A stretch of DNA of 64,000 nucleotides from Pseudomonadota bacterium (GTDB lineage Bacteria; Pseudomonadota; Alphaproteobacteria; UBA2136; JAPKEQ01), in contig JAYZXF010000002.1 of the NCBI GenBank assembly GCA_036141575.1, positions 9,536 to 73,535 of the forward strand, written 5' to 3'. This document shows positions 1-64,000 of the stretch, piece after piece (positions within the stretch are counted from its first letter, which is position 1; each line of letters begins with the position of its first letter). The position numbers and the translations under genes were made by a program. The notes under the pieces were generated by a model. That model was not told the origin of the DNA. It worked only from the letters and a program-made list of their open reading frames with translations, and searched no databases.

Positions 1-1589
1 TTCTTCGGGATTTCGCCTTTCGCTTCAAACTCAGCAAATTTTTGGTTAAAGCTTTGGATGTTCTTCACGCCCATGTCTGTCATTTGACGGTAACGTTGTT
101 CCATTTCGCGTACCACCCACTTCAGCGCGTTGTTGGCTTTTTGCGGGTCAATGATAACTGGTGTAATGAGGTGTGGAATATCGTTGTAAACAGAAAGTTC
201 CAGCATCTTTGGATCAATCATCACAAACTTTAGTTGGTCAGGTGTCATGCGGTAGAGCAGGCTAAGGATGAATGCATTCATCGCAACCGATTTACCAGAG
301 CCTGTTGTACCCGCAATAAGGGCGTGAGGCATTTTAGCAATGTCTGCGTATGCTGGGTTACCAGATGTATCCACGCCAAGGGCAACTGTTAGCTTGCCTG
401 GATGGGTCTCAAATTCTTCTGTCGCAAGAAGCTCGCGTAGCGTGACCATGCCGCGATTCAGGTTCGGCATTTCAATACCAATAGCATTGCGACCTGGCAC
501 TGTGGCGATACGGATTGACATGGCTGCCATAGAGCGCGCTAGGTCATCAGCAAGGTTAATCACTTGAGAACTTTTGACACCTGCAGCAGGTTCAAGCTCG
601 TAAATTGTAATAACAGGCCCTGGGCAGATGCGCGTGATTTTACCTTGGACACCGTAGTTTGCAAGCTCAGCCTCAATACGGCGCGCGTTTTGTTGAAGGG
701 CTTCATCATCTGTTGCTTCTTTTGCTTCTGGCGGCTCATCAAGCAGATTAAGCGCAGGGAGTGAAAATGAGTCGCTTAAGTTCAGTGGAAGAGCTGTTTG
801 CTTTTCACTTTCAACCTTGGCAGCAGGCTTTATTTGTTTTTGAGGCTTCTCAATAGCAGGTTTAGCAATGCTTTGTGCTGTTTGAGCTTGCTGCTTTTTC
901 ACAGCGTGCGAGATATCTTTCTTTACAGCCTCTGTTGGTGAGAAGAGAGGTAGGTCAATTTGTAGACTGCTCTTGTTGAAATTAATGCGACGCAGGCCGC
1001 GGTATGCATATTTGGCAAACATGCTCACAAAGCTGTAAGCAATGCGAGAGAAACGCGCAACGTCAGAGAAGGCATAGCCAGTCCACCATACAAATGATGT
1101 AAAGAATGTAAGCGCCATAAGTAGCAGTGTGCCAGCATAGCCAATCATTGGGCTACAAATTACAGCAAGGAGTTTGCCGAGAAGGCCTCCGTTACCAATA
1201 CTGTTTGGTGCTGGCCATTCTGGCATAACATTAAGGAGTGTGCAAAGTGTTGCAAAACTAAGGAGCATTGGGAGGAGGGCGCAAAGCCTAAAGCCGGCCT
1301 CATGGAAACCACGGTGCTTTACAAGCTGAGCCGCAAGAACCAGAAAGGCAACAGGGAGCCAGAATACGCTAAGGCCTAGGTATGTGATACCAAGATCAGA
1401 TACATACGATCCTGCAAGGCCCATGCTGTTATTGACCTGCGAGGACGCAGTTGCAACACTTAAGGATGGATCTGTTGCATTATGTGTAAAAAAGGCCAAA
1501 CATAAAAAAATAGCAGTAAAGAATAAACCGAGTGCTACGGCCTCTTGTGTGCGATGTTTGGCAAAATTAGATTGTGCTTTAGTTGGCAT
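1..1589 (-). CDS. ftsK: DNA translocase FtsK, N-terminal membrane and middle/motor part. Partial: the 3' end runs off the window start.
   Basis: Reverse-strand translation from the ATG at 1589 gives N-terminal TM helices, then a Walker A segment (GTTGSGKSV) and an FtsK-like motor sequence (MIDPKMLELSVY...). It is not in the ORF track because it has no in-window stop. Confidence 0.85.
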   Translation of the reverse strand, partial: MPTKAQSNFAKHRTQEAVALGLFFTAIFLCLAFFTHNATDPSLSVATASSQVNNSMGLAGSYVSDLGITYLGLSVFWLPVAFLVLAAQLVKHRGFHEAGFRLCALLPMLLSFATLCTLLNVMPEWPAPNSIGNGGLLGKLLAVICSPMIGYAGTLLLMALTFFTSFVWWTGYAFSDVARFSRIAYSFVSMFAKYAYRGLRRINFNKSSLQIDLPLFSPTEAVKKDISHAVKKQQAQTAQSIAKPAIEKPQKQIKPAAKVESEKQTALPLNLSDSFSLPALNLLDEPPEAKEATDDEALQQNARRIEAELANYGVQGKITRICPGPVITIYELEPAAGVKSSQVINLADDLARSMAAMSIRIATVPGRNAIGIEMPNLNRGMVTLRELLATEEFETHPGKLTVALGVDTSGNPAYADIAKMPHALIAGTTGSGKSVAMNAFILSLLYRMTPDQLKFVMIDPKMLELSVYNDIPHLITPVIIDPQKANNALKWVVREMEQRYRQMTDMGVKNIQSFNQKFAEFEAKGEIPK

Positions 1590-1878
1590 TCCCGTTCTCC
1601 TTCTCCAACTACAGTTTTACGGCAAAAAATCCCAAAAATCCAGTAAAGATCGTACAAAAATACTTTAGAAAAAGTAGAGTGTTACTTATATGATACAAGA
1701 CTTTAATGAATGGCTTTTGATTTGGAATTAAATTGCATGTTCATTAAATGAACAGTTTACAAGAAGCGCAAAACTTATAAGACTTTCTCCAAAGTCTATT
1801 TTTGGGCTGGTCCATTTGGGGCCGCAAAATAATCTCTTCGGAGAACAACTATAACTAAACAAAAATAGGATAAATCCA

Positions 1879-1998
1879 ATGAAGGATATGATCAAAATGA
1901 TGTTGGCTGTATCTATGATTGTTGTAGCTGGTTTCGCTGTATCTGCATGTGATGATGACGATAGCAGTGCTACTGGTCTGGTAATCAGAAACAACTAA
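1879..1998 (+). CDS. Small putative lipoprotein (39 aa), entericidin-like in size.
   Basis: ATG at 1879 with an AGGA box 8-9 nt upstream. The translation is MKDMIKMMLAVSMIVVAGFAVSAC-DDDDSSATGLVIRNN, a signal peptide plus lipobox-like VSAC. Codon usage matches the downstream highly expressed gene. It is below the ORF-track size cutoff. Confidence 0.4.
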   Translation: MKDMIKMMLAVSMIVVAGFAVSACDDDDSSATGLVIRNN

Positions 1999-2074
1999 TC
2001 GTTGATATAAACAACATTTTCGTTAGCTAACGGAAAACTTATAAAAAATAAAATAAATAATAGGGAAGTTCAAA

Positions 2075-3736
2075 ATGAACAAACTTCTTAAAAGCACATT
2101 GATCGCCGGCGGTGTGATGGGCGCTTTCTTCGCTTCTAACGCGAACGCGCAATCATTCAACGTCCTGATCGATGAAATTGAGCTTGTTAGCGATGCTGAC
2201 AACTACATCTCATCTGCTGCTACTGTGTACAAGCCATCTGTTGGTGTAGGTGCAGCAACAACTACAACTGTTGACTTCTTTGCTGATGACAACGAGCGTT
2301 ACAACCTAGTTAAGCCTTCAACTGGCGTGTACGAGTCTATGATCGTTCACTTCACAACTGCTGAAGTATCTGGTTCTACTGCTGGTATCACTAACGTTGA
2401 CCTAACAGACGTTCCAGGAAACGGTGGTTTCCGTGGCGCTCTATTCCACCAGTACGGTGGTCGTGACGTAATGATCTTTGGTTCAATTGGTGACGGTCTT
2501 GGTGCTTCTATTCAAGACGTAATTGCCGGTGCTGTTGCTATTCCAATGCAGCCTGTTGTTGTGACTGCTAGCGGTTTCTCAGTTCCTGAGTTCAACTGGA
2601 ACTTCCCAGCTGCAAGCGTAGAAGAAATTGGTACTGACGTGAACCTTGTAAGTTCTCTAAAGCCATTCACTCTAGCAAACAACGTTGATAGCTCTGACGT
2701 TATCGACTTTGAATTCACTGTTAAAGCAAACGCTTTTGCTGCTGCAACTGACTTCAACGCTGGTACTTCTAACATTGCTGTAGGTCTATTTGCTAAGTCT
2801 ATGACTGATGCTCGTCCTATGTTCCACCAAACGTTCCGCCCATCTGCTGCTGACGTAGCGGACGGTTCTGCGAGCGAAACAATCACATTCTACGATGTTC
2901 CTGCTGTTGACACTGTACCAGTTGCTTGGTTCGATGCTGACAACGATAAAGAACTTGACCAGGGTGAGTACGTTTCTATGGCTGACTTCACAGTAGAAAA
3001 CTCAGATGTACTTGGTACTGCTATCGATGCAGCTCAAACAGCTGACTCTACTGTAGCGTTTGACTACAACAGTGCAATCAGTGCTGTAACTCAAACTGCT
3101 GTACCATTTGGTTACCGTACGTTTGACCTTGTGATCCCAATGGGTGACCTTGATGGCGCGACTGCTGCTCTAGCTCCTGCTGATGCAACATTCAACGCTT
3201 CTGGTATCATGGTTACTGATGCTGGTGCTGGTCCTCTAGCTACAAGCACTTGGGCTTCTACTTCAGGTACAGCTCTTCTACAAGTTGCTTACGACATCTT
3301 TGATGATGGTACAACTCAAGTAGCTCGTAACTTTGACCTAGCGATTGGTTACGGTGAAGAAACTGGTAACAGTGATGCAACAATTGATTCTGGTGAAGCA
3401 ATGTTTGTCGTAATGGCTAACGCTGCTGCTGACAACGTTTCAGGTGTATCATTTGTTTCTAGTACTGAGCTTCTAACGATCTCTGGTATCCCATTCACAG
3501 CTATTACAGCTGTATCTGCGGATAACACTGGTGAGTACTCAGTAACTGTAAACTCAACTGATGACACAACTCCTACAACGACTGCTACTGGTCTTACAAT
3601 TGAAGAAGTTGGTTCTCTAACAGTTGGTGCTGAACTTGAAGCTCCTGTTGCTGGTTCGATCACTGTTGTCGTTGGTGATGGTGATGCATCAAACACTGAT
3701 GGTATCATCGACATCATTGACCTAGGTACTCTATAA
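2075..3736 (+). CDS. Large acidic secreted protein (553 aa) with an N-terminal Sec signal peptide. It is Ala/Thr/Ser/Asp/Gly/Val-rich and Cys-free. Possibly a major surface or S-layer-like protein, or an exoprotein.
   Basis: Long ORF with an AGGGAAG RBS. The signal peptide is MNKLLKSTLIAGGVMGAFFASNANA|QS. Codon usage is strongly biased (gct/tct/act/ggt/cgt/cta), like the ribosomal and atp genes in this window. A strong rho-independent terminator follows directly. Confidence 0.8.
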   Translation: MNKLLKSTLIAGGVMGAFFASNANAQSFNVLIDEIELVSDADNYISSAATVYKPSVGVGAATTTTVDFFADDNERYNLVKPSTGVYESMIVHFTTAEVSGSTAGITNVDLTDVPGNGGFRGALFHQYGGRDVMIFGSIGDGLGASIQDVIAGAVAIPMQPVVVTASGFSVPEFNWNFPAASVEEIGTDVNLVSSLKPFTLANNVDSSDVIDFEFTVKANAFAAATDFNAGTSNIAVGLFAKSMTDARPMFHQTFRPSAADVADGSASETITFYDVPAVDTVPVAWFDADNDKELDQGEYVSMADFTVENSDVLGTAIDAAQTADSTVAFDYNSAISAVTQTAVPFGYRTFDLVIPMGDLDGATAALAPADATFNASGIMVTDAGAGPLATSTWASTSGTALLQVAYDIFDDGTTQVARNFDLAIGYGEETGNSDATIDSGEAMFVVMANAAADNVSGVSFVSSTELLTISGIPFTAITAVSADNTGEYSVTVNSTDDTTPTTTATGLTIEEVGSLTVGAELEAPVAGSITVVVGDGDASNTDGIIDIIDLGTL

Positions 3737-3763
3737 TACCTAAGTTCTACAGATGACTTAATA

Positions 3764-3792
3764 AACCCCCGCAAGTGCGGGGGTTTTACTTT
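3764..3792 (+). terminator. Rho-independent terminator after the acidic secreted protein gene.
   Basis: The sequence aaCCCCCGCAagtGCGGGGGttttactttt is a GC stem followed by a T-run. Confidence 0.6.
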
Positions 3793-3826
3793 TGTGTTTT
3801 TATAAAAATCCTCTATACTTGCTTTC

Positions 3827-4825
3827 ATGAAATTTGAAACTGATTCTTTATTCTGGTCTGCTCAGCAAAAGCTTGAGTCTTTTGCTCAAACACTCCTGTG
3901 CTACATGCATTCAAAACGTACTTCTCTTCTCTCTCTTGTTGTGTTGAGTGTTTTGGTTGCTGTTATGTTGGTCTCTTCTGTTTTTGCACTGATGCCATAC
4001 TTGCCAAGCCTGATGCTCACAAGTAATCCAGAAACGACAGCTTATGCATTTGAAGCAGGTGATTTGAAAAAGGCGCAGGCAGTTTCACTTGAGAGCTATG
4101 ACTCTCTTGAGCGTGCTGCATGGTTTGGTGCATCAACACAGATGGCATTAAACGAGCTGCCAGTAGAAACAGTAAAAGCAGAAACAGCTTTGAATTTGAC
4201 TCTTAAGGGAACAATTTCTGGATCTTCACCTTACGCTATTATTGTGGATAACATGACGGGTGAAAGTAAACTCATTCAAATGGGTGAGTCTGTGCTTAAG
4301 GGGGTTGTGTTAAAAGATATTCAGCGCCGCATGGTTGTACTGAGTAACAAAGGTAAGTTGGAAAAGTTAAGCCTTCCTGGAAACGATTTCTCGCAATTTG
4401 TTAAGAATGAAGGCAGTGCTAAGAAGCCTGCTACTGTGAAACCTTCTCAGAAGCGCTCTGGGCCTTCTAACGTCTATGTTTCAAACAGGGAAGTTGTAAA
4501 GCGTCAAGAAGTTCGTGTTTCAAAAGCTGATATTAAAGATGCGTTCTCCAACCTTGGTCGCCTTGCAACACAAGCACGTTTCTTGCCTCGTATTGAAGGT
4601 GAAGAGATTGTTGGCTTCCGTGTCACAAAGCTTAAGCATGACAGCTTCCTTGCGAAACTCACAGTTCAAGAGAATGACATTCTTGTGAAGGTGGATGATG
4701 TGCCTGTGTCAGACCGTGATCGTCTCTTCCCGATGCTGATGGAACTGAAGAATGCTGATGAGGCTGAAATTGTTCTGAATCGTCGTGGGACGCAAATTGG
4801 TCTTCTTATTAAAGTTGACTCATAG
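3827..4825 (+). CDS. gspC: Type II secretion system protein C (GspC)-like: N-terminal TM segment, HR (PilP-like) domain, and C-terminal PDZ domain.
   Basis: A TM helix (LLSLVVLSVLVAVMLVSSVFAL) is followed by an HR-domain-like segment (LNLTLKGTISGSSPYAIIVDNMTGESKLIQMGESVLKGVVLKDIQRRMVVLSNKGKLEKLSLPG). The C-terminus is PDZ-like (IVGFRVTKLKHDSFLAKLTVQENDILVKVDDVPVSD). No other gsp genes are adjacent. Confidence 0.6.
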   Translation: MKFETDSLFWSAQQKLESFAQTLLCYMHSKRTSLLSLVVLSVLVAVMLVSSVFALMPYLPSLMLTSNPETTAYAFEAGDLKKAQAVSLESYDSLERAAWFGASTQMALNELPVETVKAETALNLTLKGTISGSSPYAIIVDNMTGESKLIQMGESVLKGVVLKDIQRRMVVLSNKGKLEKLSLPGNDFSQFVKNEGSAKKPATVKPSQKRSGPSNVYVSNREVVKRQEVRVSKADIKDAFSNLGRLATQARFLPRIEGEEIVGFRVTKLKHDSFLAKLTVQENDILVKVDDVPVSDRDRLFPMLMELKNADEAEIVLNRRGTQIGLLIKVDS

Positions 4826-4857
4826 ATACGACTTTGTTTTTATATCCCCTCTGTTAT

Positions 4858-4945
4858 GGAGAAGTGGCCGAGTGGCTTAAGGCGCACGCCTGGAACGCGT
4901 GTTGAGGGCAACCTCTCGCAGGTTCGAATCCTGTCTTCTCCGCCA
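4858..4945 (+). tRNA. tRNA-Ser (anticodon GGA), class II tRNA with a long variable arm and an encoded CCA.
   Basis: The 88-nt cloverleaf has acceptor GGAGAAG/CTTCTCC, an anticodon stem CACGC/GCGTG with loop CUGGAAC, a long variable arm, and T-arm GGTTCGAATCC. It ends with GCCA. Confidence 0.9.
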
Positions 4946-4952
4946 TATCAAA

Positions 4953-4976
4953 ACGCCCCCTTGTGGGGCTTTTTAT
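4953..4976 (+). terminator. Rho-independent terminator after tRNA-Ser.
   Basis: The sequence aacGCCCCcttgtGGGGCttttta. Confidence 0.55.
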
Positions 4977-5083
4977 ATGGGGTTAAGAGAAACAGAGATA
5001 AGAACCTGCGAAGCAGGTTTGAAAGCGAGGAACGAGCGCCCGTAAGCGAGCGGAGCGATGCGCAAAGGAGCAAAGCGACTGGC

Positions 5084-5094
5084 AATCCTGTCTT
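5084..5094 (+). repeat. Direct repeat of the tRNA-Ser 3' end (aatcctgtctt, 11/11 nt; also at 4927-4937). Possible att-site remnant.
   Basis: An exact 11-mer match to the T-arm/acceptor 3' portion of the adjacent tRNA sits about 150 bp downstream. It is followed by a low-GC gene. Confidence 0.3.
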
Positions 5095-5158
5095 TTCTTT
5101 ATTTGTACGAACTTATGATTGATGCTACTTTGTGTTGCATTAGTTTTAGAGGTTATAA

Positions 5159-5752
5159 ATGAAAAAAATAATATTCTTAGGCTTGAGTGCTCTTCTGCTT
5201 ATTTCTTGCAGTAAATCAGTTGAAAAACCAGTAAAGGCTGTGGCGACAGCGCCTATGAAGGTGGTGGGAGCTGCTATGGTTGCTCCTCCTTTGATAGGGC
5301 TTTATGCATATGGTTGTTTAGATGCTACTATTCCTCGTGTTTCTTTTGAAAAGGACCGCATTACTGATGTGACAGTTAATGAGCATGTAACGAAAAAAAA
5401 GTATAGCCACACTGTAGTGTGTGAGGCGTATCATGATGGCACCTGTGGGGGGACAGGAGGAGAATGGAAGTGGAGAGAGAAAATGCCTGTTTCTCCTCAG
5501 TACGGTAAGGCTGCTGATGGTCGTGATATTAAAATTAGTTTTGGTGGGTGTGGCGGGTATCCAAATATTACCTTTATAAATGAGCAGGGGGATGTTGATA
5601 GTGATGCTCATAAATATTGTGAAAAATTAGATGTAAACCCTCTGAGTGTTATGAAAGAGCCAGGAAGTATGTGTTACAGCGGACCAGACAAAACCGAACT
5701 TCTTATGAAGTTTACATATAAAAGAAAGCGCTTAAAGAATGAAAGCCATTAA
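5159..5752 (+). CDS. Cys-rich lipoprotein of unknown function (197 aa).
   Basis: The lipoprotein signal is MKKIIFLGLSALLLISC. About 10 Cys residues occur in CGG/GTCGG contexts. It is visibly more AT-rich than neighbouring genes (many aaa/tta/att codons). Its 3' end overlaps the convergent rsmB stop. Confidence 0.7.
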   Translation: MKKIIFLGLSALLLISCSKSVEKPVKAVATAPMKVVGAAMVAPPLIGLYAYGCLDATIPRVSFEKDRITDVTVNEHVTKKKYSHTVVCEAYHDGTCGGTGGEWKWREKMPVSPQYGKAADGRDIKISFGGCGGYPNITFINEQGDVDSDAHKYCEKLDVNPLSVMKEPGSMCYSGPDKTELLMKFTYKRKRLKNESH

Positions 5753-7053
5753 TTAGCTATCTTTTCAGCCCTCTTTAAGACCGCCCCAAAGAATCCGTCA
5801 CAACCATGTTCTGCTGGAGTCAGGCGCAGATATGGTTGGGCGTATGGTAGGTTTACCAAGTTCTGATCTTTGAGAATATCCTGTGCTTGAACAAGTTCAA
5901 AGTCTGGATGCTTCTCTAGGAATTTTTGCACCGTGTGTGTGTTCTCTTGTGGCAGGAGAGAGCATGTAGCGTACACCACGTGGCCTGTATTATTTACAAG
6001 GCGAGAGGCGCTTTCTAGAATACTCAGCTGAATGCGATGGTACTCAGCAATATCTGCTTTAGTCAGGCGCCATTTGGCATCTGGGTTACGGCGCCATGTG
6101 CCAGTACCGCTACATGGGGCATCAATCAGAACCACATCAGCTTTGCCTTTGTGTTTCTTCACCCATTTATCATTCTCATCGCTCAGAAGCTGACGACGAA
6201 CGTTATGAACGCCATTACGCTTACAACGCTTAGAGAGTTCTTCCATGCGACGCTCAACAATATCACAGGCGTAAATGGTACCTTTGTTTTCCATGAGTGC
6301 GGCAAGGGCGAGCGTTTTACCACCTGCACCTGCGCAGAAATCAACAACAGTTTGGCCCGGCTTTGGCGCGCAGAGTTGCGCAAGAATTTGTGAGCCTTCA
6401 TCTTGCACTTCAAACTGACCTTCACGGTAGGCATCGAGTGTGTGGAATGGGAAGCGCTGATGAACACGCACGCCATCTGGCGAGACTTGCATGTCTTCTG
6501 CTTCAAGGCCTTTGGTTTTAAGAGCCTTTTTCACGCGGTCTTTATCAGACTTGAGTGTGTTGACGCGGATGTCCACAGGCGCTTCTGTGAGCATGCCTTT
6601 CATTTGACGTGGGAGTTGGTCCCCAAAAACACCAAGAAGGTGTTCATATGTCGCGTCAGGCACTTCTAGCATTACTTCTTCAGGAGCATTTTCAAACCAG
6701 TTCTCTGGCGTATCGTCTAAAACGTTTTCTTCTGTTGGAGACAGTGGTTCTGGTACGTGGCGCTCACCTGTGCAAGCCTCTTTAAGTTCAAGGTATGTGC
6801 ACACGTCGCTGAGGATAGCGGCAGCAAAGGTGCGCTTTCTTGCGCCTACGTCTCCCGCTTTCCAAATGTATTCAGCACGGCGCCAGTGGCGGAATGTTGT
6901 GTAAACAAGGCTGCTGATAAACTTTTTATCGCTTCCACCAATGTAACGACGGTCACGGAAGTAAGCTGCCATGAGGCGGTCAGCAGGGCGTGGGTTATCC
7001 ATCCAAATTTGGATGATATCAATTGCGGCTTGGAGGCGGGCAGCGTCTTGCAT
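5749..7053 (-). CDS. rsmB: 16S rRNA (cytosine-C5)-methyltransferase, RsmB/Sun (NOL1/NOP2) family.
   Basis: SAM-MTase motifs (VVDFCAGAGGKT, DAPCSGTG) with an N-terminal NusB-like region. Confidence 0.85.
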   Translation of the reverse strand: MQDAARLQAAIDIIQIWMDNPRPADRLMAAYFRDRRYIGGSDKKFISSLVYTTFRHWRRAEYIWKAGDVGARKRTFAAAILSDVCTYLELKEACTGERHVPEPLSPTEENVLDDTPENWFENAPEEVMLEVPDATYEHLLGVFGDQLPRQMKGMLTEAPVDIRVNTLKSDKDRVKKALKTKGLEAEDMQVSPDGVRVHQRFPFHTLDAYREGQFEVQDEGSQILAQLCAPKPGQTVVDFCAGAGGKTLALAALMENKGTIYACDIVERRMEELSKRCKRNGVHNVRRQLLSDENDKWVKKHKGKADVVLIDAPCSGTGTWRRNPDAKWRLTKADIAEYHRIQLSILESASRLVNNTGHVVYATCSLLPQENTHTVQKFLEKHPDFELVQAQDILKDQNLVNLPYAQPYLRLTPAEHGCDGFFGAVLKRAEKIAN

Positions 7054-7058
7054 AGGGG

Positions 7059-7988
7059 TTATTTCACCATTGTTTCGATAAATTCAATAATAGGAGTGGC
7101 CGTATCAATGCCTGTTGTTTTCTCAATACCGTTTAGGCCTGGAGAAGAGTTCACCTCAAGCACAACAGGGCCGTTTTTAGAGCGCAGCATATCTACACCA
7201 GCGACATTAAGGCCGAGTGATTTTGTGGCTTGTATAGCTGTTTGAATCTCTTCTTTAGAGAGTTCAACATTGCCAGCGCTACCACCACGGTGGAGATTTG
7301 AACGGAAGTCACCATCTTTGGCTTTACGTTTCATGCCTGCAATGACTTTATCACCCACAACAAAGCAGCGAATGTCTTCACAGTTGGCTTCTTTCACAAA
7401 CTCTTGCACCATTAGGTTTACCTTAAGGTCCATGAAGGCTTCAATCATGCTGATGGCTGTTTTACGGTCATCCATGAGGAAGACACCGTTACCATGTGTC
7501 CCTTCTAGAAGTTTGACAACAAACTGCTCTTGCTGCATTTGCTCCATAATGTGTGGTAGGTCATCTGGGTTATGGGCAAACCATGTTTCAGGCATGCCAA
7601 TACCATCACGAGAGAGGAGTTGTAGTGCACGTAGTTTGTCGCGTGAACGAGAAATAGCAATGGAGCGGTTTACACTGTGTACGCCCATCATTTCAAATTG
7701 GCGAAGTACGGCTGTTCCGTAAAATGTAATTGAGGCGCCAATGCGCGGAATAATCGCATCAAATCCTTCAAGAGATTCGCCTTTATACACAACAGATGGG
7801 TTGTTGCTTGAAATGTTCATGCTACAGCTGAGCGTGTTGATGATATGCATATCATGTCCACGAGCGCGGCCTGCATCAACAAGGCGGTTTGTTGAGTAAA
7901 TTTTAGGGGCAACAGAAAGCACGCCAATTTTAAGCGGTTTTTTAGCTTTTGTTGGGTTGCTTTTAATAAAATCAAACATGTGTGTCAT
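7059..7988 (-). CDS. rimK: RimK-family alpha-L-glutamate ligase (ATP-grasp).
   Basis: ATP-grasp fold sequence with an N-terminal pre-ATP-grasp region and RimK-like length (~300 aa). Confidence 0.85.
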
Positions 7989-8499
7989 CCAGTTGGTAAC
8001 GCTTAGATTGAAGCGTTATGCAGTGTTCAAGTTGTGGCGTGCCCATAAGGTGGGCAAATGTTGGGCTCACAAGACAAGCTTTACCAAGTGAGCTGCGGCC
8101 AAAGAGCATGCGGTAAGTCATATCTTTACGCGATGTGAGGGTGATATCAATTGGCCAACGGTACGGGCCAACATGCACCCAAGTCAGAATCACGTAGCGT
8201 GTGTTTGTTTTACCGTTGGAGCTGGTGATTTCACGTTTATCGAGAATTTTTGCTTCGCACGTGAGTTCTTCTTTGCGGTTTTTGCGGTTAGGGTGCGTAA
8301 TAAAGCGAACCCACTGCTCACCATCTTTTTCAAATGGGGTAATCTTTTCAGCATGCAGAGAGGACGTCTTTGCGCCTGTATCAATTTTGGCTTCGAGAGC
8401 CTCAATGCCGAGTTTAGGGAGTGCGACTGTTTCCACCCATCCCACCATTACTTGTGGGAATCTTGGCGGCTTGAGCGCTTGTGTCTTTTTCGTAGTCAT
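7972..8499 (-). CDS. RimK-associated retropepsin-like aspartyl protease (ATP-dependent zinc protease family, DUF785).
   Basis: About 175 aa, immediately upstream of and overlapping rimK. The family is routinely paired with RimK. The start is taken at an internal Met (MTTKK...). Confidence 0.7.
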
Positions 8500-8580
8500 G
8501 GTGCGGATTATGGAGCCACTACAAACAAATTGCAACTCTTAGCCAAAAAATGCGTATACATAGTGTTTTGAAACAATATG

Positions 8581-10539
8581 TTACAACGCAATATTTTTTG
8601 CCTTAAGGGCAGAAATAAGCGGTTTAAGTTGCTCTTGAATCGGTTCCCAACTCTTTACGCTAGACGTATAAAGCGGCTTATTTACTTGCTGCATGCTGGC
8701 TGTACGAACGGTACGTTTTGCCTTATGGAAGTTCATAAAGTCTTCAGACCATTCAAGGCCTGTATGTTCAACCAGCTCTTTAATGTGCGTTTCAGGAGTG
8801 CTGACAATATCTTCATATCTTACTGTGTAAACAGAACTGTTTTGCATGTACTGCTGCATCATGTCATTAAAGGTGGCGTATGTTTCCGCAAGAGTTTCTT
8901 GGTTGTAGCTAAACCACTGACCAGTGTTGAACATTTGTTTGTAGCAAGACACACAGATAGAAACAGGGTCACGATCTGTATAGATGATCTTTGCTTCAGG
9001 GAAAGCGGCAGTAATAAGTGGTAGCCATAGCGCGTTAAATGGCATTTTATCTGTAAAGAACTTGGCTTTCATGTCAGGGAATAGCGTTTTTACAGAGCTG
9101 ACGTAGAGTTCTCGTACAGCATTAACGGCGTCTTGTGAAGTCAGTGTCTGAAGTGTATCTTTATCAAGCTTTCCGCCACAAACTTGTAGGGCAATGGTGC
9201 GCATGAGGCTAAGTTCACCACCATCAAATACATCAGGGCTTGTTGTGAGGATTTGTTCAACAAGCGTACTGCCACTCCTTGGCATACCAACAATAAAGAT
9301 CGGTGTCCATGAAAGGTCTACATCATTATCTGCTTTTGGAAGAGGTTCTTTAAATGTGTCCATAAGTAGATTCATAAGATCTACATCTTCATGAGCCTTT
9401 TCTGAGATACTGTTATGGATAATATCAGCACCTTTTGAGAAATGCTCCCACGCTTCAACAGGTTCTTTACGTGCATCGAGTGTGCGGGCAATGGCATAGT
9501 GCCATTTTGATTTTTCAACATCGCTTTTGCACTCGTTAAGGCCTGTTTCCATAGCATTAAACATATCTTCATCAATACGTTTTGCATCAATATGCGTAGC
9601 GCTGAGGAAGCCCCATGCAAAGTCTGGCGTACTCATAGCCGCGTCTCTGGCAAAGTTGAAGGCTTTTTCTGTGTCACCTTCTGCCGAAGCCATGTTGGCC
9701 TTAAGGGTGAGCATCTCAGCGTTCTTTGGATCTTTCGTAAGAATCTGATCGGCGCACTTTGTGGCTTCTTCCATGTTATTCATACCAAAGTGAGCTTTTG
9801 CAAGGTATGTAACAGCTTCTTCTGCATCAGGGCGTAGCGCCAAAACTTTATTAAAGTGTTCTACTGCTTTAGCAAAGGCCGTTGCCGCAAGGTAAGCCCG
9901 ACCAAGTTCCATATGAACTGAAGGGTTGTTGGGTTGAATGCTTTCAGCTGTTTGTAAATGGTGCAGCGCAACAGGAAAGTTTTCTTCTGCAAGGCCAATA
10001 AGGCCAAGGTGAAGGTGTGAACCAATATGTTTTGGGGCGTGTCCCAGCACTTTGTTAAAGTATACTTTTGTTTCTGCGTAGCGGCCCATACGGAAAGAGA
10101 CAACACCTGCAAGCTCTAAACTTTTGAGGCGGTTTTTATCGTGTGCGAGAACGGTTTTAAAATGTCCAAGAGCTTGGAGCATATTGCCAAGTCTCATCGC
10201 ACACTGGCCAGCGCCTTCTTGTGCAAGGAGGTTTTGTGGTGACTTTTGTGTGGTGGCTTCAAACAAAGCGTACGCTGTTTTTAGGTCACCCATTTGTGCC
10301 TTAAGATTGGCGTAGTTTGTTTGGAAAAGTTCATTTTCAGGCTCTAGCTCAATAGCTCTTTGTAGGTGTATGTCACCAGATGCATCGCCAGCTTGGAGCT
10401 TTGCCATGCCTAAAAAGTGTGTGGCAGCAGCATCGTTTTTATTGGCTTTAACAAGAGATTCATAAGCCGCAATTGCGCCCTGTAAATCGCCACTTTGATG
10501 AAGAGATTGTGCGTCCTGTAAATTCATAAGGCCCATCAT
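8581..10539 (-). CDS. TPR-repeat protein with a C-terminal sulfotransferase domain.
   Basis: Multiple TPR-like repeats in the N-terminal two thirds. The C-terminal domain has a PAPS 5'-phosphosulfate-binding-like motif (IFIVGMPRSGSTLV) and a downstream RDP motif. The start is chosen at internal MMGLMN to avoid overlap with the divergent transporter. Confidence 0.75.
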   Translation of the reverse strand: MMGLMNLQDAQSLHQSGDLQGAIAAYESLVKANKNDAAATHFLGMAKLQAGDASGDIHLQRAIELEPENELFQTNYANLKAQMGDLKTAYALFEATTQKSPQNLLAQEGAGQCAMRLGNMLQALGHFKTVLAHDKNRLKSLELAGVVSFRMGRYAETKVYFNKVLGHAPKHIGSHLHLGLIGLAEENFPVALHHLQTAESIQPNNPSVHMELGRAYLAATAFAKAVEHFNKVLALRPDAEEAVTYLAKAHFGMNNMEEATKCADQILTKDPKNAEMLTLKANMASAEGDTEKAFNFARDAAMSTPDFAWGFLSATHIDAKRIDEDMFNAMETGLNECKSDVEKSKWHYAIARTLDARKEPVEAWEHFSKGADIIHNSISEKAHEDVDLMNLLMDTFKEPLPKADNDVDLSWTPIFIVGMPRSGSTLVEQILTTSPDVFDGGELSLMRTIALQVCGGKLDKDTLQTLTSQDAVNAVRELYVSSVKTLFPDMKAKFFTDKMPFNALWLPLITAAFPEAKIIYTDRDPVSICVSCYKQMFNTGQWFSYNQETLAETYATFNDMMQQYMQNSSVYTVRYEDIVSTPETHIKELVEHTGLEWSEDFMNFHKAKRTVRTASMQQVNKPLYTSSVKSWEPIQEQLKPLISALKAKNIAL

Positions 10540-10633
10540 AGTGGGGCAGCTCTCAAAATTAAAGAATAATTTGTGAATCCTGTGGCCTGCGGTTAAAGTA
10601 TGAAGGCTAAAAAGATTAAGAATAGGGAATCCC

Positions 10634-11968
10634 ATGTGGTTTAAAAAATCAGAAGACCAGACATCTCCAAAAGCATTCAGGCGCCAAATTACAGAGCATA
10701 TTCAAGAAAAGCTCTGGCTAAAGATCCTTATCGCCCTGTTTTTAGGTGGGGTATTTGGGTATATCCTTAGCCCTGATGTGGCTGTCATGAAAGCTGAACA
10801 TGCAACACAGATTTCAACGTGGGTCGCTTTCCCAGGGTACTTGTTCCTGCGTGTTCTTCAAATGGTGGTGATCCCTCTTGTTATGGCCTCTCTTATTCTT
10901 GGGATTGCAGGTGGTGAAAGTTTAAGTCTGATTAAAAAACTCAGCTGGCGTGTGATTCTTTACTTTATGTTTACAACAACCATTGCCGTGAGCATTGGTT
11001 TAACGCTTGGTAACTTGTTTGAGCCGGGCCAGATGATGGATATTGAAAAAGCGAGTACGTTGACACAAGGCTACACGCCTCCACCAACCAATCAAGCTCT
11101 TACAGATGGCAGTAATATTCCAAAGCGTATTGTGGGTCTTATTCCTAAAAACCCATTTGCTTCTATTGCCAGCGGAGACATGCTGAGCATTGTGATCTTC
11201 TCGATCTTTATTGGGTTTGCTCTGGCTTCTATGAGCCTTGTACGTTCAAAACCTATTTTAGAGCTGGCGCAGAGTACTCAAGACTTGTGTATGGTGCTGG
11301 TAAGTTGGATGATTAAACTTGCGCCGTACGCGGTGTTTGGTTTGATTATGGATGCGATGGTGAAACTCGGCGTAAGCTCTATTCTTGCAATGGGGCTTTA
11401 TGTGGTGACAGTCTTTACAGGGCTTGTGTTGATGGTGGTGTTTTATGGCTTAATTGTAACGCTTCTGGGCATGAACCCTCTTGAGTACTTTAAGAAGATT
11501 CGTGAAGCGCAGCTGATTGCGTTTTCAACGTCCTCTTCAGCAGCAACTATGCCAGTCACACTTCGTGTGGCAGATGAGAAGCTGGGTGTGAAGCCATCCG
11601 TATCTGGCTTTACAATTCCGCTGGGTACAACCATTAACATGGATGGTACTGCGCTTTACCAAACCATTGCGACGATCTTCCTTGCGCAAGTCTTCCAGAT
11701 TGATCTTTCAATGTGGGATATGGGTATGGTTCTGACTCTCGCCATTGCGGCCTCTGTGGGTACGCCGGGTACACCTGGTGTTGGTATTATTGTGTTGGCT
11801 ACAATTCTTGTGAGTGTGGGTGTACCACCTGAAGGGATTGCGCTAATTTTGGGTGTGGACCGTATTTTAGATATGTGTCGTACAACGATTAACGTAACAG
11901 GTGACTTAACAGCGACTGTGGTCATGAATCGTCTGCTTAAGCATGAGGAATCAGAAGATGAAAGCTAA
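10634..11968 (+). CDS. Dicarboxylate/amino acid:cation symporter (DAACS; GltP/DctA/SstT family).
   Basis: A polytopic membrane protein with characteristic DAACS signature segments (e.g. the hydrophobic run LVVTVFTGLVLMVVFYGLIV). Confidence 0.8.
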   Translation: MWFKKSEDQTSPKAFRRQITEHIQEKLWLKILIALFLGGVFGYILSPDVAVMKAEHATQISTWVAFPGYLFLRVLQMVVIPLVMASLILGIAGGESLSLIKKLSWRVILYFMFTTTIAVSIGLTLGNLFEPGQMMDIEKASTLTQGYTPPPTNQALTDGSNIPKRIVGLIPKNPFASIASGDMLSIVIFSIFIGFALASMSLVRSKPILELAQSTQDLCMVLVSWMIKLAPYAVFGLIMDAMVKLGVSSILAMGLYVVTVFTGLVLMVVFYGLIVTLLGMNPLEYFKKIREAQLIAFSTSSSAATMPVTLRVADEKLGVKPSVSGFTIPLGTTINMDGTALYQTIATIFLAQVFQIDLSMWDMGMVLTLAIAASVGTPGTPGVGIIVLATILVSVGVPPEGIALILGVDRILDMCRTTINVTGDLTATVVMNRLLKHEESEDES

Positions 11969-12965
11969 ACTTCTTTTAGGATTAAGCCTGCTTGCAGCAG
12001 TCACATCACATGCGCAACCTGCTTTAGAACTGCCTATAAACTGTGTTCTAGGGCGTACATGTTTTATTGTGGATTTATATGACCATGGTCGTAACTTGGA
12101 TGAAATGGGGCATCCGTTTCTGATGGATTACACAGGCAACAAGCGTACGACAGATGATTACTACGGAACGCGTTTCCAAATCTATAATTCAACCCTTGCA
12201 GATAGAGGGGCAGATATCACGGCTTCAGCTGATGGTGTGGTTGTCTCTGTTCGTGACCAACTGCCGAGCGATCCTTATGCGATTACAGTGTTAGGGTCTC
12301 GCTTGCGTGAGTCTGTTGGGAACTCTGTTGTTGTAGACCATGGTAATGGTTGGGAAACGCAATACAGCGGCCTCTTAAAAAACAGTGTGCCTGTGAAAAG
12401 AGGGGACAAAGTTAAAGCGGGTGATGTGCTTGGTAAGGTGCAACGCTTTGCGCGCCAAAGCTACCCAACAATGCACTTTGTTGTACGTCATAAGAGTATT
12501 CCAATTGATCCGTTTGTAGGCGTGTATGACGGTATGTTCACAACAGACTTAAAGCGTAAGCCGCTTTGGAAAGAAAACTTTGAGCAAATTGCTTTTACAC
12601 GTGATGTTGGTTTAATTGCGACAGGTTTTTCTAAAGAAGTGCCAGACATTGAGCGTGTAAAGCGTTCTATGCTGGATAGTAGCTACTTTAGAGGGGATGA
12701 CGATCAGATTCTGTTTTGGAGTTATGCCTTTGGCCTTAAGAAGGGCGATAAAGTGACCATTGCTATCTATAACCCTAAAGGGGCCATGGTTTCTCGTCAT
12801 GAGGATATCCTTCCTAAGGATCAGGAACGCTACTTTGCTTATGTAGGTCGTAAGGCTGAAACTTACGGCCTTCCACAAGGTGTGTATCGTGGTAGTATTA
12901 CGGTGAAGCGAGAGGGAGAAACTTTGTTGAGTGATGTCGATACCATTCGCGTGAATGCATTCTAA
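11958..12965 (+). CDS. Secreted M23-family metallopeptidase.
   Basis: The signal peptide is MKAKLLLGLSLLAAVTSHA. An M23 core is present (VVVDHGNGWETQYSGL...GDKVKAGDVLGKV...HFVVRH). Confidence 0.75.
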   Translation: MKAKLLLGLSLLAAVTSHAQPALELPINCVLGRTCFIVDLYDHGRNLDEMGHPFLMDYTGNKRTTDDYYGTRFQIYNSTLADRGADITASADGVVVSVRDQLPSDPYAITVLGSRLRESVGNSVVVDHGNGWETQYSGLLKNSVPVKRGDKVKAGDVLGKVQRFARQSYPTMHFVVRHKSIPIDPFVGVYDGMFTTDLKRKPLWKENFEQIAFTRDVGLIATGFSKEVPDIERVKRSMLDSSYFRGDDDQILFWSYAFGLKKGDKVTIAIYNPKGAMVSRHEDILPKDQERYFAYVGRKAETYGLPQGVYRGSITVKREGETLLSDVDTIRVNAF

Positions 12966-12971
12966 ACACAA

Positions 12972-12996
12972 ACAAGGCCCCAGAATGGGGCCTTGT
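12972..12996. terminator. Bidirectional rho-independent terminator between the convergent M23 and HExxH genes.
   Basis: The sequence caaGGCCCCagaatGGGGCCttgttctt. Confidence 0.5.
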
Positions 12997-13008
12997 TCTT
13001 ATTTTCGA

Positions 13009-13814
13009 TTAGTCGCCATATACCTCGTCAAGGTGGGCTGCATAGGCTTCGGCTTGAGCGCGGAACGGGATGCCATGAAGCATTTTACTTTTAAGCCAGC
13101 TGATGTGATCACTGAGAGCTGACTCGCGGTTGCGCATTGAGCCATATATCAGCAAATACATTTTGAACTCAACCTCACGGTAGCTTTCCTGCCAAATACT
13201 GGACCATTCGTAATTGCTGAAGCCGTATTGTGCAATACGGCGCACTTCAGGGTCGGCACTGTTTTTGTGCGTTTCCTTCATGCACTCCAGTCGAGCGCGC
13301 ATGATGTAGTCTTTCAGTGCTTTGGGATCTTCAGCAAAGAGAGCATAGTTATCCTCATTGAGGAAGCGATCCGCCCAAATGGGCTGCTCAAAGGTCAGGG
13401 GGCGAAGGTCAGGCATCCAGAAATACACCATTACATCGCTGATGGTCCTAGCAAGGGCTTCTTCCTTTAGCATTTTTTGATGCCAAGCCTCAAAAGAGAG
13501 GTTGATATCATATTCCGCGTAAGCCATGTGGCAGATTTCATGTAGCAGAGCCATATCTGCAACATAGGGGTTTTTGAATTTGATGTCGCTGAGATCAGCT
13601 AATGCGCTAAACCATGGCGTATTGTGGAAGCGTTCAATGCTTGGGTCCGTATAGCGATAGAATACGCGAGGGAGTTCTGCAAATTTTTCCAGAATGCCAT
13701 GTAAGGGTGAGCTTTTCTGGCCTGCAAAAATCCGAAACATGTCTGTTTGCCAGAGGGTGTTGGTGAAGGTGATGATGTCCTGTTTGCCGCTAATGGCGTG
13801 GATATCTTTCATAT
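13009..13814 (-). CDS. Hypothetical protein with an HExxH zinc-metallopeptidase-like motif.
   Basis: Start at MKDIHAIS, with an AGGAG RBS 7 nt upstream. It contains the motif LLHEICHMAYAEYD. No recognisable family was found by eye. Confidence 0.6.
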
Positions 13815-13888
13815 TTTTCTCCTGTAAACGGTAAGAAAGAGTGAATTGGTGGACTGGATATAAGCCTGAAAAGCGGGGAATGCAAGGC

Positions 13889-14575
13889 TTAGAGTGAAAT
13901 TTTACCAATTAAAGTTGGAACCGCTGTATCTGCTTTAAGGATGAGGCGGCCAAGAGAAATTGGAATGATATGTTTTTGATCCATAAGGAAGGCTTTTTCA
14001 GCATCTGAAAAACCACCTTCAGGGCCAACTAGAAAACCATGACCTTCTGTGTAAGTTGGGCGCTCCTTAGCGCTGTCTTCGCGCTCAGCTGCCCAGAAAA
14101 TAGTACTGTCAAAATTTGAAATAGTCTCTTGCAGGTTTGTTACTGCGTGTACCGTTGGCACATCAAGGCGTTCACATTGTTCTGAAGCTTCAACACAAAT
14201 CAGCTGAGCACGCTCAGGCTTGGTTTTATCTCTGTCTGCAAAGTCAGTTTTAATCGGGTGGATATCTGTCACGCCTAGCTCTGTGGCCTGACGAAGAATA
14301 GTTTCCCATGCATCGCGCTTAGGGAGCCCCATAAACAGGTGCTTTTTAGGTTGGAAGGTCTGTGCCTCAAGTTGCTTTTTAAGTTCCACAGTCTTTAAAT
14401 TGTCATGGTTCAGCTCAGCAAGCCAAAGGCCATCTTTACCATTCCACAGGTGAATGGTATCTCCGCGAGAGAGACGCAGCACTTTTTTTAGGCGGTGCCT
14501 TAAAGGGTCAGGCAGAGGAAAACTCTGCCTGGCCTTATAATCACCTTCAATAAAAAAGCGAAGTGCGTGACCCAT
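13889..14575 (-). CDS. rsmE: 16S rRNA (uracil1498-N3)-methyltransferase, RsmE family.
   Basis: RsmE-like PUA and SPOUT regions (GFLVGPEGGFSDAEKAFL...IPISLGRLILKADTA). The start ATG overlaps the pfkB stop by 1 nt (TAATG). Confidence 0.75.
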   Translation of the reverse strand: MGHALRFFIEGDYKARQSFPLPDPLRHRLKKVLRLSRGDTIHLWNGKDGLWLAELNHDNLKTVELKKQLEAQTFQPKKHLFMGLPKRDAWETILRQATELGVTDIHPIKTDFADRDKTKPERAQLICVEASEQCERLDVPTVHAVTNLQETISNFDSTIFWAAEREDSAKERPTYTEGHGFLVGPEGGFSDAEKAFLMDQKHIIPISLGRLILKADTAVPTLIGKISL

Positions 14576-15558
14576 TAAGCTACGTTTTCGTAAAGGTGTG
14601 CGCCGACGTGTGGGTAACGGCCACCAAATTGTTGCACAACCATGCTTGCAATGGCGTGGCCTTGCTTCAAGCACTCTGCAATGGGTTTGTCTTGAAGGAA
14701 TCCATCTAGAAAGCCTGCAAGGAAAGCATCGCCAGCGCCTGTTGTGTCGAGGACTTCAGCAACAGGTGGGCAAGGTTCAAATGTTTTGTTGCCTTCGCTA
14801 TCGAGGAAGCTTGCACCTTTTTCACCATGTGTCACAAGGCGAGGTGTTTTTTGAAGTTTTTGTGCCAGTAGATCTGCGGCTTCATGTTTGTAGTTTTCCG
14901 CAGCATGAATAAGGGCGCGGTATTCATCTTCGTTACCAATAATAAGATCGACGTGACCAATCACTTCTTCAGCAAGGTGGTCAAAAGCCACATCCATAAC
15001 CGCAACAGTGGCCAGTGTCATCGCAATTTTAAGGCCTGCATTACGGGCTGTTTGAATTGATTCTTTCACAGCGTTAACTTGGTTCGGATCAAGAAGCAGG
15101 TAGCCTTCAACAAAGAGCCAGTCGCTTTCTGTAATCAGATTATGTGGAACAAAATCTGCCGTCATTGGGGCAGGGATACCCGTTGTTGCGAATGTGCGCT
15201 CACCATTCGGTGTAACCAGTACACGAATCTCCATAGATTTTTTGCCAGCTTCAGGCTTTGGCATTGTGATGCCAGCGCTCTCCATGCTGTTAAAGAACAT
15301 GTTGCCGGCTTTATCATCACCCACGCGGCCAATAAAGTTTGCTTTGTGGCCGAGCATACCAAGAGACCATGTTGTGTTTGCAACGGCGCCACCTGGGCAC
15401 AGGGTTTCTTCGCCACATTCGTTTTGTATGCGGTGAATTGTATCTGCATCTGTCCCTTGAAAATCACCAAGCTTAAGGCCGTACTCAGAAATTTTTTCGA
15501 GAGGTGATTCTTGAAGGATGTCGATAGGAGAGTTTCCCATAAATGTTGCTTTTTGCAT
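14575..15558 (-). CDS. PfkB-family carbohydrate/nucleoside kinase (adenosine kinase-like).
   Basis: PfkB signatures are present: VDTTGAGDAFLAGFL and a GG dipeptide region. Confidence 0.8.
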   Translation of the reverse strand: MQKATFMGNSPIDILQESPLEKISEYGLKLGDFQGTDADTIHRIQNECGEETLCPGGAVANTTWSLGMLGHKANFIGRVGDDKAGNMFFNSMESAGITMPKPEAGKKSMEIRVLVTPNGERTFATTGIPAPMTADFVPHNLITESDWLFVEGYLLLDPNQVNAVKESIQTARNAGLKIAMTLATVAVMDVAFDHLAEEVIGHVDLIIGNEDEYRALIHAAENYKHEAADLLAQKLQKTPRLVTHGEKGASFLDSEGNKTFEPCPPVAEVLDTTGAGDAFLAGFLDGFLQDKPIAECLKQGHAIASMVVQQFGGRYPHVGAHLYENVA

Positions 15559-15862
15559 GTGTGTCCCTTTCACATTCATCTTAAGGCATGAGGAATGTAG
15601 CAAATGGGGAAGAGGGGGGCAAATATTTTAAACCCCTGGCCTTGGCCCCTTTCGCTCGCGAAGTCCATTGGTGATAGAGGCAAGCAGGCCAAGCCCAGAG
15701 GCTTAACATCCTCATTGTGGCGCAATGTGAAATGCTTTTGCAAGGGAAGAAAGATTTTTGTCCGACCAAATTGACACATGTTGTTGCATACATGACACAA
15801 AAAAGCCCCCGTGATGGGAGCTTTCCTGTTGAATCTAAAGATAGATTACTTCGATTTAGAAC

Positions 15863-16483
15863 TTAGTCGTCCAGGCGGTTGCCGATGCGACGCTTCCATG
15901 CAGCTGCAAAAAAGCCAGACAGAGCGTTCCAAACAGCGGTACCGAAACGCTTCATGACGTTCCACAGACCTTCCAAGATGTCGCCCAGGAAGTCACCAAT
16001 GATCCAGCCAAGAACAGAGAACGGCCAAAAGAAGAAATAGCCAAGGAACTTGCTTTTGTTCGGTGCTCGTTCACGCAGCCATTCTTTCAGGCGCTTCAGT
16101 TCTTTGTCGCGCTGGTCACCTGCAGGGTGCTGTTCCAGAATCTTGGCTTTGCGGCGGTCAAACTCTTTGTTGGCTTTGCCACCTTTGACAAAAACACCAA
16201 AGAACAAAGACCAGACAATGCCAGAGCCAGCATAAATAACCAGCCACATAACAGACAGCAGGGCAGAAGTGAAGCTCAGCCATGTTTGGCCGTCAGGCGG
16301 AGTTCCAAGGAAAAAGATGCCAAGAACACCACCGATCAGAAGTGCCGTGGAAAAGAACCAGTTGTCATTGCGAACACAAACTGTTTCAGCAATAATGAAA
16401 GCAACAATAGCTGCCATCCAGATCCAGCCCAAGGCAAAAAACGGTGCAAAGGCGCCGATGAAAAACCCAGTAATAAAGTCCAT
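15863..16483 (-). CDS. Hypothetical integral membrane protein (about 4 TM segments).
   Basis: The ORF has hydrophobic helices and a Lys/Arg-rich loop. A terminator-like hairpin lies downstream, around 15805-15830. Confidence 0.6.
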   Translation of the reverse strand: MDFITGFFIGAFAPFFALGWIWMAAIVAFIIAETVCVRNDNWFFSTALLIGGVLGIFFLGTPPDGQTWLSFTSALLSVMWLVIYAGSGIVWSLFFGVFVKGGKANKEFDRRKAKILEQHPAGDQRDKELKRLKEWLRERAPNKSKFLGYFFFWPFSVLGWIIGDFLGDILEGLWNVMKRFGTAVWNALSGFFAAAWKRRIGNRLDD

Positions 16484-16676
16484 AACAGACCTCCAGATAG
16501 ATGTGGGAAAAGTGAAGATAGATCATATAGATCAGCTGTTGTATACCTAAGCTTTGTGTGTTCTGTCAAGCACGCAGTTTGGTTTCAAAAAGGTATGCCC
16601 TATAAAGGCGGTTTTCTTTTTGCAAAAAATACGGTACAAAGAGGGGGTAATAAAAACTGTATAAGAGAAAAGATTC

Positions 16677-17495
16677 ATGCATCGTATTTTGCTAACAGCA
16701 CTATGTACTCTGGTTTTAGCTTCAACTGGTTTTGCGGAAGTTAACACCGCTCACCCACTCGGTTTCCCGACTGCAATTGGTTCAGTTGCTGAAAAAATTA
16801 CGCTGACATACAACCTTATTTTCTGGATTTGCCTTGTTATTTTCGCGTTTGTGCAAATTCTTATTCTTTACGCTGTTTACAAGTTCAGACGTAGCAAAAA
16901 CCCGACTCCTGCAACGTTTTCACATAACAACTTGATTGAAGTCATTTGGACAGCTGTACCTGTTCTGATTTGTGCTGTGATTGCTTGGGCATCTTTCGAT
17001 GCGATGAAGCATATCCGTACAATGCCTGAAGCAGGCGAGACAGTTGAAGTGATTGCTTACCAGTTTGGTTGGGAGTTTGATTACCCTGATTACGGTATTT
17101 CTTCTGAAGAAGCAACGCAGGCACACAAACAGCTTTCATCAGCTGGTGTGGATCGTTACGTAAAAGACATCATTGTTCCTGTAGATACAGATATCGTTTT
17201 ACATATTACAGCCCGTGATGTGATCCACGCGTTCTATGCGCCTGATCTGGGTCTTAAGATTGATGCTGTACCTGGCCGTATTAACTACGCATGGTTTAAT
17301 GCACCTAAAGAAGGTGACTACATTGGCCAATGTGCAGAGCTTTGTGGTTCAGCGCACGGTGAAATGTTCTTCAACGTAAAAGTTGTGAGCAAGGCTGAGT
17401 ACCGCGCTTGGGTCAACAAGATGCGTTCTGAAAATGGTGAGGCACCTGTTGATTTTGATACGATGCCGTCTCCAACAATGGCATCGGCTCAATAA
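16677..17495 (+). CDS. ctaC: Cytochrome c oxidase subunit II (aa3-type, CuA centre).
   Basis: The CuA motif is HAFYAPDLGLKIDAVPGR...GQCAELCGSAHGEM. Confidence 0.9.
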   Translation: MHRILLTALCTLVLASTGFAEVNTAHPLGFPTAIGSVAEKITLTYNLIFWICLVIFAFVQILILYAVYKFRRSKNPTPATFSHNNLIEVIWTAVPVLICAVIAWASFDAMKHIRTMPEAGETVEVIAYQFGWEFDYPDYGISSEEATQAHKQLSSAGVDRYVKDIIVPVDTDIVLHITARDVIHAFYAPDLGLKIDAVPGRINYAWFNAPKEGDYIGQCAELCGSAHGEMFFNVKVVSKAEYRAWVNKMRSENGEAPVDFDTMPSPTMASAQ

Positions 17496-17518
17496 GTTTC
17501 AACGTAACGAAGTTGCAA

Positions 17519-17550
17519 AAACTGGACGATTTTCGTCCAGTTTTTTTTGA
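17519..17550 (+). terminator. Rho-independent terminator or attenuator after ctaC.
   Basis: The sequence aaACTGGACGAttttCGTCCAGtttttttt. Confidence 0.5.
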
Positions 17551-17598
17551 CCTCTGCGTATCCGTCAGGTAAAACAGAAGCCAAGTATAAAAAATAGG

Positions 17599-18558
17599 AT
17601 GATCTACATGCCAAAAATCATGTTGCCATGGGTTAAATTAACATTGTTTTTAACATATGCTCTTATTGTTATGGGAGCCACTGTACGTGTGACAGATAGT
17701 GGCATGGCATGCCCAGATTGGCCGCTTTGTTATGGTCAGTGGATTCCTTTCCCAGCGCCTGAAGGCTCTGGTTACTCAAACTTCCAAGTCTTTATGGAAT
17801 GGGGACATAGGCTTCTTGCTTCTATTATTGGATTTTTCCTCATTGGTATTGGTGTGATGGCTGTTAAAGTGCGTAAAGTGCGTCCTGCTATTTTCTGGTG
17901 GACGGTGGCGTCATTTGTTGTGCTTGCTGTGCAAGTGAAACTGGGTGGTATTACTGTGTGGTTGTCTAACATTCACTGGAGTGTGGCTTTGCACCTTGGA
18001 AATGCCATGATCTTCTTTAGTACTTTAATTATGATTAAGCGCCTTGTTGCCCAAGGTGAAAACCCAAACAGAGGTGAGTTTGAAACGCCGTTTGGTGCCA
18101 AGGTTCTTACATGGTTGGTCGCTGTATCTGTTTTCCTTACAATGGTTATGGGCGCAATGGTGAGCAGTGCACATGCAGGCGGTAGCTGTGGTGGTCTGTT
18201 GAGTTGCATGGGCGATTGGATGCCATCAGAAGACTTCCAACAGCTTCTACATATGAAGCACCGTTACTTGGCTCTCTTTACAACACTTCTTACAGTCTTT
18301 TACTTTATTAAAGTGAAGAAGGTTCACCCTGAACTGAAAAAGAGTGCCATTGCATTTAAAGTGTTCCTGCTTGGCCAAATTCTACTGGGTGTATTGACGC
18401 TTTACAGCTTCTCTCATTATGCGGATTACTACATGCACTTGAGCGTGGCGCACCTTGCTTGGGGCACACTGTTCTTCATGGCAACGATTGGTACGCTTGG
18501 TAAAATTTACTACGGCGCAGCTGGCGGTAGCCACTACAAGGAGGCAGACCATGCGTAA
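17599..18558 (+). CDS. ctaA: Heme A synthase (CtaA/COX15 family).
   Basis: A polytopic membrane protein with conserved Cys pairs (CPDWPLC; CGGLLSC) and the His ligands typical of CtaA. Confidence 0.8.
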   Translation: MIYMPKIMLPWVKLTLFLTYALIVMGATVRVTDSGMACPDWPLCYGQWIPFPAPEGSGYSNFQVFMEWGHRLLASIIGFFLIGIGVMAVKVRKVRPAIFWWTVASFVVLAVQVKLGGITVWLSNIHWSVALHLGNAMIFFSTLIMIKRLVAQGENPNRGEFETPFGAKVLTWLVAVSVFLTMVMGAMVSSAHAGGSCGGLLSCMGDWMPSEDFQQLLHMKHRYLALFTTLLTVFYFIKVKKVHPELKKSAIAFKVFLLGQILLGVLTLYSFSHYADYYMHLSVAHLAWGTLFFMATIGTLGKIYYGAAGGSHYKEADHA

Positions 18559-19444
18559 GGGACTTTACCGCGACCTTATTATGCTTTGTAAACCGCGTAT
18601 TATTCTACTTTTAGTGATTACATGTGCAGGTGCTATGGGAGTAGCAACGCGTGGAAATACAGACCTGATGAGCTGGTCTCTTGCTTTTTTTGCATGCTTT
18701 GGCCTTGCGATGAGTGCATCTGGCGCAAACATGGTGAATATGTGGTATGATCGCGATATTGATAAGGTGATGAATCGCACCAAGAACCGCCCGCTTCCAT
18801 CTGGTCGTATGAAGCCGTCTACTGTTCTGGCTCTCGGTATCTTTCTGGGTGTGTTTTCAACCGCTTTTCTTTGGATTCTTGTGAACCCAATGACAGCACT
18901 TATGGCGTTAGCAGGTTACCTGTTTTATGTGTTTATTTATACGTTTTGGCTGAAGCGTCGTACGGTGCAAAACATTGTGATTGGTGGCGCGGCTGGTGCG
19001 TTTCCTCCGCTTGTGGGGTGGGCAGCTGTGCGCGGTGATGTGATGGCGCTTGAGCCGTGGTTGATGTTTGCAATTATCTTCCTTTGGACACCGCCTCACT
19101 TTTGGGCGCTTGCTCTTAAAAAATGCGGTGACTATACCAAAGCTGGTGTGCCGATGATGCCTGTTGTGAAAGGTGAAGATGAAACCAAATCTCAAATTGT
19201 GTATTACATGTTGATTCTGATTCCTGTAACGCTACTTATGGCAACAGGGAAGTCAATTAGCTGGATTTACCTTGCAACAGCGTGTGTATTGGGTGCAATC
19301 TGGCTGAAAAAAGCGATGGTGCTTATGCGTTCAACAACAAAGGCAACGCCGGGGCAGTTTGATGAAGCTGCAGATGTGTTTCGCTTTTCACTTTATTACC
19401 TCGCATACCTCTTTGCGGCAATGGTACTGGATACATTCATATGA
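18551..19444 (+). CDS. ctaB: Protoheme IX farnesyltransferase (heme O synthase).
   Basis: UbiA-family motifs (NMWYDRDIDKVMNRTKNRPLPSG). The ATG overlaps the ctaA stop (ATGCGTAA), and an AAGGAGG RBS is present. Confidence 0.85.
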   Translation: MRKGLYRDLIMLCKPRIILLLVITCAGAMGVATRGNTDLMSWSLAFFACFGLAMSASGANMVNMWYDRDIDKVMNRTKNRPLPSGRMKPSTVLALGIFLGVFSTAFLWILVNPMTALMALAGYLFYVFIYTFWLKRRTVQNIVIGGAAGAFPPLVGWAAVRGDVMALEPWLMFAIIFLWTPPHFWALALKKCGDYTKAGVPMMPVVKGEDETKSQIVYYMLILIPVTLLMATGKSISWIYLATACVLGAIWLKKAMVLMRSTTKATPGQFDEAADVFRFSLYYLAYLFAAMVLDTFI

Positions 19445-19986
19445 GTAAAAATGTAAGACTTTTTATTATTTTATTTTTTGTAGCGCTGGGTATGCTAGGC
19501 CTTGGTTACGCATTTGTACCGCTCTATAAAATTTTCTGTGATTTTGTTGGCATCCCAACACCAAGTGTCATGGTTGGTAAAGCTGGTGAACCAAAGCCGA
19601 TGCCAAAAGAGCCACAAGATAGAACAGTGGTTGTGCGCTTTATGGCCAATACTGAAGCAGGCCTTCCGATTGAGTTTGCGCCAGTGGAACGTGTAACGCG
19701 CCTTAAAATTGGCCAAAACTTCCTCACAGCGTATGAGGCAAAGAACCTTTCACCTGAAAGTATGAATGGTGTTGCTGTGCATACTGTAAATGGCCAAGGG
19801 GTAACAGGTGGGGAAGATATGAGTGCTTACATTGACCTGCAACAATGCTTCTGTTTTGAGGAGCAAATTTACCCTGCAGGAGAGGATGTAAACCTCCCGT
19901 TACAGTTTTTCATCACAGAGGATTTACCAAAAGAAGTTCACACGCTTGTTTTTGGCTATACCTTGTTTGAACAGACCGAAAATTAA
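19441..19986 (+). CDS. ctaG: Cytochrome c oxidase assembly protein CtaG/Cox11.
   Basis: An N-terminal TM segment is followed by a Cox11 domain with a CFCF motif. Confidence 0.85.
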   Translation: MSKNVRLFIILFFVALGMLGLGYAFVPLYKIFCDFVGIPTPSVMVGKAGEPKPMPKEPQDRTVVVRFMANTEAGLPIEFAPVERVTRLKIGQNFLTAYEAKNLSPESMNGVAVHTVNGQGVTGGEDMSAYIDLQQCFCFEEQIYPAGEDVNLPLQFFITEDLPKEVHTLVFGYTLFEQTEN

Positions 19987-19994
19987 TGCTATAA

Positions 19995-21605
19995 ATGACG
20001 AGCATAAAAAAGAAAGAGAATATGAAAATGGCATCTACAGCTCCTGTAAAAAAAGGACTTATGTATTACCTAACAACGGTAAACCATAAAGATATCGGTA
20101 TCATGTACCTGCTTAGCGCACTAACGTTCTTCTTCGTTGGTGGGATCATGGCAGAAGTGATTCGTCTTGAACTTATGAAACCTGGCGTGCAATTCGTAAC
20201 AGGTGACGTGTTCAACCAAATGACGGCAATGCATGCCACATTCATGATCTTCTTTGCAATTATTCCTGCGTTTGTTGGTCTTGGTAACTACTTTGTACCA
20301 ATCATGATTGGTTCGCCAGATATGGCGTTTCCACGTCTTAACAACTGGACGTTCTGGATTGTGCCATTTGCGGCACTTCTTATGGTTCTTAGCCTCTTTG
20401 CGCCAGGTGGTGCAAACGCAGCAGGTTGGACCATTTATCCACCTCTTACAAATGCCCTCTACTCACCAGGACCTGGTATTGATATGTGGATCCTTGGGGT
20501 TCACCTTGCTGGTGCAAGTTCTATTCTTGGTGCGATTAACTTTATCGTAACAATTCTAAACATGCGCGCCCCTGGTATGACACTGTTTAAGATGCCTCTA
20601 TTTGTATGGGCATGGCTGATTACTGCATGGTTGATGCTTCTTGGTACACCAGTACTTGCAGGTGCAATTACAATGCTTCTAACTGACCGTAACTTTGGTA
20701 CAGCTTTCTTTAACCCTGCAGGTGGTGGTGACCCAGTTCTGTTCCAACACATTTTCTGGTTCTACTCTCACCCAGCGGTTTACATTATGATCCTCCCAGG
20801 CTTTGGTATTGTGTCTGAAGTCATTGCGACAATGTCTAAGAAGCCACTGTTTGGTTACAAAGCCATGGTAACAGCGACAGCTACAATTGCGGTACTTGGT
20901 CTGCTTGTATGGGCACACCACATGTACACGGTTGGTATGGACGTGATGGCGAAATCGATCTTCATGTTTATGACAATGCTGATTGCCGTTCCAACAGGTG
21001 TAAAAATCTTCTCTTGGATCGCAACAATGTGGGGTGGTTCAATCCACTTTAACGTGGCGATGAAGTTTGCGACTGCGTTCATCTTCCTGTTCACAATTGG
21101 TGGCCTGTCTGGTGTGATGCTATCAAGTGTTCCTGTGGACTACATGATGCACGATACATACTTTGTTGTGGCACACATTCACTACGTATTTGTGGCAGGT
21201 TCACTGATGTCTATCATGGCGGGTGTGTACTACTGGTTCCCTAAAATGACAGGTAAGTACTTGAGCGAGCGCCTTGGTAACTGGCACTTCTGGACAACGT
21301 TTATTACATTGAACCTAACATTCTTCCCAATGCACTTCCTTGGTATGATGGGTATGCCGCGTCGTATTGCTGATTACAACCCAGCTTACGCGGATATCAA
21401 CATGATTGCGACAATCGGTGCGATTGGCTTTGGTCTGGCTCAGCTTTTCCTTGTGTGGAACCTATTCCATACTGCGAAAAAAGGTAAGAAAGCTGGCGAT
21501 AACCCATGGGAAGGTCATACGCTTGAGTGGCAGGTATCTAGCCCTCCACCAGAGCATAACTTTGAAACAATCCCAGTCATTGCAGCGGATAAGGAGGCCT
21601 ACTAA
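19995..21605 (+). CDS. ctaD: Cytochrome c oxidase subunit I.
   Basis: A canonical heme-copper oxidase subunit I sequence (WFYSHPAVYIMILPGFG; HHMYTVGMDV). Confidence 0.9.
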   Translation: MTSIKKKENMKMASTAPVKKGLMYYLTTVNHKDIGIMYLLSALTFFFVGGIMAEVIRLELMKPGVQFVTGDVFNQMTAMHATFMIFFAIIPAFVGLGNYFVPIMIGSPDMAFPRLNNWTFWIVPFAALLMVLSLFAPGGANAAGWTIYPPLTNALYSPGPGIDMWILGVHLAGASSILGAINFIVTILNMRAPGMTLFKMPLFVWAWLITAWLMLLGTPVLAGAITMLLTDRNFGTAFFNPAGGGDPVLFQHIFWFYSHPAVYIMILPGFGIVSEVIATMSKKPLFGYKAMVTATATIAVLGLLVWAHHMYTVGMDVMAKSIFMFMTMLIAVPTGVKIFSWIATMWGGSIHFNVAMKFATAFIFLFTIGGLSGVMLSSVPVDYMMHDTYFVVAHIHYVFVAGSLMSIMAGVYYWFPKMTGKYLSERLGNWHFWTTFITLNLTFFPMHFLGMMGMPRRIADYNPAYADINMIATIGAIGFGLAQLFLVWNLFHTAKKGKKAGDNPWEGHTLEWQVSSPPPEHNFETIPVIAADKEAY

Positions 21606-21607
21606 GT

Positions 21608-21757
21608 ATGTCTTCAGTTAAAACAAAAGTTTCTAAAGATAAAGGCCCTGGGCTTGATGAATTTGCAGCGCAGCGCAAGAGCATGAATGTATGGATTGCT
21701 CTTGTACTGGGTGTGATGGTTGTTCTTGTAGCAACAGCAGGCATTTGGCTCACTTAA
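21608..21757 (+). CDS. Small single-TM membrane protein (49 aa), translationally coupled to ctaD. Possible small oxidase subunit.
   Basis: The ATG is 3 nt after the ctaD stop, with AAGGAGG 10 nt upstream. The translation is MSSVKTKVSKDKGPGLDEFAAQRKSMNVWIALVLGVMVVLVATAGIWLT. It is below the ORF-track cutoff. Confidence 0.45.
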   Translation: MSSVKTKVSKDKGPGLDEFAAQRKSMNVWIALVLGVMVVLVATAGIWLT

Positions 21758-21779
21758 GGTTTGAAACGGAGAAAAGATT

Positions 21780-22058
21780 ATGGCAACAAAAGCAAAAAAA
21801 GAAGATAAGCTTCACTACGATAAAGAGGCCCTTCATAAAGATTACACAGAAGTGTACAACCTTTCTATGAAAGCAGTAGGTGCAATCATTCTTCTGGGTG
21901 TGGGTTACTTCTTTATTATGGTGACATTCCTTGGCGGCTCATGGCACACAAAGTACGAGCCATTTGTTGAGCAATTTGGTGACCGCGTTGAGATTGAGTA
22001 TGAAGGTCTCAAGCTTCCAATTCATGGAGAAGGCGCAAGTGAACCAGCGCACCACTAA
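21780..22058 (+). CDS. Small membrane protein (92 aa, one TM helix), possible oxidase-associated subunit.
   Basis: A GGAG RBS and a TM segment (AVGAIILLGVGYFFIMVTFLGG). Its position directly after ctaD is suggestive. Confidence 0.5.
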   Translation: MATKAKKEDKLHYDKEALHKDYTEVYNLSMKAVGAIILLGVGYFFIMVTFLGGSWHTKYEPFVEQFGDRVEIEYEGLKLPIHGEGASEPAHH

Positions 22059-22476
22059 CATTCAAACAGCCTCACTTAGTGAGGCTGTTCTCGTTCATAA
22101 GGCTATTCCTGAAATGAAGGACGTGAATCTTTCATTCTTTGAAGAGCGTTTAAAAGGTAAAAGCTATGTTTGTTTTGTTGCTTACATAGAGGGCGCGCCT
22201 GTAGGGTACGCTCTGCGCTATGATCGTTATGAGGATGGGTCTCTTTACTGCTGGATGGGTGGTGTGGTGCCTGAGGGGCGCCGTAAGGGTGTTATGAGCC
22301 ATATTATGGATGAAACCATGTCTTATGCAAAAGAGAACGGCTATACGTCTCTCAAGCTTAAAACAACGCCGAGACATACCTCTATGTTGAAGTTTCTCCC
22401 TGCCGATGGCTGGACACTTATTCCTGAAGGGGAAAAGGGCTGTGATAAGCTTCTTTATGAAAAGCCTGTGATATAG
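22024..22476 (+). CDS. GNAT-family N-acetyltransferase.
   Basis: A GNAT core is present (YVCFVAYIEGAPVGYAL...GGVVPEGRRKGVMSHIM). The start is uncertain: it may be 22024, overlapping the preceding small ORF, or a later Met at 22114. Confidence 0.6.
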   Translation: MEKAQVNQRTTNIQTASLSEAVLVHKAIPEMKDVNLSFFEERLKGKSYVCFVAYIEGAPVGYALRYDRYEDGSLYCWMGGVVPEGRRKGVMSHIMDETMSYAKENGYTSLKLKTTPRHTSMLKFLPADGWTLIPEGEKGCDKLLYEKPVI

Positions 22477-22483
22477 CAAAACC

Positions 22484-22502
22484 TCCCCAAATAGGGGAGG
22501 TT
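22484..22502. terminator. Bidirectional rho-independent terminator.
   Basis: The sequence aaaaCCTCCCCaaataGGGGAGGtttcttttt. Confidence 0.6.
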
Positions 22503-22513
22503 TCTTTTTCGAA

Positions 22514-23104
22514 TTATTCAGGAGTTTCGTCCTCGGTTGGACGCTCATCTGGATAAATATTGTAATACATCTCAAAGAAGGTATCTTTGAGTTGTTCCAG
22601 AACTTCATCATGAACAAGGTCACTGTTCGCTTTACTGAGCTCTTCAGTCAGGCGGTCTACTTCTTCCCAAAATTGGTAAGCCGTATTCAGCGTATCATTG
22701 AGCTCTGCGTCGAGAAATGAGAGGCGCCCTTCACGGTGAGTATGAGCATGGTTGCGCACATTGAAGATCAGGAAATCAACCTGATAGCCAATCACTTTGT
22801 CTTCTTCGTCTTTATCCATAATGGGGTAGAGGGCATTGCCATACACACCATAGGTTTGGACGTAAGTTTTAGGGTGATTGGGCAAACAACGACGAATATG
22901 ATCATCCCAGCGTTCGATGTGCTGTTCAATGGTTTGACCACCAAATGTGTCATGTATTGGCCTTTGTTCAAGGTTGCCAAGCTTGGTGACACCAAACCAG
23001 ACAAAGACAATAAGGCCCAGAAACAGAAGAATCGTCGCAAAAGGGACGCCTGCTAAAAATAGCAAGCCAGCCGCTGCTGCTAAGATAAAGAGGTAAGATT
23101 TCAT
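22514..23104 (-). CDS. Hypothetical membrane-anchored protein (N-terminal TM, acidic C-terminal tail).
   Basis: The ORF has an N-terminal hydrophobic helix and no recognisable domain. Confidence 0.6.
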   Translation of the reverse strand: MKSYLFILAAAAGLLFLAGVPFATILLFLGLIVFVWFGVTKLGNLEQRPIHDTFGGQTIEQHIERWDDHIRRCLPNHPKTYVQTYGVYGNALYPIMDKDEEDKVIGYQVDFLIFNVRNHAHTHREGRLSFLDAELNDTLNTAYQFWEEVDRLTEELSKANSDLVHDEVLEQLKDTFFEMYYNIYPDERPTEDETPE

Positions 23105-23258
23105 AGGAATTCTTCCTTCAGGAAAACGGAGGAAAAGATTTTGTATGCATTTAATTTAGCAAGAGTTGTATAGATATGCAAATTCTCTTTTCGTTTTCCA
23201 GATTCTTCTTTAGGGAGAGGCGTGTTATAGTAGCGCCAAAATAAAAGAGGACGATGCT

Positions 23259-23951
23259 ATGACACATATTGAACCACATCACTTAATTCACCGTACAGGC
23301 TGGCTTCGTGCTGCTGTTATGGGCGCGAATGATGGGATTGTGTCAGTGGCCAGTCTTCTTATGGGAGTTGCTGCAGCAGGCGCAGATAAGCCTGAAGTGC
23401 TTCTTGCTGGTGTAGCAGGTCTTATGGCGGGTGCGATGTCTATGGCAGCCGGAGAATATGTTTCAGTCAGTTCTCAATCAGATTTAGAAGATGCGGATAT
23501 TAAGCGTGAACTGCATGAGCTTGAACATAACCCAGAAGCAGAGCTACGAGAGCTTGCCTTTATTTATGAAGGGTGGGGTATGAGTAAGGAAACAGCCCTT
23601 AAAGCAGCGCAGGAGCTGAGTGAGTCTAACGCACTGGAAGCGCACCTGCGTGACGAACTGGGTATTACAGAACATGGTGAAGCAAAGCCTATGCAAGCGG
23701 CTGTGACATCAGCCTTTACCTTTGCTGTTGGAGCAGGGGTGCCGCTTCTGGCAGTGCTTGTCTTTGCGCATAAGTATGCCCTATTTAGTGTCGGCGTTTC
23801 TACTATCTTTGCTTTGGTGGTGCTGGGTGCACTTGGTGCGAGAGCTGGTGGCGCACCAATGGCGCGTGCCATTGGTCGTGTTGTTGGCTGGGGTATTCTT
23901 GCCATGGCATTGACGGCAGGGATAGGTTACCTGTTTGGCGTCTCTCTTTAA
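23259..23951 (+). CDS. VIT1/CCC1-family iron/manganese transporter, without an N-terminal ferritin-like domain.
   Basis: VIT-family features are present (GANDGIVSVASLLMGVAAAG) along with a C-terminal TM bundle. Confidence 0.8.
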   Translation: MTHIEPHHLIHRTGWLRAAVMGANDGIVSVASLLMGVAAAGADKPEVLLAGVAGLMAGAMSMAAGEYVSVSSQSDLEDADIKRELHELEHNPEAELRELAFIYEGWGMSKETALKAAQELSESNALEAHLRDELGITEHGEAKPMQAAVTSAFTFAVGAGVPLLAVLVFAHKYALFSVGVSTIFALVVLGALGARAGGAPMARAIGRVVGWGILAMALTAGIGYLFGVSL

Positions 23952-24076
23952 GAAGGATCTATAGGCGGTTTTTTATATTCCTCCAGCCTGAAGTAGGTTT
24001 ACTACTCTGCGGCTGATCACAATATAAAAACACATCCTAAATCTCTCTTCTTTGAGCTTGCTATGCTTAAAAGAAA

Positions 24077-24102
24077 AAGGCCGCAGTTGCGGCCTTTTTT
24101 AA
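24077..24102. terminator. Bidirectional rho-independent terminator.
   Basis: The sequence aaaaAGGCCGCAgttGCGGCCTtttttaat. Confidence 0.6.
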
Positions 24103-24114
24103 TCGGTTATTAAA

Positions 24115-24657
24115 CTAGTGGAAGCGTGATGCTTTTTGCATTGCACCTTTAAGGGTGTCCTCTAGTGTGCTTGAGCGCGATAAGTTAAAAGAGGCCTTAT
24201 GATGCGTGCCTCCAAAAATGGAATGGAACTCTTCCATATCTGTAACCATGCTCTCAAGGTAGCGGTTTTTGGGGGTGCCTTCAGGGTAACCAAAGGCCAG
24301 GCGGTCAGGGCGCAATGCTGAGATAAAGCCATGCTCTACATTGGTTGTAAAGGCTGGCATGGTTTCAAGTTCACGCGGAACCCAAACAACAACGCAGGCT
24401 GAGGCTGCAAGGGCAGTCCATTCCCATTTGACCTGAGTGTCATAGTCATTGGCCCAGCCACCGCCACGGGCTTCAGGAATGAAAACAGTGCCAGTAAATC
24501 CAAGCTCTTTTAGAATCTTTAGCGCTTCAGGGCGCCAAGAAGCCACGTTCTTTTCGTCACGAGGCGTAGGGCCTGCAAGAAAGATGCTGTTTGGTGTTGT
24601 CGGAACAGGACGTAGAGTTTCATCCATAATCGTTTCAGGGACGTACACAATTTGCAT
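24115..24657 (-). CDS. Nucleoside 2-deoxyribosyltransferase-like (NDT/SLOG-like fold) hypothetical protein.
   Basis: Start at MQIVYVPE. The pattern SIFLAGP...WR...VVVWVP...FTTNVEHG resembles the NDT-like Rossmannoid family. This assignment is by eye only. Confidence 0.55.
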   Translation of the reverse strand: MQIVYVPETIMDETLRPVPTTPNSIFLAGPTPRDEKNVASWRPEALKILKELGFTGTVFIPEARGGGWANDYDTQVKWEWTALAASACVVVWVPRELETMPAFTTNVEHGFISALRPDRLAFGYPEGTPKNRYLESMVTDMEEFHSIFGGTHHKASFNLSRSSTLEDTLKGAMQKASRFH

Positions 24658-24735
24658 AGTTCTTCTCCTTGTAAACATTAAAAAAGATGCCGTATACGGT
24701 ATGTGTACGGCATCTTACGTAGAATGGCAAGCTTG

Positions 24736-26541
24736 TTAGTCGTTCAGCTTAAGGGCTGCAAGGAAAGCTTCTTGTGGAATTTCCACGTTACCAATCGCTT
24801 TCATACGCTTTTTACCCTTCTTCTGCTTTTCAAGCAGTTTCTTCTTACGGGTAATATCACCACCGTAACATTTAGCTGTTACGTTTTTACGGAGTGCGCG
24901 CACGTTTTCACGGGCAATAATCTTACCGCCAATGGCAGCTTGAAGAGCAACTTCAAACATTTGCTGTGGGATGAGCTCTTTGAGCTTCACAAGCAGTTGG
25001 CGACCACGGAATTCAGCGTTGTCGCGGTGTACGATCATAGAGAGCGCATCTACGTTTTCACCGTTCACCATAATGGCTACTTTTACCAGTGGGCTCTCTT
25101 CAAAACTTTCAATCTCATAGTCAAATGAGGCGTAACCGCGAGAGATACTCTTGAGGCGGTCATAGAAGTCTAGAACCACTTCGTTAAGAGGCAGTTTGTA
25201 AACCAACATCACACGTGAACCGTGGTATGTCATAGACTCCTGAACACCGCGCTTTTCAATACATAAGTTAATCACACCACCGACAAACTCTTCAGGCATC
25301 AGCATTGTTGCCTTAATAATCGGCTCTTCAATGTGGGAGATAAAGTTTGGTTCAGGCAGGTCTGCTGGGTTTTCAACCTCAATCGTTTCACCGTTGTTTT
25401 GTACCACGCGGTACACAACGTTTGGCGCTGTTGTTACAAGATCGAGGTCAAACTCACGCTCAAGGCGCTCTTGAATAATCTCCATGTGCAGAAGGCCAAG
25501 GAAACCACAACGGAAACCATGTCCAAGGGCTGGAGAAGATTCACCTTGGTATGTGAATGAGGTATCATTAATACGTAGTTTACCAAAGGCTTCTTTCAAC
25601 TTTTCATAGTCTGCGCCATCTGTTGGGTATAGACCACAGAAGACAAGAGGGTGAACTTCCTTAAAACCGTCAAGGGGCTTTTCAGTTGGATTGTAACTGT
25701 CAGTAATTGTGTCACCAATAGATACATCGGCAACCGATTTAATGGCAGCCGTGAGGACACCTACTTCACCCGCTTTCAGTTCTTCAACCACACTCAGTTG
25801 AGGTGTAAGTACACCCACGCGCTCAACCGTGTAGTTGCGGCCATTAGACATCAATTGAACCTTTTGGCCTTTCTTAATAGAGCCGTCTTCTAGGCGCACA
25901 AGTAGAACGACACCAAGGTAGTTATCATACCAAGCATCAACAAGGAGTGCTTTCAGTGAAGCATCAGGCTGACCGACAGGTGCAGGCACCTTCTCAACAA
26001 TTTGTTCTAGGATATCTGTAATACCAATGCCTGACTTTGCTGAGGCTTCAACAGCTTCAGATGTATCAAGACCAACAATCTCTTCAATTTGCGTTTTAAT
26101 GCGCTCAGGTTCAGCTGCTGGTAGATCAATCTTGTTCAGAACAGGGAAAATCTCAAGGTCGTTATCTAGGGCGAGGTAAACATTTGCAAGCGTTTGGGCT
26201 TCTACACCTTGAGAGGCATCAACAACAAGCAGTGCACCTTCACAAGCGGCAAGAGAGCGAGAGACTTCGTATGTGAAGTCTACGTGTCCTGGTGTATCAA
26301 TTAGGTTTAGCTGGTATGTTTCACCGTCTTTGGCTTGGTAGTAGAGGCGGATAGCGTTAGCTTTAATGGTAATACCGCGTTCACGCTCAATGTCCATTGT
26401 ATCAAGAAGCTGGTCTTGCATCTCACGAGCATCAACAGCGTTACATTCCTGAATCAGGCGATCGGCAAGCGTTGATTTCCCATGGTCAATGTGGGCAATA
26501 ATACTAAAGTTACGAATGTTTTTTAGCGTTTTCTCAGTCAT
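24736..26541 (-). CDS. lepA: Elongation factor 4 (LepA).
   Basis: A GTPase G1 motif (AHIDHGKST) and a LepA-specific C-terminal domain. Confidence 0.9.
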
Positions 26542-28916
26542 TACGCGCGGAGCTCTCCACCCAGTTTTGTTTCTACAGTTTTTACAGCTTTGTCACAGAT
26601 TGTGTTGATCTCTTCATCTGTGAGTGTCTTCTCACCAGATTGTAGAACCACACGGAGTGCGACTGACTTTTTACCTTCTGGCAGTTTGTCACCTTCGTAG
26701 ACATCAAAGATGCTGACTGACTTCACAAGCGTTTTATCTGCACCGTTAAAGGCACGGAGAAGCTGTTCTGCATCTACGCCTTTATCGAGTACAAAGGCGA
26801 AGTCACGGCTAGAAGCTTGGAAGCTAGAAGGGGCGTATGCGCCGCCTTTCATTGGTGTTTTTGCACATGCGGAAATGTTAATTTCAAATACGCAAACACG
26901 GCCTTTAATGCCAAAGCTCTTAAGGATGCTTGGGTGAATCTCACCAAATGTTGCGTAAGCATTTTTACCAAGACGCAGAGAGCCTGAACGGCCAGGGTGG
27001 TAGCTTGTACCCGCGTCACGTGAGATCTGCATGCGGTCTGCACGCACTTGCATGGCTTCAAGACAAGCAAGGGCATCTGCTTTCACATCAAAGATATCAG
27101 CAGGTGTGCTGGCGTTGTGCCAGTGTGCGTCATGTCCAGCGCCATACATAAGGCCGCAGGCCATCCATGTTTCACCAGATTTTTCATCGTAAGCTTTACC
27201 CACTTCAGCAAGCTTTACATGCTGCTCACCGCGGCTAATACCGGCTTTAAGTGCAGCCAGTAGGCCTGGTACAAGAGACGGGCGAAGCGTTGACATGGTT
27301 GCTTGGTCAATTGGGTTTTCAAGTTCAACCAATGTATCAGGAGAGCTTGTGAAGGCTCGAGCATGCTCACGGCTAATGAAGCTGTATGTCAGGGCTTCTG
27401 TGTAGCCAAGCGTTGCCAGCTTGCGGCGCATGTGGCGCTCGTAGCTGAGCATTGGCGCAGAGGCTTTTGTTTTCTCTTCTGGAAGTTCAGGCAGAACCGT
27501 TGGGATCTGGTCGTAGCCTTTCACACGTAGAACTTCTTCAATCAGGTCTGCGTCTGTGTCCATCATTGTGCGGAATGTTGGCGGAGTCACTTCGAGCACT
27601 GAGCCACCAGTTGCTTTCACCGTGAAGCCAAGCTTCGTTAGGATAGATTCACACTCAGATGTTTTTACCGCAAGACCTGCAAATGTTTCCATGCGCGAAG
27701 TATCAAATGTTACCTTACGTGATTCAGCAGGCGCCTCACCAGCAACGGCTTGGCCTTTAATACCACCACCACAGATATCAGTAATAAGCCCCGCTGCAAC
27801 AGCACCAAAGTTGACTGAACCATGGGCGTCTACACCACGCTCAAAGCGGTGGCGTGCTTCACTCAGAATCATCAGGCGTTGGCCAGTGCTTGCAATGATG
27901 TCTTTATCAAAGTGCGCGGCTTCTAGCAGAATATCTGTCGTGTTTTCATCAACAGCTGTTGTTTCACCACCCATGATGCCACCAAGGCCAACAAGCGTAT
28001 CACCATTATAGATACCAATATCTGTGCTTTTCAGTGTGTATGTTTTTTCATCAAGGGCTTCAAAGCTATCGCCTTCTGTTGCCATACGAGCCGTAAGCGT
28101 AAGGCCGTTCATTTTAGAAATATCGTAAGCGTGCAGAGGTTGTCCGTATGTAAGTGCAATATAGTTTGTTACATCTACAATCGCATCAATCGGGCGCTGA
28201 CCTGCTGCTTTCAGGCGCTGTTGCATCCAGTCTGGGCTAGATGTGTTTTTGAGGCCTTCAATTTTCACTGTTGAGAAGAGGGCGCAGTTTTCAGTGTCTG
28301 TGTTGACTGAAACATCACCAGCCTTGGCCATGCCTTCTGCTGTTGGAAGGGCTTTCAGTGTGCCTGTGCCAAGGGCTGCGAGGTCACGAGCCAAACCAAG
28401 AACGCTGAGTGCGTCACCACGGTTTGGTGTAATGGCCACTTCAATGGTTGTATCGTCATAGCCCATGGCGCTTGCAAAATCGCTACCTGGTTTTGCATCG
28501 CACTCAAGTTCCATAATACCGTCATGGTCTTCACCAAGCTCAAGCTCACGTGCTGAGCAGATCATACCGTTAGATTCAACGCCACGGATTTTAGTTGGTT
28601 TAATCTTAAAATCACCAGGAAGAACAGCGCCGTCTAGAGCTACCGCAACAGTAAGGCCTGCGCGTACGTTTGGTGCACCACATACAATTTGGCGTGGAGA
28701 GTCTTCACCGACCTCAACTTTGCAAATGCCAAGCTTATCAGCATCTGGGTGCTGTGTGCGCTCAAGTACATGACCAATCACAACCTTTTTCAGGCTTTCT
28801 GCATGGTCTTCTACTTCTTCAACTTCATGCCCAAGCTGTGTGAGGTCGGAGCAAAGCTGTTCTACAGATACATCTGTATCTAAGAGTTCTTTAAGCCATG
28901 AGTAAGTGAATTTCAT
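26541..28916 (-). CDS. pheT: Phenylalanine--tRNA ligase beta subunit.
   Basis: A 791-aa protein with PheT architecture (tRNA-binding N-terminus, B3/B4, B5, FDX-ACB). Confidence 0.9.
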
Positions 28917-28921
28917 TGCGT

Positions 28922-29461
28922 TTATCCCTCAATTCTTTTTCTAAATAAAATGTTGAGCTCGCCAACTTTAATGCCGAACTTTTTAAATACGTTTTTGTTC
29001 ATAACCGTGTCTTCGTCAATCATCCACATGCGGTCATCCATCTTAAGGGCGATGATACGCTCTCCAACTGGTGCGTTAAATGTGTAATGAAATGAAATGG
29101 TATCTCCCATCTCTACAGCTTTTACGCCGTCTGGTACTTCAGGAGCAAAAGCTTCGTATGTGCCATCTGCTTTCTTTGTGACTTCCCAGTATCGCTCCAT
29201 TGTGCGGCCATCTGAATAACTAAATGTTTCATCAAGGCGTAGGTGAGTGTCACCATTTTCGCGGTTTGTAATCTTGCCATCCATAAGGATATGGAACTTA
29301 TCCGTCACGCGGCCACGCCAGTCGTACATGACACCCCATCCATCAACTTTACCTTCAAAGTATGAAAGAAAGTCCATTTCGGGCTGTGGGTCTGCGCTCG
29401 GCTGTACGCCTGAGCAACCAGACGTTATAAGACCAAACATAAGGGCAAGTTTTTTAAGCAT
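28922..29461 (-). CDS. Lipoprotein of unknown function (179 aa) lying between pheS and pheT.
   Basis: The lipobox is LITSGCSG. It sits between pheS and pheT with 3-5 nt gaps. Confidence 0.7.
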   Translation of the reverse strand: MLKKLALMFGLITSGCSGVQPSADPQPEMDFLSYFEGKVDGWGVMYDWRGRVTDKFHILMDGKITNRENGDTHLRLDETFSYSDGRTMERYWEVTKKADGTYEAFAPEVPDGVKAVEMGDTISFHYTFNAPVGERIIALKMDDRMWMIDEDTVMNKNVFKKFGIKVGELNILFRKRIEG

Positions 29462-29464
29462 GAA

Positions 29465-30520
29465 TTATTTTCTCACCTTAGCGGCGTCCATACCGAAGTG
29501 CTGTGTAAATGGAATGTTACCTTCAAACATTGTGCGAAGATCGTTCACACCGTACTTCAGCATTGTGAGGCGGTCTACACCTACACCAAAGGCAAAACCT
29601 TGGTACTCTTCAGGGTCTACACCAGCATTTTTAAGCACGTTACGGTGCACCATGCCGCAGCCAAGAATTTCAAGCCAGCGTGTTTTCTCTGTGCCGTCTG
29701 CAGCTGTGTATGTCCATTCAATATCAATTTCAGCACCAGGCTCGACAAATGGGAAGTAAGCTGGGCGCATGCGCATCTTAATGTCACGCTCAAAGAACTC
29801 AGTGAGGAAGCGGTGCAGCACACCTTTCATGTTTGCAAAAGTAATGTTTTTATCTACACACAGAGCTTCCATTTGGTGGAACTGAGGTGTGTGTGTCATG
29901 TCGCTATCGCAGCGATACACACGACCCACAGACATCACGCGTAGTGGTGCGCCATGCTCCATCATAGAGTGAATTTGTGCGTTAGATGTTTGTGTGCGCA
30001 GAACCATACGCTCACCGTTTTCATCTTTTTTCTTTAGGTAAAACGTATCATGATCCTGACGGGCAGGGTGGTTTTCTGGAATATTAAGCGCAGTGAAGTT
30101 AAAGAAGTCTGTTTCCATCTCTGGGCCTTGAACTGTTGTAAAGCCAATGCGCTCCATCACTGTTTCAAGTTCTTCCATCACGTATGAAATAGGGTGAATT
30201 TTACCAGTCGTTGTTGGTGTTGCTGGTAGTGTGATATCCAATGTTTCGCTCTTTAGCTTTTCTTCAAGAGCGATGGCATCAAGTTTTTCTTTACGCGCAG
30301 CAAGGGCTTTTGTAACAGTGTCACGTACAGCGTTGACTTCACCACCAAAGCTTTTACGTTCTTCTGGCGGAAGTGTACCAAGGGTTTTAAGAAGCCCTGT
30401 AATTTCACCGTTTTTACCAAGCAGTTTGACACGCAGACCCTCGAGGTCAGCTGGTGTGCTAAGGGCATTAATGCTCTCTAAGCTTTGTTCTTTAAGTGCG
30501 CTGAGATTCACTGTGTTCAT
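29465..30520 (-). CDS. pheS: Phenylalanine--tRNA ligase alpha subunit.
   Basis: Class II aaRS motifs (FPFVEPGAEIDI; GFAFGVGVDRL). Confidence 0.9.
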   Translation of the reverse strand: MNTVNLSALKEQSLESINALSTPADLEGLRVKLLGKNGEITGLLKTLGTLPPEERKSFGGEVNAVRDTVTKALAARKEKLDAIALEEKLKSETLDITLPATPTTTGKIHPISYVMEELETVMERIGFTTVQGPEMETDFFNFTALNIPENHPARQDHDTFYLKKKDENGERMVLRTQTSNAQIHSMMEHGAPLRVMSVGRVYRCDSDMTHTPQFHQMEALCVDKNITFANMKGVLHRFLTEFFERDIKMRMRPAYFPFVEPGAEIDIEWTYTAADGTEKTRWLEILGCGMVHRNVLKNAGVDPEEYQGFAFGVGVDRLTMLKYGVNDLRTMFEGNIPFTQHFGMDAAKVRK

Positions 30521-30735
30521 GATCCTATACTTTTTTAAAGCTGTTTCTAGTTTTCTATATGGTGCTGCAAATTGGTTTTATCTGCGCTTCCCGTGCTCAT
30601 GTATCATGAAGTACACTGCGCTCTGGTTCTCGCTAAAACTCAATTTTCGCGAGCCATCTAGTAAACCATTTGAACAGCTTCACATCCTATATGAAAATGA
30701 GGTGAAACGCACCCAATTTCCTATGTTTTTTATAC

Positions 30736-30766
30736 AAAAAAGGCCGACATTTCTGCCGGCCTTTTG
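30736..30766 (-). terminator. Rho-independent terminator downstream of rplT.
   Basis: Reading the minus strand: ttcaaaaGGCCGGCAgaaatgTCGGCCtttttt. Confidence 0.55.
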
Positions 30767-30778
30767 AATCGCTTACGC

Positions 30779-31132
30779 TTATAGCGCCGACTTAGCTTTT
30801 TCAACAAGAGTTGTAAAGGCTTTCTCGTCGTTCATAGCAACCCATGCAAGAACCTTACGGTCCATTTCAATGTTTGCTTTCTTAAGGCCGTTCATGAAGC
30901 GGCTGTAGCTCATGCCGTTTAGGCGAGCAGCAGCGTTAATACGAACGATCCATAGGCGACGGAAGTCACGCTTCTTGGCGCGGCGGTCACGGTATGCGTA
31001 CTGCAAACCTTTCTCAACGCGCTCAATAGCAACGCGGAAACAGCTCTTTGAACGTCCGCGGTAGCCTTTAGCCATTTTCAAAATTTTCTTGTGACGTTGG
31101 CGTCTTACAATACCAGTCTTAACACGTGTCAT
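30779..31132 (-). CDS. rplT: 50S ribosomal protein L20.
   Basis: A canonical L20 sequence ([26 protein letters not shown]). Confidence 0.9.
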
Positions 31133-31173
31133 AATATGTGTCCTTTCCTAAAAATTACTTGCTAGCACAAAAT

Positions 31174-31449
31174 TTATTTGGCCGTAGCGTTTGCTGCAGC
31201 TTCGCGGCGCATTGCACGCTTAAGAGCCTTAGTACGCTTACGTTTTGCGTTACGGTATGGAAGTAGCTTATCAACTACTGCAAAGTTGTTATCGTCAACG
31301 ATAGCAGTACCTTGAAGCTTGTGAGCATCCTGACCTTTTTTACTTAGGAAGTGACCGTGGCCTTTAATACCACGACGGATTTTACCGCGCGCTGTTGATT
31401 TCCAAAAACGACGAACGGCAGATTTTTTAGTCTTGAGTTTGTAACCCAT
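31174..31449 (-). CDS. rpmI: 50S ribosomal protein L35, with a basic C-terminal extension of about 25 aa.
   Basis: The N-terminus is MGYKLKTKKSAVRRF... and LLPY is conserved. It is 91 aa versus the typical ~65. Confidence 0.8.
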   Translation of the reverse strand: MGYKLKTKKSAVRRFWKSTARGKIRRGIKGHGHFLSKKGQDAHKLQGTAIVDDNNFAVVDKLLPYRNAKRKRTKALKRAMRREAAANATAK

Positions 31450-31579
31450 ATTACTGTCCCTTTCTCGTCTCTCTGCTGGCGGTTTTAGACCATCTAAAAC
31501 ACTTTTACAGGGGCCATACAGAAGAGGTTTGGATGCTTTATAAGAGAGATGAATACAAAATGCAAGTGTTTTGTAAGAC

Positions 31580-32347
31580 TTAAGACGATGTTTTTAGGTC
31601 TAAGGGTGCGTCTGGATAGTGAGAAGCAAATTGATTGAGGCGGTCAAGTTGTGCTTTTGAGAGCTTTTTGCCATGCCCTTCCTTATCTGAATTTACAACG
31701 ATTTTAACCGCTTTTTGAATATCTTCATCTTTATATGAGATGTTGTAGTAATCAAGGACTTGGGCAAGGGCTTTTTCTGGGGATGCGGTTACATCTTCAT
31801 AGGTAAGCCAGAGTGCATCTTTTCTATGCTCATGCCATTGCCCTAAAAACTGCGTGCACCAGCTGCCTGCAAAGTCAACGATAAAATCGAGCTGTTTGTC
31901 TTCGTGCCAGCTCTTAAACTCTTCAGGAGCATGAATAGAAGGCTGGTTGAGAGAATCTTTCAGAAGGAGGTCCTTGTGAGAGATGATCACATCAGGAAGA
32001 TTGCGTGTCAGGATCACAGGCTTAATATTGAATTTTTCCATCAGATCTAAGTTTTTAGGAGAAGGTCTTGTATGTTGGTGAGACACTGTATTCATGCCGT
32101 AGCCGTCTGTCAGCCTTGGTAGGTAGAGGTCTTGCTCTTGATGCGGATTGTATGTGTAAGAGTGCGGAATAAAGCCTGTTGCTTCTTCAATCAAGCGTAC
32201 TAAATAGGTTGAAGCTGACTTCGGCATCGCTGCAATAAAAATAGAATGCCCAGAGCGGCGTGTCACTCTACGGAATTTACTATGAACAAGAGTCACTCTT
32301 GTACTGGTTTTATGTGCGGCGCGCACGAGTCTTTTATATAATTTCAT
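31580..32347 (-). CDS. Sulfotransferase-domain protein (255 aa).
   Basis: A PAPS-binding-like motif (IFIAAMPKSASTYLV) and downstream TRNLPD/KD motifs. Confidence 0.65.
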   Translation of the reverse strand: MKLYKRLVRAAHKTSTRVTLVHSKFRRVTRRSGHSIFIAAMPKSASTYLVRLIEEATGFIPHSYTYNPHQEQDLYLPRLTDGYGMNTVSHQHTRPSPKNLDLMEKFNIKPVILTRNLPDVIISHKDLLLKDSLNQPSIHAPEEFKSWHEDKQLDFIVDFAGSWCTQFLGQWHEHRKDALWLTYEDVTASPEKALAQVLDYYNISYKDEDIQKAVKIVVNSDKEGHGKKLSKAQLDRLNQFASHYPDAPLDLKTSS

Positions 32348-32488
32348 GGCAGCGACTTTAACGGAAAATGAAAAAAAATGAAATGTTATTAAGCGTTTGA
32401 CAGGGTTCTTTGTATACGATAAATTTGCACGGATTTGTAAATCTGTCTCTCTTTTTCCTATCTCTCACTTCTAGAGGAGAACCCCTCC

Positions 32489-34993
32489 ATGTTTAACAAA
32501 CTGCTCATATTGGCAGGACTTGTGCTGACTGGTGTTGGTATTAATACCCTGTTTGGGGATGTTGCCAGCAACTGGTTTGTTGCAATTGTCGCTGTTGCTG
32601 CTGCGTTCAAGCTATTGCCTGGGCGTATCACTTTTGGCGCATTGTCTGTCATCTTTGTGAAGCCGGTTATGCTGGTTTTCTTGGGTGGTATGGCATTCTA
32701 TAACTTGGCCGCAGATGTTGGCTGGGTTGCAAATACATATGCTTATGGGTCTGTGTGGCTTTGGGGCATTTTGTTTGCAGCTTATAGTTTCCTTGCGTTT
32801 GCGCCTCATTCTTGGATCCGTGCCGTTGTGAAGCCGCCGATTGTGGCTTTTCAAAAAATGGCTTTCGGGTTTGAGTATGAAGGCATTGAGCACTATAAGG
32901 CTGCTGGCCCGCGCCGTTTGCTTTGCCCAACGCACCCTTCATTCCTTGACCCGTTTTTCATTATTGCAGCCGTGCCTGATAAAATCAGTTTTGCCATGCA
33001 TGCCGCAACAGCGGAGATGCCACACTTCAAGTTCATCACGCGCCTTGGCGCACCGTTTGCTGATATCTATAAAGTAGACATGATGAATGCGATGGCGCTG
33101 AAAGGTATGGTGGCTGATGTAAAAGCTGGCCGGACCATTTGTATCTTCCCTGAGGGCCGTATTGCCTTTACGGGCAGCCTGATGAAGGTTCAAAATGGTT
33201 CCACCATGATTGTGAACAACGCGGATGCTGTGATTATCCCGATTCATGTGGATGGTCTGCAGTTCTCGTTTGCAAACCGTATGTCTGGCAAGTTGCGTCG
33301 TCGTGCTTTCCCGAAGGTTCGCGTGTCCTTTACGGACCCCGTTGAACTGGAAAAGAAAACCGGTCGTGCAGCCCGTGAAGACATTCAACTGTATGACGCA
33401 ATGCGTAGCACCATGTTTGAAACTTTTGGCTGGAAAGGTCAGACGCTTCTTGGTGAACTGTTCCGCAGTGCGCAGCTTCATGGTTATGACCATCCTGTGC
33501 TGGAAAACATTGACCCGGTGACGGAAGAGCGTATCACCCTGGACTTTAAAACAGTTTTGATTGGTACGCGTGTATTGGAGAAAAAGCTGAAAGGCATTGT
33601 AAATGCTGGTGAAGTGACGGGGCTGATGCTTCCGAACGCTGCCGGTAGTGCTGTTGCTTTTTTTGCAATGCACCGTATGGGTGCTGTTCCTGCGATGTTG
33701 AACTTTACAATGGGGCCGGCAACGGTTGTGTCGTGCTGTGATACAGCGGGTGTTCAAACGGTTCTGACTTCGCGCACGTTCATTGAGTTGGCGGCAGAAA
33801 AGAAGAACACGCTTCCGGGTGAGATCGTGAAGACGCTGGAGGAATCCGGTCGTAAAATCGTCTATCTGGATGACATCCGTGAAACGGTGACGACGGTTGA
33901 TAAACTGTCTGCTGCGCTGACCTATGAAAACTGGGACAGCCGGATTCGTAAGTCGACAGACCCTGCTGTGGTTCTGTTTACCTCTGGGTCTGAAGGTGTG
34001 CCGAAAGGCGTTGTGCTGAGCCATGAAAACCTGCTGTCCAACCGGGCACAGATGAAAACCATGATCGGCTTTACCCATCAGGACACCGTGCTGAACGCTA
34101 TGCCGCTATTCCACTCATTTGGTCTGCTTGCAGGTATGATCCTTCCTGTGATGGAGGGTGTCAAAACCTTCATGTATCCGAACCCACTGGACTACAAGGT
34201 GATCCCGATGATTGCGTATGATATTAACGCAACCATCATGTTTGGTACCGACGCCTTCTTGCAAGGCTATGCTAAACAAGCTCACTCGGCGGACTTTGGT
34301 TCGGTACGGATGATCTTCGCAGGTGCTGAAAAGGTGAAAGACGAAACTCGTCGCACTTATGGTGAAAAATTCCCTATGTGTGGTGTTTTCGAGGGTTATG
34401 GTGCAACGGAATGTTCACCGGTGATTGCGGTGAATACGCCTATGTACAATAAAAATGGCTCTGTTGGCCGGCTGGTTGCTGGTCTTGAGGCTCGTTTTGA
34501 TCCTGTTCCAGGTATTGAAGATGGTGGCCGTCTCTTTGTAAGGGGCCCTAACGTGATGTTGGGTTATTTCCGTGATACCAACCCTGGTGTTCTGGAGCCT
34601 TTTGAAGATGGTTGGCATGACACTGGTGATATTGTTGCATGTGACGAGCAGGGCTTCTTGACCATCAAGGGGCGTGCCAAGCGTTTTGCAAAGGTTGCTG
34701 GTGAAATGGTTGCTCTGCCTGTGGTGGATGATCTGGCTGCGCGTGCGTGGCCTGACTTCAACCATGCAAGTGTGGCTGTTGATCATGAAAGCAAAGGTCA
34801 GCAAATTTTGCTGGTGACCGAAAATCCGGATGCCGATAAAAAGACTTTGCAGGAAATGGCTAAGGCTGAAGATCTTAGCCCTTTGAATGTTCCTGCTAAG
34901 TTTTTGGTGGTGGAAGAAATTCCGCTGCTGGGTTCTGGTAAGGTTGACTTTGGTGCCTTGAACGATCTGGTTGCCGAAAAGTACGGTAAATAA
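32489..34993 (+). CDS. aas: Bifunctional 2-acylglycerophosphoethanolamine acyltransferase / acyl-ACP synthetase (Aas-like), with an extra N-terminal region of about 4 TM segments.
   Basis: A PlsC acyltransferase HX4D motif (CPTHPSFLDP) at about aa 150, then an AMP-binding domain (LFTSGSEGVPKGVVLSHENL; YGATECSP). Confidence 0.8.
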   Translation: MFNKLLILAGLVLTGVGINTLFGDVASNWFVAIVAVAAAFKLLPGRITFGALSVIFVKPVMLVFLGGMAFYNLAADVGWVANTYAYGSVWLWGILFAAYSFLAFAPHSWIRAVVKPPIVAFQKMAFGFEYEGIEHYKAAGPRRLLCPTHPSFLDPFFIIAAVPDKISFAMHAATAEMPHFKFITRLGAPFADIYKVDMMNAMALKGMVADVKAGRTICIFPEGRIAFTGSLMKVQNGSTMIVNNADAVIIPIHVDGLQFSFANRMSGKLRRRAFPKVRVSFTDPVELEKKTGRAAREDIQLYDAMRSTMFETFGWKGQTLLGELFRSAQLHGYDHPVLENIDPVTEERITLDFKTVLIGTRVLEKKLKGIVNAGEVTGLMLPNAAGSAVAFFAMHRMGAVPAMLNFTMGPATVVSCCDTAGVQTVLTSRTFIELAAEKKNTLPGEIVKTLEESGRKIVYLDDIRETVTTVDKLSAALTYENWDSRIRKSTDPAVVLFTSGSEGVPKGVVLSHENLLSNRAQMKTMIGFTHQDTVLNAMPLFHSFGLLAGMILPVMEGVKTFMYPNPLDYKVIPMIAYDINATIMFGTDAFLQGYAKQAHSADFGSVRMIFAGAEKVKDETRRTYGEKFPMCGVFEGYGATECSPVIAVNTPMYNKNGSVGRLVAGLEARFDPVPGIEDGGRLFVRGPNVMLGYFRDTNPGVLEPFEDGWHDTGDIVACDEQGFLTIKGRAKRFAKVAGEMVALPVVDDLAARAWPDFNHASVAVDHESKGQQILLVTENPDADKKTLQEMAKAEDLSPLNVPAKFLVVEEIPLLGSGKVDFGALNDLVAEKYGK

Positions 34994-35003
34994 ACGAAAT
35001 GAG

Positions 35004-35026
35004 AAAGCCCCCAACTGGGGGCTTTC
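35004..35026. terminator. Bidirectional terminator between aas and the convergent secreted-protein gene.
   Basis: The sequence aaaGCCCCCaactGGGGGCtttctttt. Confidence 0.55.
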
Positions 35027-35044
35027 TTTTATGTGCTTTCAAGC

Positions 35045-36568
35045 TTATGGAAGGTTTGTCTCCTTCAAGGTTTCATCAATCTCCATGAGCATTTTTTGAA
35101 GGTCTTGTTCAGTTACTTCAAAGTCTGCTTCTGATTGTGGCGGAAGGTCCACTTCTACTTCAGTAACAACTTCTTCTACTTGAGGCGCTTCTTCCATTGT
35201 TGTTTCCATTATGTCCATGGCTTCCTGTGCAGCAGCTTCAACTTCTTCTACTGTTTCAACATTAGAAATGATTTCATCCATTTTCATGCCTTCAAAGGTG
35301 GCGCCACCTTCCATGGGGTTAATTTCAATAGACAGGTGTTCCATAGGCATGTCGTCCATACCTTCATGTGCGTGATCGTGCATATCTGGAATAGGAAGAT
35401 CCATTGGAGAATTCACGTTTGGTTCTCTCATGCCGAGGGTGCCACCTTCTGGGTATGTTACGTTATCCAGTAGCGTGTTGATTGGTGGAATTGGGAGAAC
35501 TGGCGCACCGTTGAAAACAACCATGCCATCTTTAAAGGCAAGAGAGAGTTCAAGGTTTTCACCATCACCCATCATTGTTGCCATGCCAGCCATTTGCTTG
35601 CTTGGGTGGTCTGCTGGAAGCATTTCAATAAATTTTTGAATGCCTGAAACCTTCACGTCAAAGCCGCCATCAAGGAGAGCTTCTGGCGTTACTGTTACGC
35701 CACCACCAAGGTTAAACTGTAGCGCATCAGATTCTACACGAAGCTTGTTAAGTGTTAGATTAGAGCCGTTATCAACCATCTTTTGTACCATGTCTTTTGC
35801 CACAGCAATGAGTTGATTAAATTCTTCTTCTGTTACGTTTTCACCTGACTTCAGTTGAAGTTTACGAGACAAGTTTTGCAGTTCTTTGGCAACAGGGAAG
35901 TTTGTGAATGAAGCATCTACTTCGTAAAGAGCAATTGGAACACTGATAACAGCTACACGAACTTCCATATCATCCATGCGTGCGTATGCTTTACCACTTA
36001 CAAGGCCATTCGTTTCTGTAATGTCACGACGTGAAAGAACTTTAGCAATTGTTGCTGTCATTGGCATAGCTTCGGCGCCAGCTTTAAAGTTCATATTTTT
36101 GATCACAGTTTCACCAGAGTTCATGTTGTCAATCTTGTGTTTGCTCACAAGGCTGTCCCAACCCATAGAGAATGTGATTGGCATTGGCTCTTCGCCAAGT
36201 TCTTCCATGAAGTTTTCAGGAAAATCAACCGTGATAAGGGCGTTATCAGATGTGATGGCAACTTCATTTGGGCTAAACAGAGACGCTGAGGCAACCACAG
36301 GTGTATTCATGATTGCTGTGAAAACCATGCCTGTTTCAGGGTCTTTAAACTCTGAGCGAATGTTGCTGTAAGTCAATTTTGCAGCAAGTGGGAAACCTGA
36401 TGTTTCAACGTCATAAGTGACGTTGAGTTCTGGCATTTGAACCAGTTGCTCTTTAAGAGCTTTATCAAGTTTATCTTTGTTGCTTGTTACGTATGAGTCC
36501 CACATGAAATAGCTTCCGCCAGCGGCAGCAGCCACAAGAAGAATGAGGGCAAGTAAAATCTTTTTCAT
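35045..36568 (-). CDS. Secreted hypothetical protein (507 aa) with an acidic Met/His/Glu-rich C-terminal tail.
   Basis: The signal peptide is MKKILLALILLVAAAAG. The C-terminal third contains MHDHAHEGMDDMPMEH and many M/E residues. It has a possible DUF2125-like architecture, by eye only. Confidence 0.7.
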   Translation of the reverse strand: MKKILLALILLVAAAAGGSYFMWDSYVTSNKDKLDKALKEQLVQMPELNVTYDVETSGFPLAAKLTYSNIRSEFKDPETGMVFTAIMNTPVVASASLFSPNEVAITSDNALITVDFPENFMEELGEEPMPITFSMGWDSLVSKHKIDNMNSGETVIKNMNFKAGAEAMPMTATIAKVLSRRDITETNGLVSGKAYARMDDMEVRVAVISVPIALYEVDASFTNFPVAKELQNLSRKLQLKSGENVTEEEFNQLIAVAKDMVQKMVDNGSNLTLNKLRVESDALQFNLGGGVTVTPEALLDGGFDVKVSGIQKFIEMLPADHPSKQMAGMATMMGDGENLELSLAFKDGMVVFNGAPVLPIPPINTLLDNVTYPEGGTLGMREPNVNSPMDLPIPDMHDHAHEGMDDMPMEHLSIEINPMEGGATFEGMKMDEIISNVETVEEVEAAAQEAMDIMETTMEEAPQVEEVVTEVEVDLPPQSEADFEVTEQDLQKMLMEIDETLKETNLP

Positions 36569-36694
36569 CGGTTAGATCCTGAATATATTCTTATTATTGA
36601 ACGTCGTTCTGTGTATTTATCATACGGAGATTTGCTTTGAACTCAAGAAAAAAGCGACGCATTTAGCGCCGCTTTCAAAGGGTTATGTGACGAT

Positions 36695-37666
36695 TTAGCC
36701 CGCCTTAAGCATGTGCTCAGCTTCCTTGTTCTCAAGGTAGCGACCAGCATCAAGAGCGGCCATGCAACCAAGGCCAGCAGCTGTGACAGCTTGACGGTAT
36801 GTGTCATCACATACATCACCTGACGCGTAAACACCTTTAAGGTTTGTTTCAACTTTACCAGCTGGAACAGTAAGGTAGCCGTACTCATCCATGTCTAGTT
36901 TGCCAACAAATAGGTCTGTGTTTGGCTTGTGGCCAATGGCAATAAAGATACCTTGAATGGCAACATCTGTTGTGTCGCCAGTCTTCACGTTTTTCACACG
37001 CACTGCTTCAACACCGCCCATTGGGCCATCGCTGCCAAGGATTTCTTCAGTTGTGCTATCCCAAAGGATGTTAATTTTTTCGTGTGCTTTTACGCGCTCA
37101 CGTAGAATCTTTTCACCACGGAAATCATCACGACGGTGAATCATTGTCACGCTCTTACAGAAGCCAGCAAGGTAAAGCGCTTCTTCCATTGCTGTGTTAC
37201 CACCACCAACAACGGCAACGTCTTGGTTACGGAAGAATGAGCCATCACATGTCGCGCAGGCACTTACACCTTTACCCATGAACTTTTGCTCACTTTCAAG
37301 GCCAAGCCATTTTGCGCTGGCGCCTGTTGAGATGATAAGGGCGTCTGTTGTGTAAGTTGTACCGCTGTCACCAATCAGTGTTTGAATGCCGCCATCAGTC
37401 AGTTTCACTTCAGTGATGTAATCTGTAATCATTTGAGTGCCACAGTGTTCAGCTTGTTTGTGCATTTGTTCCATGAGCCATGGGCCTTGAATCACATCTG
37501 CAAAACCAGGGTAGTTTTCTACCTCAGTTGTAATGGTCAGCTGACCACCTGGCTGCATGCCGTGAATAAGGGCTGGGTTGTGGCCGGCGCGCGCTGCGTA
37601 AATTGCTGCTGTACATCCAGCAGGGCCACTACCAAGAATAATCATTTTGTGATGTTGTGTGCTCAT
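36695..37666 (-). CDS. trxB: Thioredoxin-disulfide reductase.
   Basis: FAD and NADPH motifs (IILGSGPAG; GGGNTAMEEA) and the redox-active CATC. Confidence 0.9.
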   Translation of the reverse strand: MSTQHHKMIILGSGPAGCTAAIYAARAGHNPALIHGMQPGGQLTITTEVENYPGFADVIQGPWLMEQMHKQAEHCGTQMITDYITEVKLTDGGIQTLIGDSGTTYTTDALIISTGASAKWLGLESEQKFMGKGVSACATCDGSFFRNQDVAVVGGGNTAMEEALYLAGFCKSVTMIHRRDDFRGEKILRERVKAHEKINILWDSTTEEILGSDGPMGGVEAVRVKNVKTGDTTDVAIQGIFIAIGHKPNTDLFVGKLDMDEYGYLTVPAGKVETNLKGVYASGDVCDDTYRQAVTAAGLGCMAALDAGRYLENKEAEHMLKAG

Positions 37667-37756
37667 GGGCTTTATTTTCCTTCTCGCTTCTCTATATATT
37701 TTAGCACTGCCCTCTCACCGGCGTAAAAACGCGGTTTTACTTGGTGCTCGTGCGTG

Positions 37757-37776
37757 GCTGGAACAACAGTGTTCCA
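37757..37776. promoter_or_regulatory. Perfect 8-bp-arm inverted repeat (CTGGAACAacagTGTTCCAG) in the trxB/ahpC divergent intergenic region. Candidate regulator binding site.
   Basis: The palindrome lies about 90 bp upstream of the trxB ATG. A second imperfect inverted repeat (ctgttggat-aagaa-tccaaacag) is at 37783-37804. Confidence 0.3.
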
Positions 37777-37946
37777 GCATAACTGTTGGATAAGAATCCA
37801 AACAGCTCTATCGAATATTTTCTCAATCTATCGCCAAAAAAAATCTTTGTCAAAGAAATGGTACTACAAAAATCCTATTTTAATGCTTGACGCCTAAAAA
37901 GAGTTCAGTCACATTAGCGTTACGAAACTAAATTTGCAATAAAAGG

Positions 37947-38570
37947 GTGTCAAAAATGAGCTTTATGATTGGCCATAAATTCCCATCTGTACGCGTTGGC
38001 GCGGTGAACCCAGATGGTAACATCGATAATGATTTTTCTGTAACTGAATACGGTAAGGGCGGCTACACGGTTGTTTTCTTTTACCCACTAGACTTCACAT
38101 TTGTGTGCCCAACTGAAATTGTTGCGTTCCACAAAGCTGTTAAGCAATTTGAAGAGCGTGGCTGTAAAGTTGTTGCTGCAAGTGTAGATAGCACATTCTC
38201 ACACGCTGCATGGCGCCGTACACCACTCAACGATGGTGGTATTGGTGAAGTTGACTTCCCAATGGTAAGTGACATTGAGCGTAAACTATCAAGCGAGCTT
38301 GGTATTCTTGCTCCTGGTGGCGTAACGTACCGTGCATCTTACCTACTTGATAAAGATGGTGTTGTGCGTCACATGGTGATCAACGATCTTCCACTTGGTC
38401 GTAGCGTAAACGAAATGCTTCGTATGGTTGATGCGCTTGCATTCCACGAGCAGCACGGTGAAGTTTGCCCAGCAAACTGGAAGAACGGTGAAGAAGCGAT
38501 TACTGCTGACCGTGAAAGCACTGGTGCTTACCTTGCGAAAAACGAAAGCTCGCCAACGGCAGCTGCATAA
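37947..38570 (+). CDS. ahpC: Typical 2-Cys peroxiredoxin (AhpC/Prx1 family).
   Basis: The peroxidatic motif FTFVCPTEI and the C-terminal resolving Cys region. Confidence 0.85.
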   Translation: MSKMSFMIGHKFPSVRVGAVNPDGNIDNDFSVTEYGKGGYTVVFFYPLDFTFVCPTEIVAFHKAVKQFEERGCKVVAASVDSTFSHAAWRRTPLNDGGIGEVDFPMVSDIERKLSSELGILAPGGVTYRASYLLDKDGVVRHMVINDLPLGRSVNEMLRMVDALAFHEQHGEVCPANWKNGEEAITADRESTGAYLAKNESSPTAAA

Positions 38571-38582
38571 GTTTGATGCATT

Positions 38583-38613
38583 AAAAATCCCCGCTAGATG
38601 CGGGGATTTTTTT
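38583..38613. terminator. Rho-independent terminator after ahpC (bidirectional).
   Basis: The sequence aaaaaTCCCCGCtagatGCGGGGAttttttt. Confidence 0.6.
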
Positions 38614-38627
38614 GTAGGGACTCAAGC

Positions 38628-39050
38628 TTATTTACGTGATTCAAACGCCTTTTTGATCGCTTGCGTAAATGTTGGGTAGATGAATGTGTGTTCTGCAATT
38701 TCATCTTCACCAATCCAAGTCATATCTTCATGCTCTTCACTTAGAACGGGGGCAATATCACCGCTCAGTGTTGCTGTGTAAAAGACAGCGTATTTAGAAA
38801 CAGCTTCACTGCTCCATACACCTGCATGGCAGATACCGTCTGGCTGAATATCTAGGCCAGTTTCTTCTTTCACTTCACGCAGGAGACCGCCTTTAGGCTG
38901 GTCATGTGCTTCCATGCGTCCACCTGGGAATGCCCACTTACCGCCACTCTCTGAGTAACGCTTAGGGATTTGAAGAGCCAGTACTTTGTTCTCATCGTTA
39001 AAGATCAGTGCGTACTGGCGAACATTAAACATGTGATACGCTTTAGCCAT
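38628..39050 (-). CDS. NUDIX hydrolase (140 aa).
   Basis: The Nudix box is GGKWAFPGGRMEAHDQPKGGLLREVKEETGL. Confidence 0.75.
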   Translation of the reverse strand: MAKAYHMFNVRQYALIFNDENKVLALQIPKRYSESGGKWAFPGGRMEAHDQPKGGLLREVKEETGLDIQPDGICHAGVWSSEAVSKYAVFYTATLSGDIAPVLSEEHEDMTWIGEDEIAEHTFIYPTFTQAIKKAFESRK

Positions 39051-39087
39051 TTTTTACTTCTTTCTTTGTCAGTTTCTTACTTTAATT

Positions 39088-40140
39088 TTATTGGATGCGC
39101 TCAATGAGCATCTCTGCGCCATGCAGTGGAGAAACATCAAGGCTTTGGCCTGCGTTCCCCATGTTAATGGCAAGTTCTACAAAACGCTCATCCCAGTTTA
39201 CAGCAAAGGTGCTACCGAGATAGAGAAGAGGTTCGCCAGCTTTCATGTCTGCGAAGACATTTTTAGCAGGGAACGTCATTTGGCGTTTTAAAAATGGAAT
39301 CTGGAATTTTGCCGTATTGGGCTTGCTGATGCGGTACCTTGCGCCTTCAGCAACAATGCGGTCAAAGCTCTTCTGGTCAATAGAGAAGCTGGTTTTGATG
39401 TTACCAGCCGTGTTGTCTCTAAAGACTTGGAATCTTGCAACTTGGCCAACCTTAGAAGGCAAGCGAGAAATGTTTTGTGCGTAAGCAGGTTCTAGAATTG
39501 TATCTGGCTCATCCAGTGCAAGGCTTTCTGGGTGAACACCACCTGCAATGAGGCCTGCGACAACGGCAAACAGGTCACGACCATGGAAGGTGTGCGGCAG
39601 AATATATGTTGGGCTGCCTGTACGTGTGCGCTCTAAATGTTCAATAAATGGAATATCAATTTTGTAAATGGTGTAGCCAATGCCGCGAGACTCAAAGTAG
39701 CGTGCCATTAGACCGAGTGATCCGTTGTTTGGGCCAATGAACACATTGTGCTCATCTGTTACAAGAATGGTTCTGTCTTTCCCGAATCCAACGCCCGGGT
39801 CAGTCACGTGAATGAAAATGTTAGGGCGCGTGTTGCTGCCTAGAGCGCGGTAACATGTGTAGTTTGCATAAGCTGCAAAATCAATATTACCAAATGGCAC
39901 GTTGTGAATAGATGTTGGAACAAATGGGCGCTCTCTGTAGATGTAGTCTTCAATCCAATCTGCAGGTTTAAGACGTCTATCAATGTTGGTGAGTTTGCCT
40001 TTAGCTAGCTCTTGTGTTGTATAGAGAAAAACGTTTTGAAAGCGCAGTTCGATTTGAGCGTTTGCCACACCACAGTTAAAGTCTGTGATCAGCATCATAT
40101 TCTTATAGAAAGGTACCTTTGCTTCTTTAAGAGCTGGCAT
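39088..40140 (-). CDS. SAM hydroxide adenosyltransferase-like protein (DUF62; fluorinase/chlorinase-homologue family), 350 aa with an insertion.
   Basis: Family motifs are present: MLITDFNCG, IHVTDPGVGFG, THGRDLFAVVAG. Confidence 0.6.
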   Translation of the reverse strand: MPALKEAKVPFYKNMMLITDFNCGVANAQIELRFQNVFLYTTQELAKGKLTNIDRRLKPADWIEDYIYRERPFVPTSIHNVPFGNIDFAAYANYTCYRALGSNTRPNIFIHVTDPGVGFGKDRTILVTDEHNVFIGPNNGSLGLMARYFESRGIGYTIYKIDIPFIEHLERTRTGSPTYILPHTFHGRDLFAVVAGLIAGGVHPESLALDEPDTILEPAYAQNISRLPSKVGQVARFQVFRDNTAGNIKTSFSIDQKSFDRIVAEGARYRISKPNTAKFQIPFLKRQMTFPAKNVFADMKAGEPLLYLGSTFAVNWDERFVELAINMGNAGQSLDVSPLHGAEMLIERIQ

Positions 40141-40194
40141 ATTCTTTTATAACCCCTTGTTTCATCCCTTTAAAATATAGGGGTGTCATAAAGG

Positions 40195-41721
40195 TTATGC
40201 AAGGGGCAGGTGGATAGTAAAGCATGTTCCGTAGTTATGCTCGGTACGTAATGTGATATTTCCGCCCATTTCTTCAAGAATACGCTTAGTTGTTGGTAGA
40301 CCGAGACCTGTACCACCTGACTTAGTTGTGTAAAATGGTTCAAACAGGCGCTCTACAATATCGCCCGGAATTGGATCACCTTCGTTATGGACATCAATAC
40401 AGAAGTCTTTATCTGTTTGGTGTAGCGTAATTGTAATCATGCTTTCTGGTGGTGCTGCATCAAAGGCATTTTTGGTAATGTTTAGGATGGCTTGCATGGT
40501 TTTATTGCGATCGATAGCAACTCTTTGGTGGCTCTCTTTACCAATAATATTCACAAATACATCTTTGTTTGAACCGAAAGATTCAATGGATGGTATGGCT
40601 TGATCTATAATTTCTTGTGCTTCAACGTGTTCAATCGTGTTTGGGCGGTTCGCTGTGAAGGAAAGAATCCCTGTGAGCATGTTTTCTAGGCGAAGGATTT
40701 CCTTTTTAACAAGCCGAGCGCGCTTTTGATCGTTTGGTAAAGAGGCCAGTTTTTCAAGTTTTTCTACACCAATTTTAATGGAGGCAAGAGGGTTTCTGAG
40801 TTCGTGTGCAATGCTGGAGGCAAACTCACCTACAGCAGCAAGTCTTTCATGTTGAACCAGCTGTTTTTGTGCGGCTTGTAAATCAGTTGTACGTTCGTCT
40901 ACAAGCTCTTCAAGATAATCTGCATGCTTGGCGAGTTTTTCATCACGCCTATTAATGAAAGAGAACAGCGTGTTAATCTGATCTGAAAGAGATTGCATTT
41001 CTGATGAGCCAGAGGCTGGGATTTTGGTCTTAAAGTCATCTTTTTGAATGGCTTCAGCAAGTGTTCTTGTAAGCCTCTGAACGGGCTGAATGAAAGCTTT
41101 TAAACAAATGAGGACGAGAACAATTCCAATAAAAAAAATGACAGATGGTAAAGTCATGTAGCCCCAGTTTTTTACACCTTCATAGAGAGGGGAAGATTCA
41201 AAAGAGAGGCGCTCATAAGCAATAAAGTGGATATCTAGAGGTGCGTAGTATGTAATAAGGGCGTAACCGCCTTGCTCACCTATTAATTTAAAAGGCTCAA
41301 TGCTGCTGTTTTTATGAAGCAGGTGTTCTTGAATGTTGGCATACTTTAGGGTGCGGCTTTTTTCAGGGTAAGTTGCCAGAACGCGCTTTGCTTTTGTATC
41401 AATAAGCATGAGTCCGCTTGTCGGCGAAAGAGAGAGAAGGGAGAGCTCATTTGATAGAGCTCTATTGATGTACTCTTTTTTGTCTTTATAGGCAGACCCT
41501 GTTGGACGCTCTTCTGTTTTCCAACGTGCAGAAAGGAGGCTTCGACCGTATTGCAGGGCACTTGAAAGCGTTTTGTTTGTGTCAAGCTGGTACTGGTGCT
41601 CAGCTTGTTTATAAAAAGTCGCAACACTGACACTGTAAAAAAGACCCATTAATAGGGCAATGGGTAGAAATACACTGATAAAAAGTGGGATTTTACCTCG
41701 AAATAAATTTTTTGGTGCCAA
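40195..41721 (-). CDS. Membrane-bound sensor histidine kinase with no adjacent response regulator (orphan).
   Basis: Two TM segments flank a periplasmic region. It has a HAMP-like region, an H-box (SIAHELRNPLASI) and HATPase_c (GGTGLGL). It has a TTG start. Confidence 0.8.
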   Translation of the reverse strand: MAPKNLFRGKIPLFISVFLPIALLMGLFYSVSVATFYKQAEHQYQLDTNKTLSSALQYGRSLLSARWKTEERPTGSAYKDKKEYINRALSNELSLLSLSPTSGLMLIDTKAKRVLATYPEKSRTLKYANIQEHLLHKNSSIEPFKLIGEQGGYALITYYAPLDIHFIAYERLSFESSPLYEGVKNWGYMTLPSVIFFIGIVLVLICLKAFIQPVQRLTRTLAEAIQKDDFKTKIPASGSSEMQSLSDQINTLFSFINRRDEKLAKHADYLEELVDERTTDLQAAQKQLVQHERLAAVGEFASSIAHELRNPLASIKIGVEKLEKLASLPNDQKRARLVKKEILRLENMLTGILSFTANRPNTIEHVEAQEIIDQAIPSIESFGSNKDVFVNIIGKESHQRVAIDRNKTMQAILNITKNAFDAAPPESMITITLHQTDKDFCIDVHNEGDPIPGDIVERLFEPFYTTKSGGTGLGLPTTKRILEEMGGNITLRTEHNYGTCFTIHLPLA

Positions 41722-42139
41722 GGTCTTGCCTTTTTATGGTTATTTTTTGCACAATAAGCCTACATATGGAGCAAGAATCTAACAAGGCGAAAATTTATAA
41801 GGGTCTCATTTGTTTAGAGGCTGATTCTCGTGTGGGGCCGAAGTTTTGGTACCAAACACCCAATGTCTCGTTTACACCATTTCCAATTTCAGCTTTGCAA
41901 GGTTTAGGCATGGGCGTGTTGCATGGGTCTGGCAGAAAGGTTGTGACAGCGCAGTTATCAGACCACCGTATTGTAGTGAACCTTGCTAGGAGTGATTGTC
42001 TGTCTCTGCAAGTGAAAGGGCTGTGGCACAGTGAGTTTCCAGCTCTGCCATTTAGCGTAAATAAAACCGTTTATACAGAGCGTCCACAAGGCTTTGAATA
42101 TGACAGTGCACTAACGCTTTCCAAACTGGGACTTTTGGT

Positions 42140-42245
42140 GTAAGGTGCAGCTCACCAAGGACGGACGCAGCGCACTGTAAACCCCGCCAGGCCCGAAAGG
42201 GAGCAACGGTAGCAAAAGCGGGTGGGTCGTCCTTGGCCTTTTTCT
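42140..42245 (+). ncRNA. ffs: Signal recognition particle RNA (4.5S RNA, ffs), small bacterial type.
   Basis: A long hairpin (CCAAGGACG...CGUCCUUGG) encloses the conserved domain IV-like core CCAGGCCCGAAAGGGAGCAACGG with a GNRA loop. It ends in a T-run. Confidence 0.7.
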
Positions 42246-42541
42246 TTAGGGTGCTTTTTGCACTTTGCCTCACTTAAGCACGTTTTGTGCTCTGCGTTCG
42301 TTAAAGGCACAAAAACCTCTCCTAAAATTTTTTAAATTAAGCCTGTGCGAGTGGGAGCAAGTGCGACCCAAAAGGCTCAGGCCTTTTGTTGCTGGTCCGC
42401 AAGGTAATGCTACGCTCGAGCGAGAGCGAGGCGGGCAAGCTAAATATAAGTAAAGCAGGTTGTGGCAGTTAGGGCTTTCGTGTGCAAGGCACTGTCTCTA
42501 AGCACAAAAAAAAGCCCCCTTTCGGAGGCTTTGGGGATCGT

Positions 42542-43114
42542 TTAAAAATACCCAAGGGTACGCGCTTTTTTGAGGATGCGCAGATCTTCACGAAAAGCGA
42601 GCTTGTCATCTTTGGCATATTGCACAACTTCAGAGAAAGTGAGCCACTCAAGTGGATCCATTTCATCAGAAGGGGCGGCCATTGCGGCTTCTTCATCACT
42701 GAGCACATATACAAAAACACAGATAATATTATGGGTTTCTGCGTGGTGTTTGGTTTTGACATGGTGATGAATCTTGGGTGCTTTCTTTTCTTCTAGAAGC
42801 ATGAGGGCGTCAGGGTCAATGGCAATGTGACACTCTTCAAGAATTTCACGTGCAGCGCCTTCGGCAAAGCTTTCGGCAACTTCAGGCTCGATATAACCAC
42901 CCATGAGAGAGTAAAGCCCGTGGCGTTCAAGAAAGGGAGCGCGTTTGCCCATGAGAACTTTACCGTCATGAATCAGTACATTAATGGTGGCTGCGTTAAA
43001 TCCGCCCCATTGGTTCATGTGCTGAATGCTATGTCCAGTGAGAAGAGAAGAGATAAAGCAGGCCAGTTTGTAGCGTTTGCTATTGGGGTTAAGGGGTCTT
43101 TGAGACCACGACAT
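42542..43114 (-). CDS. NUDIX hydrolase (190 aa).
   Basis: The Nudix box is GGYIEPEVAESFAEGAAREILEECHI. A terminator hairpin plus T8 lies just downstream, at about 42505-42540. Confidence 0.7.
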   Translation of the reverse strand: MSWSQRPLNPNSKRYKLACFISSLLTGHSIQHMNQWGGFNAATINVLIHDGKVLMGKRAPFLERHGLYSLMGGYIEPEVAESFAEGAAREILEECHIAIDPDALMLLEEKKAPKIHHHVKTKHHAETHNIICVFVYVLSDEEAAMAAPSDEMDPLEWLTFSEVVQYAKDDKLAFREDLRILKKARTLGYF

Positions 43115-43269
43115 GGCGTATCCTTTGAAAACGGGAAGGAAAGGTAGTTGATAGGCTTAGTTTACTGGTTTTAGGCGTGAGATACAGTAAAAATCTTGAA
43201 ATATCCTACAAAATCCCTATAACCAATAAGTATATTAACTCTATTTGTTCCGTTTTTATGGAGAATTGA

Positions 43270-43458
43270 ATGGATAGCAGCATTCTTGCTTTTGTTGCTT
43301 TTCTTGCTCTGTTGGCTATATTCTGGCTTATTCTTTGGGAAGTTGCAGGTCGAATTTTTAGGTTTTGGCCGTTTCGTTTGGTTCTGGCTTTGTGTCTGAT
43401 CCCTGTATTCCCTTGGGTTTGCCTTGTGTATCTTTTCATGTCAAAGAACAAGAAATAA
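43270..43458 (+). CDS. Small two-TM membrane protein (62 aa), PLDc_N-like (phospholipase_D-nuclease N-terminal small-protein family).
   Basis: Two hydrophobic helices and a C-terminal IPVFPWVCLVYLF motif followed by basic residues. A terminator lies downstream (GGGCGtaaaaaGCGCCCtcttttc). Confidence 0.5.
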   Translation: MDSSILAFVAFLALLAIFWLILWEVAGRIFRFWPFRLVLALCLIPVFPWVCLVYLFMSKNKK

Positions 43459-43547
43459 TCGATGAATAAAGAGGGCGTAAAAAGCGCCCTCTTTTCTTTG
43501 CAATTGTTCCTTTAAGGGCGTATCCTATGTGCGTCTTTAAAGAATAA

Positions 43548-44525
<978 letters not shown>

Positions 44526-44568
44526 AAATTTAAATTTTAATAAAACTAAACTTTAGGGAATAAATATT

Positions 44569-45744
44569 ATGAACCTACACGAGTATCAATCAAAAGAACT
44601 CATGAAGAAATTTGGCGTAGCCGTACCGAATGGTATTATGGCTGACAGCCCAGAAGCTGCGGAAGCTGCTGCAAAAGAGCTAGGAACAGCAATCACTGTT
44701 GTTAAAGCTCAAGTGCACACGGGTGGCCGTGGTAAAGCGGGTGGTGTGAAGGTGTGTAAATCACCAGCTGAAGCAAAAGAAGCTGCTAAAGCAATGCTTG
44801 GCGAAATTCTTGTGACAAAGCAAACAGGCCCACAAGGCTTGCCTATTCATAAAGTATACGTTGAAGAAGGTAGCGACATTGCAAACGAGCTTTACTTCTC
44901 AATCATGCTAGACCGCGAAACTTCTCGCCCATTCATTATGGCATCTTCTGAAGGTGGTATGGACATTGAAGAAGTGGCTGAAGAAACACCTGAGAAAATC
45001 CTAAACGTAGATATCGATCCTATGGTTGGCCTTATGCCTTACCAAGCACGTGATCTTGCGTTTGGTATGGGTCTAGAAGGTGAGCAAATTAAGAACTTTT
45101 CTAAAGTGGCAATGGGCCTATGGAAAGCGTTTGATGCCCTAGATGCAGACATGCTTGAAATTAACCCACTTGTTGTGACGGGCGATAACAAGGTTCTTGT
45201 CCTTGATACAAAGCTTGCTATTGATGGGAACGCACTATTCCGTCACCCTGATCTTGCTGACATGGATGATCACACACAGCAAGACTCTAAAGAAGTTGAA
45301 GCACACAAATACGACCTAAACTACGTGGCTCTAGACGGTACAATTGGTTGCATGGTAAACGGTGCTGGCCTTGCGATGGCGACAATGGACATTATTAAGC
45401 ACTACGGTGAATCTCCAGCGAACTTCCTAGACGTTGGTGGTGGCGCAACAGAAGAAAAAGTAACAGCTGCGTTTAAGATCATTCTATCTGATCCAAACGT
45501 AAACGGTATTCTTGTGAACATCTTCGGTGGCATCATGAAGTGTGATGTGATCGCAAAAGGTGTGGTCGCTGCAGCGAAAGAAGTACAGATTTCTGTACCA
45601 CTTGTTGTGCGACTAGAAGGTACAAACGTTGATGCTGGTAAGAAGATTCTATCTGAATCAGGTCTGCCAATTACACCAGCGGATAGTCTAGACGACGCTG
45701 CCAAGAAGATCATCGCAGAAGTGCGTAACGCGAAAGCTGCGTAA
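44569..45744 (+). CDS. sucC: Succinate--CoA ligase (ADP-forming) beta subunit.
   Basis: An ATP-grasp N-terminal domain plus a CoA-ligase C-terminal domain, with a canonical sequence. Confidence 0.9.
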
Positions 45745-45800
45745 GTAGAATATGTGTTGGCGGAGGGTGAAAGCTCTCCGCCTCTATTAAAGAAAATATA

Positions 45801-46526
45801 ATGAAGACTTATTTACAGTTCTTAAACGAATCGTCTTTTAAAGATCAGGTGAGCATTGGTTCGCAGGTTTATCGTAACCTTGCGTTTTGTAACGTAATGC
45901 ACATGTTGTTTTTAGCGTTTGCTATGTCTGTATGTGTCGTTGCGGCTTACTTTGCACCCGGATTTGTATCAGGTGTTGTAAGTGGAGTTTTGATTACATT
46001 GACGCATGACCATGTTGATCTAGGGTGGACTTTGTCTGGGCTGCAAACAACAATTCTTGCGATTATATTTTCGTCATATTTTATTTACCGATTTGCTATT
46101 GCTGTCTTGGGAAGTATTAGGTTTCTCTATTTTAGATTTAAAAACTTTAATATTAAAAGGCCAGGGCTTCTTACTTTATTGTATTACGGTTCTATTTTGT
46201 TTGTAAGTGGAGTTGTTGGGGGGATGGTTTATTGGGAATCAGATGCTTTTGAATATACGGAATCTATATATTTACTGCTTGTTATTATGCTAGCATTAAG
46301 TGTGTTTTATGCTGTGGTGGCAGTTGTGACAAACTTTAAACCATTACGTGTGTTAAACAAGGAGGATGAGCTTCTTCCTGAGGAGTTTAAGTTCTCTGGC
46401 GCGGTTCTTGTCTTTGGAGTTATTCTTGCGGTTATAGTTGTTATTTCATCATTGTTAGATGTTGCGAATATAGCTCAAGAAATTAGAGACTTTCATATTG
46501 AAATAGGGGGATATAGCGATGATTAA
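45801..46526 (+). CDS. Hypothetical polytopic membrane protein (241 aa), AT-rich, inserted between sucC and sucD.
   Basis: 5-6 TM helices with no recognisable family. Codon usage is visibly AT-richer than sucC and sucD. Confidence 0.65.
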
Positions 46527-47190
46527 AAATATCATTTTTGATTGTGATGGGGTTTTGGTGGATACCGTAACGCCGCACTATCAGATTATGTCTGAGTATC
46601 TGACGGGGCACGGCATTACTATGACGGCTGCTGAGATTGTCGCTGAGTTTAGCGGGGCGATGTGGACGTCGTTCTTCCCTGTTCTTGAAGAACGCTTTGG
46701 TGTCACACTTCCTGAAACGGTTTATAATGATCTGCGTGATGCAATGCTTGAATATGACCATACGGTGGGCCTGGAAGCATGCACGGATGTAGAAAAGCTT
46801 CTGCGTGAACCATCTCTTAAGAAAGCTTGTGCATCTAACTCGAGAACGCCAACAGTTAAAGAGCACATCTCTAACCATGGTTGGGATGATGTATTTGAAA
46901 CAGTTGTGGGTGTGGATTTGATTGAGAATCCAAAACCTGCGCCAGATCTTTACTTGATGGCCTTGAGAGAAGCTGGCTTTGAGGCACACGAAACTGTGGT
47001 GATTGAAGACAGTCCAACAGGTGTGAAGGCTGGTAAAGCGGCAGGCATGCAGGTAATAGCTTACACAGGGGTATATCCAGATAAAGCAGAGCGTACTGAG
47101 CTGATGAAAGCAGCTGGCGCAGACTGGGTGATGGATGACTATAATGAAATTTTAACATTTTTAACGGAAGCTGCTGTTAAAGCGGCCTAA
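46519..47190 (+). CDS. HAD-superfamily hydrolase (beta-phosphoglucomutase-like subfamily IA).
   Basis: The HAD motif I is IIFDCDGVLVDT. Later motifs are also present (SNSRT; IEDSPTGVKAGKAAGMQVIA). It overlaps the upstream ORF by 8 nt. Confidence 0.75.
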   Translation: MIKNIIFDCDGVLVDTVTPHYQIMSEYLTGHGITMTAAEIVAEFSGAMWTSFFPVLEERFGVTLPETVYNDLRDAMLEYDHTVGLEACTDVEKLLREPSLKKACASNSRTPTVKEHISNHGWDDVFETVVGVDLIENPKPAPDLYLMALREAGFEAHETVVIEDSPTGVKAGKAAGMQVIAYTGVYPDKAERTELMKAAGADWVMDDYNEILTFLTEAAVKAA

Positions 47191-47208
47191 TAATAAAAGG
47201 GAAAGACT

Positions 47209-48090
47209 ATGTCTATCTACATTGATAAAGATACAAAAGTAATTTGCCAAGGTTTCACTGGTCAGAACGGTACGTTCCACAGTGAGCAGGCGGTTAAGTA
47301 CGGTACAAAAATGGTTGGTGGTGTAACACCAGGTAAGGGCGGCACAACGCACCTTGGTCTGCCAGTATTTAACACAGTGAAGGAAGCGGTAACAGCAACA
47401 GAAGCAACAGCATCTGTAATCTACGTACCACCTCCATTTGCAGCGGATGCAATCCTTGAAGCGATTGACGCAGGTATTGAGCTTGCGATCTGTATTACTG
47501 AGGGTATCCCTGTAAAAGATATGATTAAAGTAAAAGCGCGTCTTCAGCGTAGCGACTGTAAAACACGCCTCATTGGCCCGAACTGCCCAGGTGTGATTAC
47601 ACCAGAAGACGATGCAGGCTGTAAGATTGGTATTATGCCAGCACACATTCACAAAAAAGGTAAAATCGGTATCGTATCACGCTCTGGTACACTGACTTAT
47701 GAAGCGGTTGCACAAACAACAGCTGAAGGTCTTGGCCAGTCGACTTGTGTAGGTATCGGTGGTGACCCTGTGAACGGCACAAACTTCATCGATGTCCTTA
47801 AAGAGTTTCAAAATGATCCTCAAACTGAAGGTATTGTGATGATTGGTGAAATTGGTGGTACAGCAGAAGAAGAAGCGGCTGCTTTCATTAAAGCAAACGT
47901 AACCAAACCTGTTGCTGCATTTATCGCCGGTTCTAGCGCACCTAAAGGTAAGCGCATGGGCCACGCTGGTGCGATCGTTTCTGGTGGTCAAGGTACTGCT
48001 GAAAGTAAGGTTGAAGCTCTAACTGATGCAGGTGCGAAAATCGCTCCAACGCCATCTGATCTAGGTAAGACTATTGCTAGCATGATGTAA
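47209..48090 (+). CDS. sucD: Succinate--CoA ligase alpha subunit.
   Basis: A CoA-binding and active-site His region (SRSGTLTYE; GHAGAIV). Confidence 0.9.
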
Positions 48091-48107
48091 TTTGCTGCTT
48101 TAAGCAT

Positions 48108-48140
48108 AAAAAAGCCGCCCTTCGGGGCGGTTTTTTGTTT
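48108..48140 (+). terminator. Rho-independent terminator after sucD.
   Basis: The sequence aaaaaGCCGCCCttcGGGGCGGttttttgtttc. Confidence 0.6.
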
Positions 48141-48229
48141 CTAAGGGGTTGCACCTTTCAAAAAGGTATTGTATACATGCACTCCTTTCGGAATCTTTTA
48201 TCTTTTTCTTCTATGACAAGGAGTGTCAC

Positions 48230-48595
48230 ATGCCACAGCAACTCACGGAGAGTGTGCCGAGTGATTTTTGGTGCGGGGTAGATGTAAAGCCTAACAAGCC
48301 CATTAAGAAACTCATTAACATGGGGCTTGAGCCTGAAATTTTTAACTTCTATAAGCAAGGTTATGACCAACACACAAGTCAAATGGCTGCAGTTCTGACA
48401 ACGTATGCCAGAGCTTTTAGTGAGGGCAGGCGCCGAACCATTCGCGCGGTTTCTTTTCGTTCTCCTGCTCAGAGAACATATGTGGGAGTACGCCTGGAAT
48501 TGGATGTGGTGGAGTTTTATCAGCAGCCTGGCCGTGGTCGTGAACGTCGCATGGAGGATGTGTTACGCTCCTTTATGGTGGCGCAAAAAGCCTAA
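48230..48595 (+). CDS. Hypothetical protein (121 aa), a standalone transcription unit.
   Basis: An AAGGAG RBS 8 nt upstream of the ATG. It is flanked by terminators on both sides and shows no recognisable domain. Confidence 0.55.
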   Translation: MPQQLTESVPSDFWCGVDVKPNKPIKKLINMGLEPEIFNFYKQGYDQHTSQMAAVLTTYARAFSEGRRRTIRAVSFRSPAQRTYVGVRLELDVVEFYQQPGRGRERRMEDVLRSFMVAQKA

Positions 48596-48613
48596 GAATA
48601 AATCGATTTATAA

Positions 48614-48645
48614 AAAGCCCCTAGAAGGGGGCTTTTTTGTTTCTA
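48614..48645 (+). terminator. Rho-independent terminator.
   Basis: The sequence aaaaaGCCCCTagaaGGGGGCttttttgtttc. Confidence 0.6.
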
Positions 48646-48697
48646 AAACACCTCTTTCCCCTGTGCAAAAAACTCAAAAAACGCTATAGTTTGAGCT

Positions 48698-50326
48698 ATG
48701 ACTGATTCTACACACAAAAACGATTATTTGGTTCTTGCCCGTAAGTACCGCCCGAATACTTTTTCGAGCATGGTTGGGCAGGAAGCTTTGGTTCAAACTC
48801 TCTCTAACGCACTTGCAAGTGGACGTATCCACCACGCCTTTGTTTTCAACGGTATTCGTGGAACAGGTAAAACAACCACTGCCCGTATTATGGCGATGGC
48901 GCTAAACTGTGAAAATGGTCCATCTAGCAGTTGGGAAGAAAACGACGAACAAGTGAAGCTGATTATGGAAGGGCGTCACCCTGACGTGCTTGAGTTTGAT
49001 GCCGCCTCTCACCGTGGTGTAGATGAGATTCAGCAACTCTTTGAAGGTGTCGCTTATCAGCCTGTATCTGGTCGCTACAAAGTGTACATCATTGATGAGG
49101 TACACATGCTATCTAAACAGGCGTTCAACGCCATTCTAAAGACGCTGGAAGAACCACCAGCAAATGTAAAATTTATTTTTGCGACAACTGAGGTGAACAA
49201 AGTACCAATTACGGTTCTGTCTCGTTGTCAGCGTTTTGACCTGAAACGTATTACATCAGGCACGCTTGCAGATTACTTTATGACACTTCTTGAGAAAGAG
49301 GGTGTAGAGGCTGACAAGGATGCCATCCACATGGTTGCCCGTGCTGCAGATGGGTCAGCGCGTGATGGTCTATCTATTCTTGATCAAGCCATTGCACTGA
49401 GTGCCGGTGAAAAGATTACAGAAGAATCTGTGCGCGCCATGCTTGGCGGTGCCAGCAAGGAGCGTGTCTATGATCTTCTTGAAAATATTTTGAGTGGTCA
49501 GCCAGAAAAGGCTCTTGAAGGGTTTGCAGCAATGTACATGGATGGTTACGATGCATTACAGGTTGTAAAAGATCTACAAGACTCTCTCTACACAATGACA
49601 CGCATGAAGCTTGTGCCAACACTGGCAGACTCTGCGGGTCTGAGTGAACTTGAGAAAACACGTTTGTCTCCTTTGGTTGCAAAGCTTTCTCTTGAAGGTA
49701 TGGGCCGCGCGTATCAAATGCTGCACAACATTTTTGTGGAAGCAAGCCAAGCTGGCCGTGTGCATGAGGTTGTTGAAATGGGACTTGTGCGTGTCGCGCA
49801 CCTTGCACCACTTCCAGCAATTGATAAGATCCTTGGACGTATGGCAGGCACAGAGGCGCCTGTGGTAGCGGAGGCAGCGTCAGCTGAAGACCTGCCGGGA
49901 AAGTCGCATCCTAAAGAGACGCCACCAGCTGAGGAGCAAACACCTCAACTTCCAAAAACACCTGATGCCTGGGAAGATATTGTAGAACTTGTGAAGCAGG
50001 CTGCACCTGTTGTTGCAGGTGAGCTTGTGCACCATGTGAGACCGCTTATGGTCAAAGATGGCACATTGCGCATGCAGTGTGATGAGAAACTTGCTAAGGG
50101 TGAGGACCTTGTAAATAAGGTTCGCCAGATTCTCTCAGAGAAAACGGGTAAAGCTTGGGAGGTGACTCTTGAAAGAGATGCAAAAGAAGCAGGAGCACTT
50201 ACACTTGCTGAGGAGCGAGAAGAGGCACGTAAAGAGCGTGTCAGACAAGCGCTTCAAGATGACAACGTTAAAAGTTTAATTGAGCTCTATCCAGACAGTG
50301 AAGTTGTGGATGTGGTTCAGGTTTAA
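48698..50326 (+). CDS. dnaX: DNA polymerase III subunit gamma/tau.
   Basis: An AAA+ clamp-loader sequence (GIRGTGKTTTARI; Zn-finger CENGPSS region) with a C-terminal tau-like extension. Confidence 0.9.
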   Translation: MTDSTHKNDYLVLARKYRPNTFSSMVGQEALVQTLSNALASGRIHHAFVFNGIRGTGKTTTARIMAMALNCENGPSSSWEENDEQVKLIMEGRHPDVLEFDAASHRGVDEIQQLFEGVAYQPVSGRYKVYIIDEVHMLSKQAFNAILKTLEEPPANVKFIFATTEVNKVPITVLSRCQRFDLKRITSGTLADYFMTLLEKEGVEADKDAIHMVARAADGSARDGLSILDQAIALSAGEKITEESVRAMLGGASKERVYDLLENILSGQPEKALEGFAAMYMDGYDALQVVKDLQDSLYTMTRMKLVPTLADSAGLSELEKTRLSPLVAKLSLEGMGRAYQMLHNIFVEASQAGRVHEVVEMGLVRVAHLAPLPAIDKILGRMAGTEAPVVAEAASAEDLPGKSHPKETPPAEEQTPQLPKTPDAWEDIVELVKQAAPVVAGELVHHVRPLMVKDGTLRMQCDEKLAKGEDLVNKVRQILSEKTGKAWEVTLERDAKEAGALTLAEEREEARKERVRQALQDDNVKSLIELYPDSEVVDVVQV

Positions 50327-50356
50327 AATGAATCTAAGAAATAAAGGGTAAATCTT

Positions 50357-50668
50357 ATGATGAAAGATATCGGTAAAATGATGAAGCAAGCACAGCAAAT
50401 GCAGAAGAATATGAAAGCGCTGCAAGCTGAGCTGGATAAAGTAGAAATGACTGGCGAAGCTGGTGGCGGCCTTGTACAGGTTTCTATGACAGGTAAAGTT
50501 GACGTGACAAAAGTTGTGATCTCTCCAGACGTAATGGACGATAAAGAAACTTTGGAAGACCTGCTTGTTGTGGCATTTAACGATGTGCACGGTAAAATCC
50601 AGTCACATGTTCAAGAAGAAATGAACAAAATGACTGGTGGTGCTGGCCTCGGCATGTTTGGCATGTAA
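50357..50668 (+). CDS. ybaB: Nucleoid-associated protein YbaB/EbfC.
   Basis: A canonical YbaB sequence (MMKQAQQMQKNM...GGAGLGMFGM). Confidence 0.85.
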   Translation: MMKDIGKMMKQAQQMQKNMKALQAELDKVEMTGEAGGGLVQVSMTGKVDVTKVVISPDVMDDKETLEDLLVVAFNDVHGKIQSHVQEEMNKMTGGAGLGMFGM

Positions 50669-50682
50669 AGAAAGACCTTACC

Positions 50683-51273
50683 TTGATTCCACAGCCTTTA
50701 GAACAGCTCATTAAAGAACTTGCAAGCCTTCCAGGTGTTGGGAAGCGTAGTGCACAGCGTGTGGCACTGCATATGCTGCAAAATCCTGAGTGTATGAGTA
50801 GCCTTGAAGGGAAGATGAAGGCTGTGGCACAGGACGTGAAAACATGCACAACATGCGCAAATATCTCCTTAGATGATCCCTGTCATATTTGCACGTCTCA
50901 GACGCGTGATAATAGCCGTATCTGTGTGGTTGAGGGGGTAGATGACCTTTGGGCGATTGAACGCAGTGGTGCTTTTACGGGTATGTATCATGTTCTTGGT
51001 GGTGTTGTGGATGCAATGCAGGGTGTTGGCCCTAACGATCTAAATATGGATAATCTTGTGTCTCGTGCGTCTTTTGAGGGTGTTTCTGAGGTTATTTTGG
51101 CTCTTGGTGCCAGCGTTGCAGGCCAAACGACAGCACATATTATTAAAGGTCGCCTTAAAGATGCAGAGGTAAATCTGACTGTTCTGGCACGGGGTATGCC
51201 AATGGGTGCAGATGTGGACTACCTTGATGAAGGGACGATTTCTCTTGCCTTGCAGGGGCGTCAAGCGGTTTAA
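50683..51273 (+). CDS. recR: Recombination protein RecR.
   Basis: The HhH region (LPGVGKRSAQRVALHML), the C4 Zn finger (CTTC...CHIC), and Toprim. Confidence 0.9.
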   Translation: MIPQPLEQLIKELASLPGVGKRSAQRVALHMLQNPECMSSLEGKMKAVAQDVKTCTTCANISLDDPCHICTSQTRDNSRICVVEGVDDLWAIERSGAFTGMYHVLGGVVDAMQGVGPNDLNMDNLVSRASFEGVSEVILALGASVAGQTTAHIIKGRLKDAEVNLTVLARGMPMGADVDYLDEGTISLALQGRQAV

Positions 51274-51327
51274 TTTATGTGGAACCCTATAAGTATCTAG
51301 GGTTTAAATATAAAAAGGGATAGGCAT

Positions 51328-51897
51328 TTGGCTATTACAGCAATTGCAGGCGCTGCAGCAAAGGCAGGGGCAGCCGCTGGTAAGGCGGGCGGTTTTGCTG
51401 CGAAAGGTGCTGGAAGAGTTGCGAAAGGTGCAGCTAAAAAAGCTGGAAAAGCTGCTAAAAATAAAGTGAAGCGTGGTATTTTATCGCGCGTCTTAAGCTT
51501 TTTTGCCAACCCGATTGTGCAGGCGATTATTGCAATTCCGTTCCCTGTGGCTATTATTTCCAACCAAATTATTCCTTCTATTAGTAAGGAAATTAAAATT
51601 ATAAAAATGGTGCTCGCCTTGTTTGCAGGGGGAGGAGAGGCTGCGATTGCTTGGCCTATAATTATTATTGGGCTTGCAGCAACAGCTGCAGGTGCTGCTG
51701 CTGGTAACGCTATATGTGACTGGTCATGGTGTACAAAATTGGGTGCTATGATTGGTGCAGGTATTGGTACGCTAACTGGTGGTGCTACAATTGCAGGAAC
51801 TATGGCTCTTATCTTTCACACCTCTCTTATTGCTCTGGCGTGGTTTATTTTGGTATTTAAATTTGTGATAAAATCTGTTTTACCGAAAAGAATGTAG
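51328..51897 (+). CDS. Hypothetical membrane protein with an Ala/Gly/Lys-rich N-terminal low-complexity region and glycine-zipper TM segments. TTG start.
   Basis: The frame is open from an upstream stop, and the only plausible start is TTG at 51328, after an AAGGGA RBS. Motifs GAMIGAGIGTLTGGATIAG. The antisense ORF 51297-51563 is a compositional mirror. Confidence 0.5.
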   Translation: MAITAIAGAAAKAGAAAGKAGGFAAKGAGRVAKGAAKKAGKAAKNKVKRGILSRVLSFFANPIVQAIIAIPFPVAIISNQIIPSISKEIKIIKMVLALFAGGGEAAIAWPIIIIGLAATAAGAAAGNAICDWSWCTKLGAMIGAGIGTLTGGATIAGTMALIFHTSLIALAWFILVFKFVIKSVLPKRM

Positions 51898-51898
51898 G

Positions 51899-52408
51899 CT
51901 AAAGGCCTAAAACGCCTTTGGTAAAGAAGTAATCAAACGCTTGTTTGTAGCCAGCCTTACGCATCTCTACAGTGTTTTCCTGAATCCATTCTGGTTTGAC
52001 CCATTTAAAGTTAGAGAACTCTTTATCTTGGGCTTTTGAAAGATCAATGTCCTCTTTACTACCATTAAACTTGAAGAAGAACCAAAGATGGCGAGCGCCT
52101 TTAAGGTGGGCATACTGTGGTTTGCGTTGGTCACGATCAGGTCTGTTTTCAGCAGGCCAATCATACCATGTCCAAAATGGGGTTTGTGTGAGAAGAGTGA
52201 TATCTGCCTCTTCAATGGCCGTTTCTTCAAACAGTTCACGAATGGCACCTGCAAGAGGTTCCTCACCTTCATCAATGCCGCCTTGTGGTAGTTGCCATGC
52301 ATCTGCGACATCAGAACGCTCTGCAACAAATACATTGGCACGCTCATCCATGAGGACAACAATAGCACCTGGTCTGTAAGCTTCCATAAGGTCGTGTGGT
52401 TGATTCAT
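51899..52408 (-). CDS. rppH: RNA pyrophosphohydrolase (NUDIX; RppH/NudH).
   Basis: A Nudix box (GGIDEGEEPLAGAIRELFEETAI) and RppH-like length. It is in conserved alphaproteobacterial synteny next to the ctpA cluster. Confidence 0.8.
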   Translation of the reverse strand: MNQPHDLMEAYRPGAIVVLMDERANVFVAERSDVADAWQLPQGGIDEGEEPLAGAIRELFEETAIEEADITLLTQTPFWTWYDWPAENRPDRDQRKPQYAHLKGARHLWFFFKFNGSKEDIDLSKAQDKEFSNFKWVKPEWIQENTVEMRKAGYKQAFDYFFTKGVLGL

Positions 52409-52411
52409 GAC

Positions 52412-53437
52412 TTACTCCTTTAAAAGAGTTGTGATTGGAACAAGCTGTACGCCCGCCGGGAGTGTTTTTACCCATGCTGCAATGGCAGCAGTTGTTTCTG
52501 GGTATGGGTGCCCAATCGCAATTGCTGAACCGTTTTGTTGTGCTTGCTTAAGCGTTTCTGCAAGAGCTTGGTTGATGCGTACACTGTCTTGGTAGTGATC
52601 AAGAAAGACATCACGTGTGAGCAGAGGAAGAGGAAGATCTTTTGCTGCAGCTTTGACGCGACTCTGAGCTGTTGTGAGACTATCTAGGAAGAAGAGCTTG
52701 TGATCTGAAATGGCACGCAGTGCAGGGCGCATGGCTTTTTCACTAGAGGTCATTTTAGAGCCCATGTGGTTATTCGCGCCAACAGCAATTGAGAGGAACG
52801 GGGTAATGTTCTCAACAGTTCTCTTGTAGAGTTCGTCTTCTGGTAGCTCTACGTAAAGTGCATTTTCGCCTGGGTTAGGTGTGTAGCCTTCTGCATTGGT
52901 ACGTGCTTCCATTGGAATATGAACCATAATTTCTTGGCCGCGCTTATGGGCAAAGTCTGCTTGCTTCATGCTGCCATTACCGTATGGCAGGAAGGCAAGA
53001 GTCACTTCTTTCGGAAGTTCATCTAGAACGCGTTGACTTTCAGAAACATTGACGCCCATATCATCAATAACAATGGCAATTTTAGGGCCGTTTAGCACTT
53101 TGACATCAGCCATATTTGCTTCATAGCGCGCTTGTGATTCCTTTGCAGGTTCAAACGGGAGCATGTTGCCTTCAATTAAAGTGTTGAGGCTTGGCAGTGC
53201 CGTTGCCGAAACTTGTGAGAGTGTTTCTTTTGAAAGAGGAGGGCTGTAGAAAGGGATCCTCTGTAGCGTTTGTACAGATGGGTTGTTCTCAGCCTGTGCA
53301 GTTGCTTGTTCTTTTTGTCCGAAGTAAAAGGCAGAAGCAACGCATGCTACAAAGAGAAGCACACCCAGAGTGCTTGCAATAACAAGTCTCAGGGTGTGCG
53401 GTTGTTTGGGTGCAGGGTTTACGACTTCTTCGACCAT
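52412..53437 (-). CDS. Divergent polysaccharide deacetylase family protein (YibQ-like).
   Basis: An N-terminal TM segment and a YibQ-like domain (IAIVIDDMG...AFLPYG...HIPME). Confidence 0.75.
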   Translation of the reverse strand: MVEEVVNPAPKQPHTLRLVIASTLGVLLFVACVASAFYFGQKEQATAQAENNPSVQTLQRIPFYSPPLSKETLSQVSATALPSLNTLIEGNMLPFEPAKESQARYEANMADVKVLNGPKIAIVIDDMGVNVSESQRVLDELPKEVTLAFLPYGNGSMKQADFAHKRGQEIMVHIPMEARTNAEGYTPNPGENALYVELPEDELYKRTVENITPFLSIAVGANNHMGSKMTSSEKAMRPALRAISDHKLFFLDSLTTAQSRVKAAAKDLPLPLLTRDVFLDHYQDSVRINQALAETLKQAQQNGSAIAIGHPYPETTAAIAAWVKTLPAGVQLVPITTLLKE

Positions 53438-54693
53438 AGTTCCAGTGCTTTCACCATATCAATGGCACGTTCAAGTTGGTAGTCGTAAGGGCGTTCGTCT
53501 TTTTTGTCTTTCTTATCTTTAGAAGATAGTTTTTCACCAGCTTCTTCCAGCATCTTCTCAAGCTCAATGTGGCCTTTAAGAGAGGCTTCAGATGGGCGGT
53601 CAGATACATCAACGTCTTCAACTTTTAGAGGTTTCACTTCGATGTCTGGCTCAATACCTTTGGCTTGGATAGAACGGCCAGATGGTGTGTAGTAAAGTGC
53701 CGTTGTGAGGCGCATACCAGAGTTACCTGGGAGCTGCATAATTGTTTGTACAGACCCTTTACCAAAAGACTTTGTTCCAAGAACAAGTGCACGGTTATGG
53801 TCTTGTAGGGCGCCTGCAACAATCTCTGAAGCAGATGCGCTACCGCCGTTGATCAGAACAACAATTGGAGCGCCTTCCATAACATCGCCAGAGCGTGCGT
53901 TATAACGCTGGTTTTGGTTTTCAATGCGGCCACGTGTTGAAACAATTTCACCTTGCTCTAGGAACGCATCAGAGGCAGCAACAGCTTGTGACAGAAGTCC
54001 ACCAGGGTTGTTACGTAGGTCAAGAACAAGGCCTTGTAGTGGCTCGCCTTCGTTCTCTTTTTTCAGGTCATTTAGGTGTTTTTTAATTTGCTTACCAACA
54101 TGCTCGTTAAACGTTGTGATACGTAGGTAGCCAACACCATCACGTTCTAGGCGAGACTTCACAGGAATAATTTTGATGATGTCACGTGTGATTGTGATGT
54201 CCATCGCTTTACGCTCAGACTCACGGAAAACTTTAAGCTTAATGTCGCTACCGACTTTACCGCGCATTTGGTCAACAGCTTCTGAAAGAGTTTGGCCTTG
54301 TACGTCTTTACCATCAATTTGGATGATGAGGTCACCAGCTTCAACGCCAGCTTCATAGGCAGGTGTGCCTTCAATTGGCGAAACCACTTTAACAACACCA
54401 CGGTCCATTGTGACCTCAATACCAAGACCACCAAACTCACCTTTAGTTTGCTCAGTCATAGATTTCATCGCGTCTTCTGGGAGGTAAGAAGAGTGTGGAT
54501 CGAGGGCTGTTAGCATGCCTTCAATGGCATCTTCTACAAGAGTTGTGTCTGAGATTTCATCCACGTAGCTTGTTTTAATTCGGTCAATGACATGCGTCAT
54601 AATATCGAGCTTTTCATAGAGCTCTTTGTTATCAACTGCATGTGCAGAAAGTGTAAGCAGGGATGCAAAACCAATGGTGGCAAGTAAACGCAT
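53419..54693 (-). CDS. ctpA: Carboxyl-terminal processing protease (S41 family).
   Basis: A signal peptide, a PDZ domain and an S41 catalytic region (GGSASASEIVAGALQD; SFGKGSVQ). Confidence 0.85.
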   Translation of the reverse strand: MRLLATIGFASLLTLSAHAVDNKELYEKLDIMTHVIDRIKTSYVDEISDTTLVEDAIEGMLTALDPHSSYLPEDAMKSMTEQTKGEFGGLGIEVTMDRGVVKVVSPIEGTPAYEAGVEAGDLIIQIDGKDVQGQTLSEAVDQMRGKVGSDIKLKVFRESERKAMDITITRDIIKIIPVKSRLERDGVGYLRITTFNEHVGKQIKKHLNDLKKENEGEPLQGLVLDLRNNPGGLLSQAVAASDAFLEQGEIVSTRGRIENQNQRYNARSGDVMEGAPIVVLINGGSASASEIVAGALQDHNRALVLGTKSFGKGSVQTIMQLPGNSGMRLTTALYYTPSGRSIQAKGIEPDIEVKPLKVEDVDVSDRPSEASLKGHIELEKMLEEAGEKLSSKDKKDKKDERPYDYQLERAIDMVKALELWSKKS

Positions 54694-54894
54694 GAGAATG
54701 ACCTAATTTTTTATTTTTATAATCTGTGCATAACGATAAAAGATTTATGCACGAACTGCAAAGGTTTTGTGTGTATAGCCGTGTAACTTAAGAGTTGTAC
54801 GGCTATGCTGCGACACGTATTGGCGCAGCCGCGTGTTAATGCCAAGAAAAACCATGTTTTTTCGCAAGCATGAGCACAGCGTTAAAAGACTAGA

Positions 54895-55881
54895 TCATGT
54901 GCTACTTTTCAGCCATGCAACAGGGTCAATAGAGCGGCCTTTTTTACGAATTTCAAAATACAGGTTTGGCTTGCCTTGTTTTGGAAGAATACCTACAGGT
55001 GTTTTTTCTGTAAGAACATCGCCTTCTTTTACGTAGGATGTCTCTAGGTTTCCGTAAACGCTGTAAACATCGAGTCCATGCTCAAGAATAACAACAGTAC
55101 CGTAGTCTTTAAACGGTCCGCTATAAACCACTTTACCATTTTGTGTTGGCATCACTTCAGCGCCTGAGTTTGTTTGGATATCAATACCATCTGCGTGCAG
55201 GCCTAGAGCATCTTCTTCACGGAACTTACGTGTAATACGTCCGCTAACTGGCATGGCTTTATTACTCTCAGGAGACACTTCTAGCGTTTGCTTTTTCGCT
55301 TGCTCTACAAAGAAGCGGCTGAGGTTCTTTTGTTTGATGAGGCGTTTAATATCTGCCTCAAGTGTACGCAGGCGTTTTTTAGAAATAGGTTTTGAACCAT
55401 CAATATGGCCTTCAATTGTACCAAGGGCTGTTTGCATGCCAGCAATATCACTATGAACAATATCGAGCAGTACTTCTTTACGTTCAATCAGTTCTTTCAG
55501 TTTTAAATATTCAGAAAGGCTGGCTGTCAGAGAGGAGAGTTCATCCTGTAGGTTGTCTTGCCCCATACTGAGCAGGCGGTTGCGCTTGTGGCTGAGGGTA
55601 AGAATACCTTGTGCCGCCATCGCTTCTTTCGGCATGCGGCGTAGCTTGAGCATCATCTTGGTTGTGTTATGGAATGTGTGAAGCTTTGTTTTAAAGTTTT
55701 CACGAGCTTCTGTTTCTTGTGAAAACAGGCTTTCCTTTTCACGGGCAAGGTTCTCTTTTTCCATAACAGTTTCCTGCATGAGAGATTTGATGCGTTCTTT
55801 TTGCTCTTTAAGTTGTGCTTCTGTGAGTGCAAAACTTTGCACTGAAACCAAAACAAGGAGGAGGGCTAAAATGCGAGACAT
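54895..55881 (-). CDS. Murein hydrolase activator / M23 peptidase with an N-terminal coiled coil (EnvC-like).
   Basis: A signal peptide, a long coiled-coil region, and a C-terminal LytM/M23 domain (VVYSGPFKDYGTVVILEHG). Confidence 0.75.
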   Translation of the reverse strand: MSRILALLLVLVSVQSFALTEAQLKEQKERIKSLMQETVMEKENLAREKESLFSQETEARENFKTKLHTFHNTTKMMLKLRRMPKEAMAAQGILTLSHKRNRLLSMGQDNLQDELSSLTASLSEYLKLKELIERKEVLLDIVHSDIAGMQTALGTIEGHIDGSKPISKKRLRTLEADIKRLIKQKNLSRFFVEQAKKQTLEVSPESNKAMPVSGRITRKFREEDALGLHADGIDIQTNSGAEVMPTQNGKVVYSGPFKDYGTVVILEHGLDVYSVYGNLETSYVKEGDVLTEKTPVGILPKQGKPNLYFEIRKKGRSIDPVAWLKSST

Positions 55882-57386
55882 GTGCCAGTCATCTCCTTTG
55901 GTTGGTTGAGGTTTAGAAGTTTTAAAACAGTTGGGGCCACATCCACAAGGGTTCCATCTTTGAGGTGAATATTTTGTGCGCCAACGTAAATGAATGGTAC
56001 TGGGTTTGTAGAGTGTTTTGTTGAAATTTTTCCATCTTCAGTCAGCATTTCTTCTGCATTACCATGATCTGCAAGAATGAGGGCTTCACCGCCCTTATCT
56101 TGAATGGCCTTAAGGAGTTTACCAAGAGAAGTATCAACCGCTTCAATAGATTGTGTTGCAGCTTCAATGTCGCCTGTATGACCGACCATATCTCCGTTTG
56201 CCATATTAAGCATGATGAAATCAGGTGTGTTATTTTCAATTTCACTGAGAAGTACGTCTGTTACTTCTGGCAGGCTCATTTCTGGTTGAAGGTCGTATGT
56301 AGCAACCTTTGGAGAGTTCACAAGCTTACGTGATTCGCCTTTAAAGAGCTCTTCACGACCACCACTGAAGAAGTAACTCACATGTGGGTACTTTTCTGTT
56401 TCAGCAATGCGCAATTGTGTGAGGCCTGCTTTACTGATTTCTTCTCCAAGTGTGTTTGGCACTGTTCTTGGTGGGTAGAGAATGTGGAAGTTTGTGGGGC
56501 CAAGTTCTTCAAAGCTTTCATCGTATGGTGTCAGCGTTGCGACTGCTGCAAGTTTGGGTGCTTCAGGGTTTTGCTTTTGATCAATAAACAAACGAACAAT
56601 TTGACGCATGCGATCTGCACGGAAGTTAGCAAAGAGGAGTGCATCACCTTTTTGTACAAGGTGTTCCTCGATGCGTGTTTCTTGAATGAACTCATCTCCA
56701 GAATCGTTGTTTGCATAACCAAGTTCAATGGCTTCGGAAATAGAGCCTGCTTTTGTGCCTTCACCTTGTGTGATCAGGTTGTAATAAGCGCCTGTACGTT
56801 CCCAGCGCTTATCACGGTCCATGGCTGTGTAGCGGCCGCAAATTGTGGCAAGGGTTACATTTTCAAGTGTGTTGATAAATGTTTCTAACTCAGGCAGTTC
56901 TTTGATAGCAGATCTTGGCGCATTGTCACGACCATCTGTGATGGCGTGCAGAACAATCTTCCCACCTGTTTTATTAAGCTCAGTGAGCATGCCTTTAATA
57001 TGATCCATATGGCTATGTACGCCACCGTAAGAACACAGGCCAACAACATGGACGGTCTTTGCACTTTTCGCATCAGACAGGAAAGCGTTCCATTCTGGCT
57101 TTCTTGCAAAGTCACCTGTGTTTAAATCTTGTGTAATTTGGGCAAGAGGCTGTAAAAGAACGCGCCCTGCACCAATCGCCATGTGGCCAACTTCACTATT
57201 CCCCATTTGGCCTTTAGGGAGGCCAACATGCTCTCCATGTGTCAGGAGCGTACTGTGTGGGCATGTCTGAAATAGCTCATCTAGCACAGGTGTGTGTGCG
57301 AGAGCGACTGCATTGCCTTCTGTACGGCTACTGAGGCCGACGCCATCAAGAACACAGAGGAGGAAAGGTGAGTTACGTTTTGTCAT
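55866..57386 (-). CDS. gpmI: 2,3-bisphosphoglycerate-independent phosphoglycerate mutase.
   Basis: iPGM motifs (LCVLDGVG; catalytic Ser region). The start is taken at MTKRNSPF. Confidence 0.9.
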   Translation of the reverse strand: MTKRNSPFLLCVLDGVGLSSRTEGNAVALAHTPVLDELFQTCPHSTLLTHGEHVGLPKGQMGNSEVGHMAIGAGRVLLQPLAQITQDLNTGDFARKPEWNAFLSDAKSAKTVHVVGLCSYGGVHSHMDHIKGMLTELNKTGGKIVLHAITDGRDNAPRSAIKELPELETFINTLENVTLATICGRYTAMDRDKRWERTGAYYNLITQGEGTKAGSISEAIELGYANNDSGDEFIQETRIEEHLVQKGDALLFANFRADRMRQIVRLFIDQKQNPEAPKLAAVATLTPYDESFEELGPTNFHILYPPRTVPNTLGEEISKAGLTQLRIAETEKYPHVSYFFSGGREELFKGESRKLVNSPKVATYDLQPEMSLPEVTDVLLSEIENNTPDFIMLNMANGDMVGHTGDIEAATQSIEAVDTSLGKLLKAIQDKGGEALILADHGNAEEMLTEDGKISTKHSTNPVPFIYVGAQNIHLKDGTLVDVAPTVLKLLNLNQPKEMTGTCLAF

Positions 57387-57526
57387 GGTATTTAAAATAG
57401 TGCAAATCAGGGTGTTTTCACAAGCAAGAATTAGGGCAGGGGTTGACTTTTTAAGGGGGTGTGCCAATAGTCTGGGTACTAGTGATCTTTTTCGGACAAT
57501 TTTCTCGTTCTACAGGAGGTTTCTCA

Positions 57527-58416
57527 TGAACGGACTTTATGCGGCACTTGACCGCTTCTTCTTGCCGCTGATCCAAAAGGGGCACGATCTTTTCCAAGAT
57601 CAAAAAGATTCCCAAAACACGGTGCCAATCTGGGTCGCATGGCTGATTTCGATTCCGATGATTTTCCTGGATGTTTCAGCCATGAATGTGCTGACGATCA
57701 TTCTGGCTGGGATTTTCGGCATGTTTGCCTTCACAGGCAAAGGGAGCCATGACCCGCTGACGCCGGTTGATAAGTGGCGCCTGTTTGCGCCAATGGCCAT
57801 TCTTGCTGTGCCAAGCATCCTTTGCCTTGGTGAGGTGGATGGTTTCCTACTCAGTACGCTGGGCTGGGCCAGTGTGGCTTTGGCTACATTGTTTGCCATG
57901 GTAGCCAGCTACCGCGTGGTGGTGCTTCAGGGGAAACCTTTGTCGACACTGATGAAGGTTGTGTCTGTGTTGGCTGTTCCAACTTATCTCTTCTTGAAGC
58001 CGTTTCTTATGATGGTGGAAAAGAAGCATGACTGGCTGGTAGCCAATTGGCGCCCTGTCATGGTTTATGCTGCTTTGGCAATGGGTCTTGCAACTGTTTG
58101 GTACCCGCTGCCTGCTGATGACTTTGTCAGTATTGCTGGTGGTGTGCTGGGCTTGATCTTCGGTATCTTTGAATTCCGCAGCCGCAGCGGTGAGCCTGCT
58201 GCAGCCGACCAGTGGGCTATCTACGGTGCGTCTGCACTGGCGATTAGCCTTGGTGTGCTTTGCCCGGGCAACATGTTTGCTCATATTGGTTTGACGGCCT
58301 ATGCTGCTGCTGTAAGTGGTGTGGCTATTGTTCTTGCTGGCTATATTGTCAGCAAAACAAAAGCACAAACCACTACGGCAGATCATGGTTTTACGGAAGT
58401 TAAGGAAGAGGAGTAA
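57527..58416 (+). CDS. Hypothetical polytopic inner-membrane protein (296 aa).
   Basis: An AGGAGG RBS 6 nt before the ATG at 57527, and about 8 TM helices. Its codon usage appears GC-richer (ctg/gcc) than its neighbours. Confidence 0.65.
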
Positions 58417-58436
58417 TTCTTCTTTGAATCGATGTG

Positions 58437-58465
58437 AAAAGGGGCGTATTGCGCCCCTTTTTGCT
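58437..58465 (+). terminator. Rho-independent terminator.
   Basis: The sequence aaaaGGGGCGtattGCGCCCCtttttgc. Confidence 0.55.
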
Positions 58466-58524
58466 GTTTTAGCAATTTTTACCCTACGTATTTATGGGAT
58501 GAGGGGGCAAGGAAACCTCCAGTT

Positions 58525-58989
58525 TTACTGGCGGTGGTATGGATGGCCTGCAACAACAGTCATGGCACGATAAATTTGCTCTGTAATGATCGGGCGCACC
58601 ATTTGGTGGGGAAATGTGAGTTTGGACAGGGAAAGTACAAGATCGGCACGGTCTCTTACATCTTGGTGAAGGCCGTCTGATCCGCCAATAATAAAATACA
58701 CTTCACTTGTGCCATGGTCTTGATAGTCTGAGAGTTTTTTAGAGAATTCTTGCGTAGAGAGCAGTTTACCGCGCTCATCGAGCGCAATGACTTTTGCTGA
58801 TGCAGGAATTTTAGAAAGCTGAACTTTGCTTTCTTCGAGTTTTAATGCTTCGCCACCAGAGTTTTTACCATGCGGGAGCTCTGTTATGCTCGTTGGCATG
58901 TACGGCTTTAGCCGTTTGATGTACTCCGCTTCCAGAGCGAGCAGGTGTTTGTCACGACATTTACCTGTCGCCAGGATTGTGGCTTTCAT
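58525..58989 (-). CDS. rlmH: 23S rRNA (pseudouridine1915-N3)-methyltransferase.
   Basis: SPOUT-class RlmH length and motifs (IIGGSDG). Confidence 0.85.
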   Translation of the reverse strand: MKATILATGKCRDKHLLALEAEYIKRLKPYMPTSITELPHGKNSGGEALKLEESKVQLSKIPASAKVIALDERGKLLSTQEFSKKLSDYQDHGTSEVYFIIGGSDGLHQDVRDRADLVLSLSKLTFPHQMVRPIITEQIYRAMTVVAGHPYHRQ

Positions 58990-59013
58990 CTTTTACCTAT
59001 AAATTGGGTTTAT

Positions 59014-59409
59014 CTACGCAGAAGCGGGGATATCAATCTCACCATATACTGCTGTGTCATCATCACTTTCAAAGTCATGACCCCACATTTTTTCCAAATT
59101 ATAGAGTTCACGAGCTTCTTCTTGGAAGATATGAACGATAATATCACCGGCGTCAACTACAACCCAAGAGTTAGCAGGGCTGCCTTCAATGCCTAGGATC
59201 TCATATCCAGCTTTTCTGAGTTCGTCTGATGCGGCGCGAGCGAGAGAGCCGACGTGACGGTCGGAATTCCCTGTGGCTACGATAAATGCCTCAGCAATTG
59301 CAGATTCTGGAAGTGGGATGAGGGTGATGTCCTCAGCTTTCATGTCTTCAAGGGCTTCAAGGGCAACAAGTGCCGCGTTTTGGCCCGTTTTACCAAGATG
59401 AAGTTTCAT
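59014..59409 (-). CDS. rsfS: Ribosomal silencing factor RsfS (Iojap).
   Basis: The Iojap-family sequence (DMKAEDITLIPLPE...WVVVDAGDIIVHIF). Confidence 0.85.
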   Translation of the reverse strand: MKLHLGKTGQNAALVALEALEDMKAEDITLIPLPESAIAEAFIVATGNSDRHVGSLARAASDELRKAGYEILGIEGSPANSWVVVDAGDIIVHIFQEEARELYNLEKMWGHDFESDDDTAVYGEIDIPASA

Positions 59410-59472
59410 CTCTTTCTGTGTTTTAAGGTCTATGGTCCTTACTCCTTTCCTACCTATTTATGGGAGGGAACA

Positions 59473-60132
59473 CTAGCTATCCCATAAATCAGGGTGTTTT
59501 TTGAGCGTATTTTTCTGACGTTTTGTCATATGAGACGGTTCTTCGCCAGAAGATAGCTCTTCCCTAATGTGTGTTGCTTGGCCTTCATGTGGAGGTACAA
59601 ACAGCACGCGCCACTGGGGCGCATCCGCTAGAGGAGAGTGCTCCTCTACGCGAAATTCTTTGTATTTTTCAGCTGCAGGGCTCTCTAGGCCTGCAAGTGA
59701 TGAAAAATGCTCTCTATATAGGACAACAATAGGAAACTCAAGGAAAATTTCGTTCCAGCCTTGCCATGTATGGATGCTGGAAAGGTTATCAGAACCCATA
59801 AGCCAAACAAATGTACAATCTGGGTAAGATGTTTTAAGGGCTCTCAGTGTATCAAGCGTATAGTTGGTGGCAGTATTTTGCTCAAAATCACTCACTTTTA
59901 GCCATGGGCGCTCTTCTGCGAGGTCTTCACAGAGTTTAAAGCGCACATTAAACGGTGCTATGTCATTTTTTTCTTTGAGAGGATTTTGAGGAGAGACAAG
60001 AAACCAGACTTCACTGAATCCTAAGCGTTTGTACGCTTGTTCCGCCATAGTGAGGTGTCCCGTGTGCGGTGGGTTAAAGGAACCTCCTAGGATACCAATA
60101 GTGCGTATGTCTACGTCTCCTTTCTGTATCAA
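59473..60132 (-). CDS. nadD: Nicotinate-nucleotide adenylyltransferase.
   Basis: The motif GILGGSFNPPHTGH. Confidence 0.85.
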   Translation of the reverse strand: MIQKGDVDIRTIGILGGSFNPPHTGHLTMAEQAYKRLGFSEVWFLVSPQNPLKEKNDIAPFNVRFKLCEDLAEERPWLKVSDFEQNTATNYTLDTLRALKTSYPDCTFVWLMGSDNLSSIHTWQGWNEIFLEFPIVVLYREHFSSLAGLESPAAEKYKEFRVEEHSPLADAPQWRVLFVPPHEGQATHIREELSSGEEPSHMTKRQKNTLKKHPDLWDS

Positions 60133-60244
60133 CTAATAAAAGTATGGAAGGTTTGAGGGGGAACTTCAAGGGATAAAAAAATATAATTTCATATCGCCGG
60201 AAAGGGTGTTGTGAAAATGCCTAAATAATAGGCATTCAATGTTT

Positions 60245-60490
60245 TTAGCTTTGCGAATCAGGTTCGAGAAATTTAAGCCAGTGTTTACATGTTGCGGAAA
60301 AGTCATTTTTTATGGCGCACTCCGTAAATATTTTCGAAGCTACCCAATCGGAATATTTCTCAAGAGTTCCATTGCTGAGCAGTATTATCCATAGAATTAA
60401 AACAATAATCCAGAAAAGTAATTTCCAGTCATCTTCTGAAGATTGCATTTCTTTTGTTTGTTGGGTGAACTTATCATCAACTTTTTTCAT
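60245..60490 (-). CDS. Small hypothetical membrane protein (about 81 aa), AT-rich.
   Basis: The ORF has one TM helix and abuts the hemH stop. It is weakly supported. Confidence 0.35.
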   Translation of the reverse strand: MKKVDDKFTQQTKEMQSSEDDWKLLFWIIVLILWIILLSNGTLEKYSDWVASKIFTECAIKNDFSATCKHWLKFLEPDSQS

Positions 60491-60491
60491 G

Positions 60492-61508
60492 TTAGGTCCA
60501 CCCAAGCAGCTCATTGTCACAAATCGCTTTAATCAGCTTCATCCCGTCTTTGCTATCGTTGAGGCATGGGATAAAGGTATATTCTTCACCGCCGTGCTCC
60601 ATAAATGTTTCTTTACCTTCTACAGCAATTTCTTCAAGTGTTTCTACACAGTCCACGCTAAAGCCAGGGGTAATAACGGCAAGCTTTTTAATGCCCTGTT
60701 TAGGGAGGGTTTCTAAAGTGTCTTCTGTAGAAGGCTCAATCCACTGCTCTTTACCGAACTGAGATTGGAAGCTCACTTTGGTTTGGTCTGGTGTGAGGCC
60801 AAGTTTTTCACGTAGAAGACGTGTTGTCTTCTGGCAGTGGCAATGGTACGGGTCACCGCCTTTAAAGTAACGTTCAGGGATACCGTGGTAGCTTGTGAGG
60901 AGTACATCAAATTCTTTATCTTTGGTGTGTTCTTTTACAGAATTTGCAAGTGCTTCAATGTAAACCGGGTGGTCATGATATGGCGGAGCGATACGCAGAG
61001 CTGGCATCCAGCGTGTTTTTTGCATAACGCGGAATACTTCGTCACATACTGAAGCTGTAGTTGCGCCGGCGTACTGTGGGTATAGAGGCACCACAAGAAT
61101 ACGGTCGCAAAATTGCTCTTTCAATTTCTCTAGGGCGCTCTCAATAGAAGGCTGGTCGTAGCGCATGCCAATTTCAACGGCAACATGACGTTTATCAAAC
61201 ATCTCTTGGAGAGCGTCACGTTGTGCAACAGAGGTCACACGCAGTGGGCTATCATCTTTTTCTTTGTCCCAAATTTTAGCGTAATTTTTAGCGCTACGTT
61301 GCGGAATAAAATTGAGAAGAATACCATTTAAAATGAGCCACCATTTTACAGGATTCAGTTCCACAACACGTGGGTCCATGAGGAACTGATTTAGGTATTT
61401 CCTCATTGTTTTGTAATCGAGTGAAGTGGGTGTTCCGAGGTTTACAAGAAGAATCCCAGTTTTATGAGATGTTCCGTGTGTATAAGTTGGCTCTGTTTTG
61501 TATTTCAT
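60492..61508 (-). CDS. hemH: Ferrochelatase.
   Basis: A ferrochelatase sequence (ILLVNLGTP...; SYHGIPERYF). Confidence 0.85.
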   Translation of the reverse strand: MKYKTEPTYTHGTSHKTGILLVNLGTPTSLDYKTMRKYLNQFLMDPRVVELNPVKWWLILNGILLNFIPQRSAKNYAKIWDKEKDDSPLRVTSVAQRDALQEMFDKRHVAVEIGMRYDQPSIESALEKLKEQFCDRILVVPLYPQYAGATTASVCDEVFRVMQKTRWMPALRIAPPYHDHPVYIEALANSVKEHTKDKEFDVLLTSYHGIPERYFKGGDPYHCHCQKTTRLLREKLGLTPDQTKVSFQSQFGKEQWIEPSTEDTLETLPKQGIKKLAVITPGFSVDCVETLEEIAVEGKETFMEHGGEEYTFIPCLNDSKDGMKLIKAICDNELLGWT

Positions 61509-61606
61509 GGGGCGTAATATGGCACAAGGATAGTACGCTTTCAATAGTTGTTTTAGGCTGGGCTTTATCTTAGGGTTTTAGGGGCGGTTTTTTTTGTCAA
61601 AAAGAC

Positions 61607-61637
61607 TTGCAAAACAGCTTACCCCCGTGGTACTAAT
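61607..61637 (+). promoter_or_regulatory. Candidate sigma70-type promoter for the atpH-atpA-atpG operon.
   Basis: TTGCAA, an 18-nt spacer, then TACTAAT, about 50 bp upstream of atpH. Confidence 0.3.
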
Positions 61638-61685
61638 GCCACGAATCTTTTAACGCGCGTAAACAAGATTGATGGTATAAAAAAT

Positions 61686-62234
61686 ATGCAAATTCTTACA
61701 CATGGCCCAGAAAAGCGTTATGCAAAAGCTCTTGTTGAGCTACTTTCTGGAGCTTCTAAAAAAGACGTTGAGTCAGTTCAAGCCGTATCTACGGCTCTTT
61801 CACGAGCAGGTGATGTATCTGCATTTCTATCAGACAGCTCACAGAGCTCTGATGAAAAAACAAAAACACTTCAGGCTTTGGCAAAGAGCGTGAAGGCAAC
61901 GGAACTTGTAACAAACTTCCTTTCAGTAATGGGCGAAAAAGGCCGCAGCGCATTTGTTGAGACAACGCTGAAGCTTGGCCTTGCAATGCTCAGTGAGTCT
62001 GAAGGTCGCATTGTTGCAGAAGTTCGTAGTGCTGAAACTTTGACGAAAGGCCAAAAAGACGCGCTGACTAAGTTTGTGAAAGACGAGTACAAGGATGCCA
62101 AAGACATTAGGCTTGAAGAGATTGTGGATCCTTCAATTATTGCAGGGGTAACTCTGACAGTCGGATCTAAACAGTATGATAATTCGCTCAAAGGTGCTCT
62201 TAGCAGTTTTTCTAAGAACATGAGCAATAAATAA
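61686..62234 (+). CDS. atpH: F0F1 ATP synthase subunit delta (OSCP).
   Basis: OSCP-family length and sequence, in the conserved position before atpA. Confidence 0.85.
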   Translation: MQILTHGPEKRYAKALVELLSGASKKDVESVQAVSTALSRAGDVSAFLSDSSQSSDEKTKTLQALAKSVKATELVTNFLSVMGEKGRSAFVETTLKLGLAMLSESEGRIVAEVRSAETLTKGQKDALTKFVKDEYKDAKDIRLEEIVDPSIIAGVTLTVGSKQYDNSLKGALSSFSKNMSNK

Positions 62235-62266
62235 TTTAATAGAGCAAAGAGAGGACGACAAAACAT

Positions 62267-63847
62267 ATGGTCGACATCAAAGCAGATGAAATCAGTAAAG
62301 TGATTAAGGAGCAAGTCGAGAGCTTTGGTAAAAAAGCTAAGACTGCTGAAGTAGGTCAAGTACTTGCCGTAGGTGACGGTGTAGCACGCGTATATGGCCT
62401 AGATAACGTAAAAGCTGGTGAGCTTGTAGAATTCGCTTCAGGCGCTACAGGTATGGCTCTTAACCTAGACGAAGACCACGTTGGTGTGGTTATCTTCGGT
62501 GATGACTCTTCTATTAAAGAAGGCGACACTGTAAAACGTACAGACCGTATTGTTGACGTACCAGTTGGTAAAGAACTTTGCGGCCGCGTTGTAGACGCTC
62601 TAGGTAACCCAATTGATGACAAAGGCCCTCTAGGCGCTAAAGAAACTGCCCGTGTGGAAGTGATTGCTCCTGGTATTATTGCTCGTAAATCTGTACACGA
62701 GCCAATGCAAACAGGTCTTAAGGCGATTGACGCACTTGTACCAGTAGGTCGTGGCCAGCGTGAGCTGATCATTGGTGACCGTCAAACTGGTAAAACAGCA
62801 GTCGCGATCGATGCCATCATTAACCAAAAAGATACGCACAAAACTGATGCACCAGTTTACTGTGTGTACGTAGCGGTTGGTCAAAAGCGTTCAACTGTTG
62901 CGCAGGTTGTTAAAACACTGCAAGAAAGCGGTGCAATGGAGTACACAACTGTTGTTGCTGCAACAGCTTCTGATCCTGCGCCAATGCAGTTTATGGCACC
63001 ATACACAGGTTGTGCGATTGGTGAGTACTACCGTGACAACGGTATGCACTGCCTGATTATTTACGATGATCTTTCTAAGCAAGCGGTAGCTTACCGTCAG
63101 ATGTCACTTCTACTGCGTCGTCCTCCAGGACGTGAAGCGTACCCAGGTGACGTATTCTACCTACACTCTCGTCTTCTAGAGCGTGCATGTAAGCTTTCTG
63201 ATGAAATGGGTGGTGGCTCGCTAACAGCCCTTCCAATCATTGAAACGCAAGCGGGTGACGTATCTGCCTACATTCCAACAAACGTAATTTCGATTACGGA
63301 TGGTCAGATTTTCCTAGAGAGCGACCTGTTCTTCTCTGGTGTACGTCCAGCGATTAACGTAGGTCTCTCGGTATCTCGTGTTGGTGGTTCTGCACAGGTG
63401 AAAGCAATGAAACAAGTTGCTGGTACACTTCGTCTAGACCTTGCCCAGTACCGTGAAATGGCAGCCTTCTCGCAGTTTGCATCAGACCTTGATGCCTCTA
63501 CGCAGCAGCTTCTATCACGTGGTGAGCGCCTAACTGAGCTTCTAAAGCAGAAGCAGTACAGCCCTATGAGCGCTGCTGAGCAGGTTGTGAGCATCTACGC
63601 TGGTACAAAAGGTTTCCTAGATGACCTTGCGACAGACGATGTCACTGCATTTGAAGCACACCTTGTTGAGCTTGCACGCTCAAGCTACAAGAGCCTGCTA
63701 GACGACATTACGTCTCAAGGTAAGCTTGATGAGAAGCTTGAAGAGCGTGTGAAGGAAGTGATTGAGAGCGCGAAGAACTCTTTCTCTGACTCAGATGATG
63801 AAACTGTAACTAAAGTAAAGGTTGCTGACCTCGATGCCGTCGCTTAA
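62267..63847 (+). CDS. atpA: F0F1 ATP synthase subunit alpha, with a short acidic C-terminal extension.
   Basis: The P-loop GDRQTGKTA and a canonical alpha-subunit sequence. Confidence 0.9.
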
Positions 63848-64000
63848 AGACCTCCGCGGACGTATTTCGTCTGTTAAAAACACAAGGCAGATTACCAAGA
63901 CCATGAAAATGGTCTCGGCTGCCAAGGTGGTGAGGGCTCGTCAGGCTTGTGAAGAGGCACGTCCATATGCCGAAAAAATGGCATCCGTGCTGAACGGTCT
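63834..64000 (+). CDS. atpG: F0F1 ATP synthase subunit gamma. Partial: the 5' end only; it continues beyond the window.
   Basis: The ATG overlaps the atpA 3' end. The translation is [31 protein letters not shown]..., a typical gamma N-terminus. Confidence 0.8.

Follow-up and report, generated by a model that had tools for sequence, protein, structure and literature searches.

A conserved ORF1-ORF2-gspC block in uncultured marine Alphaproteobacteria combines an exchangeable cassette for a candidate S-layer-like protein with a locally orphan gspC

In an uncultured marine alphaproteobacterium and its relatives, three adjacent genes on the plus strand (ORF1, ORF2 and gspC, or ORF3) form an evolutionarily conserved block next to ftsK. 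Within this block, near-identical strains have exchanged ORF1 and ORF2 as an allelic cassette but kept gspC in place, a replacement that is a new result of this follow-up analysis. ORF2 could be a major surface-exposed, S-layer-like protein that is exported by a type II secretion system (T2SS) using the orphan GspC; this is the best explanation at present, held tentatively and at a little less than an even chance. A sequence-only reading of the same DNA, a window of 64,000 nucleotides, had placed three same-strand genes between ftsK and tRNA-Ser and proposed that they form a dedicated surface or secretion module. All three genes are present, and their coordinates and boundaries agree with that reading (Table 1). 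The proposed module stands in part: the block is conserved, but it comprises two transcription units (ORF1 with ORF2, and gspC) that differ in evolutionary behaviour, the first being swapped while the second stays.

Table 1. Features of the locus, with positions counted from the first nucleotide of the window.
Feature	Coordinates	Strand	Basis or remark
ftsK, 5' part	1-1589	-	Left boundary, partial; translation begins MPTKAQ at 1589
Perfect palindrome TGTTCA-N5-TGAACA	1738-1754	+	Abuts -35-like TTTACA (1756-1761)
Hypervariable allelic cassette	1810-3762	+	5' UTR, ORF1 and ORF2, up to the terminator foot
ORF1, 39-aa prelipoprotein	1879-1998	+	Signal peptide aa 1-23, lipobox AVSA/C (Cys24), predicted mature 16 aa
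ORF2, 553-aa acidic Cys-free exoprotein, new family	2075-3736	+	No Pfam/NCBIfam match
ORF2 signal peptide	aa 1-25, 2075-2149	+	AxA type, ANA/QS
ORF2 N-terminal beta-sandwich region, better conserved	aa 26-310, 2150-3004	+	Identity comparison between alleles, structure model
EF-hand-type 12-residue loop DADNDKELDQGE	aa 287-298, 2933-2968	+	Within motif AWFDADNDKELDxGE
ORF2 C-terminal region, highly variable	aa 311-520, 3005-3634	+	Identity comparison between alleles
ORF2 C-terminal tail GDGDASNTDGIIDIIDLGTL	3677-3736	+	Conserved; single EF-hand/dockerin-like loop
Intrinsic terminator of the ORF1-ORF2 unit	3763-3796	+	AAACCCCCGC-AAGT-GCGGGGGTTT, then T-tract
Candidate gspC promoter	3792-3819	+	TTGTGT (3792-3797), 16-nt spacer, TATACT (3814-3819)
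ORF3 = GspC, 332 aa	3827-4825	+	Pfam T2SSC; HR and PDZ structure matches
GspC cytoplasmic N-terminus and TM	aa 1-32; TM ~aa 33-55, 3923-3991	+	Sequence reading
GspC T2SSC/HR region	aa 40-183, 3944-4375; HR core 4178-4375	+	Pfam; basic linker after
GspC PDZ	~aa 254-329, 4586-4813	+	Profile vs PDB
tRNA-Ser(GGA)	4858-4945	+	Right boundary of block; integration hot spot

The orthologues of ftsK in related loci carry FtsK_4TM, alpha, SpoIIIE and gamma domains. At the other boundary, the first gene past tRNA-Ser varies from strain to strain, and in L001 an integrase island follows. Four lineages of uncultured Alphaproteobacteria that diverged deeply from one another, namely the window clade, L009, L012 and L025, have the trio beside ftsK; across them, identity falls to 26-29% for ORF2 and 32-44% for ORF3, and the genes downstream of the trio differ. 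Synteny of ftsK with the trio holds in every lineage. Because ftsK is as syntenic as gspC, adjacency by itself is weak evidence of function, and the conserved gene order may mirror a stable neighbourhood instead.

Exchange of the cassette is clearest in the comparison of the window with L004. Identity by blastn is 96.7% over positions 1-1809 and 92.5% from 3763 onward, with no similarity over 1810-3762 except for 77 bp at the EF-hand loop of ORF2. At the amino acid level, ORF2 and ORF1 are 36% and 49% identical between the two loci, compared with 99.4% for FtsK, 96.4% for GspC, 98.8% for RsmB and 99.7% for RimK. Values of dS are saturated within the cassette (1.5-2.5) versus about 0.2 in the flanks, and three assemblies with three different ORF2 alleles share an identical AtpA. 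Against L006, DNA similarity picks up again at 3692, inside the ORF2 tail. This tail is kept in four ORF2 alleles in which the region before it is not, and several other alleles lack it; within the window clade, the tail region appears to serve as the right-hand recombination anchor. Strains would trade the whole cassette, or the C-terminal half of ORF2 alone, by homologous recombination in the conserved flanks. Replacement of this kind suggests that ORF2 is a major S-layer-like protein exposed at the surface, together with which a micro-lipoprotein is inherited.

The two transcription units can be told apart by their control elements. ORF1 and ORF2 each have a good Shine-Dalgarno (SD) sequence (for ORF1, AGGA, 8 nt upstream of the start), with no terminator between them. 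The palindrome upstream of ORF1 occurs once in the window and is found at the same position, with at most one mismatch, in L001, L004, L006, L025 and L009, where the flanking non-coding DNA is otherwise unalignable; together with TTTACA, it is a candidate operator/promoter of the ORF1-ORF2 unit. The strong terminator that had been ascribed to ORF2 is conserved in all loci, being kept across the window clade and having an equivalent in L009, L012 and L025. Its hairpin is GC-rich, 10 bp long and followed by a T-tract (3763-3786), with a folding energy of -23.7 kcal/mol (z = -3.2). The candidate gspC promoter is 100% conserved in the window clade. Its -10 hexamer stops 7 nt short of the ATG, and gspC lacks an SD, an arrangement that recurs in three diverged lineages, including L009 and L025, as TATA[AC]T placed 6-7 nt ahead of an ATG without SD. 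A -10 hexamer so near the start codon, combined with the missing SD, indicates that the gspC mRNA is probably leaderless, making the leaderless start suggested earlier a plausible one.

These observations bear on the somewhat unlikely alternative that the genes are neighbours and nothing more. ORF3 would then serve as GspC in a general T2SS with scattered genes, and ORF2 would be an abundant envelope protein rather than a dedicated cargo, either remaining in the periplasm or outer membrane or taking another route to the surface. Their adjacency would be an inherited order in a stable ftsK neighbourhood. In keeping with this, ftsK is no less syntenic than gspC, and a terminator and a separate promoter part ORF2 from gspC in all lineages. 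Moreover, GspC shows no co-variation with the ORF2 allele, and so does not behave as a specificity factor tied to one allele. Legionella pneumophila provides a precedent for an orphan gspC that is part of a scattered but complete T2SS. Its lspC lies apart from gspD-M, the T2SS genes are distributed over five loci, lspC is always beside a gene for a signal-peptide-bearing protein, and LspC is among the most divergent T2SS components (PMC6617341). lspC stands alone beside an unrelated secreted protein, yet serves a general T2SS. The likeness lies in an orphan gspC next to a signal-peptide protein gene; however, lspC precedes its neighbour and is transcribed together with it, whereas the window gspC follows ORF2 after a terminator and is putatively leaderless. 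Mere proximity also fits poorly with an ORF2-gspC adjacency that outlasts divergence to about 26-44% identity as everything downstream changes, or with cassette-type hypervariability, which is typical of exposed and not periplasmic structures. No autotransporter barrel, usher or T1SS that could take ORF2 to the surface otherwise is encoded nearby.

The ORF2 product itself is, as first described, a Sec-signal-bearing, extremely acidic protein. It has no Cys, 72 Asp and Glu against 15 Lys and Arg, and a pI of ~4.05, and its most abundant residues are Ala (13.7%), Thr (10.7%), Val (10.1%), Asp (9.0%), Gly (8.9%) and Ser (8.5%). The earlier observation that its codon usage resembles that of the top-expressed window genes was reproduced with ORF2 left out of the CAI reference set: it ranks second of 53 window genes by CAI (0.785) and first by log-likelihood ratio, above the window's ribosomal, ATP-synthase and TCA genes. 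By this codon-based proxy, ORF2 is probably very highly expressed. Pfam and NCBIfam profile searches with ORF2 returned no match, and its structure model has no specific structural relative, matching only Ig/FnIII/C2-type folds, pilins and adhesins. This AF2 model (pLDDT 70, pTM 0.70) is all-beta and of multi-beta-sandwich type, with pLDDT below 50 for about a quarter of residues (136/553). The ORF2 family is unannotated and confined to a very narrow lineage, with 30 clusters at 50% identity among 1.84 billion protein representatives. Its members are acidic and mostly Cys-free, and all 27 of 27 have a signal peptide and an EF-hand loop.

This loop, DADNDKELDQGE, is the conservation peak of the family and is invariant in alignment A1. 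It fits the EF-hand ligand pattern (positions 1, 3, 5, 7, 9 and 12), and the form D-x-[DN]-x-[DN]-x-x-[LW]-D-x-G-E is present in every one of the 27 members. Matches to lanmodulin and EF-hand proteins are faint, and Pfam EF-hand models are reached below threshold only. Judged from the loop, ORF2 may bind Ca2+.

An acidic pI, a lack of Cys and richness in Ala, Thr, Val, Asp, Gly and Ser are the classic composition of S-layer proteins, and ORF2 and its family share it. Variability between strains, a frequent though not universal S-layer trait, is likewise seen in the swap of the cassette between flanks of 92-97% identity, the N-terminal region being steadier. Compared with known S-layer families (RsaA, VapA, Slr4, SLH-type and archaeal csg), ORF2 showed no homology or specific fold match. 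This last result would suit a soluble or loosely attached exoprotein, such as a Ca2+-dependent adhesin, a biofilm-matrix protein or an Ig-like-domain binding protein that forms no lattice, as would the multi-domain beta-sandwich model with its EF-hand loop and the fold matches to pilins, adhesins, FnIII and C2 domains. Nevertheless, such a protein is unlikely, given codon adaptation above that of the window's ribosomal, ATP-synthase and TCA genes, a composition classic for S-layers, and whole-allele replacement between near-clonal strains, which is typical of dominant surface antigens. Of the two roles first considered for the large protein, T2SS cargo or S-layer-like surface protein, the evidence favours the latter.

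The partner of ORF2 in the cassette, a 39-aa lipoprotein-like ORF in the sequence-only reading, is a real gene, since it is conserved in seven lineages, in all related loci that take in the upstream region, with a dN/dS of 0.18-0.35. Its layout is common to the seven: a lipobox, CDD, a Ser/Gly linker and a short alternating hydrophobic C-terminus. The lipobox varies (VSA/C, ISA/C, LSA/C or LTA/C) around an invariant Cys, consistent with a lipoprotein whose predicted mature peptide is C-DDDD-SSATG-LVIRNN. Under the E. coli Lol rules, Asp at +2 to +4 of a lipoprotein leads to retention in the inner membrane. Any anchor role of ORF1 is putative, and its Asp at +2 to +4 argues against one in the outer membrane, unless the sorting rules of the host differ. 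The entericidins EcnA and EcnB, precursors of 41-48 aa with a signal peptide, a lipobox and a very short mature lipopeptide, resemble ORF1 in that its precursor is also about 40 aa, with a lipobox and a tiny mature part. However, they have no sequence kinship with ORF1, which is acidic (CDDD), has a conserved beta-strand-like C-terminus and is always paired and co-inherited with the ORF2 family.

ORF3 is a true GspC, though a divergent one, and stands locally as an orphan. The architecture of TM, HR and PDZ first proposed for it was borne out. Pfam T2SSC (PF11356) matched at 54.7 bits (gathering score 27), with 55-63 bits in orthologues. As read from the sequence, a basic stretch (HSKRTS) precedes a 23-residue hydrophobic run, and this layout is conserved in all orthologues. 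For the HR domain, aa 118-183 align to ETEC GspC-HR 3oss_C (E 1.5e-7) and also to 7oio_A. The PDZ assignment comes from structure profiles, in which the family profile aligns aa 254-329 to PulC 5hj1, OutC 6hcg_e and EpsC 2i6v/2i4s (E 2e-4 to 2e-3); Pfam PDZ_2 gave 19.1 bits, under its gathering score of 27. ORF3 did not pass the curated equivalog models (NCBIfam GspC_delta 98.8 vs cutoff 150; TIGR01713 64.4 vs 101.6), indicating a divergent GspC subfamily, and its NCBI label is 'type II secretion system protein N'. The gene has a dN/dS of 0.07-0.13 and a mid to low CAI of 0.59.

The earlier remark that no other gsp genes lie nearby extends to the whole 64-kb window and a further 10 kb to its right. 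Neither the window nor 270 kb of related lineage loci, the latter probed by tblastn with Saccharophagus GspD/E/F/G-M, yielded a secretin, ATPase, platform or pseudopilin gene. The L012 gspC shares an operon with a lipoprotein gene and, two genes downstream, a Peptidase_A24 gene for a prepilin peptidase; the latter implies that pseudopilins or pilins are present. A GspC-like protein that works without a T2SS, as an inner-membrane PDZ scaffold or chaperone for ORF2 or the ORF1 lipopeptide (tethering, quality control), would account for the absence of other gsp genes from all the lineage sequence searched and for scores under the NCBIfam GspC equivalog cutoffs. It would also be in line with the small size of a related genome (about 1.8 Mb) and with a PDZ that is also like those of HtrA/DegS. 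Still, it is improbable, since HR is the best-conserved and best-scoring part of the protein and its sole known role is docking to secretin N0, and since L012 has gspC and a prepilin peptidase in one operon. Type I export of ORF2 as an RTX-type protein through its C-terminus was rejected as highly improbable, because the Asp/Gly-rich tail, its sole support and once described as vaguely RTX/T1SS-like, holds a single EF-hand/dockerin-type loop and is missing from several alleles, GGxGxD repeats number 0 in ORF2 and 0-1 chance matches in 27 relatives (regex), all 27 family members have a cleavable Sec signal peptide, and no ABC, MFP or TolC genes are nearby.

Export of an S-layer-like ORF2 by a T2SS via the orphan GspC would be analogous to Aeromonas VapA/Sps and Pseudoalteromonas Slr4. 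In Aeromonas, vapA adjoins dedicated sps T2SS genes, to whose T2SS the export of VapA (AhsA) is attributed (PMC4483657). VapA is a surface-array protein of roughly 50 kDa that, like ORF2, is acidic, has a Sec signal and is encoded beside a T2SS component. However, vapA lies beside a full dedicated spsD-L set and ORF2 beside gspC alone, the two proteins have no sequence or fold kinship, and a micro-lipoprotein partner is not described in Aeromonas. In Pseudoalteromonas tunicata, Slr4 is the most abundant protein, with a Sec/SPI signal and a gene downstream of a T2SS cluster (PMC7821379). Here, the likeness includes a marine bacterium, a Sec signal, a T2SS-adjacent gene and an arrangement kept across relatives, but the system is gammaproteobacterial, with a full gsp cluster and another protein family, and neither cassette-type replacement nor a leaderless orphan gspC is described there. 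Given that both genera have S-layer genes next to those of a T2SS, the surface-protein and T2SS-cargo readings of ORF2 are compatible. As for recognition, the PDZ of Vibrio cholerae EpsC is needed for one cargo only, VesB, whose secretion signal is in its Ig-fold (PMC12369372). ORF2 is similarly predicted to consist of Ig-like beta-sandwiches, although epsC and vesB are genetically unlinked and an ORF2-GspC interaction is purely hypothetical.

If ORF2 is a T2SS-exported S-layer-like protein, ORF1 and ORF2 would form a single strongly expressed unit, running from a promoter near 1756-1783 to the strong terminator at 3763, and yield a ~16-residue mature micro-lipoprotein and a Sec-exported, Ca2+-binding beta-sandwich protein. 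Residues 26-310 of ORF2, with the invariant EF-hand loop, would be the conserved assembly or anchoring part, and the C-terminal half the exposed, diversifying part. gspC would be transcribed separately, at a low level and as a leaderless mRNA, with the remaining T2SS genes elsewhere in the genome. Once exported by Sec and folded in the periplasm, ORF2 would cross the outer membrane via the T2SS to its putative surface location. GspC would be the 'clamp' in the inner membrane, which binds the secretin through its HR domain and contributes to the choice of some cargoes through its PDZ; in ORF2, it would recognise conserved beta-sandwich features and not the variable part. The trio resembles known pairings of S-layers and secretion systems, in a new form, and the exchange of ORF2 variants would fit a structure under phage, grazer or immune-like selection.

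ORF1 and ORF2 are best read as genes for a micro-lipoprotein and for the lineage's major surface-exposed, Ca2+-binding, S-layer-like protein, and ORF3 as the GspC gene of a type II secretion system (T2SS) whose other genes would lie elsewhere. The three same-strand open reading frames described in the sequence-only reading are present, with exactly matching coordinates, and that they are real and conserved genes is practically beyond doubt. The order of ftsK on the minus strand, a small ORF, an ORF2 homologue of ~520-580 aa and a T2SSC protein was found again in the window clade (related loci L001-L007, L010, L011 and L026). The ftsK-ORF1-ORF2-gspC order also occurs in L009, L012 (a 715-kb contig) and L025 (a 1.78-Mb contig), and a metagenome scan with a 7-sequence ORF2 alignment returned one locus. 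Across lineages with the trio, identity to the window falls to 26-29% for ORF2 and 32-44% for GspC. Gene content 3' of gspC is lineage-specific: tRNA-Ser and rsmB in one lineage, a lipoprotein, a Peptidase_A24 prepilin peptidase and a DnaJ-domain protein in another, and a 17-kDa antigen and lepA in a third. The taxonomy of the window lineage is unsettled, and clade labels differ by deposit: L011 is filed as 'uncultured Magnetococcales', L010/P0005 as 'Alphaproteobacteria' or 'Pseudomonadota bacterium'.

Features of the ORF1-ORF2-gspC locus and its flanks
Feature	Position	Strand	Remark
ORF1, 39 aa	1879-1998	+	ORF listing
ORF2, 553 aa	2075-3736	+	ORF listing
ORF3, 332 aa	3827-4825	+	ORF listing
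ftsK, partial, divergently oriented, left neighbour	1-1589	-	
tRNA-Ser(GGA), right neighbour	4858-4945		
Perfect palindrome TGTTCA-N5-TGAACA, abutting a -35-like TTTACA	1738-1754		unique in window
Terminator, 10-bp GC-rich hairpin + T-tract	3763-3786		fold -23.7 kcal/mol, z = -3.2

The palindrome is kept with at most one mismatch in L001, L004, L006, L025 and L009 despite unalignable surrounding DNA, and is a candidate operator. Good Shine-Dalgarno sequences precede both ORF1 and ORF2. The 76-nt spacer between the two genes contains only a weak hairpin without a T-tract (-7 kcal/mol, z -0.65), making co-transcription likely. The terminator that ORF2 had been said to own was found, and an intrinsic terminator follows ORF2 in every lineage. 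For gspC, TATA[AC]T ends 6-7 nt 5' of the ATG without a Shine-Dalgarno sequence (window clade, L009 and L025) and the first 26 codons are kept in frame; a leaderless gspC mRNA is well supported by this comparison. ORF3 has a codon adaptation index (CAI) of 0.59, in the middle to lower range. The locus appears to be built of two insulated units, a very strong ORF1-ORF2 and a weak gspC. The top sigma-70-like match of the region (TCGACA-18-TATAAT, 11/12, 3708-3737, +) lies across the ORF2 stop codon. It was dismissed as a gspC promoter because it is 5' of the terminator and within the ORF2 stop region; any transcript from it would be very short, and the match is probably fortuitous.

ORF2 begins with a signal peptide that ends at ANA/QS. 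The protein has no Cys, 72 Asp+Glu versus 15 Lys+Arg and a pI of ~4.05, and is rich in A (13.7%), T (10.7%), V (10.1%), D (9.0%), G (8.9%) and S (8.5%). With a CAI trained on rplT, rpmI, atpA, atpH, sucC, sucD, mdh, ahpC, coxA and coxB, and ORF2 left out, ORF2 scores 0.785 and ranks second among 53 window genes; by per-codon log-likelihood ratio it ranks first. Its codon usage is, as had been proposed, that of the top-expressed genes. The family is new and without annotation in any database. Structure prediction from the 7-sequence alignment was unusable (pLDDT 35) and became usable with 27 sequences, once matches from profile searches were added. An RTX/T1SS-like C-terminus had also been suggested; motif tests led to the rejection of this idea. 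A phage origin was considered and rejected. Its abundance, its location, its binding of Ca2+ and its capacity to form a lattice are predicted properties: ORF2 is probably abundant and surface-exposed or secreted, while specific lattice formation is a more doubtful proposition.

Comparison between strains points to a surface role. In blastn, the window and L004 (GCA_035092365.1) share 96.7% identity over 1-1809, 92.5% over 3763-5097 and 94.8% over 5770-13575. Over 1810-3762, a cassette comprising the 5' untranslated region, ORF1 and ORF2, no similarity was found beyond 77 bp at the EF-hand loop, an invariant 12-residue loop of ORF2 (2933-2968). Protein identities to L004 are 99.4% for FtsK, 48.6% for ORF1, 35.9% for ORF2, 96.4% for GspC, 98.8% for RsmB and 99.7% for RimK. 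Synonymous divergence (dS) is ~0.2 in gspC, rsmB and rimK, against 1.5 in ORF2 and 2.5 (saturated) in ORF1, which means that recombination exchanged the cassette for a distant allele and that it did not diverge in situ. Its break points lie just 3' of the ORF1 promoter region and precisely at the foot of the terminator. In the comparison with L006, replacement is limited to the C-terminal half of ORF2 (2970-3691), and across the family aa 26-310 are consistently better conserved than aa 311-520, where identity is as low as 14-27%. AtpA is 100% identical among three assemblies that each carry a different ORF2 allele. Such a pattern is characteristic of a dominant, exposed surface structure in which the assembly or anchor part is conserved and the exposed part diversifies. 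The idea of a single three-gene module holds for gene order, which is kept across lineages, but not for the transcription units, which are two, nor for exchange of the cassette, which leaves gspC out.

The window and related loci hold further variable or envelope-related genes. A second strain-variable islet sits directly 3' of tRNA-Ser (5098-5769) and holds a gene (5159-5752, +) for a 197-aa Cys-rich lipoprotein (7 Cys) without a family match, whose CAI of 0.435 is the second-lowest in the window. At this site L004 and L006 have a DUF1003 gene; in L001, an integrase/primase/restriction-modification island is inserted 3' of the tRNA. Between a CitMHS transporter and a Glyco_transf_9 gene, L004 (1620-5216, -) and L006 (1574-5170, -) encode a 1198-aa intimin/invasin-like protein with IAT_beta and Beta_helix/NosD repeats. 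This protein, another variable surface component encoded only a few kb away from the ORF2 locus, is missing at that position in L001. A 684-aa TPR and sulfotransferase protein (8581-10635, -) and a second, stand-alone sulfotransferase (31580-32347, -) are kept in relatives, and the two may point to sulfated envelope glycans or proteins.

A homologue of ORF1 was found in every locus whose sequence covers the upstream region. The layout is constant: a signal peptide and lipobox (VSA/C, LSA/C or LTA/C) are followed by CDD(D), a linker rich in Ser and Gly, and a short C-terminal stretch of alternating hydrophobicity (LVIRNN, FSITNN, FTFSGS, FVIKN or FSMKNGG). ORF1, whose dN/dS is 0.18-0.35, is a genuine micro-lipoprotein gene overlooked by ORF tracks. 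Its co-variation with ORF2 was set aside as evidence of interaction, both being physically linked within one recombination block.

ORF3 is very probably a true GspC. It matches Pfam T2SSC over aa 40-183 (54.7 bits, gathering score 27), has a basic N-terminus and a hydrophobic stretch at aa 33-55, and stays below threshold against the Pfam PDZ models. Matches to the NCBIfam GspC equivalogs are all under cutoff (GspC_delta, 98.8 versus 150). With a profile of six orthologues, aa 118-183 align to the ETEC GspC HR domain from a co-crystal with the secretin (3oss_C, E 1.5e-7), aa 89-189 to a second GspC (7oio_A) and aa 254-329 to PDZ domains from PulC, OutC and EpsC. The proposed TM-HR-PDZ architecture was thereby confirmed, in a divergent subfamily. 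The gene is an orphan at every scale searched, as first supposed. Nearly all window ORFs of any size were scanned with Pfam, which gave no further T2SS gene among the housekeeping genes (rsmB, rimK, cox, lepA, pheST, mdh, sucCD, dnaX, atp), and no gsp genes lie in the 10 kb past the right end. Tblastn probes from a canonical Saccharophagus cluster (L013; GspC/D/E/F and downstream proteins) matched GspC alone in the window and 16 lineage loci (270 kb).

In L012, the BWSM_27 relative (region 9743-12465), gspC overlaps the start of a gene for a 176-aa lipoprotein without a family, possibly a pilotin. This gene in turn overlaps one for a Peptidase_A24 prepilin peptidase of 208 aa, and a gene for a DnaJ-domain protein comes next. 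The arrangement is all that ties this subfamily of gspC to further type IV filament/T2SS machinery. A homology search of 5.8 billion proteins with the peptidase returned the query itself only, with no close relatives detectable.

With its Sec signal, ORF2 requires a way across the outer membrane. The neighbourhood of the locus has no autotransporter barrel, usher or T1SS, and gspC is its only export-related neighbour, kept through deep divergence; ftsK, however, is as syntenic with ORF2 as gspC is, which tempers any functional reading of adjacency. There are precedents for such linkage. Aeromonas salmonicida vapA adjoins a dedicated T2SS (sps) gene set (PMC4483657), and Pseudoalteromonas tunicata has a conserved T2SS cluster beside the gene for its S-layer protein Slr4, the organism's most abundant protein, which carries a Sec/SPI signal (PMC7821379). 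An orphan gspC is not exceptional by itself: Legionella lspC is separated from the four remaining lsp loci and lies beside a secreted Sel1 protein (PMC6617341). Export of ORF2 by a T2SS using this GspC is a reasonable possibility, if somewhat short of probable.

The sequence-only reading had weighed a cargo/GspC pair against an S-layer-like protein. The latter is best supported; against the pair, variation in GspC does not follow that of ORF2, and the most divergent ORF2 allele occurs beside the least divergent GspC. Any cargo recognition must therefore rely on the invariant core. Purifying selection acts on gspC (dN/dS 0.07-0.13), a little less strictly than on rimK or rsmB. Vibrio cholerae requires the PDZ domain of EpsC for VesB alone, and the signal lies in the Ig-like fold of VesB (PMC12369372).

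A bolder and rather improbable proposal is that the trio forms a minimal, self-contained surface coat kit, with the ORF1 lipopeptide as a strand-complementing anchor and GspC as a dedicated adaptor. The 16-residue lipopeptide would be a detachable lipid anchor of the coat protein ORF2, its conserved C-terminal strand (LVIRNN / FSITNN / FVIKN) docking into the ORF2 N-terminal domain by beta-strand complementation, which would account for their constant joint exchange as one cassette. GspC, orphan and leaderless, would recognise the invariant beta-sandwich/EF-hand core of ORF2 and feed this one massively produced cargo into a T2SS.

Two further window features concern annotation. An Rfam match to Rp_sR47 (Rickettsia sRNA47; 53719-54018, +; 69.7 bits, E 1.7e-15, over the gathering score) lies antisense within a ctpA-like S41 peptidase gene (53419-54693, -) and may reflect conserved coding sequence, not an sRNA. 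A 189-aa ORF (51328-51897, +) with a low CAI of 0.51 opens with a long Ala/Lys/Gly low-complexity region (…AGAAAKAGAAAGKAGGFAAKGAGRVAKGAAKKAGKAAKNK…).

In summary, genetic linkage of a Sec-dependent S-layer-like protein to type II secretion is already known. What is new is the ORF2 protein family, the always-paired, co-exchanged 39-aa lipoprotein, the host lineage, the reduction of the linkage to one leaderless gspC and the precisely delimited replacement cassette. For annotation, ORF2 homologues deserve the label 'putative surface-layer proteins', ORF3 deserves GspC in place of NCBI's 'type II secretion system protein N', and ORF1, a conserved lipoprotein illustrating a gene-caller blind spot, deserves calling as a gene. 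The cassette offers a clean natural case of near-clonal strains that differ by replacement of a surface antigen at one fixed place in the chromosome, and bears on phage-host and grazing dynamics in the ocean. If the reading is true, the dominant cell-surface protein and probable export route of a widespread, uncultured marine alphaproteobacterial lineage would be identified, and a one-cargo/one-GspC pairing would provide a simple natural system for the unsolved recognition of folded substrates by the T2SS.

Follow-up and report, generated by a model that had tools for sequence, protein, structure and literature searches.

A repeat of a tRNA 3′ end downstream of the gene itself is usually read as the boundary of an integrated island. 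The locus considered here raises the question of whether that reading holds for the 11-mer AATCCTGTCTT, which occurs exactly twice in the window (i.e., the whole 64 kb stretch of DNA that was analysed), both times on the + strand: at 4927–4937 within a tRNA-Ser(GGA) gene, and at 5084–5094 between this gene and a lipoprotein gene that is convergent with rsmB. The initial annotation had taken the pair for an integration-site remnant and the lipoprotein gene for the cargo of a degraded islet. Its basic observations are borne out, namely the tRNA-Ser(GGA) gene (found by both ARAGORN and Rfam), the exact 11-mer pair and the 197-aa lipoprotein gene. We read these features against the loci of several relatives, among them a sister species (L043), and against the RtT RNA of E. 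coli. The features of the region are as follows:

4858–4945, + strand: tRNA-Ser(GGA) gene (ARAGORN; Rfam tRNA model, 57.4 bits)
4926–4945, + strand: attB identity block GAATCCTGTCTTCTCCGCCA, used by islands in relatives and unoccupied here (comparison with L006, L043 and L042)
4955–4974, + strand: intrinsic (bidirectional) terminator hairpin and T-run, directly 3′ of the tRNA (terminator scan, RNA fold)
4977–5106, + strand: predicted RtT-like tRNA-trailer element, whole unit (Rfam RtT, covariance models, conservation in L043)
4987–5019, + strand: inverted (reverse-complement) copy of tRNA positions 4910–4940 (local alignment)
5002–5020, + strand: T-arm-like hairpin AACCTGC-GAA-GCAGGTT (RNA fold, alignment fold)
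5024–5083, + strand: purine-rich, GCGA-rich core (88% identical to L043)
5084–5097, + strand: direct copy of tRNA positions 4927–4940, comprising the 11-mer at 5084–5094 widened to 13/14 (repeat search, folds)
5095–5106, + strand: T-rich 12-mer TTCTTTATTTGT, closing the perfectly conserved stretch, after which divergence from L043 sets in
5107–5769, no strand: old-divergence block relative to the sister species L043, covering the promoter, the lipoprotein gene and the last rsmB codons (alignment)
5114–5152, + strand: putative lipoprotein promoter and leader (window/L043 alignment, fold)
5159–5752, + strand: lipoprotein gene, 197 aa (ORF list; lipobox L-I-S-C17)
5749–7053, − strand: rsmB, encoding the 16S rRNA m5C methyltransferase and converging on the lipoprotein gene (Pfam Methyltr_RsmB-F, E 9e-49)

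Extent and chance expectation of the repeat

The second copy of the 11-mer begins 138 nt past the end of the tRNA gene, with a copy-to-copy spacing of 157 nt and an interval of 146 nt between the two copies. The match widens to 13 of 14 positions (AATCCTGTCTTcTC versus AATCCTGTCTTtTC) and stops at 4937/4940, such that the downstream copy is without the last 8 nt of the tRNA, where only two of the eight positions are identical. The initial annotation had deemed a repeat at this distance improbable by chance. That assessment does not carry far, since the window contains nine separate exact direct repeats of at least 11 nt within 300 nt of each other; on chance grounds the bare 11-mer is weak evidence. 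The tRNA-Ser(GGA) gene is the single tRNA gene of the window, and the probability that one such repeat involves its terminal ~25 nt is ~0.005. Moreover, the repeat is not isolated, as an inverted copy and a second direct copy of the tRNA 3′ region lie nearby.

The tRNA 3′ end as an integration site

That the 3′ end of this tRNA is a real integrase target, as the initial annotation supposed, is borne out by the relatives. L042 has a tRNA-Ser(GGA) identical to that of the window; its homology with the window ends exactly at 4945 and gives way to a P4-type integrase gene 165 nt after the tRNA, whose product combines Arm-DNA-bind_3, Phage_int_M and Phage_integrase domains. In L006, an exact displaced 20-mer of the tRNA end lies at 9381–9362 on the − strand, adjoining hsdR, while the sister species L043 retains a decayed 17-nt copy (GAACCCTGTCTTCGCCA) at 45–61. 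Both of these true attRs (20 nt in L006 and 17 nt in L043) start at the equivalent of G4926 and run to the CCA. To judge from these comparisons, the tRNA 3′ end at 4926–4945 is an integration hot spot in this lineage that is unoccupied in the window. The T-rich 12-mer TTCTTTATTTGT also adjoins the attR in L006.

The same comparisons bear on the other half of the proposal, the identification of the 11-mer as an attR, which does not stand. A true attR would run to the tRNA end, 8 nt beyond the point where the 11-mer breaks off. The 146-nt interval, rather than being island DNA, is part of a native trailer: the flank following the displaced attR in L043 is the window's own 4946–5094 interval, at 93–100% identity. 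The terminator at 4955–4974 is likewise conserved in L043, and the distant L013 has a comparable terminator behind its tRNA-Ser(GGA) gene. On this comparative evidence, the terminator and the RtT-like element appear as the native chromosomal flank of tRNA-Ser, and because this flank directly follows the tRNA, the site is empty in the window. The locus does share several features with the attL/attR pairs of tRNA islands mobilized by P4-type tyrosine integrases (Islander database, PMC4383910): the 3′ part of a tRNA recurs downstream of it as a direct repeat, the repeat starts in the T-loop where the real attRs of the relatives start, and in L042 an integrase does use this site. Unlike such pairs, however, the window repeat falls short of the tRNA 3′ terminus, encloses native flank and is accompanied by an inverted copy; it also shows conservation, in contrast to the decay of the true displaced fragment in L043.

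Searches for other traces of an element at this site were negative. No integrase is encoded between gspC and rsmB in the window, in agreement with the initial annotation. The 20-mer att core has no match in viral contigs, and a 40-mer of the tRNA has no exact match in metagenome contigs. A candidate right-hand att copy near the rsmB stop amounted to a coding GAATCC only.

A conserved structured element in the tRNA trailer

The second 11-mer copy lies within a compact element of ~125 nt, which starts 32 nt past the tRNA end (4945) on the same + strand. Its most prominent part is the inverted copy of tRNA positions 4910–4940 at 4987–5019, the local alignment score of which (30) was reached by none of 2000 dinucleotide shuffles (p<5e-4), and which is 100% conserved in L043. 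Overlapping it is the T-arm-like hairpin at 5002–5020, whose 3′ arm together with the adjoining GAA (5013–5023) is in turn a direct copy of tRNA positions 4918–4928 at 10 of 11 positions. With the copy at 5084–5097, the direct copy of the tRNA is split in the T-loop by the 60-nt purine-rich core into two parts (5013–5023 and 5084–5097); the score of the direct copy GCAGGTTTGAA was reached by 10 of 2000 dinucleotide shuffles. Both the RNA fold and the alignment fold pair 4986–4999 with 5085–5098 in an outer stem around the hairpin. Accordingly, the architecture suggests an element assembled from the adjacent tRNA's own 3′ region, in which the inverted copy (T-arm plus acceptor 3′ strand) would pair with the direct copy to give a 13-bp outer stem enclosing the T-arm-like hairpin.

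The element is 94–100% conserved in L043, a species whose neutral sites differ from those of the window by 20–32%. Across the whole trailer (4946–5106), 151 of 161 positions are identical, including perfect blocks of 38 and 23 nt, the latter being 5084–5106 (23/23). Against the neutral yardstick of rsmB, in which 20% of the four-fold sites differ and pS is 0.32, the trailer is significantly more conserved (Fisher p 9e-4). Recent recombination, or a function in the lipoprotein promoter, could also produce such high conservation. The initial annotation had itself allowed for the 11-mer being part of a conserved structured RNA rather than a duplication, and the RtT-like element appears to be just such a setting for it.

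Several other accounts of this spacer were considered and rejected. As a small ORF, it offers a 22-aa candidate in which all four substitutions relative to L043 are non-synonymous, with an indel in the region, and an ORF on the minus strand is broken by an indel in L043. For a pseudo-tRNA, a gapped alignment to the whole tRNA gave a marginal result (p 0.006–0.016). The 28-mer of the element's hairpin has no exact match in metagenome contigs.

Relationship to the RtT RNA of E. coli

The RtT RNA is the product of each 178-bp tyrT-distal repeat unit of E. coli, and the RtT family, which has been little studied, is known from Enterobacterales and Pasteurellales, its function being unsettled. The E. 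coli units have their parts in the order GGGGAAGGAT (the reverse complement of the tRNA-Tyr end), GAGAAGCTTCGACCAAGGTTCGA, a purine-rich core and AATCCTTCCCCCACCACCA, and each unit ends in the last 19 nt of tRNA-Tyr. In Pasteurellaceae, RtT-family RNAs adjoining Asn and Lys tRNA genes have been seen on Northern blots (PMC4986893).

The Rfam RtT model (RF00391) aligns over its full length to the window element with 18.2 bits and an E-value of 0.26 across all families, short of its gathering score of 45. In this alignment, AAUCCUGUCUU is set on the tRNA-Tyr-derived end, with 5084–5097 aligning to the AAUCCuuCcC end of RtT; the hairpin at 5002–5020 aligns with GAACCTTCG...AAGGTTCGA. For a reciprocal comparison, we used two covariance models, R1 derived from four E. 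coli RtT units only and R2 from the window and L043 only. With E-values that are rough by a factor of ~5, R1, run over both strands of all 64 kb with filters off, has its top match at 4977–5101 (17.1 bits, E 0.016), and R2, run over 95 kb of control loci, has its top match at an E. coli RtT unit (L050, 1171–1282; 18.3 bits, E 0.015). The former lies directly downstream of the window's only tRNA in the same orientation, and in the latter the stems persist despite changes on either side. Among the other loci, the best match of R1 is 35 nt downstream of the tRNA-Ser(GGA) gene in L013, again near rsmB, and L013 has a partial second unit as well, with a period of ~170 nt.

The matches are uneven across the lineage. 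R1 gives the L043 element 6.3 bits only, R2 misses the L013 element, and the Rfam model finds no match in L043 at E<=10 and none in L013 at E<=1. The similarity between the core and that of the E. coli RtT is by itself not significant (p 0.13), and there is no covariation within the lineage, for which two near-identical sequences only are available.

Nevertheless, the organizational resemblance is extensive. As with RtT, the window element follows a tRNA gene directly and in the same orientation; its end carries a copy, shorter than in E. coli, of the T-loop, T-stem and acceptor 3′ strand of the adjacent tRNA; an upstream reverse-complement copy pairs with this tRNA-derived end; and between them are a T-arm-like hairpin (GAACCNNN...NNNGGTTYGA) and a GCGA-rich purine core of ~60–70 nt. 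The unit lengths are comparable (157 nt in the window versus 178 in E. coli), and models built from either side find the other as their best match. The differences are equally concrete. The window element is tied to tRNA-Ser(GGA) and has arms of the Ser type, while that of E. coli is tied to tRNA-Tyr. It is present as a single unit with no tandem repeat, as against 3–4 tandem units in E. coli (four in the locus compared here, and ~1.3 in L013), and its tRNA-end copy comprises 11–14 nt without the CCA rather than 19 nt including it. Unlike RtT, it is also preceded by an intrinsic terminator, falls below the Rfam gathering threshold and conserves no Tpr-like ORF. Finally, its host is an uncultured marine proteobacterium, with relatives labelled Magnetococcales, Alphaproteobacteria or Arenicella-like. 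By analogy with RtT, the element might arise from transcripts that run past the tRNA gene and be freed as the tRNA is processed, with the caveat that the strong terminator between tRNA and element makes their co-transcription uncertain.

The lipoprotein gene and its divergence block

The predicted product opens with a signal peptide bearing the lipobox MKKIIFLGLSALLLIS-C17, read from the sequence and conforming to [LVI][ASTVI][GAS]C. It contains seven cysteines (17, 53, 88, 96, 131, 154, 172), six of them in the mature protein, and not about ten as previously counted. The overlap with the convergent rsmB is as described earlier, the two stops sharing 4 nt (TTAA). Upstream, we predict a promoter with a −10 element TATGAT at 5114–5119 (TATAAT in L043), followed by a conserved 20-nt hairpin block at 5123–5142 and a ribosome-binding site AGAGG at 5148–5152; with such a promoter of its own, the gene would be a separate unit from the tRNA trailer. 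The low GC content formerly remarked upon is real in that the gene is at 0.407 against 0.453 for the window, with a GC3 of 0.318. Among 55 long ORFs, however, it is a mild rather than a striking outlier, being second lowest in GC (z −1.9), third in GC3 (z −1.6) and third lowest in synonymous-codon fit (z −1.7).

That the history of this gene differs from that of its flanks is clearer from the comparison with L043, which has an allele at the same locus. Across the block, the nucleotide identity is 72%, 67%, 46% and 47%, as compared to 93–100% on either side. The two proteins are only 38% identical, whereas the adjacent RsmB segment is 100% identical. In the lipoprotein block, 19 of 34 four-fold synonymous sites differ (56%), which is near saturation, as compared to 22 of 110 (20%) in rsmB (p 1.4e-4). 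Because the allele is far more diverged from its sister allele than the flanking genome, we interpret it as the outcome either of allele exchange or of a long-retained polymorphism. The flanks covered in more distant relatives lack the gene: in L005 and L006, synteny with the window ends ~25 nt inside the rsmB 3′ end and a GGDEF gene is found instead, and in L013 an MFS gene on the opposite strand follows the candidate element. The window has no paralogue of it.

The protein had been described as without a recognizable family, and indeed neither Pfam nor NCBIfam matches it, a word-index protein search returns only the protein itself, and none of 5.8 billion clusters holds an ortholog of >50% identity. 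A profile search yields three proteins only. It was solely through an exhaustive HMMER search that relatives emerged, forming a small unnamed family (P0005, P0007–P0010 and P0012); matches to the large proteins P0006, P0011 and P0013 were set aside as spurious, these being TPR, CBM or repeat proteins. Each member carries a lipobox signal peptide and is 160–200 aa long, and C17 is invariant in 7 of 7. They share a core of the form C-[LI]-D-x3-P ... C-E-x-[YF]-[YH]-x3-C-x3-G-x2-W-x-W, with the invariant residues C17, C53, D55, P59, C88, E89, C96, G100, W103, W105 and G121. The window protein is 19–37% identical to the other members and differs from them in a longer post-lipobox linker and three further cysteines. 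Annotated functions, Pfam or NCBIfam models and solved relatives are lacking throughout the family, and the genomic contexts of the distant members have no shared neighbour and no mobile genes. The AlphaFold2 model is beta-rich (mean pLDDT 69), and its comparison with the PDB gave no convincing match. The product is probably a disulfide-bonded lipoprotein of an uncharacterised family.

Weighing the explanations of the repeat

We favor, as the probable account of the locus, an RtT-like element native to the tRNA-Ser(GGA) trailer, with the tRNA hot spot empty and the lipoprotein gene a separate unit. Correspondingly, the second copy of AATCCTGTCTT is in our judgment rather to be seen as a built-in arm of this element than as an insertion scar. 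An ancient integration scar, in which the 11–14-mer is a truncated attR or the end of an integrase-less mini-element at the T-loop, is unlikely, although it draws on the proven hot spot and on the start of the identity at A4927, one base from the G4926 of the true attRs, which would fit a T-loop crossover. The copy lacks the last 8 nt required of a displaced tRNA end, and the break there is sharp instead of a gradual decay; the interval contains no island gene and consists of the terminator belonging to this tRNA together with sequence found behind the L043 attR as well. The direct copy being split exactly in the T-loop speaks for a scar, as do the tandem E. coli units, each ending in a 19-nt tRNA end, and the 12-mer TTCTTTATTTGT adjoining both the window copy and the L006 attR; by extension, RtT-like units as a class could be fossil mini-islands, each ending in an att core. 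Integrase recombination, however, does not explain the inverted copy, and the sequence is conserved well above the neutral expectation.

We regard as very improbable the alternative that 5084–5106 is a −35/upstream regulatory region or operator of the lipoprotein promoter, with its match to the tRNA incidental. The block shows full conservation, its end lies 8 nt before the aligned −10, and comparable 11-mer repeats do arise in the window by chance (see above); yet it has no recognisable −35 hexamer, and the candidate element of L013, with an MFS gene on the other strand behind it, would speak against such a role. Such a function would also leave unexplained the inverted copy, the adjacent 10/11 direct copy and the reciprocal matches of the RtT models. 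Slightly less probable still is the original proposal that the 11-mer delimits a degraded islet with the lipoprotein gene as its cargo. The gene lies downstream of the second copy, outside the attL–attR interval, and is therefore not cargo of that islet; no second boundary repeat is found at 5740–5790 and no integrase or other mobility gene nearby. The mildly atypical GC and codon use, the absence from L005, L006 and L013, the lack of close orthologs and the near-saturated synonymous sites are what one would cite in its favor. Against these stand the homologous allele in the same slot of L043, with the same convergent rsmB overlap, and the ordinary chromosomal contexts of the distant family members.

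Broader implications

The reading we favor corrects a plausible misinterpretation: the repeat would be part of the tRNA's own conserved trailer, and such elements lead island-finding software to false attR calls. If the link to RtT is true, the family reaches a different tRNA in distant uncultured marine bacteria, and its tRNA-derived arms track the cognate tRNA, which limits ideas on its origin and processing. One might go further and posit that RtT-like units are a widespread unrecognised class of trailers, with arms copied from and co-evolving with the preceding tRNA, be it that for Tyr (E. coli), for Ser (the window) or for Asn and Lys (Pasteurellaceae), and with an origin at the T-loop through either integrase action (i.e., fossil mini-islands keeping the att core) or template switching at the TTCGAA palindrome. 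On the same view, RtT-like units could also serve as secondary recombination sites, which would account both for the swapped lipoprotein cassette starting exactly at the 3′ end of the element and for the 12-mer at the L006 attR. This conjecture we consider quite improbable.

As a compact natural example, the locus unites an integration hot spot that is empty here, a non-coding element that is conserved and a lipoprotein allele much older than its genomic background.

A tRNA-derived trailer element downstream of tRNA-Ser(GGA)

The sole tRNA of the window, tRNA-Ser(GGA), detected by both ARAGORN and Rfam, is followed by a second exact copy of the 11-mer AATCCTGTCTT, as the initial annotation had observed; the two copies, at 4927–4937 and 5084–5094, are the only ones in the 64 kb and both lie on the plus strand. 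The first runs from the final part of the T-loop through the 3′ strand of the T-stem into the beginning of the acceptor 3′ strand. When extended, the repeat matches the tRNA at 13/14 positions and then breaks off; the terminal CTCCGCCA of the tRNA (8 nt) is absent from the downstream copy. The window contains nine independent exact direct repeats of at least 11 nt lying no more than 300 nt apart, and the chance that one such repeat involves the terminal ~25 nt of the sole tRNA is about 0.005. Taken alone, the 11-mer is weak evidence. The following features surround it, along with one further RNA gene of the window:

Features of the tRNA-Ser(GGA) region and the SRP RNA
4858–4945, plus strand: tRNA-Ser(GGA)
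4955–4974: intrinsic terminator
4987–5019: reverse-complement copy of tRNA positions 4910–4940 (score reached by 0/2000 dinucleotide shuffles)
5013–5023: 10/11 direct copy of tRNA positions 4918–4928, GCAGGTTTGAA, paired in a hairpin with a portion of the inverted copy
5024–5083: purine-rich, GCGA-rich core
5084–5097: direct tRNA copy containing the 11-mer
5159–5752: lipoprotein ORF, 197 aa, lipobox LLLIS-C17
42154–42246: SRP RNA

In the fold of this region, 4986–4999 pairs with 5085–5098 (13 bp), enclosing a hairpin at 5002–5020; together with the multiple tRNA-derived segments, this makes the 11-mer one segment of an interrupted palindrome. Across the 161 nt 3′ of the tRNA (4946–5106), 151 are identical between the window and L043, a locus from a sister species, with perfect blocks of 38 nt (4986–5023) and 23 nt (5084–5106). 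As a neutral yardstick, the neighbouring rsmB differs at 20% of its four-fold sites (pS 0.32; Fisher p 9e-4 versus the trailer). The 11-mer forms the 3′ arm of an RtT-like trailer element that is conserved and derived from the tRNA.

Relationship to RtT RNA

A permissive Rfam scan of 4940–5165 gave RtT RNA (RF00391) as its top match, at 4976–5102 and over the full length of the model (positions 1–130), with 18.2 bits and an E-value of 0.26 against a gathering score of 45; the four RtT units of the E. coli K-12 tyrT region score 133–137 bits each. An E. coli unit comprises, in order, a spacer, GGGGAAGGAT (the tRNA-Tyr 3′ strand in reverse complement), GAGAAGCTTCGACCAAGGTTCGA (folding as a T-arm-like hairpin), a purine-rich core of ~67 nt and AATCCTTCCCCCACCACCA (the 19-nt 3′ terminus of tRNA-Tyr). 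The window element follows this layout part for part, except that tRNA-Ser supplies the sequence that comes from tRNA-Tyr in E. coli. However, it is a single unit rather than a tandem array, its tRNA-end copy lacks the CCA, unlike the 19-nt end of the E. coli units, and a terminator stands between it and the tRNA. The similarity between the two cores is by itself not significant.

We built two independent covariance models, whose E-values are rough and whose scores are all low. R1, derived from the four E. coli units only and searched without filters against both strands of the complete window, found its best match at 4977–5101 on the plus strand, at full length (17.1 bits, E 0.016; runner-up E 0.42). 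R2, derived from the window and L043 only and searched against 95 kb of other loci, found its best match (18.3 bits, E 0.015) in one of the E. coli RtT units, where both stems persist despite changes on both sides. Among the other loci, the best R1 match is in L013, a distant MAG contig labelled Polaribacter sp. whose RsmB groups with Arenicella, 35 nt 3′ of tRNA-Ser(GGA) and again near rsmB. There (9010–9226, minus strand) a second copy of the terminator, with the opening ~45 nt of the RtT-like unit, appears ~170 nt on; this incomplete tandem repeat recalls the 178-bp tyrT repeats of E. coli. R1 scores just 6.3 bits on L043, R2 does not recover the L013 element, and in Rfam neither L043 (E ≤ 10) nor L013 (E ≤ 1) has an RtT match. 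A small control comprising the tRNAs of the loci examined agrees with this pattern: an inverted own-end copy downstream was found only for this tRNA-Ser and the two E. coli tRNA-Tyr genes (scores of 29–30 versus 10–14). In Pasteurellaceae, RtT-family RNAs have been reported from Northern blots beside the tRNA genes for Asn and Lys (PMC4986893). The element is built like RtT and probably related to it, at a score below Rfam's membership criterion.

The tRNA-Ser 3′ end as an integration site

The proposal that the tRNA 3′ end serves as an integration site is borne out by relatives reached via RsmB and GspC-like protein searches. In L042, with a GspC 84% identical to that of the window and an identical tRNA-Ser, homology ends precisely at 4945 and a tyrosine integrase (Arm-DNA-bind_3, Phage_int_M and Phage_integrase domains) begins 165 nt beyond. 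In L006 (RsmB identity 86%), no tRNA lies within 6 kb of rsmB; instead, 9381–9362 is the exact 20-mer GAATCCTGTCTTCTCCGCCA, corresponding to the tRNA end through CCA in the tRNA's orientation, flanked by a type I restriction hsdR on one side and a small ORF, a GGDEF gene and rsmB on the other. This is a classic displaced attR, and the adjacent hsdR implies a defence-carrying island at tRNA-Ser. In this region of the relative (9362–13284), labelled Magnetococcales, hsdR ends ~100 nt from the perfect tRNA-end copy. L041, a contig from the same sample, breaks directly after gspC, at the expected tRNA position. The sister-species loci L043–L045 (rsmB 92.6% identical in nucleotides and 100% in protein over 225 aa) bear a decaying attR, GAACCCTGTCTT--CGCCA, with unrelated DNA 5′ of it and, 3′ of it, the same sequence that follows the window's intact tRNA. 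These comparisons indicate that 4946 onward is native tRNA flank and that attB (4926–4945) is unoccupied. The tRNA-Ser 3′ end is a genuine hot spot for integration, empty in the window.

The true attRs of the lineage start at G4926 and extend to CCA. The 11-mer starts one base after that point and ends 8 nt short of the tRNA end; rather than marking an islet boundary, as initially suggested, it belongs to the trailer element. That elements of this kind arose long ago through integrases, as distinct from a recent insertion in the window, is conceivable, and there are three hints of it: the identity of the direct copy begins at the true att boundary, its split falls in the T-loop, and TTCTTTATTTGT adjoins both the window's 11-mer copy and the L006 attR. 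This 12-mer occurs once per sequence (window 5095–5106; L006 9393–9382, minus strand), directly 3′ of the 11-mer in the former and directly 5′ of the 20-nt attR in the latter. A window/L006 local alignment of its size arises by chance in ~3% of shuffles, but both copies sit next to a tRNA-derived core.

The lipoprotein gene and its separate history

The low GC ascribed to the lipoprotein gene holds (0.407 versus 0.453 for the window), with GC, GC3 and codon fit 2nd to 3rd lowest among 55 ORFs (z −1.6 to −1.9). The protein does contain Cys, at a count of 7 rather than about 10. Its stop overlaps the convergent rsmB stop by 4 nt. No Pfam or NCBIfam model matches it, and the window encodes no paralogue. 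Its AlphaFold2 model (mean pLDDT 69) is rich in beta structure, with no convincing match in a PDB comparison. Weaker relatives of 160–190 aa, from unrelated chromosomal contexts, all possess a lipobox and have C53, D55, P59, C88, E89, C96, G100, W103 and W105 in common. We infer that the window protein is a putative envelope lipoprotein, stabilised by disulfides and subject to diversifying pressure.

As the gene sits downstream of the second 11-mer copy, it lies outside any attL–attR interval set by the two copies and is not their cargo; that part of the acquisition claim falls, while the idea of a separate history stands in part. The only full-length relative among 1.8 billion representative proteins is P0005 of the sister species (38% identity), which occupies an identical slot, with the same element 5′ of the gene and the same convergent rsmB overlapped. 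Window/L043 identity is 100% at 5084–5106, 72% in the promoter and leader (where a hairpin block of 20 nt is perfectly conserved and the −10 elements align), 67% for lipoprotein codons 1–66, 46% for the remainder of the gene, 47% in the final rsmB codons and 93% from 5770 on. Third bases of conserved four-fold codons differ in 19/34 cases in the lipoprotein versus 22/110 in rsmB (p 1.4e-4), giving Jukes–Cantor distances of ~1.0 and ~0.23, respectively; the lipoprotein alleles are therefore several times as old as their genomic background. The pattern favours replacement of the allele through recombination, or a polymorphism maintained over a long time, over rapid protein evolution alone. The family is not encoded in L005, L006 or L013, where the slot holds a GGDEF gene (L005 and L006) or an MFS transporter gene (L013). 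The synteny break ~25 nt inside rsmB marks its 3′ end as a recurrent rearrangement boundary. The RsmB C-terminal tail (window 5749–5769) differs in every relative (L005, L006, L043) and is ~36 aa longer in L006.

Other features of the window

A 600-nt stretch at GC 0.33 (1500–2100), with a direct repeat of 11 nt at 1770 and 2034, lies upstream of a gene for a 553-aa secreted-looking protein without a Pfam match (2075–3736), itself followed by the GspC/T2SS-C-like gene (3827–4825). Rfam also reports Rickettsia sRNA47 (Rp_sR47) at 53719–54018 on the plus strand (69.7 bits versus a gathering score of 60), a match that could reflect overlap with a conserved coding region instead of a genuine sRNA. 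Upstream of rsmB, 7059–8535 (minus strand) encodes RimK (ATP-grasp) and a neighbouring 187-aa ORF, and the rimK–rsmB pair is kept in L005 and L006.

Follow-up and report, generated by a model that had tools for sequence, protein, structure and literature searches.

A rare long-form DUF62 protein and a MutT-like NUDIX hydrolase encoded together near genes of peroxide defence in the core chromosome of an uncultured alphaproteobacterium

RESULTS

Organization of the Locus

The genes considered here lie in a 64,000-nucleotide stretch of alphaproteobacterial DNA (the window), in which the relevant features are the following.

36695..37666, minus strand: trxB, thioredoxin-disulfide reductase (TIGR01292, 387 bits; cut-off 343)
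37947..38570, plus strand: ahpC, AhpC/2-Cys peroxiredoxin, transcribed toward the NUDIX140 operon (PF00578, E 5e-31, with 1-cysPrx_C)
38583..38611, no strand assigned: intrinsic terminator acting in both directions and separating NUDIX140 from ahpC (12-bp hairpin with an A-run on one side and a U-run on the other)
38628..39050, minus strand: NUDIX140, MutT-like NUDIX hydrolase, 140 aa, last gene of the probable operon (PF00293, E 3e-16)
39088..40140, minus strand: DUF62L, long-form DUF62/SAM hydroxide adenosyltransferase homolog, 350 aa (PF01887)
40195..41721, minus strand: orphan membrane sensor histidine kinase, 508 aa, first gene of the probable operon (HisKA and HATPase_c)
41766..42143, plus strand: ORF125, conserved lineage-restricted hypothetical protein, 125 aa, separating the kinase gene from that of the SRP RNA
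42154..42246, plus strand: ffs, small bacterial SRP RNA (RF00169, 50.6 bits; gathering score 40)
42511..42532, minus strand: intrinsic terminator directly 3' of NUDIX190, whose 9-bp stem contains 5 GC pairs and precedes a T-run
42542..43114, minus strand: NUDIX190, second NUDIX hydrolase, 190 aa (PF00293, E 1.4e-11)
43270..43458, plus strand: 62-aa peptide with two hydrophobic segments and a counterpart in lineage L096
51899..52408, minus strand: RppH-like NUDIX hydrolase (NF001938, 109.3 bits; equivalog cut-off 116)

An earlier, sequence-only reading listed most of these genes, and its inventory is real and correctly placed, including the SRP RNA within the group and the three NUDIX genes, with the exception of one label. 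The 62-aa peptide, which it called a PLDc_N-type two-TM peptide, does have two hydrophobic segments, but the ORF matches neither PLDc_N nor any other family in Pfam or NCBIfam even at E ≤ 1. It is nevertheless probably a real, although fast-evolving, peptide; a 66-aa counterpart with 42% identity occupies the same position in L096. ORF125, which is missing from the earlier gene list, is transcribed away from the operon, and its 3' end lies directly ahead of ffs.

The kinase, DUF62L, and NUDIX140 genes probably constitute a single minus-strand operon, with intergenic gaps of 54 bp (kinase to DUF62L) and 37 bp (DUF62L to NUDIX140), neither of which contains a terminator-like hairpin. The operon ends at the bidirectional terminator that it has in common with the convergent ahpC; this hairpin has a folding energy of −19.1 kcal/mol (z = −5.06), and none of 200 shuffled sequences folds as well. 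The terminator 3' of NUDIX190 isolates that gene from the genes beyond ffs; NUDIX190 is monocistronic and lies outside the DUF62L unit, and both it and the gene for the 62-aa peptide are transcribed separately, set apart from the operon by ffs, ORF125, and this strong terminator.

The kinase is predicted to have two transmembrane segments and a periplasmic loop of about 150 residues. It had been described as an orphan lacking a response regulator, and this is confirmed in that tblastn, a receiver HMM, and Pfam on the ORFs scanned all failed to reveal a receiver domain anywhere in the 64 kb.

The genes surrounding this group are core housekeeping genes (ffs, mdh-sucCD, dnaX-recR, trxB, ahpC, and pheST), and Pfam searches of the ORFs scanned indicate housekeeping functions from one end of the window to the other. 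The GC content is flat at 0.42–0.48, no mobile-element genes were found in the window, and PADLOC recognized no known defence system in the region. The five genes of the group all have dN/dS values of 0.04–0.16 relative to L096 (0.04 for NUDIX140 and 0.07 for NUDIX190), showing that they are under purifying selection. The description of the locus as a mini-island is therefore at odds with its composition, its gene content, and its surroundings; the region is a vertically inherited piece of the core chromosome of a deep uncultured alphaproteobacterial lineage, neither an island nor a signalling module. It contains one unusual item, a rare long-form DUF62 that is probably co-transcribed with a MutT-like NUDIX and lies beside peroxide-defence genes.

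Fold and Active Site of DUF62L

The assignment of the 350-residue protein to the DUF62 family, proposed earlier from its motifs, is upheld by a PF01887 score of 53.2 bits (cut-off 26.3), while PF20257 scores 24.7 bits, slightly below its cut-off of 25.5. Two of the signature motifs are present as given, ITDFNCG and HVTDPGVG, whereas the third, quoted as THGRDLFA, is actually TFHGRDLFA. A profile search of the PDB matched 2cw5, 2zbu, and 1wu8 at E 4e-16 to 4e-14, and hhalign against canonical DUF62 gave a probability of 99.9 and an E-value of 2.9e-34. DUF62L is soluble, with no transmembrane segments predicted, and its AF2 model has a pLDDT of 88.6 and a pTM of 0.87; in a Foldseek search of the PDB with this model the best 30 matches were all DUF62 enzymes, with TM scores of 0.70–0.77.

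The unusual length of the protein had been attributed to an insertion and is indeed due mainly to one of about 45 residues, between residues ~30 and 78. The long form is rare, accounting for 39 of 4708 DUF62 clusters, and its clade is sharply set off, with matches at E ~1e-53 followed by a single match at 1e-33 and then by others at 1e-28 and below. Against the NCBIfam (R)-SAM hydrolase equivalogs DUF62L scores 63 bits (cut-off 350) and 41 bits (cut-off 470). Other long DUF62s, Melainabacteria-like, outnumber the alphaproteobacterial ones; their context is ftsEX and glgP, and NUDIX, TrxB, and ORF125 are absent beside them.

In an alignment of 27 sequences Asp20, Asp114, Arg123, and His186 are invariant. 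Asp114 and His186 align with Asp68 and His127 of PH0463, and Arg123 falls within one position of Arg75, so that the Asp-Arg-His water-activating triad is kept together with the ribose-binding Asp. The adenosine-binding motifs DPGVG, GPNNG, FHGRD, and the FGN-type motif (GNxK) are also retained, as is the C-terminal GS...ELAxN. The N-terminal substrate-binding segment, in contrast, reads TDFNxGxxNAQ as opposed to the canonical TDFGxxDxxVG and is broken by the insertion. Both the insertion and the altered motif fall in the segment that contacts the methionine moiety in the FlA and SalL structures.

The NUDIX Hydrolases

NUDIX140 has a near-complete Nudix box, G-x5-D-x7-REVKEETGL, in which the first Glu is Asp. 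Its closest relatives in the PDB are MutT-type proteins (3grn, E 2e-10), although it reaches no NCBIfam equivalog cut-off (for MutT, 35 bits versus 148), and it shows similarity to PDC-S07, a PADLOC candidate that is itself a generic NUDIX. The RppH-like NUDIX has a context of its own (ctpA, a divergent polysaccharide deacetylase, and the NUDIX gene), which is the same in L085 and L088, and is unrelated to the DUF62L block.

Conservation of the Neighbourhood

The neighbourhood was compared in 10 alphaproteobacterial lineages, with DnaX 47–50% identical where found. Beside DUF62L, ORF125 and ffs are present in 9/10, trxB in 8/10, ahpC in 7/10, NUDIX140 in 5/10, and an orthologous kinase in 3/10, but these counts are inflated because all come from one clade with shared ancestry. 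The conserved block has trxB at one edge, its orthologs (65–70% identity) lying no more than 4.5 kb from the long DUF62 gene, and is framed on the other side by ORF125 and the SRP RNA; ffs adjoins an ORF125 homolog in eight other lineages, and L096 has the same arrangement, its ffs scoring 34 bits. The ahpC orthologs (63–81% identity) adjoin the DUF62 block, and the best NCBIfam match of AhpC is NF011576 (peroxiredoxin C; 224 bits, below the cut-off of 301). Beyond the block the flanks differ among lineages.

The link between DUF62L and NUDIX140 is corroborated by this comparison. Orthologs of NUDIX140 directly follow DUF62L on the same strand in L085, L088, L091, L092, and L096; the two genes overlap by 4 bp in L088 and by 1 bp in L091 and L092 and are 2 bp apart in L085. 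In a distance tree, NUDIX-linked DUF62L members are not confined to one half of the alphaproteobacterial clade but occur in both. Of 79 loci with a canonical DUF62, on the other hand, NUDIX was found in one (9 kb away), TrxB in one, and AhpC in none. In the rearranged locus of L097 the trxB-DUF62L pair is kept, with trxB overlapping the DUF62 start by 1 bp.

Kinase orthologs occupy the same position before DUF62L, co-oriented with it, in L084 and L090 (35–36% identity; spacing of 3 and ~35 bp, respectively), and the L096 ortholog is 65% identical; a kinase in L092 is not an ortholog. The outer genes are another matter. NUDIX190 and the 62-aa peptide were found only in L096, the closest relative, and are absent from all nine more distant loci, so that a lack of co-occurrence in relatives largely holds for these parts of the proposed group. 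The 190-aa NUDIX of L085 is unrelated to NUDIX190.

DISCUSSION

The SAM hydroxide adenosyltransferases or (R)-SAM hydrolases of the DUF62 family (PF01887 and PF20257) include PH0463, TTHA0338, MJ1651, StDUF62, and SaciSAMH. DUF62L resembles them in its two-domain fold (Foldseek TM 0.74–0.77 to 1wu8, 2zbu, and 2cw5), in the motifs TDF, DPGVG, GPNNG, FHGRD, GNxKT, and GS...ELAxN, and in the invariant triad. It differs in length (350 aa versus ~250–270), in the insertion, which follows the first strand and helix and is accompanied by smaller insertions in the C-domain that canonical members lack, in its altered N-terminal motif, in equivalog scores far below the cut-offs, in belonging to a rare clade, and in a context (NUDIX, trxB/ahpC, and ORF125) that is clade-specific when compared with canonical DUF62 loci. 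The fluorinase FlA and the chlorinase SalL, both SAM-dependent halogenases, have the same superfamily fold (Foldseek E ~1e-13, TM 0.63–0.73) at only 15–16% identity, but the Asp-Arg-His triad is confined to the hydrolase DUF62s and is absent from halogenases (PMC10491745), and the DUF62L locus has no biosynthetic context.

A loose parallel is provided by the Sulfolobus acidocaldarius saci0718-0720 operon, which encodes a triphosphate tunnel metalloenzyme, a SAM hydrolase, and an NMN adenylyltransferase (bioRxiv 10.1101/2025.08.29.672840), and in which a conserved operon likewise pairs a DUF62 gene with one for a nucleotide (pyro)phosphate hydrolase. The likeness is one of gene arrangement, and the partner there is a CYTH/TTM protein, not a NUDIX, in another domain of life and with a canonical, short DUF62. 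NUDIX140 itself resembles house-cleaning hydrolases of the MutT type in its Nudix box and in having MutT-like structures and models as best matches, but differs in its equivalog score and in the Asp at the first box Glu.

The interpretation that we favor, at a probability of about 0.6, is that the locus is core chromosome carrying the kinase-DUF62L-NUDIX140 operon, in which DUF62L is a SAM hydrolase and the block serves damage control. It is possible, though rather doubtful, that the genes are together by descent only, as unrelated housekeeping genes in a slowly rearranging clade, the ahpC-trxB link aside. All 10 lineages do belong to a single clade, nothing replaces NUDIX140 or the orthologous kinase where these are missing (5/10 and 7/10, respectively), canonical DUF62 genes elsewhere and the Melainabacteria-like long forms adjoin none of these partners, and ffs-dnaX-ybaB-recR is itself an ancient arrangement. 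However, simple inertia does not readily account for DUF62L and NUDIX140 stop and start codons that overlap or lie within 2 bp in four lineages, for the abutting of kinase and DUF62L in L084, or for the trxB/DUF62L overlap in a rearranged locus, and the flanks outside the block are scrambled, with DnaX just ~50% identical.

That DUF62L has another chemistry is unlikely, whether as a halogenase or as an enzyme of adenosyl transfer or hydrolysis whose substrate is some other 5'-substituted adenosine, NUDIX140 then handling a related nucleotide. The substrate could differ because the N-terminal segment is interrupted and its motif altered; the wide margin by which the hydrolase equivalog cut-offs are missed, the sharp separation of the clade, and the clade-specific NUDIX partnership are consistent with this, and the NCBI name “SAM-dependent chlorinase/fluorinase” points to a halogenase. 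Against it are the invariance of a triad that halogenases do not have (PMC10491745) and the retention of the adenosine-binding and C-terminal motifs. Very improbable, and largely refuted by the neighbourhood data, is the original proposal that the five genes are accessory and that kinase, SAM- and nucleotide-cleaving enzymes, and peptide form a nucleotide-signal processing module, possibly a defence or signalling system. In three lineages (that of the window, L084, and L090) the kinase gene has the orientation of DUF62L and lies close to it, a 14-kb stretch contains three NUDIX genes, and NUDIX140 is similar to PDC-S07, but there is no receiver domain in the window or near the kinase orthologs of L084, L090, and L096, and the kinase is patchily distributed, the one in L092 being non-orthologous. 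Moreover, NUDIX190 and the peptide are separate units unconserved outside the closest relative, the RppH-like gene belongs to a different conserved context, DUF62L, ORF125, and the peptide have no PADLOC match, composition is uniform, and the ORFs scanned across the 64 kb include no cyclase, effector, or other signalling gene.

Within the favored reading, DUF62L most likely hydrolyzes S-adenosylmethionine to adenosine and methionine, because it keeps the fold of the family, the Asp that binds ribose, and the water-activating triad by which hydrolases are told from halogenases. DUF62 enzymes hydrolyze (R)-SAM selectively (bioRxiv 10.1101/2025.08.29.672840), and by analogy with the characterized members the preferred substrate would be the inactive (R)-sulfonium epimer, which forms spontaneously. 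NUDIX140 most likely removes an aberrant nucleotide. Read from their annotations, DUF62L, NUDIX140, the peroxiredoxin, and the thioredoxin reductase may thus act together in the control of metabolite and oxidative damage, in which DUF62L would be a SAM-repair hydrolase within a damage-control block of the core chromosome.

Gene Content and Transcription Units

The genes that a sequence-only reading had placed around the SRP RNA, two NUDIX hydrolases of 140 and 190 aa, a DUF62 protein, a sensor kinase, and a 62-aa ORF, are all found there, as is the RNA itself, by the ORF list and by Pfam, NCBIfam, and Rfam. That reading did not report a further gene, for a 125-aa protein (ORF125), which stops 10 nt short of the SRP RNA gene (ffs).

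Features of the locus, with the third NUDIX gene of the window
38628-39050, minus strand: NUDIX140, NUDIX hydrolase of 140 aa (ORF list, Pfam/NCBIfam scans)
39088-40140, minus strand: DUF62L, long-form DUF62 protein of 350 aa (ORF list, Pfam/NCBIfam scans)
40195-41721, minus strand: HK, sensor histidine kinase of 508 aa, HisKA/HATPase_c (ORF list, Pfam/NCBIfam scans)
41766-42143, plus strand: ORF125, conserved protein, between HK and ffs
42154-42246, plus strand: ffs, small SRP RNA (Rfam)
42542-43114, minus strand: NUDIX190, NUDIX hydrolase of 190 aa (ORF list, Pfam/NCBIfam scans)
43270-43458, plus strand: 62-aa ORF with two hydrophobic segments (ORF list)
51899-52408, minus strand: NUDIX169, RppH-like NUDIX (NCBIfam NF001938)

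The NUDIX hydrolases of the window match PF00293 and carry the Nudix box (consensus GX5EX7REUXEEXGU). NUDIX140 (E 3e-16) has the box G-x5-D-x7-REVKEETGL, and NUDIX190 (E 1.4e-11) the box REILEECHI with the Gly shifted by 2 residues. NUDIX169 gives a NUDIX match with an E of 1e-20; its best model is NF001938, at 109.3 bits compared with an equivalog cut-off of 116, and RppH models make up all five of its best matches. The clustering of the three NUDIX genes is apparent, with no shared system behind it. The label PLDc_N that had been given to the 62-aa ORF does not hold, as PF13396 is unmatched and the ORF has no match in Pfam at E ≤ 1 or in NCBIfam; the two-TM architecture is all that it has in common with PLDc_N.

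HK has two TM segments. Searches of the 64-kb window for a receiver domain, by tblastn with three receiver queries and with a receiver HMM, found none, so that the earlier description of HK as a membrane kinase with no response regulator nearby stands and it counts as an orphan within the 64 kb searched. The kinase domains themselves are present, and the nearby cognate response regulator of a two-component system is lacking; nor was a receiver domain found around the orthologous kinases of three other loci (L084, L090, and L096, the last being the closest relative of the window). It should be noted that the TTG start of HK at 41721 leaves 44 bp to ORF125 and that the start in L096 is called 11 residues shorter, at a downstream ATG (window 41700-41790 compared with L096 8350-8460); the true start may therefore lie further downstream.

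Gaps of 54 and 37 bp separate HK, DUF62L, and NUDIX140, and no terminator-like hairpins are present between these genes. In the intergenic region between NUDIX140 and the convergent ahpC there is a 12-bp hairpin with an A-run and a U-run on its sides (−19.1 kcal/mol, z −5.1), and a strong terminator lies 3' of NUDIX190 (42511-42532). NUDIX190 is separated from HK-DUF62L-NUDIX140 by ffs and ORF125, and the 62-aa peptide is on its far side and divergent from it. A scan for consensus promoters gave fewer sites than in shuffled sequences and is hence uninformative. All five genes have dN/dS values of 0.04-0.16 relative to L096, indicating purifying selection. HK, DUF62L, and NUDIX140 probably form one operon, in a block framed by ffs/ORF125 on one side and ahpC/trxB on the other.

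DUF62L and the Long-form Clade

DUF62L contains the N-terminal domain PF01887 (53.2 bits compared with a gathering score of 26.3, E 3.7e-14), and its C-terminal domain, PF20257, scores marginally under the cut-off (24.7 compared with 25.5 bits) by HMM. Alignment with canonical DUF62 by hhalign gives a probability of 99.9 over residues 74-339, with the C-domain aligned through 339. In a Foldseek search of the PDB with the AF2 model (pLDDT 88.6, pTM 0.87), the 30 best matches are all DUF62 enzymes, with E values down to 9e-15 and full-length structures matched, and a 27-homolog profile matches the solved SAM hydrolases 2cw5, 2zbu, and 1wu8. Asp114 and His186 align exactly with Asp68 and His127 of PH0463, and Arg123 is within one position of Arg75; this triad is invariant in the 27 sequences of the subfamily, in which the ribose-binding Asp20 is also invariant. 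The hydrolases strictly conserve the Asp-Arg-His triad, and fluorinase and chlorinase are without it (PMC10491745). Since DUF62L keeps the triad that those enzymes lack, its NCBI name, "chlorinase/fluorinase," is probably misleading. The characterized DUF62 enzymes selectively hydrolyze the inactive (R)-epimer of SAM (bioRxiv 10.1101/2025.08.29.672840). DUF62L differs from canonical DUF62 proteins in an insertion of about 45 residues after the first strand and helix, in an altered N-terminal motif, and in scoring far under the cut-offs of the NCBIfam (R)-S-adenosyl-L-methionine hydrolase equivalogs (NF058624, 63.4 compared with 350 bits; NF053629, 40.8 compared with 470).

An exhaustive HMM search delimits a long-form clade of 39 clusters at E ≤ 1e-30, compared with 4708 DUF62 matches overall, and a clear gap separates the 39 from the remainder. 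Most members are 370-450 aa in length, and those that are named come from MAGs of Cyanobacteriota or Vampirovibrionales; the alphaproteobacterial long DUF62 proteins form one clade inside the long-form clade. Several of these alphaproteobacterial proteins (P0008, P0014, P0016, and P0022) begin with a tail of 20-45 residues that is rich in Lys, Ala, and Pro and resembles histone H1, in place of which the Melainabacteria-like proteins have N-terminal extensions of 40-100 residues; DUF62L of the window has neither.

Conservation of the Gene Neighborhood

The neighborhood was compared in 10 alphaproteobacterial lineages: the window and its 80% relative L096, taken as one lineage, and L084, L085, L086, L088, L090, L091, L092, L093, and L097. 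A scan of metagenomes with a C-terminal subfamily-specific alignment had yielded a single locus, L090. A gene for ORF125 (105-125 aa outside the window) is located divergently upstream of DUF62L in 9 of the 10, and the SRP RNA directly follows it in all nine. NUDIX140 is directly 3' of DUF62L in five lineages, with stop and start codons that overlap or nearly abut in four, and these NUDIX-linked lineages occur in both halves of the clade; the pair therefore probably dates back to the ancestor, with several later losses. An orthologous HK is present 5' of DUF62L in 3/10 lineages. Just beyond these genes, ahpC is found in 7/10 and trxB in 8/10. The L097 locus is a rearranged version in which the trxB-DUF62L link is all that survives of the block: the two genes are on the same strand (6390-8401), trxB overlapping the DUF62L start by 1 bp, and ORF125, ffs, NUDIX, and ahpC are absent from the 10-kb contig. 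Flanks outside the block vary by lineage, and DnaX, where present, is 47-50% identical.

NUDIX190 and the 62-aa peptide recur only in L096. A 190-aa NUDIX of L085, considered as an ortholog of NUDIX190, has no similarity to it, and a convergent kinase of L092 was rejected as an ortholog of HK because the 25% identity between them covers the catalytic core only.

The negative control consisted of 79 canonical DUF62 loci, from the matches listed in a contig scan with the full subfamily alignment, L004 being the only long-form locus among those matches. Among these listed matches NUDIX is present at 1/79 (9 kb away), TrxB at 1/79, and AhpC at 0/79. At three Melainabacteria-like long DUF62 loci, which include L004 and L095, no partners of the NUDIX, trxB, ahpC, or ORF125 type were found. 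Because the canonical and Melainabacteria-like controls show it rarely or never, the gene context of DUF62L is clade-specific. The long-form clade has a second conserved context: in L004 (7759-12805) and L095 (5957-11097), two unrelated contigs, the long DUF62 gene lies between a divergent ftsEX and a convergent gene for glycogen phosphorylase, glgP.

ORF125 is a real protein, as indicated by 12 residues that are invariant across 16 homologs, a dN/dS of 0.16 (relative to L096), and an AF2 pLDDT of 82. Only 16 relatives were found in 5.8 billion proteins, mostly from contigs that, judged by matching lengths, carry DUF62L, and no family or fold was recognizable in searches of Pfam, NCBIfam, and PDB folds. 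No conserved operator motif is present beyond the closest relative in the divergent intergenic region between ORF125 and DUF62L.

Other Features of the Window and Host Lineage

In the window (44569-48090), as in L096, sucC and sucD are split by two inserted genes, the first encoding a fast-evolving 241-aa multi-TM protein with 26% identity to its L096 counterpart and the second a HAD hydrolase. The mdh-suc cluster is located between ffs and dnaX in this sub-lineage; ffs and dnaX are adjacent in four other lineages examined. A match to Rfam RF02800 (Rickettsia sRNA47; 53719-54018, plus strand; 69.7 bits, gathering score 60) falls within a 424-aa ORF (53419-54693, minus strand), in antisense orientation to it; the ORF corresponds by position to the ctpA-like S41 peptidase of relatives, and the match may reflect conserved coding sequence and not an sRNA. 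A PfkB-family kinase, possibly an adenosine kinase (14575-15603, minus strand), and a nucleoside 2-deoxyribosyltransferase-like protein (24115-24678, minus strand) could bear on adenosine salvage; their genes are 15-25 kb from DUF62L and unlinked to it.

Beyond its immediate relatives, the SucC of the window reaches no more than 72% identity to any protein, the nearest being from Pseudomonadota, Alphaproteobacteria, or "Magnetococcales" MAGs (70-72%); its identity to that of cultured Rhodospirillales/Kiloniellales is 63-64%. These low identities place the host in a deep, uncultured lineage. The idea that Micavibrio-like predator hosts share the gene with Vampirovibrionales is unsupported, Micavibrio being absent from the 120 best SucC matches.

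Interpretation

The sequence-only reading had proposed that five of these genes make up a mini-island or nucleotide-signal module, but no such unit exists. The GC content is flat (0.42-0.48) across the whole window, and NUDIX190 and the 62-aa peptide belong to transcription units apart from the probable operon. By Pfam/NCBIfam scans and synteny with L096, the rest of the window is core housekeeping, including genes for cytochrome oxidase, pheST, lepA, L20/L35, rsmB, rimK, mdh, sucCD, dnaX, recR, ctpA, iPGM, nadD, rlmH, hemH, and atpA, and no integrase or transposase is present among the window ORFs scanned. The deviant composition, mobility genes, and patchy presence of a genomic island are thus lacking, and the block is kept across 10 lineages. 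PADLOC matched no system among the component proteins: its only real matches are to the single-gene candidate PDC-S07, through a resemblance common to NUDIX proteins in general, and a negligible one for the kinase (E 0.006), and DUF62L, ORF125, and the 62-aa peptide have none.

The main rival to a functional association is that the genes are together through plain synteny by descent, which stays viable because all of the evidence for the block comes from one clade. The best reading is that DUF62L is a long-form SAM hydrolase that stands beside a MutT-like NUDIX and acts in damage control. The operon would then pair a predicted long-form SAM hydrolase with a sanitizing NUDIX in a damage-control neighborhood. 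DUF62 enzymes were assigned their physiological role, that of clearing the inactive epimer (R)-SAM, only recently, and to our knowledge nothing has been reported for their long-form relatives. By analogy, the role of DUF62L is likely to be (R)-epimer repair, the substrate being inferred. An (R)-S-adenosyl-L-methionine hydrolase would, as a homotrimer, cleave (R,S)-SAM stereoselectively into adenosine and Met. A bolder proposal, to which we give a small chance, is that the long-form proteins are functionally distinct enzymes in which the insertion remodels the methionine-side pocket. The alphaproteobacterial form, together with NUDIX140 and under thioredoxin/peroxiredoxin-linked control, would act on an adenosyl compound that is damaged or serves in signaling and is distinct from ordinary (R)-SAM. 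ORF125, which is restricted to the lineage, would be its regulator, encoded divergently, and in some lineages the operon would have taken in the orphan HK.

None of these findings would overturn current understanding; what is new is an enzyme form within a known family, set in a gene context specific to its clade. The conserved 125-aa gene beside ffs establishes a small family of orphan genes. A rare clade with the triad retained, a sizeable insertion, and an operon link to a NUDIX by trxB/ahpC would extend the picture of metabolite repair, and DUF62L and NUDIX140 would make a concrete enzyme pair for joint assay.
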